This document shows positions 1 to 12,854 of a stretch of DNA of 12,854 nt, one piece after another. Under the pieces are notes generated by a model. That model had not been told where the DNA came from and made no database searches. It saw only the letters and a list, made by a program, of their open reading frames with translations. Source of the stretch: a virus; IMG/VR virus record IMGVR_UViG_3300032331_003080, positions 1 through 12,854 of that record, one strand, 5' to 3'. The position numbers and the translations under genes are program-made. How positions within the stretch are numbered: position 1 is the first letter of the stretch; every line of letters starts with the position of its first letter.

Positions 1-179
1 AAGTGGTACACCTTGTCGTTGGGACGCACACGATCATTCCAACGACGGATCATGGCTTCATCCATCTCATCAGGATCAGTCCATGGACGCAATTTCACTT
101 CAGGATCGTCTGGGTGTGTGAACTTGCATACACCAGCGTGTCCAAAGTGTGTGTCACTGACTAAAAATACTGCTGGCAT
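1..179 (-). CDS. metallophosphoesterase (calcineurin-like), N-terminal 59 codons; continues past window start
   Basis: Below the ORF-track length cut-off. Hand translation from ATG 179..177: MPAVFLVSDTHFGHAGVCKFTHPDDPEVKLRPWTDPDEMDEAMIRRWNDRVRPNDKVYH. SDTHFGH matches phosphoesterase motif I. AAGGAG (191..186) lies 6 nt upstream of the ATG. Confidence 0.7.
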   Translation of the reverse strand, partial: MPAVFLVSDTHFGHAGVCKFTHPDDPEVKLRPWTDPDEMDEAMIRRWNDRVRPNDKVYH

Positions 180-189
180 ATCTTGCTCC

Positions 190-408
190 TTATACTTGTT
201 TTTTCTTCTTCACTCGTCCAATGCGATCAGCCTTGTTCCAATCATATGCAATGCCATCTGGGCATACGCCATTGCTCACTGCATCAACACCAAAGCGTCC
301 GCATATTTCAAAATCTTTTCCGTGGATCACCACAAAGGCATCCAGGGTTTTGGCATGAGTCATAGCGTCTGCTAGTGTGGTAAATTCTTGTTGTTCTATT
401 TTGTACAT
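190..408 (-). CDS. hypothetical 72-aa protein; candidate leaderless mRNA
   Basis: ORF track gives 190..414. The first ATG (414..412) abuts the -10 hexamer. The second ATG (408..406) begins 7 nt after the -10. No Shine-Dalgarno upstream. No recognisable family. Confidence 0.5.
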   Translation of the reverse strand: MYKIEQQEFTTLADAMTHAKTLDAFVVIHGKDFEICGRFGVDAVSNGVCPDGIAYDWNKADRIGRVKKKKQV

Positions 409-414
409 TTCCAT

Positions 415-443
415 ATTATAGCATTTTGGAAATATTTGGTCAA
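415..443 (-). promoter_or_regulatory. sigma70-type promoter P1 (class A): TTGACC-17 nt-TGcTATAAT
   Basis: Minus strand: -35 TTGACC at 443..438, -10 TATAAT at 420..415, 17-nt spacer, TGc extended -10 at 423..421. Belongs to a conserved block of about 37 nt shared with P7, P8 and P9. Confidence 0.7.
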
Positions 444-446
444 GTA

Positions 447-956
447 CTACTTATTACTTACTTCTTGCCAGGTATGATCGCCCATGTATCTTACCTGCAT
501 TAAGTACTGGTAATCTTCAGGAATGCCAGTAGACCAATCGGTTGGACCGTTATGTACTAGCAGTGTCTTTTCATGTCTTTTGTGCTGAACCAGCCAATAG
601 CATTTGCCCATTACAAGTTGAAAATTGTATTCTGCGGCATACACCGCATCAGTCACGTCAAGTCTGCGTTTGATATCTTGAGCTTGTTTTTCTAATACTG
701 CTACCAACTCCATGATACGATCATATTCTTGCTGGGCATACATCCTAGCATGATTGATCATTAGGTCTTTTTGTTGTTCGACTGGAACTAGATCAAACTT
801 GGGACCCGATGTGCTGGTAGCATATGGTGTTACATTGCGATTAAAAAAATGTACTAAGGTGTTGCCAGTAGTGACATCAAAACTATCTCGACCCTTGGCG
901 CTGTTTGATTGCTCAGAATCCCGCATGGTCCTTGTGACGTCGACGAGGTTCAACAT
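447..956 (-). CDS. hypothetical protein (about 160-169 aa)
   Basis: Long ORF, last gene of the P2 operon. Start is uncertain: ATG 956 has no SD and overlaps the omega-like gene by 44 nt; ATG 926 has AAGGA only 2-3 nt upstream. No family assigned with confidence. Confidence 0.65.
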   Translation of the reverse strand: MLNLVDVTRTMRDSEQSNSAKGRDSFDVTTGNTLVHFFNRNVTPYATSTSGPKFDLVPVEQQKDLMINHARMYAQQEYDRIMELVAVLEKQAQDIKRRLDVTDAVYAAEYNFQLVMGKCYWLVQHKRHEKTLLVHNGPTDWSTGIPEDYQYLMQVRYMGDHTWQEVSNK

Positions 957-1179
957 CTAGAGTCTTAGTAAGATATTCGCGACCAGTTTTTCCCTCTTCA
1001 ATTTCCTTGAGAGTGGTCAACATAACACCATGTTTGCAATTCACACGTGGACGATCACCACGGCTGATTTCTCTTGCTCTACGACTAGCAATCAAGATTA
1101 AATCGTATCTATTGCCCACAGCCTTGACTGCGTTTTGGCTAGTTAATCCTGCATATTCTTCATGTTCTAAATCAGTCAT
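913..1179 (-). CDS. rpoZ: RNA polymerase omega subunit (RpoZ)-like protein, 88 aa
   Basis: SQNAVKAVGNRYDLILIASRRAREI...TTLKEIEEG aligns with E. coli omega [25 protein letters not shown]...IALREIEEG (recalled from memory). AAAGGA lies 5 nt upstream of ATG 1179. There is an 8-nt overlap (ATGACTGA) with the upstream gene. Confidence 0.8.
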   Translation of the reverse strand: MTDLEHEEYAGLTSQNAVKAVGNRYDLILIASRRAREISRGDRPRVNCKHGVMLTTLKEIEEGKTGREYLTKTLDVEPRRRHKDHAGF

Positions 1180-1465
1180 CTTGGTCCTTTGTTGTTAATC
1201 CGTTTGAGTGTTTGTCACGCAACTGTTCTAAATCTTGGAACAGCCGTTTTTCTTGTGCTGTTAATCGATCCTTGTGCGTCTTGCGTGGATTACCGCACAA
1301 GTAACAGGCCGGATTACCACAGTCCATTGCACGATGCTTGGCATAACGATGTGGCGTCTTGATTTGAGCACCATGAGCCTGGGCAATTTTTACTTGCCTG
1401 GATATGGCCACATCCTTTTTATGCCTGCGTTTTGAATTTAGGTATCTGGCTAAATCGTTACTCAC
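1172..1465 (-). CDS. small basic Cys-containing protein (97 aa), possible zinc-binding
   Basis: GTG start at 1465..1463 with AAGGA 5 nt upstream. Lys/Arg/His-rich, contains CGNPACYLCGNP. First gene after promoter P2 and translationally coupled to the omega-like gene. Confidence 0.6.
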   Translation of the reverse strand: MSNDLARYLNSKRRHKKDVAISRQVKIAQAHGAQIKTPHRYAKHRAMDCGNPACYLCGNPRKTHKDRLTAQEKRLFQDLEQLRDKHSNGLTTKDQDD

Positions 1466-1488
1466 AGTGATCCTTTGTGTTGTTCAAC

Positions 1489-1517
1489 AGTATACACTCT
1501 ATACAGTACAATGTCAA
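1489..1517 (-). promoter_or_regulatory. sigma70-type promoter P2: TTGACA-17 nt-TATACT
   Basis: -35 TTGACA at 1517..1512, which contains the TGA stop of the hldD-like gene. -10 TATACT at 1494..1489. 17-nt spacer. Confidence 0.55.
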
Positions 1518-2278
1518 CCGTTTAGAGCTTGATACGTTCGAGTCATATCAGCACATGTGTACATTTGGTAACTGTTTTTTAAATTCTCAGGCATGGGTAT
1601 CTCGTCAATAGGCACACCAAATTGTTCGGCTACTTGTCGAAAACTTCGAGTTTTACCAGTTCCGATATTGAATATACCACTAACAGGCCTTGTGAGAAAT
1701 CTCAAGTGCATGGCCACAACATCTTGTACAGGAACAAAATCTCTAAGATAATTTTCACTACCTTCAAACACCCGTATTCTACCTGTTTCTTGTGCTTGTT
1801 TTGCAAATTGATGATAAGGACTTGCCTGTGTACCTTTGTGATCTTCTCCGGGACCGTACACATTGAAATATCTAAAACCTTGTACCGTGTTACCACCTTG
1901 GTGTCTAGTATGATGCCGCTCAAACAAATACTTGCTCCAGGCATAGGGTGTGCAAGGATCGGGCGGAGCATCTTCGTTAAAAGTACTAACCAACCCATAT
2001 ACACTGGCTGAACTAGAGTATTGTAAATTGACCCCAAATCGTTTACAGTCATCAAACAGTACGACACTAAAATCATAGTTTTGAGTAAACACTCGGTCCA
2101 CATCACGTTCGGTAGTTGAACTGATTGCACCCATGTGTATGACCCAGTCGTAGTCTATCACTCCTGGACACGGTCCGTCCGCCCATTCAAATGTATCAAC
2201 CTCATGTTCCATTCCGTTAAGAGCCTGTAACATATTGCTACCAATAAATCCTTGATGGCCTGTTAGTAATATTTTCAT
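1514..2278 (-). CDS. hldD: ADP-L-glycero-D-manno-heptose 6-epimerase-like SDR (short form, 254 aa)
   Basis: N-terminal GxxGxxG ([12 protein letters not shown]). [37 protein letters not shown] and [14 protein letters not shown] match E. coli HldD/RfaD blocks [37 protein letters not shown] and SGIFNLGTGRAESF (recalled). ATGA overlap with the cupin gene. Confidence 0.88.
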   Translation of the reverse strand: [254 protein letters not shown]

Positions 2279-2631
2279 TTTTGACTGTCTCCCGGTAACA
2301 CACGATAGTTGTCTTCTACTGAGTCCGGGGTCGACACTTCAATGATAGTGCCCTCTTCTAAACATATCAGTTGATGCGGTTGCAATGGTCTATTTCTCCA
2401 GGTAGTGCCCGGTTTAAGTATTGCATCATGCTGGCTGGCATCATTGGTTTCAATGAATACTACCTTGAACAAACCATCCAATACATACCATGATTCATCC
2501 TTCTCAGCATGGAAGTGCATGCTGAATCGAGCACCGGTATTGAATTTCATAAGTTTGCCACAGTACTTGTCGTTAGTGGCCCAAATCAATTCACTACCCC
2601 ATCCCTTTTCTACATATCCTTCTAATCTCAT
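2275..2631 (-). CDS. cupin-fold protein, type II phosphomannose-isomerase-like
   Basis: KGWGSELIWATNDKYCGKLMKFNTGARFSMHFHAEKDESWYVLDG fits the PMI/GMP type II cupin pattern (WG..E.....YxxK.l.v..G..lS.q.H..r.E.w.V..G). ATGA overlaps on both sides. Confidence 0.75.
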   Translation of the reverse strand: MRLEGYVEKGWGSELIWATNDKYCGKLMKFNTGARFSMHFHAEKDESWYVLDGLFKVVFIETNDASQHDAILKPGTTWRNRPLQPHQLICLEEGTIIEVSTPDSVEDNYRVLPGDSQK

Positions 2632-3386
2632 CGGATTTCCTCTAACGCAGGTGCATACACACCAAAGTGTTGTACAGTGACCGCACTGGCTCGGATTGCA
2701 AATTCTATTGCAGATTTCATACGTTTGGTCACCAGGTATTGATAGGCCAGTGCTGCCAAAAACGTGTCTCCGGCACCGGTCACATCTGAAACTTCTACGG
2801 TAACACCTGGATATTGATGTTCTGCACCATCTGAATAGTATACAGCACCATCACCGCCTTGTGTCACGATCAAATCAGTACAGCCACTGGTGATACGACT
2901 GTGTTCAAGTGCATTGATTTTTACAATGCATCTATCTAGTCTTGCTAGATCAGTTTTTTTGGTATCCACAAATACAGGACCAGAAAAATTCTGTTGTATT
3001 TGTTCTAGAACTTCATAGGTCACTGTGCCTTTGTTGTAGTCGCTCACAACCACGGCATCATACTCCTCAAAGATTTCGTTGAATACTACAGCAGGCTCAG
3101 ATTCAGCATCTGCGTCTATTCGCACTATGTGTTGTTTGCTACGCTGATCAATCAGTCTTGTTTTTACAGATGTATTACCGGTAATAACACCAACTGCACA
3201 GCCTAATCGTTCAAGGTTGGCTCTAACATTGGCAGCCATGCCGTGACGTTGTTCTTCATGGCTGACTTGGAAAATAGGAACAGGTGCTTCGGGACTGAGT
3301 CGATCCACTGTGCCGTAACGGTATATGTCCAGGCAGGTGTCACCGATTACTAATACTTTGAATTTTTTCTGTGGTTGAGAATCCAT
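2628..3386 (-). CDS. hldA: D-glycero-beta-D-manno-heptose-7-phosphate kinase-like (PfkB family; HldE domain I-like)
   Basis: KVLVIGDTCLDIY..G.VDRLSPEAPVPIF is the HldE/RfaE kinase-domain N-terminus. DVTGAGDTF is the PfkB signature. Shorter (252 aa) than the E. coli kinase domain. Confidence 0.82.
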   Translation of the reverse strand: MDSQPQKKFKVLVIGDTCLDIYRYGTVDRLSPEAPVPIFQVSHEEQRHGMAANVRANLERLGCAVGVITGNTSVKTRLIDQRSKQHIVRIDADAESEPAVVFNEIFEEYDAVVVSDYNKGTVTYEVLEQIQQNFSGPVFVDTKKTDLARLDRCIVKINALEHSRITSGCTDLIVTQGGDGAVYYSDGAEHQYPGVTVEVSDVTGAGDTFLAALAYQYLVTKRMKSAIEFAIRASAVTVQHFGVYAPALEEIR

Positions 3387-3732
3387 CTATTCTTTCAAAA
3401 AATACAATGCTTGAGCAAACTTCTGATCCCACAATAGCACGATCGCGATAGTCTGATCCTTTGACCATTATAGCACATTCTGCAACGATGTCAACAAGTT
3501 CCAGATCAGAATCAAATATCCTAACCTCATCTACCGAGCGTAGATTACTCAAGAGTTCTTGCCGTTCTGCTTGTGTATTTACAGGACGGCTCACGCCCTT
3601 CAATTCTTTTACTCGTCGATCAGAGTCAATGGCAACCACAAGATGGTCTCCTAGACTCCTGGCATACGTCAACAATTCTAGGTGTCCGGAATGTAAGATA
3701 TCAAATGTGCCGTTGACTATGATTCGTTTCAT
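3340..3732 (-). CDS. hldC: D-glycero-beta-D-manno-heptose-1-phosphate adenylyltransferase-like (HldE domain II-like cytidylyltransferase fold)
   Basis: NGTFDILHSGHLELLTYARSLGDHLVVAIDSDRRVKELKGVSRPVN...VKGSDY...GFSTTEKI parallels E. coli HldE domain II [46 protein letters not shown]...VKGGDY...GCSTTNII (recalled). The HxGH motif is present. Confidence 0.85.
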   Translation of the reverse strand: MKRIIVNGTFDILHSGHLELLTYARSLGDHLVVAIDSDRRVKELKGVSRPVNTQAERQELLSNLRSVDEVRIFDSDLELVDIVAECAIMVKGSDYRDRAIVGSEVCSSIVFFERIDGFSTTEKIQSISNR

Positions 3733-3860
3733 TAGATCTCTTCGTAGTCAGCTTTGAATCCACCACACTCAGGGCAAGGAAAGTCCTCAGGAAGATCTTC
3801 CCATTTGCCTTCTGTTTCTTCATCGTGTACATGACCACAAATTACGCATACGTGTTCCAT
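3732..3860 (-). CDS. rubredoxin-like protein, 42 aa (missed by ORF track)
   Basis: Hand translation: MEHVCVICGHVHDEETEGKWEDLPEDFPCPECGGFKADYEEI. Contains CxxCG...CPxCG. GGAGG lies 7 nt upstream. TAATG overlaps at both ends (3862..3858 and 3734..3730). Confidence 0.8.
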   Translation of the reverse strand: MEHVCVICGHVHDEETEGKWEDLPEDFPCPECGGFKADYEEI

Positions 3861-4309
3861 TATAGTGCCTCCAACTTTTGTTTGTAAAGATTTGCGTGAT
3901 GTTGCTCTACTCGTTGTAGTGCGGCAAAACGCTTTTCTGCTTTGGCCAACACAGCTCGGAACTGTTCAGCATGTTCGCGGCTTTCGTCAATTTGGTGCTG
4001 TGCTTCTCGAATAGCAGCCTCGTTGCCTTCGTTGTGCGCGGCGTTTTTCATGCGTGGATACATGTAAGTGAACTCTTCAGTTTCGCCCTCAATGGCTTTT
4101 TCCAAACATTCTCGAGTGGTTGGCTTGCCAACAAGCAATTCCAAATGTCCCCAGGCATGTTTGAGTTCTTGATCTGCTGTGTGTTCAAAGTGTTGGGCAA
4201 CATCTTCGTAACCTTCTTCGCGAGCAATACGTGCGAAGTAACGATATTTGATGTGAGCTTGTGACTCCCCAGCAAGTGCGCTTTCTAAATTTTTAATTGT
4301 AATTGACAT
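3860..4309 (-). CDS. rubrerythrin-type diiron (ferritin-like) protein lacking the fused rubredoxin domain
   Basis: LAGESQAHIKYRYF, EHTADQELKHA, IEGETEEFTYMYP and ESREHAEQF give two E...ExxH diiron motifs typical of rubrerythrin. AAGGAG lies 5 nt upstream of ATG 4309. Confidence 0.85.
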   Translation of the reverse strand: MSITIKNLESALAGESQAHIKYRYFARIAREEGYEDVAQHFEHTADQELKHAWGHLELLVGKPTTRECLEKAIEGETEEFTYMYPRMKNAAHNEGNEAAIREAQHQIDESREHAEQFRAVLAKAEKRFAALQRVEQHHANLYKQKLEAL

Positions 4310-4333
4310 ACATTCTCCTTATTAAGTAGTACT

Positions 4334-4363
4334 ATTATATATTATAGTAACAGCCTAAGTCAA
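4334..4363 (-). promoter_or_regulatory. sigma70-type promoter P3: TTGACT-18 nt-TATAAT
   Basis: -35 TTGACT at 4363..4358, -10 TATAAT at 4339..4334. A second TATAAT at 4346..4341 is too close to the -35. The leader AGTACTACTTAATAAGGAGAATGT runs to ATG 4309. Confidence 0.55.
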
Positions 4364-4408
4364 CGGGTTTTACCATTGTATTTTTTAATGATAGTAATAG
4401 ATTTTGCC

Positions 4409-4488
4409 TGGTACCCCTGCTTGGATTCGAACCAAGACCATGTACTCCCTTTTGAGGAGAGTGACTTTACCAATTTGTCTACAGGGGC
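4409..4488 (-). tRNA. tRNA with anticodon CAA (Leu by anticodon), atypical short variable region, CCA encoded
   Basis: Hand fold: acceptor GCCCCTG/CAGGGGT (G1:U72 wobble), D-arm GAC/GTC, anticodon arm CTCTC-CTCAAAA-GGGAG, 8-nt variable region, T-arm CTTGG-TTCGAAT-CCAAG, discriminator A, CCA. Confidence 0.65.
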
Positions 4489-4657
4489 AATAAATATTGT
4501 ATGAAGAACGATCCAGGATCAGTAGCACCGTTGTATAGAGAATTTTCTACAGAGCCCTATGAACCCCAGGTTCACGCTACCACTTGTTGTGTATTTACAT
4601 TAGATCCGTTGTTTATTGCCGCAGATTTAAAATTTCAACTTACTCCGTTATTGAACG

Positions 4658-4912
4658 TTAATCATCCCGAGATACTTGCCGTTCTCTGACCTTCATTCCA
4701 AACCAAGTGCCAACAAATGCACCTGCCAGGGCCGGGATCAAGGCCCAATGGTCAGCAGTATAATTGATAACTGCTATACTAGCAGTAAATGTCACAACCA
4801 TGCTCCAAAAGCTGGCGTGCCAGGGTCTATCATTCTGAATCGATTTTACAAAATACACGTAAATCAAATCAGTAAAGAATACTGCAAAAAATGTTACTGT
4901 GTATTCTAACAT
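4658..4912 (-). CDS. small membrane protein, about 3 predicted TM segments with charged C-terminus
   Basis: Hydrophobic stretches YTVTFFAVFFTDLIYVYFV, FWSMVVTFTASIAVINY and WALIPALAGAFVGTWFG. Tail is KVRERQVSRDD. Start is directly adjacent to the upstream stop (TAAATG). Confidence 0.6.
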   Translation of the reverse strand: MLEYTVTFFAVFFTDLIYVYFVKSIQNDRPWHASFWSMVVTFTASIAVINYTADHWALIPALAGAFVGTWFGMKVRERQVSRDD

Positions 4913-5143
4913 TTATTTTTTCTTTTCCAGTGGGGGTTCTTTGGTCTTGTCAAGTTCATGTGGCTCGGCAAATCTAGATTGGTTTCCCCAGGCTGCCCAA
5001 CTATCCTCAGTAAACAGTCGCACAGGTTTCCAAAAACGTACAATAATATTGTTAACCACAACAATACCGATTACAATCGAAATCAATGCTATCATTGTCA
5101 AAATGCTACCAGCTAGAAACGTTGCGGCGTGATCCATATCCAT
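4913..5143 (-). CDS. small single-pass membrane protein (76 aa)
   Basis: One TM segment (FLAGSILTMIALISIVIGIVVVNNIIV) and a Lys-rich C-terminus. AAGGAA lies 7 nt upstream of ATG 5143. Immediately downstream of tRNA-fMet. Confidence 0.6.
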   Translation of the reverse strand: MDMDHAATFLAGSILTMIALISIVIGIVVVNNIIVRFWKPVRLFTEDSWAAWGNQSRFAEPHELDKTKEPPLEKKK

Positions 5144-5164
5144 GAGTGTGTTCCTTATATGAGT

Positions 5165-5239
5165 TGGTTGCGGGGGAAGGATTCGAACCTCCGTCTTTCG
5201 GGTTATGAGCCCGATAGTCTACCACTGACGTACCCCGCG
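5165..5239 (-). tRNA. initiator tRNA-fMet (anticodon CAU), CCA encoded
   Basis: Sequence CGCGGGG...TCGGGCTCATAACCCGA...CCCCGCAACCA. It has the C1xA72 mismatch and three consecutive G:C pairs closing the anticodon stem, as in E. coli tRNA-fMet (recalled). T-arm GGAGG-TTCGAAT-CCTTC. Confidence 0.85.
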
Positions 5240-5243
5240 TTGT

Positions 5244-5272
5244 ATTATAACTTATTTACAGCTGATTGTCAA
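5244..5272 (-). promoter_or_regulatory. sigma70-type promoter P4 (class B, perfect consensus): TTGACA-17 nt-TATAAT
   Basis: -35 at 5272..5267, -10 at 5249..5244. The tRNA-fMet 5' end (5239) is the 5th nt after the -10. The TAA stop of the upstream CDS (5258..5256) lies inside the spacer. Confidence 0.72.
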
Positions 5273-5966
5273 TGTTTTCTAAAACATAGTCAGCAAATGC
5301 TTGATGTGCTGGTTCAAAAAAATGTCCCCAATCAGTATGGGGAAACTTTTGTTCTAAGCACCATTCGCAAAATTTAGTAGTACCAATTGGCCAATATCCA
5401 ACGTCGATAGTGCCTGGTATGCCCGCAAAACTATCAATGTTTATGATTTTTATATTTTGATTTTTTGCCAACATATTAACTGCAAGAATGTTTTTGAGTT
5501 TGTTTAATCTACCGCGCTGACCATCGCTTTCGTATGTAATCCAATATTTAGAAAAGTCAGCGTATGCATCAGCATCGGATATCATGCCACCAAGACGCTG
5601 TCCTTCTAGCATGACATGATTGCGAGTCACATTATTTAAAACAACATTTCCGTGAGTTACTGCCAACCAACGTTGTTGTTTTTCATACCATATTTCGGTT
5701 CTAGAATCGCCAGTCCAACAAGCAATCACAATGTCATCTTGATCTAGTTTTTGGCTTTCAAATATTCTAAACATAGCATCATTACTGCCTCCAGATATGG
5801 CGTGATTGCGGACTTCATATCCTAGGGCTTGTGCTATTTTAACTGGATAACTTTTGGTATATCCATACTCTTCTAAATTTTGTGATGATGGTAAATTCAA
5901 GCCTGGCTCTTTGTATATTTCGGCACCAGCCGCATGACTACACCCTAATATCAATGCTTTTTTCAT
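5256..5966 (-). CDS. SGNH/GDSL-like hydrolase-fold protein (putative)
   Basis: N-terminal LILGCSHAAG (block I-like, Ser present), ISGGSNDAMF (block III GxND-like), C-terminal EPAHQAF (His block). Distant paralog of 9342..10118. Confidence 0.6.
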   Translation of the reverse strand: MKKALILGCSHAAGAEIYKEPGLNLPSSQNLEEYGYTKSYPVKIAQALGYEVRNHAISGGSNDAMFRIFESQKLDQDDIVIACWTGDSRTEIWYEKQQRWLAVTHGNVVLNNVTRNHVMLEGQRLGGMISDADAYADFSKYWITYESDGQRGRLNKLKNILAVNMLAKNQNIKIINIDSFAGIPGTIDVGYWPIGTTKFCEWCLEQKFPHTDWGHFFEPAHQAFADYVLENIDNQL

Positions 5967-5971
5967 AATTT

Positions 5972-6060
5972 TGGCGGAAAGTATAGGAATCGAACCTATG
6001 CACCGTTATTCACAGTGATGGATTAGCAATCCATTGCCTTAACCACTCGGCCAACTTTCC
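5972..6060 (-). tRNA. tRNA-Ser (anticodon GCU), class II with long variable arm, CCA encoded
   Basis: Hand fold: GGAAAGT/ACTTTCC acceptor, ATGGA-TTGCTAA-TCCAT anticodon arm, variable arm CACTG-TGAATAA-CGGTG, T-arm ATAGG-TTCGATT-CCTAT, discriminator G. Confidence 0.9.
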
Positions 6061-6098
6061 TTTGTTTTCCAGTGTTAGATATTTAACTAAGTATTTTT

Positions 6099-6989
6099 AT
6101 GGTGCCAATATTCTTATTAACTTACAATGAACAGGATTCTTTTGTAGAAATTTACAACGACCAATTTGTACGAACTCACTTCGGCCCCAACAACATACAT
6201 TTTTATGTGTTAGACAATGGCAAGCAACCAAAAATCGAATCTTGGTGTCAACGCCACGGATACACATACTATGCCAGTGAATACAACATTGGCAGTTCGG
6301 GTGGCTACAATTGGATTTTTAAAACAGCATTTCGACTTAGGTTACAAGCGGCTGTATTAATGCAGGCCGATGTTGAAATTACGTCGGCCTGGCCGCTTTT
6401 GTTTACCTATCAACTTACTAGAGCGTTTGGAACGACACATTTTATTACTTGGCCACAAACTTTTCATCACAGTGATTATAGTGCAGAAATATCTTATCAT
6501 GATCTTAAATCAAATTTACCAAATTTAGGAAACCTTGTGGGATTTGATCCGATTATGATGTACCACAAAAATTGTTATTTTGATGAAAATTACGTGGTCA
6601 CACACTGTGATGATTTAGAATTTTTGTATCATATGCGTACTAAAAATATGAATGCTGTCAATGCAATTTCGCTATTGCCTGGTGCAGTAGAAACAGCTCA
6701 ACGATTTGTATTGCCTGGCACCGAAACTCGAACTCATTCACACGTGATAACATTTAATAATGAAGAAATAAGAATACATCATGTCAGCCAATTTTATGAA
6801 AGTCATGATCCTTGGTTAGCAGTTAACAAACCTTATTACGATCTTATGTGGGAACAATCACAATGCCAAACAAGAGCACCGTACGATCCTGCTCGGTGGC
6901 AACAGTTTGGATACCCTGCTTATCCAGTGCAACACGAACTTGATCGGTTTTTTAAACAATATCCAAAATTAACACATGGAGCGGAATAG
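6099..6989 (+). CDS. glycosyltransferase family 2-like protein
   Basis: This is the only convincing plus-strand gene. VPIFLLTYNE (GT2 N-terminal xxTYN motif), VLDNGKQ, YNIGSSGGYNWIFKTA (N.G.aGG.N block), QADVE (DxD-like). No SD upstream. The last 13 nt overlap tRNA-Gly on the opposite strand. Confidence 0.65.
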   Translation: MVPIFLLTYNEQDSFVEIYNDQFVRTHFGPNNIHFYVLDNGKQPKIESWCQRHGYTYYASEYNIGSSGGYNWIFKTAFRLRLQAAVLMQADVEITSAWPLLFTYQLTRAFGTTHFITWPQTFHHSDYSAEISYHDLKSNLPNLGNLVGFDPIMMYHKNCYFDENYVVTHCDDLEFLYHMRTKNMNAVNAISLLPGAVETAQRFVLPGTETRTHSHVITFNNEEIRIHHVSQFYESHDPWLAVNKPYYDLMWEQSQCQTRAPYDPARWQQFGYPAYPVQHELDRFFKQYPKLTHGAE

Positions 6990-7050
6990 CGGAATCGAAC
7001 CGCTGACTTGAACTTGGAAGGATCTCGTTTTACCATTAAACTAATTCCGC
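6977..7050 (-). tRNA. tRNA-Gly (anticodon UCC), CCA encoded, imperfect anticodon stem
   Basis: GCGGAAT/ATTCCGC acceptor, D-arm GTTT-AATGGTA-AAAC, anticodon loop CTTCCAA, T-arm AGCGG-TTCGATT-CCGCT, discriminator U (Gly-like). The AGATC/GTTCA anticodon stem has AxA and UxU mismatches. Confidence 0.72.
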
Positions 7051-7052
7051 AT

Positions 7053-7361
7053 TTAAATTGTTTGCTTTTTAAATTCTTCCTCGGCTTTTTTGTGCAAGAC
7101 AAACCATCTATTATGAATTAAATTAGCATATTCATAATTGTAATCTAATTGTGCATAATCTATTAATTGTTTATACAAATTCTCACTCAAAGTAGGCGCA
7201 TAAAGTTCAACCAAATCAATTAAAATTCCGTTGATACTATTTGCTAGTGTTGTTACCTCAGCAAATCTCTGTTCACAAAGGTTAATAAACACTTGTTCGT
7301 TCACACCATTGAAGTCTGGATTGATTTTTTTTATATAACAAACTTGGTAAAAATTTATCAC
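7053..7361 (-). CDS. C-terminal portion of a frameshift-interrupted hypothetical gene
   Basis: ORF track 102 aa. The nominal start is GTG 7361 with a weak SD. It overlaps the upstream ORF only around the A8 run (7332..7325). See the frameshift finding. Confidence 0.5.
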   Translation of the reverse strand: MINFYQVCYIKKINPDFNGVNEQVFINLCEQRFAEVTTLANSINGILIDLVELYAPTLSENLYKQLIDYAQLDYNYEYANLIHNRWFVLHKKAEEEFKKQTI

Positions 7362-7656
7362 TACTTTCTATAAAAATATTTAATTCATTAAATTGAGCTA
7401 ATTTGTTTTGCCATTCAAAATCATGATCTGGGTGCATGAACATTATAAATCTTTTTAAATCATCTCTCCATATCCATTCATAATCCAACCAATTTGAATG
7501 TGTTCTTTTGAGTGGGTATATACTATTAAGAATATAATTTACTTTGTCTGTAATAGATTGAAAATTAAAAAAATTAAATTTTTCATCTATTAATAATAAC
7601 CATCTTAAGTGATTACCGCCGGCTCCCCAAGGAGCCCAAATTGTTAAATTACTCAT
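7282..7656 (-). CDS. N-terminal portion of a frameshift-interrupted hypothetical gene
   Basis: ATG 7656 with GGAG 5 nt upstream. Very AT-rich. The frame ends 14 codons after the A8 run. No family recognised. Confidence 0.6.
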   Translation of the reverse strand: MSNLTIWAPWGAGGNHLRWLLLIDEKFNFFNFQSITDKVNYILNSIYPLKRTHSNWLDYEWIWRDDLKRFIMFMHPDHDFEWQNKLAQFNELNIFIESSDKFLPSLLYKKNQSRLQWCERTSVY

Positions 7657-7691
7657 CTATGCTCCGAAAAACTTGGCGGTCCCAGGAAGAA

Positions 7692-8432
7692 TTAAACTCC
7701 CGCCGTGAAAGGGCGGCGTCCTGCCCAATATGTGGTTTTTAACCAAGTTTGGTAAATGTGGTCAGCCATGGCTTGATGCTGGATCAAATTTGGTTCAATC
7801 CCGTTCAAGATACCATCACGATCCTGCACACTTGCATATTGTTCTCTAGCCAAGGTCCATTTAGGATCTTCGTCCATAGCCCATTCACGGGCTTTGTCTG
7901 CATCCATCTCTATATGAAACTGCATGGCCAGATGTGGCCCGATAGCAAATGCTTGGTTAGCACAAGCGGCTGAACCAGCCAGGCGTGTGGCACCAGTGGG
8001 TATACTAAAAGTGTCGTAGTGCCACTGTATCACGGTAGAGGTAGGTGCGGAACCAAACCACTGTTGTGTTTCAGGAACATCCTCATATTCAATGGGTTGC
8101 CAACCTATTTCAGGTTGCGGTGATATTCCGATTGTGGCACCTAGTGCTCGAGCCATCAATTGCCCACCCAAACAATGTCCTATGACCGGACGATCCAATC
8201 GCATGGCTTGTAGTATTAAAATTTCTGCTTGGCGATTACTCAGCAAGGGATCATTAGCACTCATGCCACCACCCATCACAGCCAAGGCTGAGTAAGGTTC
8301 TATGCTGACAGGAAACTGTTGCCACAACCCTGCATTGCGTGTCTCATGCGGAATATCGTGTTGGCCCAACCAGGTCACAAGGTATGCAGGACGCTCGGGT
8401 GTTTGGTGTTGTAGTATTAAAACAGGTTTCAT
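7692..8432 (-). CDS. class I glutamine amidotransferase (GuaA-GATase-like stand-alone domain)
   Basis: VIGHCLGGQLMA (nucleophile-elbow Cys) and LAMQFHIEMD (His-Glu) match the GATase1 triad. Visibly higher GC than its neighbours. No SD before ATG 8432. Confidence 0.82.
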   Translation of the reverse strand: MKPVLILQHQTPERPAYLVTWLGQHDIPHETRNAGLWQQFPVSIEPYSALAVMGGGMSANDPLLSNRQAEILILQAMRLDRPVIGHCLGGQLMARALGATIGISPQPEIGWQPIEYEDVPETQQWFGSAPTSTVIQWHYDTFSIPTGATRLAGSAACANQAFAIGPHLAMQFHIEMDADKAREWAMDEDPKWTLAREQYASVQDRDGILNGIEPNLIQHQAMADHIYQTWLKTTYWAGRRPFTAGV

Positions 8433-8449
8433 TGGGATATTTAGTCAGT

Positions 8450-8469
8450 AGAAACCCGCCGAAGCGGGT
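8450..8469 (-). terminator. intrinsic terminator ending the ssrA transcript
   Basis: Minus strand ACCCGC-TTCG-GCGGGT followed by TTTCT. GC-rich stem with a UUCG tetraloop. Confidence 0.6.
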
Positions 8470-8512
8470 CCTGGTGATTTCTGTTACGAGGTATTTCCTA
8501 CCCTAGGCTACT

Positions 8513-8545
8513 TTACGCGGCCAATGCGAACTGTGAGTCGTTAGC
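8513..8545 (-). other. tmRNA tag reading frame: ANDSQFALAA + UAA
   Basis: GCT AAC GAC TCA CAG TTC GCA TTG GCC GCG TAA. The upstream context GCAAAAAAAGTAAAC resembles the E. coli GCAAAAAATAGTC context before the resume codon (recalled). An in-frame upstream GCA (8560) would give AKKVNANDSQFALAA. Confidence 0.7.
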
Positions 8546-8724
8546 GTTTACTTTTTTTGCTTGATTAACGGTCATCGCCTACCGTGTTGCCGTCGCTACT
8601 ATCTAGCTCAATCGATCCTGTGTCATCCCCACCTAAATATACTGTATACACTTAGGTGGAGATGCCGGGCACTGCCCCCGGGTCTTGAACTCCTTCGTTT
8701 TGAAGGGATTACAACAATATTTGT

Positions 8725-8753
8725 ATTATATATTTATTTGATCAACTTGTCAA
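8725..8753 (-). promoter_or_regulatory. sigma70-type promoter P5 (class B, perfect consensus): TTGACA-17 nt-TATAAT, drives ssrA
   Basis: -35 at 8753..8748, which contains the TGA stop of the upstream small CDS. -10 at 8730..8725. Predicted start near A8718. Confidence 0.75.
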
Positions 8754-8917
8754 CCACCACGTCCGGTAACCTTGCGCATGGGCTTACCACCAGGTGAGGG
8801 TGGTGCTTTGCGTTTGGCCGCTTTCTGTTGTGTCTTGCTTAGTTTGGCATCAGGTTGATGTATGCCTTGCTTTTTTGCAAGTGCCTCTTTTATCTCTTCT
8901 GTAAAGTTTTTGCTCAT
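8750..8917 (-). CDS. small basic protein, 55 aa
   Basis: ORF track 8750..8965 trimmed to ATG 8917, which has AGGAG 6 nt upstream. The longer form would overlap the tRNA at 8932..9007. Sequence: MSKNFTEEIKEALAKKQGIHQPDAKLSKTQQKAAKRKAPPSPGGKPMRKVTGRGG. Confidence 0.55.
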   Translation of the reverse strand: MSKNFTEEIKEALAKKQGIHQPDAKLSKTQQKAAKRKAPPSPGGKPMRKVTGRGG

Positions 8918-8931
8918 CGCGTACTCCTGGT

Positions 8932-9007
8932 TGGTGCCTTGGGAGGGAATCGACCCCCCAGTCAAAGGATTATGAGTCCTCTGCTTTGACCGTTAAGCTA
9001 CCAAGGC
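8932..9007 (-). tRNA. tRNA with anticodon CAU (elongator Met or Ile2/lysidine type), CCA encoded
   Basis: GCCTTGG/CCAAGGC acceptor, D-arm GCTT-AACGGTCA-AAGC, anticodon arm GAGGA-CTCATAA-TCCTT, T-arm GGGGG-GTCGATT-CCCTC (G instead of U at position 54), discriminator A. Confidence 0.8.
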
Positions 9008-9015
9008 CCATGTGT

Positions 9016-9044
9016 ATTATATAGTAATATTGTTGCTATGTCAA
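9016..9044 (-). promoter_or_regulatory. sigma70-type promoter P6 (class B, perfect consensus): TTGACA-17 nt-TATAAT
   Basis: -35 at 9044..9039, which contains the TGA stop of CDS 9041..9349. -10 at 9021..9016. The tRNA 5' end (9007) is the 9th nt after the -10. Confidence 0.75.
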
Positions 9045-9349
9045 GCGATTAACCACGTAGTACTACGTTTTAATTCAATGCTTTCTTTTCCATCGTATTC
9101 AGTGATGCGAAACTCTTCACCCTGTGGCACCCACTCAACTATTAGGTGTGGTAATGCGCCTAAAAAGATAGTGGGATATTTGAGTCGGATGTAGATTTCT
9201 AATTTTTCCATTTGCTCAGATTCAACATACTCCACAATAACAGGATCAAATACCAATTCGGGATATTTAGTATTCCAGGTATACCAGCCTGCACCAAACT
9301 CTGGGCTGTACACCACACCTACCTTGCCATCTTGTATTAGTTTATTCAT
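9041..9349 (-). CDS. hypothetical protein, 102 aa
   Basis: Clean ORF with an 8-nt overlap (ATGAATAA) with the upstream gene. No family recognised. Confidence 0.7.
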   Translation of the reverse strand: MNKLIQDGKVGVVYSPEFGAGWYTWNTKYPELVFDPVIVEYVESEQMEKLEIYIRLKYPTIFLGALPHLIVEWVPQGEEFRITEYDGKESIELKRSTTWLIA

Positions 9350-10118
9350 CTTCCATACTTAATAAATTTTCCCATTGAGCTTTGCGATCCCAATAAAACG
9401 GCACCCATTTTTCCTTGTCAACAAGTGTTTTCAAATTGATTAATCGAGTGTTATCTAATTTGAAAGGTAATTTATGTAATAAACATTCAACCAGCCAGTT
9501 AAGATGTACAGCAGGTGATGGTTGAACTTCAGTTTGTCTAATGTTATTGTATTTAGGTTGAGTACTGTACTCGCTCATGCCTGCCCACGGTTTGTGCCAT
9601 GCCCAATTTGCATCTGTTAGTGTATTTTTTTGTGCCAAAGACAAATACTCAGGAGAATACGTAAACATATAATAGTATTGAATATTATTATTGTTAAAGT
9701 AATTTTTTAATAACAACATATAATTATAAGTTCTCAAGTTGGCTTGAGTTTCTTCTATATAAAAATCGTGATAGTGTGCAACTTCGGATTGTGTGCTACT
9801 ACTACTCAACCACCAATTATTATCTCCCAACTTAACTGTATTTTGTGAATACACAGGATCTGTGTTAATAATTGTATTCCACCTGGCGGTGTTGATTAAT
9901 TTATCTAGTCGGCGAGGACTTGCCCATTGCATAATAAAAATTCCGTCAGTAGGTGTTTGTAATGCCGCATTAAGCAAAAACTCATTGCCTGCACCAATAC
10001 CAGCAGTGTTTACTACCTCAACTTTGGGATAAATTGCTTGTAATAATTGCGGCCACTCCGGCCATATATGCCCCATGGCATAGCCATCTCCAAATGTATA
10101 GATTTTTTTTATATCCAT
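9342..10118 (-). CDS. SGNH/GDSL-like fold protein, divergent paralog of 5256..5966 (nucleophile position is Gly)
   Basis: IYTFGDGYAMGH (block I-like with GDG instead of GDS), GIGAGNEF (block III-like), SPAVHLNW (His block). Low GC. No obvious SD. Confidence 0.6.
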   Translation of the reverse strand: MDIKKIYTFGDGYAMGHIWPEWPQLLQAIYPKVEVVNTAGIGAGNEFLLNAALQTPTDGIFIMQWASPRRLDKLINTARWNTIINTDPVYSQNTVKLGDNNWWLSSSSTQSEVAHYHDFYIEETQANLRTYNYMLLLKNYFNNNNIQYYYMFTYSPEYLSLAQKNTLTDANWAWHKPWAGMSEYSTQPKYNNIRQTEVQPSPAVHLNWLVECLLHKLPFKLDNTRLINLKTLVDKEKWVPFYWDRKAQWENLLSMEDE

Positions 10119-10152
10119 CTAGTGGGGTATTGTTCTGCTGGTACGGGCATGA

Positions 10153-10326
10153 TTAATATACCTCTTTAATAATTTCAAATTCAGTTTTGGGATATTTTTC
10201 TTTGAATTCTTCAGATTGCACAAATTTATTAAAATCTGTTGCAGTAAAGAATACCCTTTTGAAAACACTTTGCAATTTTCCCTTTGGGACTATTGTCAGA
10301 TAGACGCTTGTTGCTTTGCCTGCCAT
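10153..10326 (-). CDS. hypothetical small protein, 57 aa (missed by ORF track)
   Basis: Hand translation: MAGKATSVYLTIVPKGKLQSVFKRVFFTATDFNKFVQSEEFKEKYPKTEFEIIKEVY. AAGGA lies 6 nt upstream of ATG 10326. It fills an otherwise empty 230-nt gap. Confidence 0.6.
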   Translation of the reverse strand: MAGKATSVYLTIVPKGKLQSVFKRVFFTATDFNKFVQSEEFKEKYPKTEFEIIKEVY

Positions 10327-10347
10327 TGTGGTTCCTTTAGTTGGTGT

Positions 10348-10674
10348 TTAGTCTGCACGGCTCATCATGTATGCTTTAATGCCGAACTTTTCCAAAGTTT
10401 CGGCATAGGCACGGGCGCCAGTTTCTTTCACATCCATGCTTTGTGTAAAGCTACCACCGGGGTTCCACAAGTCCAAGCCACCTGAGTAAGATTTGCGGAA
10501 GCCCACAGTTTTAAGAGCACGACCTAATTTGGTACTGGCTTTGACAGGTACGTTGACCCAGGCAAAACCACAGTAGGCCATTTCGCCATGTTTGGCAACA
10601 AAGTCTGCTTCGGCTTTACGAGCGGCCTCTGTAGCAGTATTGTGAACGGATTCAATGTTTTCGAGTGCAATCAT
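10348..10674 (-). CDS. hypothetical protein, 108 aa
   Basis: The ORF-track N-terminus (to 10737) starts at the TTG of the -35 hexamer. The real start is taken as ATG 10674 with AAGGAG 6 nt upstream. Sequence begins MIALENIESVHNTATEAARKAEADFVAKHGEMAYCGFAWVNV... Confidence 0.7.
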   Translation of the reverse strand: MIALENIESVHNTATEAARKAEADFVAKHGEMAYCGFAWVNVPVKASTKLGRALKTVGFRKSYSGGLDLWNPGGSFTQSMDVKETGARAYAETLEKFGIKAYMMSRAD

Positions 10675-10704
10675 TCGGGGCTCCTTGTTTGTGTTTATGT
10701 CCAT

Positions 10705-10733
10705 ATTATAGCATTTTGGGAATAATCGGTCAA
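10705..10733 (-). promoter_or_regulatory. sigma70-type promoter P7 (class A): TTGACC-17 nt-TGcTATAAT
   Basis: -35 at 10733..10728, -10 at 10710..10705. It shares 25 consecutive identical nt with P8. Confidence 0.7.
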
Positions 10734-10737
10734 CCAA

Positions 10738-11088
10738 TTACTCACCGTACTCGTCAGACTCTGCGTAATCTTCTGATGCTTCGCAAAATATTTTCATCCA
10801 ATGTTTCTTGGGCAAGGCATGCAACAATTCAGGAGTCACATAACATGGATTTTTGAGTTCGTATGTTTCTCTAGCACGACGGGCTAACTTTTGTATTACT
10901 TTTTCATAAGTTTCAGCAACCACAGGGTCAGCCAACATGTCCACATATATTTTTTTCTTGCTCAGTTTGAACTTCTTGAGCATAACTGGCTCCCAAGTTT
11001 GATCATAGTCGCCGTATGCAATGTCCTTGCACACTTTCTGCAAACTTACTGGGGTTACCTTGATTGTGTTTTTTAAAGTTACTTGCAT
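10738..11088 (-). CDS. hypothetical protein, 116 aa, acidic C-terminal tail
   Basis: ORF track trimmed to ATG 11088, which has AGGAG 6 nt upstream. The track's start is the TTG of the P8 -35 hexamer. The tail is EASEDYAESDEYGE. Confidence 0.7.
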   Translation of the reverse strand: MQVTLKNTIKVTPVSLQKVCKDIAYGDYDQTWEPVMLKKFKLSKKKIYVDMLADPVVAETYEKVIQKLARRARETYELKNPCYVTPELLHALPKKHWMKIFCEASEDYAESDEYGE

Positions 11089-11119
11089 TCTGGCTCCTGT
11101 TTTGTTACTGTATGTCCAT

Positions 11120-11148
11120 ATTATAGCATTTTGGGAATTATTGGTCAA
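11120..11148 (-). promoter_or_regulatory. sigma70-type promoter P8 (class A): TTGACC-17 nt-TGcTATAAT
   Basis: -35 at 11148..11143, -10 at 11125..11120. The TAA stop of the GIY-YIG gene (11140..11138) lies in the spacer. Confidence 0.7.
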
Positions 11149-11470
11149 CCTTTTTGACCCGTATATCTGTGTTCAAAACAGGTGTATACTTTTGTATTAA
11201 TTCCCGCTCCAATTTGTGTGCCTGGGCTTTGCCACGTACAATGTCCACGATTGCAAAATTCACAGCCCGCTCGCCGTTTGTGCGAATTGCTTCGTACAAG
11301 TTCCAACTCTTGCTTTCAGTGCGACTGCGGTAGATGTGCTTGTTAACACGGCTCTGCAGGCTCATGTTAATAGTACGCTGGGTTTTAGCGGTAATACCAA
11401 TGTAGTACTCTTCCCCAATTTGGAGCATGTATACTATATGAGTGCGATCTGAACGTTTCTTTCTTATCAT
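11138..11470 (-). CDS. GIY-YIG nuclease catalytic domain only (110 aa); candidate leaderless mRNA
   Basis: [17 protein letters not shown] (GIY...YIG), R...H (RVNKH), [20 protein letters not shown] (conserved Glu and Asn) resemble the I-TevI/Seg catalytic domain. The only start upstream of the first beta-strand is ATG 11470, 7 nt after the P9 -10. Confidence 0.72.
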
Positions 11471-11476
11471 GTGTGT

Positions 11477-11505
11477 ATTATAGCATTTTGGGCATTTTTG
11501 GTCAA
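11477..11505 (-). promoter_or_regulatory. sigma70-type promoter P9 (class A): TTGACC-17 nt-TGcTATAAT
   Basis: -35 at 11505..11500, -10 at 11482..11477. Downstream sequence is ACACAC then ATG. Confidence 0.7.
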
Positions 11506-11536
11506 CCAAAAAATACTACTACAAAAGTACTACTTT

Positions 11537-11896
11537 TTATGTACGTTCAAGATAACGCAAAAAACGGCTCAAATCCCCATACATAGCATACATCATGGCT
11601 TGTTCACTTCCGAACAAATGCAACACAGGAGTTTTTCCCGGCTCAATATAATATGGACAATCCAATTTCCTGCTCAACACCAACAAGTCGCCCATGCGAA
11701 AAATTTTAGGAACTGCAAACCCATGCGAGGCAATACCGTATTTTCGAAGCATATCATATCCACGTTCAGTAAGTCTAAGTCCATCTTGTTTGGTAAAAAT
11801 CATCCACCAATCAACAAGAGCTTGTTCGTAGGTAAGGCGCTCTTCCGTAGGAAGAAATTCTAACAGTTTAAGAGTGATTTGTTTTTTACTTGACAT
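11537..11896 (-). CDS. hypothetical protein, 119 aa
   Basis: Clean ORF with an 11-nt overlap with the upstream gene. No family recognised. Confidence 0.7.
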   Translation of the reverse strand: MSSKKQITLKLLEFLPTEERLTYEQALVDWWMIFTKQDGLRLTERGYDMLRKYGIASHGFAVPKIFRMGDLLVLSRKLDCPYYIEPGKTPVLHLFGSEQAMMYAMYGDLSRFLRYLERT

Positions 11897-12182
11897 CGGG
11901 GTACACTTGAGCCCCTTGTGTCAAAAGCACGACTGTGAACTTGTCGGTCTTGAATTGTGTGTTGAGTTTACGTGCCAAGTTTTTGGCATGCCCGGGATTT
12001 GAAAAGCTGACCTTCTTGTACTTGGGTCCTGGGTACTGTGTCAGCATGTTAGATGTTTTGAGATTGATAGGCTTGTTGTCGTAAAACACCGCCCAAACAC
12101 CTTCAGAGGCCAATACTTGTTCGGTCTTGTAGGTTTGTTTGTTTGTGTGCTCGATTAATACATTAGGTTTTGGGCGGCTCAT
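11886..12182 (-). CDS. hypothetical protein, 98 aa
   Basis: ATG 12182 with GGAG 6 nt upstream. Lys-rich. No family recognised. Confidence 0.7.
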   Translation of the reverse strand: MSRPKPNVLIEHTNKQTYKTEQVLASEGVWAVFYDNKPINLKTSNMLTQYPGPKYKKVSFSNPGHAKNLARKLNTQFKTDKFTVVLLTQGAQVYPDVK

Positions 12183-12213
12183 CGTTATCTCCGTAGTTTA
12201 TTTATCTAATAAA

Positions 12214-12429
12214 CTAGGGGTTTTTGAAACCACCGCCACTCAATTCTACCGTAACAGTTTCTGTTTTGGATGCTGTTAATTGTGTACGTAATACTTCAAG
12301 AGTCAGCAGTAACTTAGTGATATCACTGTGTAAATCTTTAGCATCGCGCATGTTCATGATGAAGTCCCGTTGGCCACGTGCTTCATGTGCTTTGATACTA
12401 TCAACAAAACGATTTATATGCAGGCTCAT
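12214..12429 (-). CDS. hypothetical protein, 71 aa
   Basis: ATGA start/stop overlap with the MazG-like gene (12429..12426). Confidence 0.65.
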   Translation of the reverse strand: MSLHINRFVDSIKAHEARGQRDFIMNMRDAKDLHSDITKLLLTLEVLRTQLTASKTETVTVELSGGGFKNP

Positions 12430-12782
12430 TTTATATAAGGTGCCAATTCAGGCGGTGTCCAACCTTCTGGCTTGAGCACTTTACCATCTTCACGCTTGCG
12501 AACTTTGCCTGTGACTGAATCAATTTTGGCCAAATTACTACGCATGACTTCGTTCCAGGCACCTTCGGCATCCACACCCAAACTATGGATAGCACCCACA
12601 GTGACCACAAGGATATCAATCAATGCGTCAAGGTCATCATGTTTAGTGTTGCTGGCAATAAGTTCGTTGAACTCTTCACTGATAAGATTACAATATAATT
12701 CATACTGTTTCTCATTAAACTCGCCTACAGACTGATCGCAGGCTCGCATAAATGTTTCTTGGTCTTTAAATGGATTGGTCAT
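12426..12782 (-). CDS. MazG-like (all-alpha NTP pyrophosphohydrolase) protein
   Basis: LISEEFNELIAS (EExxE) and DALIDILVVTVG (DxxD) metal-binding helices, then SNLAKI...REDGKVLKPEGWTPPEL, typical of phage MazG/HisE-like NTP-PPases. Start taken as ATG 12782. The ORF-track extension to 12854 cannot be excluded. Confidence 0.68.
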   Translation of the reverse strand: MTNPFKDQETFMRACDQSVGEFNEKQYELYCNLISEEFNELIASNTKHDDLDALIDILVVTVGAIHSLGVDAEGAWNEVMRSNLAKIDSVTGKVRKREDGKVLKPEGWTPPELAPYIK

Positions 12783-12854
12783 ATTAATCTTGTACAAATA
12801 AATTGGATTGGCCACCCGCCTCTTCTCGTGACTGGAAAGGGCCTTGGTAAGCAT

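Follow-up and report, generated by a model that had tools for sequence, protein, structure and literature searches.

The window, which is the whole stretch of 12,854 nucleotides that was analysed (IMG/VR record IMGVR_UViG_3300032331_003080), comes from an uncultured freshwater phage. It contains two genes whose ATG lies immediately behind a promoter-like sequence, namely a probable nuclease gene behind promoter P9 and the gene of a small protein, MYK, behind promoter P1. The features discussed here are as follows.

11507..11539, minus strand: terminator-like hairpin AAAAAGUAGUAC-UUUUG-GUAGUAGUAUUUUUU, from the upstream gene's stop codon to 1 nt before the P9 -35
11505..11500, minus strand: -35 of promoter P9, TTGACC; the 17-nt spacer ends in TGC (TG at 11485..11484)
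11482..11477, minus strand: -10 of promoter P9, TATAAT; extended -10, promoter as a whole scoring 11/12
11476..11471, minus strand: P9 discriminator ACACAC, separating the -10 from the ATG
11470..11138, minus strand: candidate leaderless ORF 1, probable GIY-YIG nuclease of 110 aa; ATG at 11470..11468, the predicted +1
11148..11089, minus strand: sibling promoter P8 with leader; -10 at 11125..11120, AGGAG at 11098..11094, ATG at 11088
10733..10675, minus strand: sibling promoter P7 with leader; -10 at 10710..10705, AAGGAG at 10686..10681, ATG at 10674
5272..5244, minus strand: promoter of the tRNA-fMet gene, 12/12 consensus
5239..5165, minus strand: initiator tRNA-fMet with encoded CCA, CAU anticodon, C1 x A72 mismatch, and GGG/CCC anticodon stem
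443..438, minus strand: -35 of promoter P1, TTGACC; the 17-nt spacer ends in TGC (TG at 423..422)
420..415, minus strand: -10 of promoter P1, TATAAT; extended -10, promoter as a whole scoring 11/12
414..409, minus strand: P1 discriminator ATGGAA, containing an in-frame ATG at 414..412
408..190, minus strand: candidate leaderless ORF 2, a 72-aa protein with N-terminus MYKI...; ATG at 408..406, the predicted +1

When the sequence was re-read, the minus-strand layouts TATAAT-ACACAC-ATG at P9 and TATAAT-ATGGAA-ATG at P1 proved to be exactly as the earlier note had given them, coordinates included, and at both loci the A of the ATG is the seventh nucleotide after the -10. Just 6 nt (ACACAC and ATGGAA) lie between the -10 and the ATG, which bears out the statement that neither gene has a Shine-Dalgarno (SD) sequence. 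The sibling promoters P7 and P8 do carry the described leaders with AAGGAG and AGGAG, with predicted lengths of 24 nt and 25 nt, respectively. A 15-nt stretch, CCAAAATGCTATAAT, is identical in P1, P7, P8, and P9, and all 11 promoter-like sites scoring at least 11/12 lie on the coding (minus) strand. TATAAT-N6-ATG occurs twice in the window, where 0.30 occurrences would be expected, and 11 of 200 shuffled sequences match that count; by itself, the window is only marginally above chance for this pattern and suggestive only. Hundreds of related phages share this layout, however, and the comparison of their sequences puts it far beyond chance. Among cultured phages, no match was found for the whole window (megablast) or for the P9 and P1 proteins (tblastn).

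The product of the P9 gene is, from its sequence, a probable GIY-YIG nuclease. It scores 21.1 bits against Pfam PF01541 GIY-YIG, just under the cutoff of 22.6 (E = 4e-4), and matches PHROG homing-endonuclease families at E = 1e-6 to 1e-5. The signature residues are present, comprising IVY at 12-14, YIG at 23-25 (with Y14, Y23, and G25), R41, H45, E88, and N100, and these are invariant down to 38% identity. An AlphaFold model (pLDDT 75) has the order beta-beta-alpha-alpha-beta-alpha. A Foldseek search with this model gave no significant PDB match; among the weak matches (E >= 1) are two GIY-YIG proteins, 1zg2 of UPF0213 and the restriction endonuclease Hpy188I. The protein had no match in NCBIfam, PDB sequences matched neither the P9 nor the P1 protein, and a scan of bacterial and archaeal genomes found no copy of the nuclease. 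At least 560 relatives are present in IMG/VR. Hairpin, promoter, ATG, and ORF together make up a compact unit that is found in variable genomic contexts.

The close GIY-YIG relatives have a promoter in all 54 distinct upstream regions; 53 of these place the ATG 6 nt behind the -10, and the remaining one places it at 5 nt. A further 31 distinct regions, from relatives with 55-75% protein identity, have TATAAT 5-7 nt ahead of the ATG; two of these (L378 and L380) were scored on a farther promoter and reassigned by eye to a TGcTATAAT 6 nt before the ATG. Across the family, the spacing is thus nearly always 6 nt in some 85 distinct upstream regions, with protein identities as low as 55%, and these counts, like those of the second family, derive from related contigs and are not independent samples. 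The discriminator sequence varies, with eight versions among the close relatives and further ones among the distant relatives. Moreover, the N-terminal extension ahead of RKKR ranges from 0 to about 7 residues while the position of the ATG is unmoved. These patterns indicate that the leaderless layout is very probably a fixed trait of the whole nuclease family.

The MYK family exists in two states. Of 59 distinct contexts, 31 have a promoter, and their ATG is without exception 4-7 nt from the -10: the gap measures 6 nt in 24 of them, 7 nt in five, 5 nt in one, and 4 nt in one. In most of the 28 contexts that lack a promoter, the gene has an SD or a purine-rich leader; a few copies instead lie behind a tRNA gene and have neither. 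A promoter and an SD leader never occur together in the 59 distinct contexts. On the MYK protein tree the two states are intermingled, close sister pairs included, and the M-Y/F-K N-terminus is kept in about 59 distinct homolog contexts. The earlier note's impression that the difference between led and leaderless genes looks deliberate is borne out by this family, which is either leaderless behind a promoter or promoterless and mostly leadered, never mixed. By this comparison, the MYK gene is very probably leaderless whenever it heads its own transcription unit. It was also considered whether the P1 ATG is a by-product of a shared promoter module (P7/P8 ATGGACATA, P1 ATGGAAATG); this was rejected, as MYK homologs behind unrelated promoters hold the same spacing.

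The choice of start codon was weighed separately for each gene. At P9, ATG 11470 is also the gene callers' choice, and the claim that it is the only start to keep the first GIY beta-strand agrees with the model, in which predicted strand 1 spans residues 10-18, so that a start at Met15 would cut the strand. At P1, the claim that no other plausible start exists before residue 18 needs amendment, since an in-frame ATG at 414..412 directly adjoins the -10 and the residue count runs from that very ATG; the gene callers picked it, giving a protein of 74 aa. Translation from this ATG, or from Met15 (11428) or an upstream TTG (11509) for the nuclease, would fit the automatic calls of 74 aa for the P1 gene and of 115-163 aa for some nuclease homologs. 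However, ATG 414 sits inside the discriminator, should fall 5' of the start of the P1 transcript, and is shared with only one homolog, the closest (97% identical). Likewise, Met15 is not conserved whereas the RKKRxDRTHIxY stretch before it (residues 3-14) is nearly invariant, TTG 11509 lies within the upstream edge of promoter P9, and the 115-aa homologs start at their own ATG, also 6 nt after the -10. These other starts were rejected on discriminator position, poor conservation, and promoter overlap, and are highly improbable. The N-terminal coding status of the two ORFs, like the layout, its conservation, and the lack of an SD, is a direct observation.

On these comparisons, the P9 and P1 genes are both very probably expressed from leaderless mRNAs made by a host sigma-70-type RNA polymerase. 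The polymerase would read the near-consensus promoters (TTGACC, 17 nt, TGnTATAAT) and begin transcription at the seventh nucleotide past the -10, the A with which the start codon opens. The transcript would therefore open with 5'-AUG and have neither an untranslated region nor an SD, and ribosomes carrying initiator tRNA would recognise the 5'-terminal AUG directly, by a 70S or an IF2/fMet-tRNA-driven pathway familiar from lambda cI. From the layout we infer that the promoters are active in the host, where exactly the transcripts begin, and which ribosomal pathway reads them; the host is uncultured, and promoter use by its polymerase is thus assumed from the consensus. It is likely a betaproteobacterium. 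Leaderless mRNAs are usually translated poorly in Proteobacteria, the likely host group, an observation that counts against leaderless expression here.

The leaderless reading of the earlier note has withstood all the tests that can be made on sequence. It is supported by the spacing, which is held in about 85 GIY-YIG and 31 MYK regions while the 6-nt discriminator and the N-terminal length vary. In addition, transcription preferentially starts at a purine in position 7 that is preceded by a pyrimidine (PMC5730371), and a pyrimidine precedes the ATG in 53 of 53 GIY-YIG and 27 of 30 MYK copies. The base at -1 of the P1 ATG is an A, not a pyrimidine, so some P1 transcripts may begin one base earlier. 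Every leaderless copy opens with ATG (33 of 33 for MYK, and all promoter-proximal GIY-YIG starts found); GTG or TTG opens three of the 28 leadered MYK copies and never a leaderless one. Both predicted mRNA 5' ends are essentially unstructured.

Translation could instead proceed mainly from longer read-through or polycistronic mRNAs by SD-independent internal initiation (an A/U-rich unstructured region, S1, or re-initiation), with the nearness of -10 and ATG an incidental result of compaction. Several other genes of the window have no recognisable SD either (for example, the starts at 10118, 8432, 5966, and 7656), and some leadered MYK homologs lack a clear SD. Promoter P1 comes only 3 nt past the upstream gene's stop codon with no terminator between, so read-through transcripts with an internal ATG must also exist there. 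At P9, on the other hand, the hairpin with its U-run precedes the promoter (-9.5 kcal/mol, z = -3.6 on folding). This hairpin is kept in relatives, one variant being altered on both arms, and in some relatives unrelated stems replace it at the same position. Several relatives have no same-strand gene upstream; in a 235-kb relative and two shorter contigs the genes upstream of the nuclease are on the opposite strand, and the nuclease gene therefore heads its unit. Moreover, read-through leaves unexplained the 6-nt spacing that persists despite varying discriminators and N-terminal lengths, the pyrimidine at -1, and the lack of any MYK copy with both a promoter and a longer leader. As the main route of expression, it is considered unlikely.

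A further explanation is that sigma-70 polymerase does not transcribe from the promoter-like sites in the infected cell, and that they are binding sites for a phage factor or are read by a modified or phage polymerase with another start point, in which case the mRNAs would not start at the ATG. The spacer CCAAAATGC is identical in four copies and similar in relatives, a degree of conservation that the hexamers alone would not require; a homolog of the RNA polymerase omega subunit is encoded by the phage; and TATAAATA motifs precede some tRNAs in relatives. Against this, every promoter element (-35, 17-nt spacing, TG, and -10) matches the consensus or comes close to it, and promoters of the same architecture also drive tRNA and tmRNA genes, with the mature 5' end a few nucleotides downstream. 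MYK promoters with quite different spacers keep the ATG spacing as well. Such use of the sites thus appears very unlikely.

Wider collections also bear on leaderless starts. In a sample anchored on the tRNA and not on the two genes, ORF-opening ATGs peak 6 nt after the -10, and about 12% of the promoters are leaderless. The pattern TTGAC-N18-TATAAT-N6-ATG is found in IMG/VR at no fewer than 120 loci; among the matches listed, 64% of the ATGs begin an ORF of 50 aa or more, versus 22% of all ATGs. Promoters outside this selection pattern, among the IMG/VR matches listed, show only a small peak at 6-7 nt.

The arrangement resembles several known systems. Lambda cI transcribed from PRM shares the sigma-70-type promoter, the start at the A of the AUG, and the lack of a 5' UTR and SD, which are predictions here. 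Its mRNA has a 5'-terminal AUG and is translated with 70S ribosomes and initiator tRNA (PMC10491246, PMC9031893). In contrast, cI is a lysogeny repressor with a weak, activator-dependent promoter, whereas the promoters here are near-consensus with an extended -10, and the genes, which belong to a large phage with related contigs of up to about 350 kb, have a probable nuclease and a small protein as their predicted products.

The promoters of the Thermus thermophilus phage phiYS40 are reported to lack a -35 (Sevostyanova et al. 2007). Its middle and late mRNAs are mostly leaderless, and host IF2 is raised and IF3 lowered; both cases involve a large phage, many leaderless genes, and a proposed shift of initiation in their favour (PMC3594737). 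However, the host phylum of phiYS40 uses leaderless mRNAs widely, whereas here the mode concerns only a minority of promoters, about 12% in the tRNA-anchored sample. Leaderless genes of Deinococcus-Thermus and Actinobacteria likewise have a -10 a few nucleotides before the start codon and no SD (PMC12340547, PMC4007540, PMC3160421). They belong to cellular genomes in which the mode is common, in contrast to certain phage gene families in a probably proteobacterial host. The free-standing GIY-YIG genes of T4-like phages (seg, I-TevI) are also small ORFs with their own promoter, set between unrelated genes in variable contexts. The T4 GIY-YIG homing endonuclease genes use an SD, and mRNA structure limits their translation; the nuclease here differs in being leaderless, as predicted, and in having no recognisable DNA-binding domain.

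On the comparative evidence, both genes are very probably a real, selected example of a known initiation mode and not a new mode. The mechanism being already known, their value lies in extension and access and not in a new principle. Automatic callers mis-start these genes (74 versus 72 aa; variants of 115-163 aa) and give no hint of their expression, and the promoter-adjacent ATG is a start signal to use in annotating this large group of uncultured freshwater phages. The families also form a natural experiment, with MYK flipping repeatedly between SD-led and leaderless states and the GIY-YIG gene leaderless throughout its history, and both provide ready-made constructs on what makes a leaderless mRNA work in Proteobacteria.

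The initiator tRNA gene at 5239..5165, to which the earlier note had drawn attention, is genuine, with a CAU anticodon, C1 x A72, and three G:C anticodon-stem pairs (CGCGGGG...CCCCGCA-ACCA; anticodon arm UCGGG-CUCAUAA-CCCGA). Extra fMet-tRNA strongly boosts leaderless translation in E. coli systems (PMC9031893). The phage tRNA-fMet is possibly linked to leaderless translation, consistent with the literature, and its presence in the same genomes raises the hypothesis that it may boost such translation, an idea paralleled by the initiation shift of phiYS40. A small leaderless regulon combined with a strongly promoted phage initiator tRNA that raises fMet-tRNA and tilts initiation toward 5'-terminal AUGs is, however, a tentative and rather doubtful proposal. 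If true, the phage would be programming a proteobacterial host, in which leaderless mRNAs normally translate poorly, to switch between SD-led and leaderless translation. Elsewhere in the window, an amidotransferase-like protein has distant guaA-like matches only (tblastn).

The nuclease and MYK genes are strongly supported as leaderless by comparison with their relatives, in agreement with an earlier note; their mRNAs are predicted to begin at the A of the start codon. The 110-aa probable GIY-YIG nuclease is read from promoter P9 and the 72-aa MYK protein from promoter P1, with the following layout.

11505..11500, minus: P9 -35 element TTGACC, followed by a 17-nt spacer ending in TGC
11482..11477, minus: P9 -10 element TATAAT, followed by ACACAC
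11470..11468, minus: ATG of the 110-aa ORF
443..438, minus: P1 -35 element TTGACC, followed by a 17-nt spacer ending in TGC
420..415, minus: P1 -10 element TATAAT, followed by ATGGAA
408..406, minus: ATG of the 72-aa ORF

When the sequence is read, the A of the ATG is the seventh base past the -10 at both promoters, as had been claimed, and the reported lack of a Shine-Dalgarno (SD) sequence is borne out, with no space for one at either site. The SD leaders ascribed to the sibling promoters P7 and P8 are also present, with predicted lengths of 24 nt (P7, AAGGAG) and 25 nt (P8, AGGAG). P1 has an extra in-frame ATG at 414..412, immediately 3' of the -10, which is chosen by gene callers (74 aa). 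The P1 layout with the ATG at 408..406 stands; the "residue 18" before which no other plausible start had been seen is numbered from the upstream ATG. The arrangement TATAAT-N6-ATG occurs twice in the window versus 0.30 expected, 11 of 200 shuffles equal that count, and the layout in the window is by itself no proof. The coding strand holds all 11 of the window's promoter-like sites with a score of 11 of 12 or higher.

The four class A promoters (P1, P7, P8, and P9) share the identical 15-mer CCAAAATGCTATAAT at 415..429, 10705..10719, 11120..11134, and 11477..11491, all on the minus strand. Their spacer is closely similar in relatives (CC[CG]AAATGC), a conservation beyond the needs of the hexamers that may mark a regulator site. 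The octamer AGTAGTAC has four copies in the window versus 0.19 expected, a number reached in 0 of 200 shuffles.

444..451, minus: AGTAGTAC, adjoining the P1 -35
11527..11534, minus: AGTAGTAC, 5' arm of the hairpin preceding P9
4325..4332, plus: AGTAGTAC
5376..5383, plus: AGTAGTAC

Each of the two leaderless promoters has one of these copies closely upstream.

Nuclease relatives: Near relatives of the 110-aa protein at 80 IMG/VR loci comprise 54 distinct upstream regions, all of which have the promoter; 53 of them place the ATG 6 nt past the -10, and the remaining one 5 nt past it. A profile-based search at 55-75% identity added 31 distinct upstream regions, and the ATG lies 5-7 nt past a TATAAT in every one; for L378 and L380, the script took a farther promoter and the nearer TGcTATAAT, 6 nt from the ATG, was assigned by eye. 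The discriminator hexamers are diverse (eight among the near relatives and further ones at 55-75% identity), and a C or T directly precedes the ATG in 53/53 cases of the family. Between 0 and about 7 residues precede the invariant RKKR (M-RKKR, MI-RKKR, MELKKQS-RKKR, MNTKTVT-RKKR), and the position of the ATG relative to the -10 is constant despite these changes in N-terminal length. Residues 3-14 (RKKRxDRTHIxY) are almost invariant and Met15 is unconserved, and therefore the upstream ATG is the real start. The ATG at 11470 had been held necessary for the first GIY beta-strand; this strand spans residues 10-18 in the predicted structure, and a start at Met15 would indeed cut it.

The region before P9 is filled by a hairpin and U-run that extend from the upstream stop codon to 1 nt short of the -35 (-9.5 kcal/mol, z = -3.6 on folding). 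A hairpin is kept at this position in relatives, including one variant altered in both arms (GTAATAC/GTATTAC), and some relatives have unrelated stems there. The nuclease gene is the first in its unit in a 235-kb relative and on two shorter contigs, where the genes before it are on the opposite strand; the 120-bp intergenic region before it contains the hairpin and promoter and nothing else. The downstream neighbour of the nuclease gene in the window is present in only five relatives, and therefore the unit of hairpin, promoter, ATG, and ORF occupies varied contexts.

MYK relatives: The family of the P1 protein has a conserved M-Y/F-K N-terminus and was compared over 59 distinct upstream contexts, with a promoter counted if within 90 nt. 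A promoter is present in 31 of these, and the ATG follows its -10 by 4-7 nt in all 31 (6 nt in 24, 7 nt in five, 5 nt in one, and 4 nt in one). These contexts carry about 25 discriminators, with a pyrimidine at -1 in 27/30. The remaining 28 contexts lack a promoter and mostly have an SD (e.g., AAGGA) or purine-rich leader; a few copies with neither are located 3' of a tRNA gene (L147, L152, L160, L161). A promoter together with an SD leader was found in none of the 59 contexts. Leaderless and SD-led copies are intermixed on a neighbour-joining tree, even as close sister pairs (L142/L151, L157/L164), and therefore the state has switched many times. The start codon is ATG in 33/33 leaderless copies and GTG or TTG in 3/28 leadered copies, a trend not significant by itself. 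In one subclade (L092-L103, L112, L119, L128-L131, L137-L139), a GC-rich terminator hairpin, AAACCCTG-nnnTTGA-CAGGGTTTTCTTTT, lies about 45 nt upstream of the ATG and overlaps the -35 and spacer of the leaderless promoter, so that terminator, promoter, and start codon are packed into about 50 nt.

Further families in related loci also start 5-8 nt past a strong -10, namely an 87-aa family, a P-loop kinase-like protein, and proteins of 90, 130, and 143 aa. A sample of about 280 kb, anchored on the initiator tRNA of the clade instead of the focal genes, has 52 distinct strong promoters; in six of them an ATG at 6-7 nt opens an ORF, and 0/8 ATGs at 1-5 nt past the -10 do so. TTGAC-N18-TATAAT-N6-ATG sites were also sampled arbitrarily from IMG/VR. 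Among the matches listed, 64% have an ATG that begins an ORF of 50 aa or more, versus 22% of all ATGs, and a pyrimidine is at -1 in 74/83; at the unselected promoters of the same loci, the peak at 6-7 nt is only small. In these phages, leaderless starts thus recur as a minority mode.

Bacterial RNA polymerase favours a start 7 bp past the -10, at a purine that follows a pyrimidine, with reported probabilities of about 3%, 70%, 23%, and 4% at positions 6 to 9 (PMC5730371). The bases of P9, C at -1 followed by A at position 7, are a perfect match to this preference; P1 carries A at -1, so some of its transcripts may have one additional base. The 5' ends of both predicted mRNAs are almost without structure. 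Leaderless mRNA binds 70S ribosomes via its 5'-terminal AUG, a step inhibited by IF3 and strongly stimulated by more fMet-tRNA (PMC9031893). The leaderless start in these phages is a known mechanism and not a new one. Possible reasons for it include low or specially timed nuclease expression, or a compact self-contained cassette.

Initiator tRNA: The strongly promoted initiator tRNA gene described previously was recovered behind a 12-of-12 promoter.

5239..5165, minus: initiator tRNA-fMet with C1 x A72 mismatch, GGG/CCC anticodon stem, CAU anticodon, and encoded CCA

Its clade-specific version is found on 26 IMG/VR contigs and the 235-kb JGI contig (L165), with differing upstream contexts. Four of these loci (L181, L192, L193, L165) also have the leaderless nuclease gene, and L180 has the leaderless kinase-like gene; this co-occurrence is a clade feature and no test of association. 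That the phage initiator tRNA may be linked to leaderless translation is a reasonable hypothesis, with a precedent in Thermus phage phiYS40, whose middle and late mRNAs are leaderless and which shifts host IF2 and IF3 (PMC3594737). In L165 (19310..19328), L179, and L186, the initiator tRNA is preceded at a distance of 8-10 nt by a T4 late promoter-like motif, TATAAATA, in place of which the window has a sigma-70 consensus promoter. Two tRNA genes nearly abut their promoters (5239..5272 and 9007..9044, both minus), and the mature 5' end is the 5th nt past the -10 for tRNA-fMet and the 9th for the second tRNA-Met, which would give RNase P hardly any 5' leader to trim, or none. Without an SD, the 236-aa gene (5966..5256) starts 5 nt past the encoded 3' CCA of tRNA-Ser (CCA-AAATT-ATG, 5964..5975, minus), and its mRNA would be nearly leaderless once the tRNA is processed.

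As a fragment of a phage, the window contains five tRNA genes, together with genes for sugar-nucleotide enzymes, rubrerythrin, rubredoxin, and a MazG-like protein, and the following features.

8449..8767, minus: two-piece (permuted) tmRNA of Betaproteobacteria type, 156 bits versus a gathering score of 84
8753..8725, minus: tmRNA promoter, 12-of-12 consensus
913..1179, minus: RNA polymerase subunit omega homolog, 88 aa (Pfam Rpb6 E = 8e-12; TIGR00690 rpoZ E = 1e-8)

The tmRNA type points to a probable betaproteobacterial host. ARAGORN did not find the tmRNA of the window and places one in the relative L165 at 16295..16693, with the tag ANDEQFALAA. An omega gene is probably unusual in a phage, and the homolog could be relevant to the use of the host polymerase. 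No cultured-phage relative was found by whole-window megablast or tblastn of the focal proteins, the amidotransferase-like protein gave only distant guaA-like hits, and the nuclease had no match in the bacterial genomes scanned. Hundreds of metagenome relatives exist, presumably mostly from freshwater, and their contigs reach about 350 kb.

An auxiliary metabolic gene block (1514..4309, minus) contains an NAD-dependent epimerase, a cupin, a PfkB-type sugar kinase, and a cytidylyltransferase, resembling heptose or NDP-sugar synthesis, followed by rubredoxin and rubrerythrin. The sole long plus-strand ORF (6099..6989, 296 aa) is protein-like and has no Pfam or NCBIfam family match; it is flanked by tRNA-Ser and tRNA-Gly, shares 13 nt with the 3' end of the latter, and interrupts a region that is otherwise minus-strand. 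A GC trough at 7201..7600 (25.5% versus 41% overall) spans a 124-aa ORF (7656..7282) and the start of another (7361..7053), and may be a recent insertion.

Follow-up and report, generated by a model that had tools for sequence, protein, structure and literature searches.

The 88-aa product of positions 913..1179 (minus strand) in the window, by which we mean the whole 12,854-nt stretch of DNA from an uncultured virus analyzed here (IMG/VR record IMGVR_UViG_3300032331_003080), is, judged by its sequence and its modelled structure, a genuine homologue of omega (RpoZ/Rpb6) with the omega fold and a conserved core. A lineage of large freshwater phages of the jumbo type retains its gene, which is not a stray host copy. 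Omega is the smallest subunit of bacterial RNA polymerase, and its helical core wraps beta-prime. The reading we prefer, and to which we give even chances, is that the protein is the genuine omega of these phages and replaces host omega on beta-prime, the most specific consequence being loss of ppGpp site 1.

The 88-aa Protein Has the Conserved Core and Predicted Fold of Omega

Profile searches agreed with the sequence-only reading, which had named the protein an omega homologue: it matched Pfam PF01192 (RNA_pol_Rpb6) with an E-value of 7.8e-12 and 45.5 bits (curated cut-off 26) and NCBIfam TIGR00690 (rpoZ) with 34.8 bits (curated cut-off 23.6), and PHROGs had no family for it. The top PDB sequence match was E. 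coli omega (E = 6e-9), with residues 10–81 of the query aligned to its residues 2–71. An AF2 model reached a pLDDT of 79 overall and of about 90 over residues 21–70, and when this model was compared with the PDB using Foldseek, all 50 matches listed were omega chains of RNA polymerase complexes, including the ppGpp complex 4jk1; the best match had TM-scores of 0.62/0.74 and an rmsd of 1.7 Å over 61 residues. The likeness to E. coli RpoZ thus extends from a similar length and the core pattern AV..VGNRYDL.L.A..RAR...LKEIEEG, for which the motif correspondences quoted earlier were correct, to the modelled fold (rmsd 1.5–1.9 Å over ~61 residues). Identity to E. coli omega was about 41% in the aligned core and 34% when the full-length proteins were aligned, and 12 residues (A17, G22, N23, R24, D26, L27, L29, R34, E59, E61, G63, and L70) were invariant in an alignment of 25 phage omegas with the E. 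coli protein.

The differences from E. coli omega lie mainly around the core, which spans residues 12–70. As had been noted from the letters, the N-terminus is longer and acidic, with 8 residues more than E. coli omega and an acidic extension (residues 1–9) in which 4 of 9 residues are acidic; the MAR motif is lost, its Arg being replaced by Gly; and the tail (residues 71–88) is basic (..EPRRRHK..) rather than acidic, again as noted. Basic tails characterize the phage omega family (median net charge +4, compared with −4 in E. coli omega), and two tail motifs, Y-x-x-T-L-G-L and D-V-E-P-R-R-R, are conserved in the N-extended class to which the window omega belongs. The motifs NRYDL and GK(V/T)GREYL are likewise specific to the phage family.

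Omega Is Retained by a Lineage of Large Freshwater Phages

We take the window to be phage DNA because it contains five tRNA genes, a homing endonuclease gene, a MazG gene, and 11 near-consensus sigma-70 promoters on the coding strand. These promoters, matching at 11 or more of 12 positions, were all found on the minus (coding) strand, compared with 0.41 expected, and host sigma-70 holoenzyme probably transcribes at least this region of the genome. The consensus-type promoter that had been proposed to lie ahead of omega was indeed present: TTGACA-17 nt-TATACT (11/12; 1489..1517, minus strand) drives the 97-aa gene and omega, and lies approximately 24 nt upstream of the 97-aa start. In L003, the closest relative of the window, the same promoter and leader stand immediately ahead of omega. 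Directly downstream of omega is a DUF2452-family gene (447..956, minus strand; PF10504, E = 1.1e-7, 31.9 bits, cut-off 25), and 37 related loci have a homologue that is encoded on the omega strand and in most cases follows omega directly. The true start of the gene in the window is probably an internal ATG.

Relatives of the window omega were found on at least 442 IMG/VR viral contigs of up to 359 kb, where the copies diverge (49–93% identity) within a conserved phage synteny, and the earlier claim that the gene is phage-encoded stands on this and on the phage content of the window. Neighboring genes on related contigs encode a T4-type RNA ligase, homing endonucleases, TerC, an AAA ATPase with DUF2201, a holin, and GH19. 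The ratio dN/dS was 0.08–0.12 for omega, indicating purifying selection, and 0.05 for its tail between close relatives. Unlike bacterial rpoZ, which is part of a gmk-rpoZ-spoT operon, the window copy sits outside such an operon and behind a phage early-type promoter, and the gmk-rpoZ-spoT arrangement was absent from every phage-family omega locus read; it was present at two true bacterial loci (L098 and L181). Among 185,579 species genomes, just 3 omega genes carried the signature VGNRYDL[IV]L, and one of these sat on a phage-like 1.8-kb contig; identity between the phage omega and the three bacterial omegas compared was 33–37%.

A megablast search with the whole window against 50,697 GenBank phage records gave no match, and tblastn with omega against the same records returned bacterial contamination only and no genuine phage record. 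For example, the match in “Acinetobacter phage MD-2021a” was a bacterial gmk-rpoZ-spoT, and that in UNVERIFIED Campylobacter phage records was an enterobacterial-type rpoZ. Literature searches found no description of a phage-encoded omega; the word “omega” in a paper on large aquatic phages referred to the program Clustal Omega. By AAA ATPase, the nearest isolates were PA5oct-like and not phiKZ-like phages. As hints to the host, we noted one phage-like omega contig in a Polynucleobacter bin, and TctC-type and Porin_4 genes on related contigs.

The N-Extended Class of Phage Omega Is Predicted to Lose ppGpp Site 1

Phage omegas fall into two classes, one keeping MAR and the other, which includes the window omega, N-extended by 9–20 residues. 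MAR, a motif taken as a mark of ppGpp binding (PMC6416229), was kept in 53 of 200 phage omegas, and its Arg was replaced by Gly in 140 of 141 N-extended sequences. A neighbor-joining tree, built from short sequences of which a few were mis-sorted by the motif rule, gave no clear answer as to whether the N-extended sequences form one clade. At the positions aligned to E. coli residues 2–5 (ARVT), the window omega reads AGLT, with Gly11 in place of E. coli Arg3; the MAR-type N-terminus with free residues 2–5 that typifies proteobacterial omega at ppGpp site 1 is thus replaced by ..EEY-A-G-L-T.., in which the segment is no longer at a free N-terminus.

In E. coli, omega residues 2–5 coordinate the phosphates of ppGpp at site 1, and the Kd for ppGpp rises above 100 μM when polymerase carries an omega engineered to lack these residues (PMC7676912). 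The phage protein resembles this engineered form in that the change falls in the segment contacting the ppGpp phosphates and leaves the remainder of omega intact; it differs in that the change arose naturally and, instead of a deletion, combines a substitution with an N-terminal cap, whose effect on ppGpp binding is a prediction.

According to the reading we prefer, phage omega would be made early and would bind host beta-prime at the position of host omega, entering either by exchange with host omega or by filling omega-less polymerase, which makes up a small fraction of the cellular enzyme (PMC7676912). The polymerase of the infected cell would then have the N- and C-terminal tails specified by the phage. 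When the omega taken up is N-extended, ppGpp is predicted no longer to bind at site 1, because AGLT replaces ARVT, the Arg is Gly in nearly all members of the class, and the segment has moved off the free N-terminus; this presumes that site 1 is conserved in the beta-prime of the host. In this way, the host stringent response, which phages are known to counter (PMC13483052), would lose part of its hold on phage transcription. Circumstantial support for blunted stringent control comes from the Arg-to-Gly replacement, from a gene for a SpoT-type HD_4 hydrolase located 2–4 kb downstream of omega in 15 phage loci (52.6 bits, cut-off 27.2), and from the MazG-like gene within the window.

A stronger version would have jumbo phages swapping their own omega into the host core, the Arg-less N-extended form abolishing site 1, and both initiation and elongation escaping the stringent response together with the action of the phage SpoT-type hydrolase and MazG; this we hold only tentatively and consider doubtful. 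Against the ppGpp reading in either version, site 1 alone has modest effects in E. coli compared with the DksA-dependent site 2 (PMC7676912), and loss of the ppGpp site cannot explain why the omega family as a whole is retained, because approximately one quarter of phage omegas keep MAR.

The 97-aa Gene Is a Separate and Commoner Phage Gene

Upstream of omega on the minus strand lies a gene with a GTG start for a 97-aa basic protein (1172..1465), which matched phrog_4499, a family of unknown function (E = 1.3e-8). Both open reading frames were present as originally described (1465..1172 and 1179..913), and they overlap by 8 nt (ATGACTGA; 1172..1179, minus strand), the omega start codon falling within the end of the 97-aa frame, with an AAGGA Shine-Dalgarno motif ahead of both starts. 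The proposed translational coupling was supported, and the arrangement recurs in ~60 related loci of the N-extended class, with overlaps of 4–32 nt in most, and the 97-aa gene would lend omega its promoter and ribosomes. The N-terminal extension of omega could itself be a by-product of the overlapping genes and not an adaptation.

The 97-aa protein contains CGNPACYLCGNP, and the motif conserved in its family, H..C-x4-C-x2-C-G-N-P-R-K, is probably a zinc knuckle; C49, G50, C54, C57, N59, P60, and R61 are near-invariant. PDB sequence and profile searches with the protein and Pfam scans of 83 family members gave nothing significant, and we treated as noise both a Ribosomal_S14 match (3 of the 83 members, E = 0.016) and a TRIM5 zinc-finger match (E = 7). 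The AF2 model was unusable (pLDDT 55). The family comprised 2619 homologues, compared with 185 omega-family matches. When 1.84 billion representatives were screened for members fused to other domains, the 297 clusters obtained (at 50% identity) were all small stand-alone proteins.

The 97-aa protein and omega had also been proposed to form a two-component module, a claim that the data did not support in that form. The two genes do not co-occur consistently: the 97-aa family is far larger, no omega was found within 2.5 kb at 37 of the 80 closest IMG/VR loci of the 97-aa protein, the 97-aa gene is absent next to omega in L003, and it was adjacent to none of 27 MAR-class phage omegas. The family is also present in phiKZ-like Pseudomonas phages, in whose records omega tblastn found nothing. 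The 97-aa gene is therefore a separate, commoner phage gene and not an obligate partner of omega; a physical partnership of the two proteins is possible and is not required by the data.

These counts bear directly on a different role for phage omega, that of an adaptor whose N-extension or basic C-terminal tail docks a phage regulator on host polymerase, or the polymerase on phage DNA, with the 97-aa zinc-type protein as one candidate regulator. A precedent for omega as a contact for transcription control by a phage-derived element exists in GafA of the Rhodobacter gene transfer agent, which activates RcGTA genes through direct omega binding (PMC9638019), although in that case the element supplies the regulator and the host the omega, whereas here omega itself is encoded by the element. 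The N-extended class does go with the adjacent 97-aa gene (the ~60 loci, compared with 0/27 for the MAR class), and the two tail motifs and the low tail dN/dS between close relatives fit a docking surface. However, the 97-aa gene often occurs without omega, including in phiKZ-like phages, omega occurs without the 97-aa gene in L003, the association of class and partner may reflect only common descent of one phage lineage, and the model predicts no partner for the MAR class. We consider an adaptor role unlikely.

Discussion

Our preferred reading, replacement of host omega by the phage copy, must also be weighed against simple supply, in which the phage would raise the level of omega so that host beta-prime stays folded and polymerase fully assembled while a slow-growing host is infected for a long time, with regulation unchanged. 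Some cellular polymerase indeed lacks omega, and omega falls approximately 2-fold in stationary phase (PMC7676912); the MAR class, moreover, has an N-terminus that looks like that of an ordinary omega. Nevertheless, the surroundings of omega showed no gene for another core subunit, and the low identity to the three bacterial omegas, the near-absence of the signature from bacteria, and the phages' own conserved tails suggest specialization over dosage, making supply on its own quite unlikely.

More improbable by far is that phage omega belongs to a multisubunit RNA polymerase encoded by the phage itself, in the manner of RPB6 in large eukaryotic DNA viruses. To our knowledge, jumbo-phage polymerases have no omega subunit. 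Omega relatives do occur on contigs of jumbo size (264–359 kb), and some jumbo phages encode beta/beta-prime-like polymerases (PMC7598289), but we found no report of omega in such polymerases, the word appearing in that paper in the reference list only. Within the neighborhoods read (5–10 kb around omega on the 264–359 kb contigs) there was no polymerase gene, consensus sigma-70 promoters crowd the window, and the AAA ATPase points to PA5oct-like and not phiKZ-like isolates. The Pfam family of omega also takes in RPB6/RpoK from eukaryotes, archaea, and large eukaryotic DNA viruses, so that virus-encoded copies are found among its members; the acidic, flexible N-terminal tail of RPB6 is reported to recruit TFIIH p62 (PMC8754651). 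Viral RPB6, however, serves a virus-encoded polymerase, whereas the proteobacterial-type core of phage omega (the 41% identity to E. coli over the fold) and the other evidence point to the host enzyme.

Two artefact readings, both leaving the gene without a role in infection, are effectively refuted, namely a host gene picked up recently as a passenger and bacterial DNA that assembly or binning errors had placed with phage: bacterial rpoZ does contaminate GenBank “phage” records, but the hundreds of divergent copies on viral contigs with conserved phage synteny, dN/dS of ~0.1, a phage-type promoter, and the lack of gmk/spoT flanks all speak against it.

Phages redirect host RNA polymerase by means of sigma factors, inhibitors, covalent modification, or antiterminators, or bring a polymerase of their own. 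Early phage proteins of small size that target the host enzyme include T4 AsiA, MotA, gp55, and gp33, T7 Gp2 and Gp5.7, Xp10 P7, and P23-45 gp39 and gp76, and we know of no core-subunit homologue among them; nor did our literature searches find a phage that encodes its own version of any subunit of the host core. Such a gene suggests a different, so far undescribed route to retuning transcription.

Metagenomic work uses omega as a marker gene for bacteria, and the hundreds of viral copies could bias such marker counts. The function of omega is still debated, and the natural phage variants, with or without MAR and with new tails, could act as separation-of-function alleles. An omega swap can be put to a direct test with E. 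coli tools already in hand, and it would connect to current work on how the stringent response restricts phages and how phages fight back. If the stronger version of the preferred reading is true, these would be the first phages found to replace a core subunit of host polymerase rather than add a factor to it.

Identity and layout of the omega locus

Every test run places the 88-aa protein in the omega family. The homology proposed by the sequence-only reading was borne out when the Pfam check was run (RNA_pol_Rpb6, 45.5 bits against a curated cut-off of 26, E 7.8e-12), and the protein also scored 34.8 against NCBIfam TIGR00690 (rpoZ; curated cut-off 23.6). The best match among solved structures was E. 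coli omega (E 6e-9), with residues 10–81 aligned to E. coli residues 2–71. An AlphaFold2 model resting on 73 relatives had a pLDDT of ~90 over residues 21–70, and all 50 Foldseek matches listed from the PDB were omega chains of RNA polymerase complexes, spanning E. coli, Vibrio, Pseudomonas, Caulobacter and mycobacterial enzymes and including the ppGpp complex 4jk1; the best had TM 0.62/0.74 and rmsd 1.7 Å over 61 residues. Twelve residues (A17, G22, N23, R24, D26, L27, L29, R34, E59, E61, G63 and L70) were identical in E. coli omega and all 25 phage omegas aligned with it.

On re-examination, the protein sequences, motifs and overlap previously read from 913–1517 were all correct, on the minus strand. 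A promoter match (TTGACA-17 nt-TATACT, 1517..1489) precedes the 97-aa ORF (1465..1172, GTG start behind an AAGGA Shine-Dalgarno), the omega ORF (1179..913, ATG start, its own AAGGA Shine-Dalgarno) and, directly after omega, a DUF2452 (PF10504) ORF (956..447), all on the minus strand. The omega ATG falls within the final codons of the 97-aa ORF (ATGACTGA), an 8-nt overlap. In the window we counted 11 sequences that match the sigma-70 promoter at 11/12 positions or better, against 0.41 expected from simulations; all lie on the coding (minus) strand (for example 9044..9016, 8753..8725, 5272..5244 and 3494..3467), and four are perfect (12/12), two of these standing immediately upstream of the two tRNA-Met genes. 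A 53-nt cassette occurs in four copies (395–447, 10685–10737, 11100–11152 and 11457–11509; 75–81% identity to the reference copy) and on the minus strand reads TTGACC-17 nt-TG-c-TATAAT, an extended -10 promoter. Long ORF starts (MVD...) at these cassettes are probably artefacts, the true starts lying further down, behind AAGGAG.

Phage origin and retention of omega

The window is phage DNA. Five dispersed tRNA genes, all on the minus (coding) strand, are interleaved with its protein genes (tRNA-Leu-CAA, 4409–4488; tRNA-Met, 5165–5239; tRNA-Ser-GCT, 5972–6060; tRNA-Gly-TCC, 6977–7050; tRNA-Met, 8932–9007), and it encodes a GIY-YIG homing endonuclease, a MazG-type pyrophosphohydrolase and numerous small one-strand ORFs. 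The exact 88-aa sequence was present on two lake-metagenome contigs, and a 71.5-kb IMG/VR viral contig carried a 91%-identical copy. Judged by a conserved AAA ATPase, the nearest cultured relatives of the latter contig are PA5oct-like Pseudomonas jumbo phages (50.6% identity), followed by Sinorhizobium phage Phosso and Agrobacterium phage Atu_ph07.

A protein search returned 185 omega relatives (49–93% identity), and in a profile-guided scan of IMG/VR at least 442 viral contigs encoded one. All neighbourhoods inspected, covering 5–10 kb around omega on each contig and including contigs of 264, 355 and 356 kb, were phage-like, with genes for T4-type RNA ligase, NUMOD3 and HNH endonucleases, TerC, an AAA ATPase with DUF2201, radical SAM enzymes, holin and GH19 lysozyme. 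Unlike bacterial rpoZ, phage omega sits outside the bacterial genomic context, the gmk-rpoZ-spoT order being absent from every neighbourhood inspected. Among 185,579 bacterial and archaeal species, each represented by one genome, only three omega genes carried the signature VGNRYDL[IV]L. One, on a 1.8-kb contig in a Polynucleobacter MAG (CALKUJ010000329.1), encodes a phage-type omega of the MAR class described below, accompanied by a DnaJ gene; its synteny is that of a phage omega locus (L013), and the contig is probably a piece of phage DNA that was mis-binned. The second lies in a genuine gammaproteobacterial gmk-rpoZ-spoT locus (49% identity) and the third on a contig of an alphaproteobacterial MAG (38% identity). 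Between the window and two relatives, omega dN/dS was 0.08–0.12, and the gene is therefore kept by selection in phages. A stray host gene was ruled out by the phage contexts, the spread in IMG/VR, the rarity of the signature in bacteria and dN/dS.

The sole matches to omega in 50,697 GenBank phage records were bacterial contamination. Contigs of 'Acinetobacter phage MD-2021a' (CAKLQH020000003.1 / CAKLQF020000004.1) hold pil genes and gmk-rpoZ-spoT, i.e., bacterial DNA, and in the UNVERIFIED Campylobacter phages A11a and A18a (MG065691.1, MG065686.1) the rpoZ score is identical to that of Salmonella rpoZ matches. Full-text literature searches yielded no description of a phage-encoded omega. The 88-aa protein is almost certainly a phage-encoded omega homologue, and the resources searched contain no description of this widespread phage form of a known protein. 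A Burkholderiales host is weakly hinted at by the Polynucleobacter binning and by the TctC-type and Porin_4 genes that related phage contigs carry.

Two classes of phage omega

Among 200 distinct phage omega sequences, 53 start with MAR (or MSR, MPR, MAQ), as proteobacterial omegas do, and are 66–80 aa long (MAR class). A further 141, the window's omega included, carry a mildly acidic N-terminal extension of 9–20 residues (N-extended class; ..EEYAGLTSQ.. in the window, ..YEATLGLSNE.. in many others), and the position of E. coli Arg3 is Gly in 140 of them. The window's omega thus falls outside the MAR/ppGpp-site-1 subclass. Both classes have the motifs NRYDL and GK(V/T)GREYL and a basic C-terminal tail (median net charges +4 and +3, against -4 in E. 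coli omega), and D-V-E-P-R-R-R is frequent in N-extended tails. The loss of Arg3 matters because, at ppGpp site 1 of E. coli RNA polymerase, omega residues 2–5 coordinate the ppGpp phosphates together with beta-prime R417 and K615; omega without these residues leaves the polymerase with a Kd for ppGpp above 100 uM, and site 1 is generally conserved among proteobacteria (PMC7676912). The N-terminal MAR motif has served as a marker of ppGpp binding by omega (PMC6416229).

The 97-aa protein and its link to omega

The 97-aa protein belongs to phrog_4499, a family without assigned function, with the pattern R-S-x-R-R ... Q..IAK ... P-H-R..K-H-H-A-M-D-C-G-x-P-x-C-x-x-C-G-N-P-R-K ... T-x-Q-E, which includes three almost invariant Cys with His residues close by. 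The pattern points to a small basic protein that binds zinc and probably nucleic acid. It matched no solved structure or Pfam family, and its AF2 model was unreliable. Within 1.84 billion representative proteins the family formed 297 clusters of small stand-alone proteins, and informative domain fusions sought there were not found.

The gene lies immediately upstream of omega in ~60 N-extended loci, most overlapping it by 4–32 nt, and adjoins omega in 0/27 MAR-class loci. Linkage is strong in one direction. The two-component module envisaged by the sequence-only reading is not an obligate pair, because the 97-aa family is more than 10-fold larger (2619 matches versus 185 for omega) and is carried by phiKZ-like Pseudomonas phages (e.g., PA7 gp120, 35% identity), in whose records tblastn with omega gave no match. 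Moreover, among the 80 IMG/VR loci nearest the window's copy, omega is directly downstream in 41 and absent within 2.5 kb in 37, where the next gene encodes a peroxiredoxin, phosphatase, porin-like or other protein. Finally, in the window's closest relative (L003), the 97-aa ORF is cleanly absent and a window-type promoter and leader are joined straight to omega. When L003 900–1000 is set against window 1100–1600, the junction falls in the short sequence ACAAAGGAyCA..TGAsT..GATTTAG, a type that in the window marks the starts of both genes, and a deletion or insertion through short-homology recombination could explain the difference. We read the 97-aa gene as an early gene that is common among these phages, and omega as an accessory one, which in a single lineage lies downstream of it, sharing promoter and ribosomes. 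The observation first made is confirmed, and part of its interpretation finds support: the phage-encoded omega homologue stands, whereas the two-component module as first stated is unsupported.

Wider neighbourhood

Related phages have in common the block (97-aa gene)-omega-(DUF2452)-DSP-type phosphatase-AAA_33 kinase-...-HD_4-(T4-type RNA ligase 1), with a DUF2452 homologue on omega's strand in 37 related loci. The HD_4 protein (178 aa) is a stand-alone SpoT/RelA-type hydrolase domain with an HDxxED motif (52.6 bits, cut-off 27.2). Its gene follows omega at a distance of 2–4 kb in 15 phage loci, which come from both classes and include one on a 264-kb contig (L008, 10128–10664). The bacterial omega gene adjoins spoT; thus the phages combine an omega gene with that of a SpoT-like hydrolase within a single early region. 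Together with a MazG-like gene also in the window, this association points toward a possible role in alarmone control. HD_4 adjoins the DSP-type phosphatase, AAA_33 kinase and T4-type RNA ligase 1, a set resembling RNA repair.

A sugar-nucleotide cluster (1514–3732; NAD-dependent epimerase, cupin, PfkB-type kinase and cytidylyltransferase) looks like a split RfaE/heptose-type pathway and also adjoins omega on L008. The rubrerythrin (149 aa) and rubredoxin (42 aa) gene pair at 3732–4309, with peroxiredoxin (AhpC) and CMD genes in related loci, suggests an oxidative-stress theme. The class-I glutamine amidotransferase gene at 7692–8432 (local GC 0.45–0.47, surroundings 0.33–0.43) may be a recent acquisition.

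Possible roles of phage omega

The window's omega is under selection, has an intact core and is served by a strong sigma-70 promoter in a region with host-type promoters. We think it somewhat more likely than not that it works from the place of omega in the host polymerase, where it would bind beta-prime. A small fraction of cellular polymerase is without omega, and the subunit can be provided in trans (PMC7676912; PMC7700224); entry of the phage protein is therefore plausible. An adaptor role, like that of host omega for the GTA activator GafA (PMC9638019), would also account for the association of the 97-aa gene with N-extended omegas, and we consider it rather unlikely; simple supply or a chaperone role seems slightly less likely still. 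Service as a subunit of an unseen phage polymerase is, judged from the 5–10 kb inspected around omega on each contig, highly improbable, the sigma-70 promoters in the window and the proteobacterial-type core of omega both counting against it. A passenger gene or artefact is effectively excluded.

In the N-extended class the ppGpp-contacting segment has neither the Arg nor a free N-terminus, and if phage omega does occupy the host omega site, the most specific prediction for this class is loss of ppGpp site 1. A preprint also links this site to ppGpp control of elongation (PMC13192712), and the stringent response restricts phages, which in turn counter it (PMC13483052). That blunting ppGpp is the purpose of phage omega is a tentative proposal, against which the retention of the motif by the MAR class weighs most; the family-wide benefit must therefore lie elsewhere, in the common basic tail, factor recruitment or dosage.

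Follow-up and report, generated by a model that had tools for sequence, protein, structure and literature searches.

A phage operon that overlaps a split rubrerythrin with an ADP-heptose module containing a candidate cupin-type sedoheptulose-7-phosphate isomerase

The bacterial pathway to ADP-L-glycero-beta-D-manno-heptose employs the SIS-fold isomerase GmhA, the kinase and adenylyltransferase HldE or, in some bacteria, the split gene products HldA and HldC, the phosphatase GmhB and the epimerase HldD. Genes of such a cluster already carry LPS or heptose annotations in T4-like cyanophages, among them P-SSM2/P-SSM5, S-CAM1, S-SM2, S-SSM7 and SynMITS9220M01, and the heptose cluster itself is therefore not new.[PMC7378029] In GenBank, the cupin of the cyanophage clusters is labeled 'nucleotidyltransferase' or 'cysteine dioxygenase', and the HAD is misnamed 'phosphoheptose isomerase', so that the missing isomerase has been hidden.

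Several other described systems bear on the locus. Cupin sugar isomerases, such as the type II PMI (PF01050), the D-lyxose/D-mannose isomerases (PF07385), the archaeal cupin PGI and the ~110-aa Thermococcus PMI (7zvy), consist of a single barrel with an HxH-E-H metal site, and their aldose-ketose chemistry gives the manno configuration. To our knowledge, no cupin has so far been shown to accept a heptulose. WbuC and the C-terminal cupin of CapF are likewise small metal cupins from nucleotide-sugar clusters; the latter is a nucleotide-keto-sugar epimerase that, fused to an SDR, acts on a UDP-4-keto sugar, while we know of no established activity for WbuC. Finally, the rubrerythrins, peroxide reductases of anaerobes and cyanobacteria, combine a diiron four-helix bundle carrying two ExxH motifs with a rubredoxin of the CxxC...CPxC type.

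The sequence analyzed here, hereafter the window, corresponds to positions 1 to 12,854 (12,854 nt) of the IMG/VR virus record IMGVR_UViG_3300032331_003080, a freshwater phage. Six minus-strand genes running from 4309 to 1514 form one operon (Table 1), in the order rubrerythrin, rubredoxin, HldC-like nucleotidyltransferase, HldA-like PfkB kinase, cupin and HldD-like epimerase. The successive junctions, read from the sequence, are TAATG (1 nt), TAATG (1 nt), a 47-nt overlap, ATGA (4 nt) and ATGA (4 nt), and an AAGGAG Shine-Dalgarno motif lies 6 nt ahead of the rubrerythrin ATG. The sequence thus confirmed the overlapping six-gene operon of a preliminary description, including its ORF coordinates, all five junctions and the promoter, and the family assignments of all six proteins agreed with the best matches in Pfam and NCBIfam. 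The "GT2-like" neighbor named in the same description finds no support: ORF 6099-6989 has no match in Pfam, PHROG or PDB.

Table 1. Coordinates of the operon genes and neighboring features in the window.
Feature	Position	Strand	Evidence
Promoter TTGACA-17-TATACT, starting at the HldD stop codon	1489..1517	-	Promoter scan, 11/12
Short HldD-like ADP-heptose 6-epimerase (putative), 254 aa	1514..2278	-	heptose_epim TIGR02197, 217 bits (cut-off 274.6)
Single-domain metallo-cupin, 118 aa	2275..2631	-	Cupin motif G-X5-HXH-X4-E-X6-G + second His; phrog_7851 E=2e-39
HldA-like PfkB heptose-7-phosphate kinase (putative), 252 aa; 47-nt overlap with transferase gene	2628..3386	-	TIGR02198 rfaE_dom_I, 159 bits (cut-off 345)
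HldC-like heptose-1-phosphate adenylyltransferase (putative), 130 aa	3340..3732	-	TIGR02199 rfaE_dom_II, 110 bits (cut-off 181.5)
Internal promoter TTGACA-16-(TG)TATAAT, extended -10, inside transferase gene	3467..3494	-	Promoter scan, 12/12
Mini-rubredoxin, 42 aa, CxxC...CPxC; 1-nt overlap with each neighbor	3732..3860	-	Pfam Rubredoxin, 30.9 bits
Rubrerythrin, diiron (ferritin-like) domain only, 149 aa	3860..4309	-	Pfam Rubrerythrin PF02915, 61.5 bits (threshold 22.8)
Sigma-70-type promoter TTGACT-18-TATAAT before rubrerythrin	4334..4363	-	Promoter scan, 11/12 consensus positions
tRNA-Leu(CAA), upstream boundary of the operon	4409..4488	-	ARAGORN

The kinase, transferase and epimerase are homologous to their bacterial counterparts but miniaturized (252, 130 and 254 aa versus about 315, 145 and 310 aa), and, in the reverse of the HldE domain order, the transferase gene comes first and runs into the kinase gene. 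All three score below the NCBI trusted cut-offs because the proteins are shortened and divergent. The heptose models are nevertheless well ahead of the runners-up: the kinase scores 61.7 bits against the ribokinase family, the epimerase 64.5 bits against GalE and the transferase 52.5 bits against TagD. The kinase also matches phrog_8133 (E=9e-87) and the transferase phrog_7878 (E=8e-40). In the epimerase alignment, GxxGxxG, the catalytic Ser and YxxxK are kept, while an internal stretch after beta-2 is deleted and the C-terminus is truncated. The same four families make up the cyanophage clusters, whose cupin and kinase share 32-44% identity with those of the window. Unlike the window, these clusters include an extra small HAD and a carbamoyltransferase, carry HldD on the opposite strand and adjoin tail-fiber genes, with no rubrerythrin-rubredoxin pair.

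One departure from the bacterial pathway is the lack of a SIS-fold GmhA, in whose place a metallo-cupin is found. A blastp search with GmhA found no SIS isomerase in the window, in agreement with the preliminary description, and gave no homolog in any of 171 viral loci (0/80 ascertained by the cupin and 0/91 by the kinase) or in 31 genome-collection (MAG) loci. By tblastn, none of the cupin- and kinase-bearing GenBank phages is within the 13 GmhA-homolog records. Caulobacter phage Cr30 displays the complementary pattern, namely a SIS-fold GmhA with a kinase and no cupin. The phosphatase step is more variable. No HAD phosphatase was found in the window by tblastn with phage HADs or by a DxDGT motif scan, so the described pathway without GmhB stands for this sequence; the absence is peculiar to this phage, since a small HAD phosphatase lies between the cupin and HldD in its closest relatives. 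Across related loci the phosphatase slot is occupied by three HAD types, with a HAD in 18/39 cupin loci and 41/47 kinase loci. The window covers only 12.9 kb, and other parts of the genome could contain a gmhA or gmhB gene; the host of this freshwater phage may also have a GmhA of its own.

The cupin is closely linked to the pathway genes. Among 80 IMG/VR loci ascertained by the cupin, 39 are flanked by at least 4 kb on each side; in this subset the transferase is present in 36, the kinase in 35, HldD in 32 and GmhA in none, and in 4 of the 39 the kinase and transferase are not both within 10 kb. The reciprocal test, conducted on 91 viral loci ascertained by the kinase, gave a cupin in all 47 loci with flanks of 3 kb or more on each side. 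Gene order is shuffled across loci (N-K-C-D, C-N-K, C-D-N-K and K-C-N-D, with N, K, C and D for transferase, kinase, cupin and HldD) and the linkage is kept. Both freshwater T4-like phages and marine cyanomyoviruses, including P-SSM2 and S-CAM1, carry the very common heptose cassette, and the cupin occurs together with ADP-heptose pathway genes in thousands of phages. In GenBank phages, 36 records hold the cupin and 35 the kinase, and these are nearly one set of cyanomyoviruses. The trio of cupin, kinase and transferase is also found in CPR bacteria, where the cupin adjoins a transferase-kinase pair with no HldD or SIS. Pathway neighbors are often absent around distant MAG homologs of the cupin (32-49% identity).

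The metal site of the cupin, HxH-E-H, is complete: H41 never varies across 67 diverse members, and at least 90% of them keep H39, E46 and H86. The conserved residues (K9, W11, G12, E14, K26, H39, H41, K44, E46, H86, E98, D107 and R110) include several basic ones. An AF2 model (pLDDT 89) is all-beta and predicts a cupin beta-barrel, with a Foldseek probability of 1.0 to many cupins. The model's fold matches include D-lyxose isomerases and the ~110-aa archaeal PMI, and CapF is among the top matches; the search does not discriminate among metallo-cupins, and structural alignments to the cupin sugar isomerases give only 14-18% identity. In profile searches the window cupin matches Cupin_2, WbuC and, weakly, MannoseP_isomer, staying under the gathering score of every function-specific model (PF01050, 19.1 versus 23.6; WbuC, TIGR04366, 26.5 versus 42). 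Within the family, 39/67 members match Pfam MannoseP_isomer and 36/67 Lyx_isomer, and three relatives pass the PF01050 gathering score: P0133 (31.0), P0235 (26.3) and P0174 (24.8). Natural fusions join the cupin to a HAD (P0133, P0169) or to a transferase (P0189).

The preliminary description had proposed that the cupin substitutes for GmhA. The nearly constant presence of the cupin beside the kinase and transferase, the lack of GmhA in related loci, the complete metal site, the similarity to PMI and lyxose isomerases and the fusions to phosphatase and transferase together lend strong comparative support to such an isomerase role. From these comparisons, the most likely function of the cupin is that of a sedoheptulose-7-phosphate isomerase, non-homologous to GmhA and replacing it, a reading held with somewhat more confidence than doubt. 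The cupin-type PGI, as cited in PMC7304191, is a precedent for a cupin taking over from a sugar-phosphate isomerase with an unrelated fold.

The cassette would thereby lead from sedoheptulose-7-phosphate to ADP-L-glycero-beta-D-manno-heptose in a self-contained manner. The cupin, as a mononuclear-metal aldose-ketose isomerase of the PMI, lyxose-isomerase or cupin-PGI type, would convert sedoheptulose-7-phosphate to D-glycero-D-manno-heptose-7-phosphate, which the PfkB kinase would phosphorylate at O-1. The 7-phosphate would be removed by a small HAD in the close relatives and, in this phage, by a phosphatase encoded outside the window or supplied by the host; the HldC-like enzyme would then add AMP, and the short HldD would epimerize C-6''. 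Candidate acceptors for the heptose are a virion glycan or a host-surface glycan. The activity of the cupin and the origin of the phosphatase are inferences, as is the heptose nature of the sugar, which is based on the HldD and GmhB-like neighbors. A broader proposition, in which belief and doubt are evenly balanced, is that the 118-aa cupin founds a new sedoheptulose-7-phosphate isomerase family unrelated to GmhA, which would complete a minimal, host-independent ADP-heptose pathway widespread in aquatic T4-like phages, including cyanophages of heptose-free hosts, and in CPR bacteria. If so, these phages and CPR bacteria would carry an unrecognized heptose-containing glycoconjugate on the virion or the infected-cell surface, and the ADP-heptose pathway would rank among the sugar modules most widely distributed in aquatic T4-like phages.

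The main rival to the isomerase reading is a tailoring role of the WbuC/CapF type, in which the cupin would be a metal-dependent epimerase or keto-isomerase with ADP-heptose or a heptose phosphate as its substrate and perhaps the HldD-like SDR as its partner, and the host GmhA would supply the first step. WbuC is the most frequent NCBIfam match of the cupin family (55/67 members, best E=3.8e-8) and the CapF cupin domain, PF14667, matches 25/67 members (best E 7.9e-7); however, all these matches fall below the cut-offs, and the PF14667 scores, among the matches listed, are all below 28.7. Cupin and HldD are adjacent in many loci, which would also suit a partnership with an SDR, yet the cupin stays with the kinase and transferase in loci that have no SDR close by, as in C-N-K phage loci, GT4-N-K-C-HAD loci and CPR loci. 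Moreover, whereas the cupin of CapF is fused to an SDR, no SDR-cupin fusion occurs among 20 multidomain relatives of the phage cupin. Cyanobacterial LPS is reported to be without heptose,[PMC4390846] so cyanophage modules would need an isomerase of their own, and a tailoring cupin would leave their pathway lacking its first step. The tailoring role is thus possible but unlikely.

The upstream part of the operon differs from canonical rubrerythrin in its architecture. The C-terminal rubredoxin-like domain is missing from the rubrerythrin, whose NCBIfam RuberyRbr match covers profile positions 9-147 of 194, and the rubredoxin is encoded unfused, by a separate ORF; it is the presumed electron donor. 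The diiron domain and the mini-rubredoxin would reduce H2O2 with host reductant. IMG/VR holds 402 stretches related to the rubrerythrin, and a rubredoxin follows it in 79/80 viral loci; the pair is a widespread phage cassette, though it is not in PHROGs v4.

Its connection to the heptose genes is a separate matter. The preliminary description had presented the peroxide-defense pair as fused to the heptose pathway. The two do share this operon, but elsewhere the arrangement is rare, with heptose genes within 6 kb in only 3 of the 80 viral rubrerythrin loci. Nucleotide homology between the window and its relatives ends at the transferase start, and in the closest relatives AhpC and AhpD-like genes occupy the slot held here by the rubrerythrin-rubredoxin pair. 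For these reasons the two sets of genes are independent mobile cassettes in a lineage-specific juxtaposition, not a conserved functional unit. For the operon as a whole, we lean towards two independent auxiliary cassettes behind one early-type sigma-70 promoter, namely a split rubrerythrin and a self-contained route from sedoheptulose-7-phosphate to ADP-heptose with a cupin isomerase. A selected, functional tie, for instance one shielding the mononuclear-metal cupin or the supply of sedoheptulose-7-phosphate from H2O2 during infection, appears improbable. In favor of such a tie, mononuclear Fe(II) enzymes are targets of H2O2, the non-homologous AhpC and AhpD-like pair also lies upstream of the heptose module and is translationally coupled to the transferase in one relative (L012), and in another locus (L051) a rubrerythrin lies directly upstream of a transferase-cupin pair. 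Against such a tie, a peroxidase gene is near only ~6/80 cupin loci and 8/91 kinase loci and was found in none of the marine cyanophage modules, and the pattern fits a variable region shared within one clade.

Least probable of all is a module that makes no heptose, in which the PMI-like cupin, kinase and transferase would activate a hexose or polyol phosphate (e.g., to a mannose or glycerol derivative linked to ADP or CDP), since its support, the sub-equivalog scores of the three enzymes, the TagD match and a hexose-phosphate isomerase as the nearest function-specific Pfam model of the cupin, is opposed by best matches that are heptose-specific by an approximately two-fold or larger bit margin, by orthologous loci such as L007, where the cupin adjoins a GmhB-like HAD and a bona fide HldD above the TIGR02197 cut-off (301 bits), and by the secondary alcohol at C-6 that HldD chemistry needs, which implies a heptose.

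Two further promoters accompany the ADP-heptose module. The perfect internal one, ~80 nt upstream of the kinase start, suggests that the kinase, cupin and epimerase may have their own transcription; a relative (L081) has a perfect match at the equivalent place. The promoter at the HldD stop codon opens the next transcription unit (97-aa ORF, RpoZ-like, DUF2452), and L012 and L019 each have a perfect copy of this promoter in the corresponding place.

Nearly all genes of the window lie on the minus strand, and near-consensus sigma-70 promoters are numerous. Directly downstream of a tRNA-Leu gene, the promoter of the operon precedes an AAGGAG ribosome-binding site and six reading frames whose order (rubrerythrin, rubredoxin, HldC-like nucleotidyltransferase, HldA-like kinase, cupin, HldD-like epimerase) and junctions (TAATG, TAATG, a 47-nt overlap, ATGA, ATGA) are those of the preliminary description. 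A perfect promoter inside the transferase gene, which that description did not mention, has a perfect counterpart at the equivalent position of the related locus L081, and the stop codon of the HldD gene forms the start of the next promoter. Pfam and NCBIfam agree with the identities previously read from the sequence for rubrerythrin (61.5 bits), rubredoxin (30.9 bits), transferase (110 bits), kinase (159 bits) and epimerase (217 bits). The last three score below the NCBI equivalog cut-offs, with heptose-specific scores at least two-fold over the next families; they are shortened to 130, 252 and 254 aa, respectively, and the epimerase retains GxxGxxG, Ser and YxxxK. Transferase, kinase, cupin and epimerase each have a dedicated phage family (phrog_7878, phrog_8133, phrog_7851 and phrog_540). 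As had also been noted before, neither a SIS-fold isomerase nor a HAD phosphatase was found within the window.

Features of the window and of related loci (window coordinates unless a locus is named)
Feature	Position	Strand	Evidence or remark
DUF2452 protein	447-956	-	31.9 bits
RpoZ homolog (RNA polymerase omega subunit)	913-1179	-	Pfam RNA_pol_Rpb6, 45.5 bits
Epimerase ORF	1514-2278	-	heptose_epim best match
Cupin ORF	2275-2631	-	cupin motif, phage family
Kinase ORF	2628-3386	-	rfaE_dom_I best match
Nucleotidyltransferase ORF	3340-3732	-	rfaE_dom_II best match
Perfect promoter TTGACA-16-TGnTATAAT inside transferase gene	3494-3467	-	promoter scan
Rubredoxin ORF	3732-3860	-	Pfam and NCBIfam
Rubrerythrin ORF	3860-4309	-	Pfam and NCBIfam
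Operon promoter TTGACT-18-TATAAT	4363-4334	-	promoter scan
tRNA-Leu (CAA)	4409-4488	-	
tRNA-Met	5165-5239	-	
tRNA-Ser (GCT)	5972-6060	-	
tRNA-Gly (TCC)	6977-7050	-	
tRNA-Met	8932-9007	-	
Perfect 12/12 promoters immediately upstream of tRNA-Met genes	5272-5244, 9044-9016	-	
296-aa ORF, only sizeable one on plus strand	6099-6989	+	
Class-I glutamine amidotransferase-like ORF	7692-8432	-	flank 7001-7500
MazG/PRA-PH-like pyrophosphohydrolase	12426-12854	-	32.9 bits; ORF start is last base of window
~53-nt repeat, four copies	395-447, 10685-10737, 11100-11152, 11457-11509		promoter cassette on -
AhpC/TSA and CMD/AhpD-like pair in rubrerythrin-rubredoxin slot	L012 7849-8909		also L016, L079, L081, L203-L213
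Small DxDGT HAD phosphatase labelled 'phosphoheptose isomerase'	L001 5087-5431 (P-SSM5), L002 5045-5368 (S-CAM1)		GenBank records

Cupin, kinase and transferase make up the module's invariant core, and the phosphatase is its replaceable part. In the 39 cupin-ascertained loci with flanks of 4 kb or more on each side, transferase (36/39), kinase (35/39), HldD (32/39) and a HAD protein (18/39) are found, and GmhA in none (0/39). Ascertainment by the kinase gave 91 loci (window type, 11; P-SSM5 type, 80; kinase identity to the P-SSM5 query, 44-93%), again with no GmhA (0/91); the 47 with flanks of 3 kb or more on each side carry cupin and HldD without exception (47/47 each), transferase in 46 and HAD in 41. 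This linkage is retained although the gene order has been reshuffled repeatedly. Three HAD types, small EcbF-like, NT5C-like and GmhB-like HAD-IIIA, fill the phosphatase position; in one locus (L007), an HldD above the equivalog cut-off (301 bits) and a GmhB-like protein come after the cupin. Conversely, a search with E. coli GmhA, a query validated by matches of 97-100% with enterobacterial DNA and by its recovery of the distant Cr30 GmhA at 1e-18, hit 13 phage records, of which 0/13 contain the cupin. Caulobacter phage Cr30 displays the complementary pattern, combining SIS GmhA, kinase and GT2 without the cupin. Natural fusions join the cupin to a HAD domain (P0133, P0169) or to a transferase (P0189), and no SDR-cupin fusion occurs among the 20 multidomain relatives examined. 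In the representative library, the respective partners are an NT5C-like HAD, another HAD and a cytidylyltransferase-like domain. Four of the 39 well-flanked loci have the cupin without the complete kinase-transferase pair nearby, and distant homologs in metagenome-assembled genomes (MAGs) frequently stand alone, so more than one function may exist within the family.

The cupin itself has motif 1 in its textbook form (G-X5-H-X-H-X4-E-X6-G) and the histidine of the second motif. Across 67 members with 38-85% identity, W11, G12, E14, H41, K44, E98 and D107 are invariant, and K9, Y23, C24, K26, S37, H39, E46, H86, S100 and R110 are kept in at least 90%. Besides generic cupin models, these members match NCBIfam WbuC (55/67) and GMP_PMI (37/67) as well as the Pfam PMI C-terminal domain (PF01050, 39/67), D-lyxose isomerase (PF07385, 36/67) and the CapF cupin domain (PF14667, 25/67). 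PDB searches by sequence and by profile returned only generic metallo-cupins. The AF2 model is confident (pLDDT 89), and its fold neighbors are metallo-cupins of many functions, including D-lyxose/D-mannose isomerases, a ~110-aa Thermococcus PMI, CapF and KdgF; Foldseek did not distinguish isomerases among the cupins from dioxygenases, decarboxylases or epimerases. Sequence and predicted structure thus establish a mononuclear-metal cupin whose features agree with the chemistry of sugar isomerases, the reaction itself not being fixed by them alone. A role as RmlC-like metal-independent 3,5-epimerase was rejected because the HxH-E-H metal site is intact and only 1/67 members matches FdtA.

Isomerase, kinase, phosphatase and adenylyltransferase steps are required by the pathway, with the epimerase being optional. 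E. coli gmhB mutants are leaky. The conversion of sedoheptulose-7-P to D-glycero-D-manno-heptose-7-P corresponds, for a heptose, to the PMI reaction. Heptose is reported to be absent from cyanobacterial LPS (PMC4390846), and the first step of cyanophage modules therefore cannot come from the host. A precedent is offered by the cupin PGI, an accepted convergent replacement of a sugar-phosphate isomerase of unrelated fold, according to a reference cited in PMC7304191. On account of the invariant core, the absence of GmhA, the reportedly heptose-free cyanobacterial LPS, the PMI analogy and the cupin PGI precedent, we favor, with modest confidence, a predicted activity of the cupin as a non-homologous replacement of GmhA. 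The main rival, which we regard as rather unlikely, assigns it a WbuC/CapF-like tailoring step on activated heptose. The GmhA reading of the preliminary description finds partial support and gains considerably from the comparative data.

The heptose cassette is old and abundant. There is no near DNA match to the window among GenBank phages; at the protein level, the cupin is found in 36 and the kinase in 35 phage records, nearly the same set of T4-like cyanophages (including P-SSM2/5, S-CAM1/3, S-SM2, S-SSM7, S-T4 and P-TIM68). Their order is carbamoyltransferase, transferase, kinase, a HAD of 108-115 aa with DxDGT motif and cupin, followed on the opposite strand by HldD, with tail-fibre genes adjoining; marine relatives likewise have carbamoyltransferase and tail-fibre neighbors, and in some relatives a GT4 glycosyltransferase lies immediately upstream. 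The cupin family comprises more than 4,300 metagenome relatives at 90% clustering; the IMG/VR stretches that encode it number at least 593, and their contigs reach 370 kb and bear genes for a T4-type portal, sheath, neck and terminase. In several Patescibacteria MAGs, the cupin (48-51% identity) lies beside a transferase-kinase pair in divergent orientation, and these loci contain no HldD or SIS genes. This trio in CPR genomes (L094-L103) is accompanied in one case (L099) by acyl-carrier, ketoreductase, dehydratase and FkbH-like genes, a context that points to a glycan derived from heptose, and possibly acylated, in bacteria without LPS.

The heptose cluster itself is already known in cyanophages, and the cupin isomerase is proposed as a variant of a known pathway; our literature search found neither this proposal nor relevant work on a cupin phosphoheptose isomerase or on phage ADP-heptose. 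In GenBank cyanophage records, the HAD is labeled 'phosphoheptose isomerase' and the cupin 'nucleotidyltransferase', 'putative nucleotidyltransferase' or 'cysteine dioxygenase', and the same labeling accompanies the heptose interpretation restated in a genome announcement (PMC7378029). This systematic mislabeling conceals the missing GmhA; a second, unrelated isomerase, if true, would fill a pathway hole hidden by exactly these annotations. Predictions of heptose capacity from genomes and viromes would change accordingly. Such an enzyme would also explain by what route phages obtain ADP-heptose directly from sedoheptulose-7-P, an intermediate of the Calvin cycle and the pentose-phosphate pathway, in hosts without heptose such as marine picocyanobacteria. 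To our knowledge, GmhA is regarded as the universal entry to heptose biosynthesis. ADP-heptose is a potent agonist of innate immunity, is essential as a precursor of the LPS core and has been proposed as a target for antibiotic adjuvants. The target of heptosylation by these very abundant phages becomes a testable question, for which P-SSM2 and S-CAM1 with their hosts are culturable systems.

The rubrerythrin of the window consists of the diiron domain alone (profile positions 9-147 of 194); whereas canonical rubrerythrins carry a fused C-terminal rubredoxin-type domain, this part is here supplied in trans as a 42-aa rubredoxin. Rubrerythrin relatives occur in 402 IMG/VR stretches, and in the best 80 of these loci a mini-rubredoxin follows in 79 and heptose genes lie within 6 kb in only 3. 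In the closest relatives of the window (L012, L016, L067, L079, L081), nucleotide similarity stops at the transferase start codon; upstream of the module, these and the window-type loci L203-L213 encode a peroxiredoxin of the AhpC/TSA type together with a CMD/AhpD-like protein, the pair being translationally coupled to the transferase in L012. A small HAD, absent from the window, sits between cupin and HldD in these relatives. Since either of two non-homologous pairs occupies one slot beside the heptose cassette and similarity ends at the transferase start, the operon is a local mosaic within one freshwater clade. The alternation shows that detoxifying peroxide is a function which recurs among the phages of this clade and can be replaced. 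A functional tie of the peroxide pair to the heptose module, e.g., shielding of a metal enzyme from H2O2, is retained as an improbable rival because AhpC/AhpD occurs in the same slot; a purely idiosyncratic linkage, suspected at first, was set aside on the same finding.

Several further elements surround the operon. The RpoZ homolog adjoins the heptose module in six relatives (L012, L016, L019, L067, L079, L081) with 49-67% identity. The ~53-nt repeat reads TTGACC-17-TATAAT on the minus strand, has an extended conserved spacer and precedes small ORFs; parts of it are also kept in L054 and L079. The five tRNA genes are scattered between protein genes, and the same region holds up to 21 tRNAs in relatives. 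The plus-strand ORF had been called 'GT2-like', an assignment we could not uphold: Pfam, PHROGs and PDB gave no match, and the single-sequence AF2 model is unusable (pLDDT 33). The glutamine amidotransferase-like ORF is part of a stretch of 43-48% GC that stands beside one of 29% GC, and this jump suggests separate acquisitions. The MazG/PRA-PH-like and DUF2452 ORFs are further auxiliary genes of the region.

Follow-up and report, generated by a model that had tools for sequence, protein, structure and literature searches.

Phage T4 (L180) carries eight clustered tRNA genes, including tRNA-Ile(CAU) and tRNA-Gly(UCC), and its tRNAs are processed from long precursors. In E. coli, some tRNAs belong to mixed tRNA-mRNA operons, such as metY-nusA-infB and the tufB operon, and the TATAAT of ileX lies 10 nt before the mature 5' end. 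Leaderless transcription of tRNAs was reportedly found in Nanoarchaeum equitans, an archaeon without RNase P (Randau et al. 2008; see PMC10100707). Two-piece tmRNAs have been described in aquatic phages, including the OM43 phage Melnitz, with 53 among the INPHARED genomes (PMC9004378). The translation genes of huge phages comprise tRNAs, tmRNA, SmpB and initiation factors (Al-Shayeb et al. 2020, PMC7162821). Phages are already known to encode initiator tRNAs as well as two-piece tmRNAs.

The window analysed here, a whole stretch of 12,854 nt, is a fragment of a large freshwater phage (CheckV completeness of the contig about 4%; relatives are about 345 kb). Gene finding with ARAGORN and Rfam detected five tRNAs and one beta-type two-piece tmRNA in the window, every one on the minus strand, and reproduced the positions of the five tRNAs in the preliminary description. 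As in huge phages, many tRNAs and a tmRNA are combined in a large phage, which is read there as supporting or redirecting host translation. Like that of T4, in which the CAU tRNA is annotated as Ile, the small tRNA set is rich in readers of A/U-ending or host-rare codons. Unlike the T4 cluster, the window tRNA genes stand alone, dispersed behind or between small ORFs. The set fits the phage's own codon usage: the Ile codons are 32% AUA, the Leu codons 31% UUG, the Ser codons 60% AGY and the Gly codons 25% GGA. The ARAGORN-detected tRNA-Leu(CAA) (4409..4488), tRNA-Ser(GCU) (5972..6060) and tRNA-Gly(UCC) (6977..7050), all on the minus strand, have no promoter of their own in the window, as described before (no match of at least 10/12 within about 100 nt). 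A 236-aa ORF begins 5 nt downstream of tRNA-Ser(GCU). In two relatives (L008 and L032), a perfect promoter lies 9 nt ahead of Ser(GCU).

Perfect sigma-70 promoters of the form TTGACA-17-TATAAT (12/12 each) were located at 9044..9016, 8753..8725 and 5272..5244. Their -10 elements end 8 nt before the second CAU tRNA, 8 nt before the tmRNA and 4 nt before the initiator tRNA, respectively, so that nt 1 of the tRNA is indeed the 9th nt past the -10 for the CAU tRNA and the 5th for the initiator. The preliminary description counted three perfect promoters, all driving stable RNAs. These three do precede stable RNAs, but a fourth perfect promoter (3467..3494, minus strand), with a 16-nt spacer and TG upstream of the -10, precedes a protein ORF at 2628-3386. 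Four perfect promoters compare with a mean of 0.013 in 300 first-order Markov resamples of the window. The number of promoters scoring at least 11/12 was 11 (the four perfect ones and seven of 11/12) versus a mean of 0.52 in the same 300 resamples, and all 11 are on the minus strand. Promoter abundance is far above chance. Consensus promoters of a probably early type recur throughout the region, and those ahead of the stable RNAs belong to this pattern. E. coli RNA polymerase usually initiates at the 7th-8th nt after the -10, and the start sites given below are predictions from the rules of this enzyme.

The explanation we favour, and consider probable, is that host-type promoters carry stable-RNA cassettes at the 5' ends of their transcription units, in an ordinary form of phage gene packing with a codon-matched RNA supply that works through host enzymes. 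The layout would be mostly ordinary packing because the promoters serve neighbouring protein genes, and because the promoter of the initiator tRNA occurs without the tRNA in sister strains. The window would then represent an early-type region in a jumbo phage from freshwater, in which nearly all small transcription units are headed by a consensus promoter for the host housekeeping RNA polymerase and stable-RNA genes form compact cassettes at the extreme 5' end of units.

The second CAU tRNA (8932..9007, minus strand; ARAGORN, Rfam 68 bits; CCA encoded) and a 55-aa ORF (8750..8917, minus strand) lie downstream of the perfect promoter at 9016..9044 (minus strand). The promoters were previously called private. 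This is contradicted by the ORFs that begin 14 nt past the CAU tRNA and 21 nt past the initiator tRNA. The 55-aa ORF is preceded by a Shine-Dalgarno sequence, and the -35 of the tmRNA promoter contains its stop codon. Its homologues were found in L001, L040, L051 and L028, and the one in L028 has a promoter but no tRNA. The order of promoter, 8-10 nt and CAU tRNA is also present in L001, L002, L040, L061, L007, L008, L050 and L051, and this spacing is conserved across the phage family. Because the CAU tRNA lies 8 nt past the -10, the primary transcript is predicted to have a leader of 1-2 nt. The geometry is the same as that of E. coli ileX, with a promoter-proximal tRNA in a unit that continues into protein genes. 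The discriminators differ, being G+C-rich in the E. coli promoters and A+T-rich (ACA...) in the phage, and the phage units are far more compact than ileX or the mixed tRNA-mRNA operons.

The second CAU tRNA is probably tRNA-Ile2, which would read AUA after lysidine modification. Compared with the E. coli tRNAs, its anticodon arm is like ileX and not metT (A26, G27.U43, CUCAUAA loop, U44), and the copies of L051 and G002 have an anticodon arm identical to that of ileX. The only CAU tRNAs of the complete phage G002 are of this Ile2-like type and of a second type with a U32/C38 loop, and the latter can act as the Met tRNA. An elongator tRNA-Met in the window is possible, though we hold it to be unlikely. 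ARAGORN labels the gene Met, its overall identity is a tie between ileX (62%) and metT (63%), and C3:G70 and U4:A69 are as in E. coli elongator tRNA-Met. The acceptor determinants of type I TilS (4:69 and 5:68 in E. coli; G3:C70 and C4:G69 in B. cenocepacia; PMC11947777) are not found in the window CAU tRNA, which has C3:G70, U4:A69 and U5:A68. However, copies of the same promoter-proximal class in L007, L008 and L050 do have G3:C70 and C4:G69, and AUA accounts for 1.9% of phage codons. TilS determinants vary between species. In the explanation we favour, this tRNA, most likely tRNA-Ile2, would serve the heavily used AUA and be co-transcribed with the 55-aa ORF.

The tmRNA (8449..8718, minus strand) was placed by Rfam alignments and sequence. 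Both Rfam models matched at 8449-8767 well above threshold (beta_tmRNA, RF01850, 156.1 bits against 84; tmRNA_permuted, RF04321, 136.9 bits against 47), and the RNA encodes the canonical degradation tag ANDSQFALAA (8545-8516; stop 8515-8513), so the gene is a real tmRNA as proposed earlier. The acceptor piece (about 8718-8655) contains the T-arm (8681-8665) and the 3' acceptor strand (8664-8658), followed by ACC. An intervening hairpin (8654-8631) separates it from the coding piece, which starts at 8630 with the 5' acceptor strand (8630-8624), and a terminal hairpin lies at 8470-8451. The gene order is permuted: the 5' acceptor strand and the tag frame come after the T-arm and the 3' acceptor strand. 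The acceptor helix GGGGAUG / CAUCUCC contains the alanine identity pair G3.U70. The tags of relatives end in AA, for example ANDEQFALAA (L014, L032), and the homologue in L176 is a permuted tmRNA with an identical tag according to ARAGORN.

Phage two-piece tmRNAs and bacterial RF01850 genes likewise have the permuted order, the G3.U70 pair, a tag that ends in LAA and a position directly behind an early or consensus promoter. In contrast to these, the window tmRNA has the loop GGCAGUG in place of a canonical T-loop and ACC only instead of an encoded CCA, and no glutamine riboswitch was detected in the Rfam search. The GGCAGUG loop is kept in 18/18 aligned relatives. The tmRNA promoter (8725..8753, minus strand) was found by sequence match; in many of 18 distinct relatives the -10 hexamer lies 6-7 nt before the conserved RNA 5' end, and two allele types among relatives show covariation in the 5' helix. 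The spacing of this promoter matches that of bacterial beta-type tmRNA genes. We also considered the layout as a phage trait and rejected this, because the promoter hexamers lie inside the Rfam beta_tmRNA consensus, which makes it a trait of the beta-type family. The tmRNA would form a unit of its own, complete with promoter and terminal hairpin, and transcription would simply begin at the 5' end of the acceptor piece, as it does in bacterial beta-type permuted genes. Its coding piece would still require RNase P, and the RNA would require host SmpB.

The initiator tRNA (tRNA-fMet; 5165..5239, minus strand; ARAGORN, Rfam 63 bits) starts 4 nt past the -10. The gene is intact and encodes CCA. In the Rfam alignment, C1xA72 forms no Watson-Crick pair and position 1:72 is flagged as non-standard, purine11:pyrimidine24 is present as G11:C24, A73 is present, and so are both formylation determinants, G2:C71 and C3:G70. 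The tRNA has a CAU anticodon and three consecutive G:C pairs in the anticodon stem (G29-31:C39-41); the first D-stem pair is mismatched. We take the anticodon arm to be the same as that of the E. coli initiator. These features confirmed the bacterial-type initiator identity. A phage-encoded initiator had been regarded as less expected, but the same initiator family is found in at least 29 related contigs, and other initiators in dozens of unrelated viral contigs. Near-identical initiator tRNAs, from which the window copy is one base off, occupy other contexts in the relatives. Most relatives have their initiator 7-8 nt past another tRNA, Ser(ACU), which often has a promoter 8-10 nt upstream.

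The promoter at 5244..5272 (minus strand), which overlaps the stop codon of the upstream 236-aa ORF, has as its protein cargo two small hydrophobic ORFs of 76 aa (4913-5143) and 84 aa (4658-4912; together 4658..5143, minus strand). In the sister contigs L176 and L001/L177, the promoter and the 76-aa gene are kept and the 75-76-nt initiator tRNA is absent. In L176/L177, the 76-aa gene's 5' UTR follows straight on the promoter, with no tRNA between. The difference in L176 is a clean tRNA-fMet indel inside a colinear region that is otherwise about 90-92% identical, and the promoter copy in L001 is 94% identical. The tRNA-less alleles of these contigs represent a single allele type and do not count as two separate events. 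In L090/L070 and L008, homologues of the 76-aa ORF follow the promoter and tRNA-Gly(UCC); in L001, only the promoter precedes the homologue. The idea of one dedicated promoter per stable RNA is not supported here, since this promoter belongs to the 76-aa/84-aa gene pair and persists without the tRNA. The initiator tRNA is a 75-76-nt presence/absence cassette in the promoter region of the pair. It fills a variable slot between the promoter and the 76-aa/84-aa 5' UTR, a slot that is empty in sister strains and holds tRNA-Gly in remoter relatives.

The spacing of 4 nt is unique among the 21 distinct initiator contexts of the family, and the well-formed promoters ahead of phage initiators elsewhere are all 10-17 nt away. 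With a gap of 4 nt, the canonical start, at the 7th-8th nt, would be at nt 2-4 of the initiator tRNA itself, and the promoter would probably yield 5'-truncated copies. Full-length initiator would need read-through and RNase P, or atypical starts. The earlier claim of little or no leader is supported for the CAU tRNA and the tmRNA, whose predicted leaders are very short and kept in relatives, but not for the initiator, where a leaderless design is not supported, given the predicted start and a spacing that occurs in no relative. As the position of the canonical start suggests, the 4-nt spacing is more plausibly an incidental result of where the cassette was placed than a design for leaderless transcription.

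It is also conceivable, at rather low probability, that the initiator of the window strain is a recent, near-neutral or costly insertion at the start of the 76-aa operon that is poorly expressed as a functional tRNA. Its unique spacing and its absence from the two closest contigs with the shared promoter fit this explanation. Against it, no initiator hallmark is missing from this intact tRNA, its CCA is encoded, and it differs by one base from the copies of relatives. Remoter relatives keep a tRNA in the slot, so that the sister strains may equally well have lost theirs. Counting against the explanation we favour, the perfect promoter directly on the initiator could itself be under selection in the window strain.

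In the family survey, a strong promoter was sought within 40 nt upstream in 561 distinct tRNA contexts and found in 49/561. The distance between promoter and tRNA peaks at 8-10 nt (27/49 at 7-10 nt), and a promoter is present for 12/20 genes of the Ile2-like class versus 37/541 of all other tRNA genes. This tight peak over hundreds of tRNA contexts implies leaders of a few nt. As in Nanoarchaeum equitans, the promoter is placed for a start at or next to tRNA nt 1. Unlike in that archaeon, the predicted phage leaders are 1-4 nt and not 0, and RNase P is still required for the coding piece of the tmRNA and for the majority of family tRNAs.

A deliberate module for taking over initiation and rescue, in which each translation RNA has its own maximal promoter, primary transcripts are approximately mature and RNase P is bypassed, is improbable. 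It draws on the three perfect promoters with 17-nt spacers, all of which precede stable RNAs, on the sharp family-wide conservation of the 8-10-nt spacing for promoter-proximal tRNAs, and on the usual place of the relatives' initiator as second in a promoter-proximal tRNA pair, from which strong early expression appears favoured. But the initiator's promoter is also found without the tRNA, serving protein genes, the fourth perfect and seven near-perfect promoters drive protein genes, an RNase P-type cut inside the precursor is still needed for the tmRNA coding piece, and most family tRNAs are in arrays that need RNase P. No SmpB or TilS is encoded in five relatives that are 93-100% complete, unlike huge phages with SmpB, and the phage family would thus rely on host partners. 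Control of initiation and rescue, as first proposed, goes beyond these data, in which the tRNA set also fits codon usage. Very improbable is a family of near-leaderless promoter-proximal tRNA units that start at most 2 nt before the mature end and are largely RNase P-free, in which the window initiator would be functional with a 5'-triphosphate from G2 and without C1. In this reading, host polymerase would produce tRNAs, possibly still 5'-triphosphorylated, from genes whose nt 1 keeps the sharply conserved distance of 8-10 nt to the -10.

In conclusion, the preliminary description was partly confirmed in its observations and partly supported in its interpretation. The main value of our analysis is to correct an attractive over-reading of perfect promoters before stable RNAs. 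The promoter of the initiator tRNA demonstrably belongs to a protein operon that carries a slotted-in tRNA cassette in some strains. The short predicted leaders offer simple material for testing the minimal RNase P leader in vivo. For the phage family, the tRNA genes behave like exchangeable tRNA-sized cassettes in a fixed promoter/5' UTR slot, which holds Gly, fMet or nothing, depending on the relative. We propose from the gene content that these RNAs may supply codon-matched translation RNAs and sustain initiation and ribosome rescue during infection through host enzymes.

ARAGORN called all five tRNAs of the preliminary description and Rfam agreed: tRNA-Leu(CAA), an initiator CAU tRNA (5165-5239), tRNA-Ser(GCU), tRNA-Gly(UCC) and a second CAU tRNA (8932-9007). 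All of them are on the minus strand, as is a circularly permuted tmRNA (8449-8767; Rfam beta_tmRNA 156 bits, tmRNA_permuted 137 bits). A scan for TTGACA/TATAAT found four 12/12 and seven 11/12 matches, all on the minus strand. Resampled sequence gave means of 0.013 perfect matches and 0.52 matches at ≥11/12, and this excess indicates that the promoter sites are under selection. The perfect promoters had been counted as three, all before stable RNAs; the fourth 12/12 site (3494..3467) has a protein ORF downstream. The three stable-RNA promoters share the form TTGACA-17-TATAAT-ACA. The spacings reported for them were correct: the -10 hexamer is separated by 4 nt from the initiator, by 8 nt from the second CAU tRNA and by 8 nt from the first paired base of the tmRNA. 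Their discriminators are A+T-rich, whereas those of E. coli ileX (the tRNA-Ile2 gene) and metT (elongator tRNA-Met) are G+C-rich. In stringent control, A+T-rich discriminators confer insensitivity to ppGpp/DksA, so the phage stable-RNA promoters may be insensitive to these effectors.

The 11/12 sites include a nearly identical class of four members, starting at 11505, 11148, 10733 and 443. In two of the four, the 7th nt downstream of the -10 is the first base of an in-frame ATG (promoter 11477-11505 with ATG 11468-11470; promoter 415-443 with ATG 406-408), which makes these ORFs candidates for leaderless mRNAs. If they are leaderless, they would back the 7th nt as the usual start for promoters of this phage.

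The initiator shows every sequence hallmark of the bacterial type, as had been proposed: C1xA72, G2:C71, C3:G70, purine11:pyrimidine24, A73 and three G:C pairs at the base of the anticodon stem. Such a tRNA had been considered less expected in a phage; phage initiator tRNAs are in fact common. RNA polymerase of the E. coli type initiates for the most part at the 7th or 8th nt downstream of the -10, with a preference for a purine that follows a pyrimidine. At the initiator promoter the 7th nt is C3 of the tRNA, the 8th is G4 and the 6th is G2. Because the usual start positions fall within the tRNA, transcripts from this promoter would be predicted, by the E. coli rule, to miss one to three 5' nt. 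Of the family's 21 distinct initiator contexts, the window's is the only one with the 4-nt spacing. The family initiators mostly lie 7-8 nt after another tRNA, an unusual tRNA-Ser(ACU), which in many cases has its own promoter 8-10 nt upstream; initiators in this position need RNase P. When viral-contig initiators with TATAAT within 20 nt were compared, those with a good -35 had a distance of 10-17 nt, and only one further 4-nt case, a weak one, was observed (contig L162). The leaderless design proposed for the initiator was thus not supported: as the start is predicted inside the tRNA and the spacing is an outlier, we read the 4-nt spacing as a probable by-product of cassette position, not as design. 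The tRNA-Ser(ACU) of the relatives is a class II tRNA with A34 (L063:6075-6164, L064:5532-5621, L072:1351-1440 and L078:5239-5328), and it usually has a strong promoter upstream.

The cassette position became apparent from related contigs. In the near relative L001 (the same contig as L056; metagenome contig L177 matches), the promoter region 5290-5239 is kept at 94% identity and joined directly to the homologue of 5165-4331. In this alignment the -10 and three bases are followed by the 5' UTR and ATG of the 76-aa gene, and the tRNA is missing. Between window positions 6966 and 4403, metagenome contig L176 runs colinear at about 90-92% identity, with a clean gap of ~75 nt exactly at the initiator tRNA. 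The more distant L090/L070 and L008 have the promoter, 12-14 nt, tRNA-Gly(UCC), 11-13 nt and then the ATG of the 76-aa homologue. The slot between the promoter and the 76-aa gene is therefore exchangeable, holding Gly, fMet or nothing depending on the relative, and the initiator is a cassette placed behind the promoter of protein genes. The cassette lies between two copies of a 4-nt direct repeat, CAAC, and the window shares a 10-nt junction motif with the tRNA-Gly of L008. The tRNA-less contigs carry one common allele of the segment, and outgroups carry a different tRNA. Gain in the window and loss in the sister contigs would be equally compatible with the repeat, the junction motif and the alleles. 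Upstream of the common promoter, L001 has a 397-aa ORF (L001:7246-8439) with an SGGxDS (PP-loop-like) motif and no Pfam match, and the 236-aa ORF of the window (5256-5966) stands in its place. A terminator-like hairpin within the 236-aa ORF (5343..5325) was considered as a block to read-through and rejected, as such matches occur at chance level (13 versus 10.5).

The promoters had also been described as private. They are not: only the tmRNA, with a promoter of its own and a hairpin at its end, has the look of a closed unit. The 76-aa ORF starts 21 nt after the initiator and precedes an 84-aa ORF, and a 55-aa ORF with a Shine-Dalgarno sequence begins 14 nt after the second CAU tRNA. The -35 of the tmRNA promoter contains the stop codon of the 55-aa ORF. 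In sister contigs an insertion of 3.7-5.3 kb separates the 55-aa ORF from the tmRNA (L001:1517-5286, L176:608-5917); there the tmRNA has a different allele of the 5' helix, and its 3' partner is changed to compensate.

The second CAU tRNA is likely to be tRNA-Ile2. In the anticodon arm and the positions beside it, this tRNA agrees with E. coli ileX, not metT, and the copies in L051 and G002 have an anticodon arm identical to that of ileX. G002, a complete phage of 162 kb, encodes 27 tRNAs with exactly two CAU species, one of this type and the other with a different loop (U32, C38). The opposite reading, that it is not tRNA-Ile2, draws on the Met-like acceptor stem of the window copy (C3:G70, U4:A69). 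However, promoter-proximal copies in L007, L008 and L050 have G3:C70 and C4:G69, two pairs important to Burkholderia TilS, the lysidine enzyme (PMC11947777). AUA accounts for 32% of Ile codons in the window ORFs, which like the anticodon arm and the G002 complement favours tRNA-Ile2. Overall identity to ileX, metT and T4 tRNA-Ile was not discriminating; only the anticodon arm and the tRNA sets encoded by complete phages were. Blastn of this tRNA found nothing in E. coli genomes and four partial, uninformative matches in phages. G003, a complete phage of 177 kb, has an odd CAU tRNA (L137:11101-11174) with U1:A72 and an initiator-like acceptor stem directly after an Ile2-like tRNA. It also has a suppressor-type tRNA with anticodon UUA (L137:3602-3678); a further one, in L028 (L028:6473-6548), has anticodon CUA and its own promoter 9 nt upstream.

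Promoters close to tRNAs were enriched in the second-CAU-tRNA class, and the spacing of this tRNA is conserved. A promoter of at least 10/12 within 40 nt was present in 49 of 561 distinct tRNA contexts from related loci, comprising 12/20 in this class versus 37/541 for the remaining tRNA genes. In the 49 contexts, spacing between the -10 and tRNA nt 1 peaked at 8-10 nt, which predicts leaders of 1-4 nt. Very short leaders are not unique to phages, because E. coli ileX (TATAAT 10 nt before the mature end) and valU (start 9 nt upstream of the mature end; PMC4176162) are comparably close. The E. coli metT operon differs, with its -10 ~40 nt upstream.

In the tmRNA, the T-arm and 3' acceptor strand come first and the 5' acceptor strand after them. 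It has a G3.U70 acceptor pair, the tag ANDSQFALAA and a closing hairpin at 8470-8451. The tmRNA spacing is conserved as well: in many of 18 distinct relatives a -10 hexamer lies 6-7 nt before the conserved 5' end. The first helix shows covariation across two allele types. The bacterial Rfam beta_tmRNA consensus has the same promoter hexamers in the same place. In a permuted tmRNA the acceptor piece has no tRNA-like 5' end, so this end could simply be where transcription begins; that of the coding piece, internal to the precursor, still needs an RNase P-type cut. The T-loop (within 8665-8681) has the non-canonical sequence GGCAGUG, identical in 18/18 distinct relatives aligned, and the 3' end (8654-8657) encodes ACC, then U.

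The window, a whole IMG/VR contig of 12,854 bp, is rated ~4% complete. Some of its relatives at the protein level are contigs of 320-347 kb with 93-100% completeness, which makes the window a fragment of a jumbo phage; metagenomes are the sole source of its kind. Megablast and blastn of 4300-9100 found no relative among 50,697 phage records, the matches being tRNA-sized only, and no cultured phage appears close to the window. All convincing genes are on the minus strand. Ten ORFs around the RNAs, searched against Pfam and PHROGs, gave a class-I glutamine amidotransferase domain (7692-8432) as the sole match. The only long plus-strand ORF (6099-6989, 296 aa, without Pfam or PHROG match) takes up the ~900 nt that separate tRNA-Gly from tRNA-Ser and also overlaps the tRNA-Gly 3' end. 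The conserved tmRNA motif matched one contig among 185,579 species genomes, a 20.6-kb contig (JBDNIA010000294.1) in a Crocinitomicaceae MAG. It is probably a phage contig mis-binned with a Bacteroidota genome, since the window promoters are of proteobacterial type, and it offers a possible host lead. Judged only from the tmRNA type, the host would be betaproteobacterial.

The tRNA set had been taken to point beyond elongation supply, to control of initiation and ribosome rescue. The other tRNAs read UUG, AGY and GGA; in the window UUG is the commonest Leu codon, AGY makes up 60% of Ser codons and GGA 25% of Gly codons. An ordinary codon-supply explanation thus fits. SmpB, the tmRNA partner, and TilS were not found in five near-complete relatives, so the phage RNAs would act via host partners. 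There are earlier descriptions of phage two-piece tmRNAs located behind early promoters (PMC9004378), and huge phages are also known to carry tmRNAs (PMC7162821). In conclusion, the preliminary observation was largely right but its interpretation only partly so. With phage initiators and two-piece tmRNAs precedented, the layout is a further instance of kinds already known, and the tight 8-10-nt promoter-to-tRNA spacing and the exchangeable tRNA slot are two modestly interesting side results.

Follow-up and report, generated by a model that had tools for sequence, protein, structure and literature searches.

The window analyzed here, a stretch of 12,854 nucleotides from IMG/VR record IMGVR_UViG_3300032331_003080, carries on its minus strand, between positions 8449 and 8753, what reads as an intact circularly permuted ssrA gene of an uncultured large aquatic phage, the product of which would act as a ribosome-rescue tmRNA (Table 1). 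We give this reading a probability of roughly 0.8. The permutation is seen in the order of the parts, as the T-arm (8681-8665) and the acceptor strand CAUCUCC-A-CC (8664-8655) are located upstream of GGGGAUG (8630-8624), with an intervening segment (IVS) of 24 nt between them. Each of the elements named in the original prediction, which was made from the sequence alone (acceptor strands, T-arm, IVS, P2 helix, tag, and promoter), is present where it had been placed.

Table 1. Elements of the permuted tmRNA gene and its promoter, in the direction of transcription
Feature	Position	Strand	Remarks
Promoter	8725..8753	-	-35 TTGACA 8753-8748, 17-nt spacer, -10 TATAAT 8730-8725; 12/12 in promoter scan
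Acceptor piece	8655..8718	-	About 64 nt, counting the added terminal A; Rfam alignments
Outer P2, 5' strand UGUUGU	8716-8711	-	Covariation in 8 sequence versions
Local hairpin	8706-8702 / 8696-8692	-	MFE folds
P2a, 5' strand AGUUCAA	8691-8685	-	Pairs with UUGAGCU 8611-8605
GAC	8684-8682	-	Within the acceptor piece
T-arm, 5 bp and 7-nt loop	8681-8677 / 8669-8665, loop GGCAGUG 8676-8670	-	Resembles the alpha_tmRNA consensus CCCGGGGGCgGUACCCGG
Acceptor 3' strand CAUCUCC	8664-8658	-	Followed by discriminator A8657, C8656, and C8655
Intervening segment, 24 nt	8654..8631	-	Would be removed on maturation; in both Rfam models, aligned to loop columns that separate the acceptor strands and are unpaired
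Coding piece	8449..8630	-	About 182 nt; full-length beta_tmRNA match
Acceptor 5' strand GGGGAUG	8630-8624	-	7-bp stem with CAUCUCC
D-loop analogue ACACAGGAUCGA	8623-8612	-	Directly after GGGGAUG
P2a, 3' strand UUGAGCU	8611-8605	-	Partner of AGUUCAA 8691-8685
Outer P2, 3' strand GCAACA	8590-8585	-	Partner of UGUUGU 8716-8711
PK1-region hairpin	8584-8581 / 8572-8569	-	Within the coding piece
Tag frame GCU AAC GAC UCA CAG UUC GCA UUG GCC GCG UAA	8545..8513	-	(A)ANDSQFALAA and stop, by translation
3'-terminal hairpin, 8 bp, UUCG tetraloop	8471-8464 / 8459-8452	-	Corresponds to the final helix of the beta model

In the acceptor stem, G8628 and U8660 form the G3:U70 pair that is the identity element for alanine, with A8657 as the discriminator. 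The 3' end is encoded only as A-C-C and the next base is U8654, so that the terminal A of the CCA is not encoded, unlike in the tRNA genes of the same window, where the CCA is encoded in all five. According to the MFE fold, the IVS lengthens the acceptor stem of the precursor into a hairpin of 19 bp closed by a loop of 3 nt, which is longer than the 13-bp helix first described. Of the P2 helices in the Rfam beta model, P2a is the one that lies innermost, while the middle P2 pairs of that model appear doubtful, and the local hairpin at 8706-8692 suits this region better. The tag frame goes from the resume codon GCU (8545-8543) to the stop codon UAA (8515-8513) and consists of 10 codons with an ALAA end before the stop.

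The consensus promoter is perfect and would set the start of transcription near 8718-8717. It is not particular to the tmRNA gene, since the same strand has four promoters scoring 12/12 and seven scoring 11/12. With eleven such sequences on one strand, a perfect promoter is the ordinary style of this phage. Perfect promoters also precede both tRNA-Met genes, and a 53-nt repeat present in four copies in the window reads TTGACC-17-TATAAT. Conserved UUGA...UAUAAU positions at the promoter site belong to the Rfam beta_tmRNA model itself.

At the other end, the hairpin with a UUCG tetraloop, taken at first for a terminator, is a conserved Rfam element, and in relatives it is 81% paired with compensatory changes. 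Its role in termination is less clear-cut, as the U-tract that follows is weak (UUUCUACU) and a terminator scan of the window did not flag the hairpin (8452..8471). Relatives have the same hairpin followed by UUUCUUUUU, a proper U-run. The hairpin lies 17 nt upstream of the ATG of the next gene (8432) and is probably a leaky intrinsic terminator.

Covariance model matches and the ARAGORN result

The identification as a permuted tmRNA was borne out by the Infernal search against Rfam. The locus matches beta_tmRNA (RF01850) at 8449-8767 on the minus strand with 156.1 bits (E = 7.6e-49, model positions 1-331) and tmRNA_permuted (RF04321) at 8513-8716 with 136.9 bits (model positions 1-213), far above the gathering thresholds of 84 and 47 bits, respectively. 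A chance origin can be excluded because of the E value of the full-length match and the covariation found in relatives (see below). The 319-nt match covers the whole 331-position beta model, and therefore the size of the gene (about 64 + 182 nt) is normal for a beta-type permuted form; the original prediction had called it much smaller than typical bacterial tmRNAs, which holds in comparison with one-piece tmRNAs.

ARAGORN reported five tRNAs in the window and no tmRNA, against what had been expected. Changing the T-loop alone in silico (GGCAGUG to UUCGAAU or UGCGAAU) made the program report a tmRNA* with the tag ANDSQFALAA, and a call with the same tag was restored by changing only AAGAC, just 5' of the T-stem, to UGGAC. 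Edits of the D-loop alone or of the CCA alone did not restore it. As either single-motif edit brings the call back, the miss is a threshold effect of two off-consensus motifs in the scoring, and we rejected the silence of ARAGORN as evidence against a tmRNA. The program missed 18 of 40 homologous sequences, among them the window itself and the 11 sequences most closely related to it, so phage tmRNA frequencies that are based on it are underestimates. It is the tool of the published phage surveys, and the use of RF04321 and RF01850 beside it seems advisable.

Genomic setting and probable phage origin

With the exception of one ORF (6099-6989), the minus strand holds all genes and RNAs of the window, behind repeated consensus promoters. 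Between the five tRNA genes found by ARAGORN (Leu, Met, Ser, Gly, and Met) stand small ORFans, a GIY-YIG homing endonuclease, and MazG; a rubrerythrin gene is also present, and the window has PHROG hits. Directly downstream of the tmRNA gene is a GATase-like gene. The window also contains a four-gene heptose-nucleotide module (1514-3732) that it shares with T4-like cyanomyophages, and the kinase of the module (2628-3386) has 40 to 44% identity to cyanomyophages in tblastn comparisons; in S-CAM1, the module is placed among the structural genes. Comparisons of MazG, the GATase, and DUF2452 were uninformative about host or lineage, and only the heptose module points anywhere, namely, to cyanomyophages. 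No homologue of the gene was found in 50,697 GenBank phage records by megablast, blastn, or a relaxed search (E <= 5), which returned only short hairpin matches. Relatives are found on IMG/VR contigs of 121 to 344 kb, inside tRNA arrays and among auxiliary genes.

This context, together with the IMG/VR classification, gives good, although indirect, support to a phage origin of the locus, and the phage setting originally proposed for the gene seems to be right. The alternative is a bacterial locus, either the chromosomal ssrA of a host on a misclassified contig or host DNA lying beside a prophage. The contigs with the exact locus are all <=12 kb, no virion or structural gene was found in the window, and one related locus (L029) reaches 281.7 bits with the beta model, like a genuine betaproteobacterial tmRNA and far above the window and its relatives, all of which would fit such an origin. 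However, a bacterial chromosome would hardly account for a nearly uniform strand with repeated consensus promoters, for five tRNAs amid small ORFans with a homing endonuclease and MazG, for a heptose module shared with cyanomyophages, or for relatives with dense tRNA arrays on contigs of up to 344 kb. The distribution of the gene also goes against it, since tmRNA is nearly universal in bacteria and here, among 33 syntenic loci, no more than 6 have one within 6 kb. For the same reason, we consider the tmRNA a dispensable accessory gene of these phages. Finally, the best bacterial match among the 120 sampled contigs listed had 37 bits, versus 215 for viral relatives. A bacterial locus is thus very improbable.

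Conservation among viral relatives

To gather relatives, IMG/VR was scanned with a sequence pattern, and the GATase-like protein encoded downstream served as a second query; together, the two approaches gave 152 viral loci, 39 of them with a detectable tmRNA homologue. The gene is shared by a clade of a dozen or more viral contigs, with an IVS of either 24 to 31 nt or about 86 to 116 nt among the relatives. We transferred the helices of the window to an alignment of 22 sequences and counted the pairs, with 500 shuffles as the control. The acceptor stem was paired in 100% of the cases, with four compensatory pairs (versions GGGGAUG/CAUCUCC, GGGCCAU/AUGGUCC, and GGGCCUG/CAGGUCC), and G3:U70 was invariant (22/22). 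The T-stem was likewise 100% paired, with compensatory changes in 4 of its 5 pairs, and P2a was 89% paired, with such changes in 5 of 7. Overall covariation was 0.326, compared with 0.120 in the shuffled alignments, none of which (0/500) reached the observed value, and helices slid out of register were 38 to 49% paired versus 79% in the true register. Across homologous phage sequences, then, the proposed acceptor, T-arm, and P2 pairings are compensated and not broken.

The outer P2 helix seemed at first to pair poorly (32 to 34% in the MAFFT alignment), but this was due to the misalignment of distinct P2 modules. Anchored extraction gave full complementarity in eight sequence versions, among them UGUUGU/GCAACA, UGCUGU/ACAGCA, UGUGGU/ACCACA, and GACUGU/ACAGUC. 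In the nearest relative (L120), which has about 94% identity over the T-arm, acceptor, IVS, and tag and 97% in the neighbor protein, both P2 strands have been exchanged together although they lie about 100 nt apart, which amounts to a natural swap. Conserved in this way by compensatory change, the acceptor stem and P2 would hold the two pieces together. Energy calculations did not discriminate among partners. Cognate P2 strands had -13.1 kcal/mol in RNAduplex versus -10.8 +/- 3.3 kcal/mol for noncognate ones, with 10 others doing better than the window's own partner, and the gain in RNAcofold was -11.5 versus -9.0 +/- 3.5 with shuffled acceptor pieces, which is not significant. The MFE structure pairs the 5' end with 8486-8481 instead of 8590-8585, a pairing that covariation does not back.

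Most of the differences that close relatives show in the tag are synonymous (GCU/GCA, UUG/UUA, and GCC GCG/GCA GCC), and such a bias, along with the compensatory evolution across many viral contigs, indicates purifying selection. This weighs heavily against a pseudogene, that is, a decaying or recently captured copy, or an attP-type remnant of integration into a host ssrA. The missing ARAGORN call, the off-consensus AAGAC and GGCAGUG, the weak U-tract, and the patchy distribution among relatives could all be taken as signs of decay. On the other hand, both halves of the gene are complete and have their own promoter, the odd-looking T-loop is the standard alpha type (see below), and the search for an integrase in the window was negative. 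We regard this explanation as extremely improbable.

Composite architecture and likely function

The T-loop GGCAGUG does not have the U54, U55, and A58 of canonical T-loops, which is the normal form in alphaproteobacterial tmRNAs. A scan of 185,579 species genomes with the pattern GGGGCAGUNCC-N7-UCCACC found it in at least 120 contigs, overwhelmingly from Alphaproteobacteria, and 15 of 18 tested contigs from the GGCAGUG-type scan contained alpha_tmRNA genes. Degeneracy and a phage-specific novelty were both ruled out as explanations of the motif, which is found mainly in alphaproteobacterial tmRNAs and in the Rfam alpha consensus. The T-arm and the D-loop analogue of that consensus (CCCGGGGGCgGUACCCGG and AGGAUCGA) are nearly identical to those of the window.

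The rest of the gene is of another type. Scored separately, the tRNA-like core (8618-8690) is best matched by alpha_tmRNA (46.2 bits) and the mRNA-like half (8445-8617) by beta_tmRNA (74.7 bits). Against the 120 bacterial contigs listed, which are mostly alphaproteobacterial, the tRNA-like half matches 23 and the body half matches 1, weakly. Among the relatives, 13 of 15 are best matched by beta_tmRNA (92 to 173 bits). Since the core scores as alpha and the mRNA-like half as beta, the gene is, to judge from its sequence, a composite or intermediate, with an alpha elbow and the P2, PK1-region hairpin, 10-residue tag, 3' hairpins, and incompletely encoded CCA of the beta form.

With the permuted tmRNA of betaproteobacteria (RF01850; Sharkady & Williams 2004, cited in PMC9004378), the window gene shares the gene order, the 5' strand of P2 (GUUGUAAUCC...), the PK1-region hairpin CGGUAGGCGAUGACCGUUAAU, the 10-residue ANDxxFAxAA tag, the terminal hairpin, and a non-A base after CCACC (CCACCc in the Rfam consensus). 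It differs in its elbow, which is not of the beta type, as GGCAGUG and AGGAUCGA replace the T-loop UUCGAUU and the D-loop analogue GGUUUCGAC, and in having AAGAC instead of UGGAC 5' of the T-stem. It is also carried by a phage and scores 156.1 bits, versus 281.7 for a genuine beta form (L029). With the alphaproteobacterial permuted tmRNA (RF01849), the likeness stops at the almost identical T-arm and D-loop analogue, whereas the body is not alpha-like, the tag has 10 residues and not 12 to 14, and the CCA is incompletely encoded.

Permuted ssrA genes are less rare in phages than the original prediction implied, as they have already been published for several groups. A two-piece ssrA was described in Melnitz, a myophage of Methylophilales (OM43), and the same study reported 53 two-piece ARAGORN calls in a set of 18,146 phage genomes; cyanomyophages, pelagiphages, and the phiCbK group are represented among these calls, and S-CAM1, S-CAM3, S-SSM7, S-CRM01, HTVC008M, and Mosig are some of the phages concerned (PMC9004378). 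The 2025 tmRNA database, which is the source of RF04321, contains 79 phage tmRNAs (PMC11915505). Melnitz resembles the window in the two-piece gene, the large aquatic myophage-like genome, the early-type promoter, the protein gene directly downstream, the type of T-loop (GGCAGUA in Melnitz), the AND...ALAA tag, and the patchy distribution (17 of 47 contigs for Melnitz and 6 of 33 loci here). Unlike the window gene with its beta-type body, that of Melnitz is of the alpha type overall (106.7 bits with alpha_tmRNA), has an IVS of about 130 nt instead of 24 nt and a tag of 14 residues (ANDNYVPVDYALAA) instead of 10, and carries a glutamine riboswitch at its 3' end. An Rfam scan of the window found no riboswitch, including the glutamine type, and at the DNA level no similarity to Melnitz could be detected. 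One-piece tmRNAs are known in mycobacteriophages of the Bxz1 group and in Bacillus phage G, also encoded by large genomes with no phage smpB reported in the available text (PMC4131195), but they have the standard nonpermuted form and come from phages of other host phyla.

The gene presented here is thus one more member of a documented set. What it adds is modest and consists of the alpha/beta composite, the coordinated swap of P2 modules, the blind spot of ARAGORN, and the lack of a homologue in cultured phages. A clearly intact example with its clade of viral contigs enlarges the set of phage-encoded two-piece tmRNAs and lends support to the view that, in large aquatic phages, tRNAs and a tmRNA together make up translation-support modules, while the composite make-up and the P2 swap are natural material for asking which tmRNA modules must coevolve. 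A more far-reaching idea is that a phage tmRNA lineage that mixes an alpha elbow with a beta body swaps P2 modules between near-identical phages by real recombination. If this were true, permuted ssrA modules would be reshuffled and carried from one bacterial class to another by large aquatic phages, and the alpha and beta permuted forms might be linked through phages and not be fully independent inventions. We consider it tentative and rather unlikely.

Regarding function, the rescue of stalled ribosomes during infection is the most likely role. Early in infection, transcription by the host RNA polymerase would yield a precursor of about 270 nt; RNase P would cut this 5' of G8630, and the 3' end of the upstream piece would be trimmed to C8655, with the missing A supplied by the CCA-adding enzyme of the host. 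The two products, one of about 64 nt and one of about 182 nt, would remain base paired and be charged with alanine by the host AlaRS through G3:U70. No smpB was found in the 12,854-nt window, so the tmRNA would have to use host SmpB, and the charged RNA would enter stalled ribosomes with this protein and EF-Tu. Translation would resume at GCU 8545 and add ANDSQFALAA, by which the ribosome would be freed and the peptide marked for ClpXP-type proteolysis. Together with the neighboring tRNA genes, the tmRNA may serve as a module in support of translation, so that ribosomes stay available while mRNAs are degraded during infection.

The same dependence on host SmpB, a strong consensus promoter that would give high expression, and an elbow of a different type from the body could also suit an RNA that acts as a competitor, reaching SmpB and stalled ribosomes before the host tmRNA and thereby rerouting or blunting trans-translation or a defense that depends on it. 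There is a precedent in mycobacteriophage DS6A, where, as cited in PMC4131195 and PMC11915505, an RNA with only the tRNA-like domain inhibits tmRNA. However, a pure decoy would not need a complete tag frame with its ALAA end and stop, kept by synonymous changes, and all the elements for productive trans-translation are intact in this gene. Such hijacking therefore seems quite unlikely, and ribosome rescue is the function that we favor.

Across the alignment, the type of T-loop and the type of D-loop tend to change together. Once the tRNA-like domain is folded, the two loops are in contact, and, reasoning from tRNA structure, this kind of joint change would be expected.

Pairing of the tmRNA 5' end and the local hairpin

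The outer P2, part of the helix that would join the two pieces of the tmRNA, pairs 8716-8711 with 8590-8585, and it has a competitor for its 5' strand. The UUGUUG at the 5' end of the tmRNA (8717-8712, minus strand) is also complementary to UAACAG (8486-8481), part of a conserved motif, CCUCGUAACAGAAA, that lies close to the 3' end. This is the pairing preferred in the minimum free energy co-fold. We found, however, that CCUCGUAACAGAAA is unchanged in relatives whose tmRNA 5' strand differs; as the motif stays constant while the 5' strand varies, covariation favors 8590-8585 as the partner of the 5' end.

Between the 5' strands of the outer P2 and P2a, the acceptor piece forms a local hairpin, CCUUC-AAAAC-GAAGG, which recurs with a changed sequence in relatives (the viral loci L029, whose tmRNA resembles the genuine beta type, L016, L126, and L030), for instance as UCCGG-CAAC-CCGGA in L029 and CCUAC-AAAA-GUAGG in L016. 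This hairpin is incompatible with the middle P2 pairs of the Rfam beta model, which pair poorly in the window.

Length and T-loop variation among homologs

In alignment A1, which places the tmRNA of the window beside its viral homologs, close relatives fall into two length classes for the intervening segment, 24 to 31 nt or about 86 to 116 nt, and the PK1 region is either a short hairpin, the form that the window has, or is extended by about 20 nt. These length dimorphisms come from comparing L127, L151, and L133 with the window, and also from L126, L060, L067, L074, L083, L012, and L151. ARAGORN made calls in just 22 of the 40 permuted tmRNA homolog sequences (viral contigs L001 to L152).

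The T-loop also varies: of the 42 viral two-piece tmRNAs whose T-arm is clean, 10 carry GGCRGNN, the form to which the GGCAGUG of the window belongs, and 8 carry UGCRNNU. The one-piece tmRNAs of Candidatus Saccharibacteria (RF00023; bacterial contigs L180 and L195) also fit the GGGGCAGUNCC...UCCACC pattern, and therefore this type of T-loop is not limited to the permuted genes of alphaproteobacteria.

Insertions around the tmRNA

The surroundings of the tmRNA are a hot spot for insertion and recombination. Compared to the window, the nearest relative, L120, has about 3.8 kb extra between tRNA-Met and the tmRNA body (1157-4926 in L120; 8752/8691 in the window), an insert that contains three ORFs of 335 to 394 aa and brings its own promoter and a P2 5' strand unlike that of the window. 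A second insert of about 750 bp (L120 5237-5990), located between the tmRNA and the GATase-like gene, holds a 234-aa ORF and is flanked by a duplicated copy of window positions 8443-8382. In the window itself, the stretch between tRNA-Met and the tmRNA holds a predicted 55-aa ORF, whose TGA stop codon sits within the tmRNA -35 hexamer TTGACA and for which family searches, PHROG included, gave no match.

Promoters and other genes of the window

All of the sigma-70-type promoters of the window (four scoring 12/12 and seven scoring 11/12) are on the minus strand, and both tRNA-Met genes are preceded by perfect ones. A 53-nt repeat family is present in four copies, each with TTGACC-17-TATAAT followed by a conserved leader.

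Features of the window
Feature	Position	Strand	Remarks
53-nt promoter repeat	395-447, 10685-10737, 11100-11152, 11457-11509	minus	
Further promoter sites	9044-9016, 5272-5244, 3494-3467	minus	
88-aa ORF	913-1179	minus	match to RNA_pol_Rpb6, the omega/Rpb6 family of RNA polymerase; score 45.5 bits against a cut-off of 26
Heptose-nucleotide sugar module, 4 genes	1514-3732	minus	cytidylyltransferase-like, PfkB kinase, cupin, NAD epimerase
296-aa ORF	6099-6989	plus	called by metagenome gene callers
Local hairpin, tmRNA acceptor piece	8706-8692	minus	
55-aa ORF	8917-8750	minus	Lys/Arg/Pro rich; from gene callers

The 88-aa ORF may code for a phage-encoded omega-like subunit; a PHROG search with it gave no match. 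The 296-aa ORF, the sole sizeable one on the opposite strand, fills the interval that separates tRNA-Ser from tRNA-Gly, running into the 3' end of the latter, and Pfam and PHROG searches gave no match for it. In gene content, the heptose module equals that of S-CAM1, P-SSM2, and other T4-like cyanomyophages, with the kinase (2628-3386) sharing 40 to 44% identity (tblastn).
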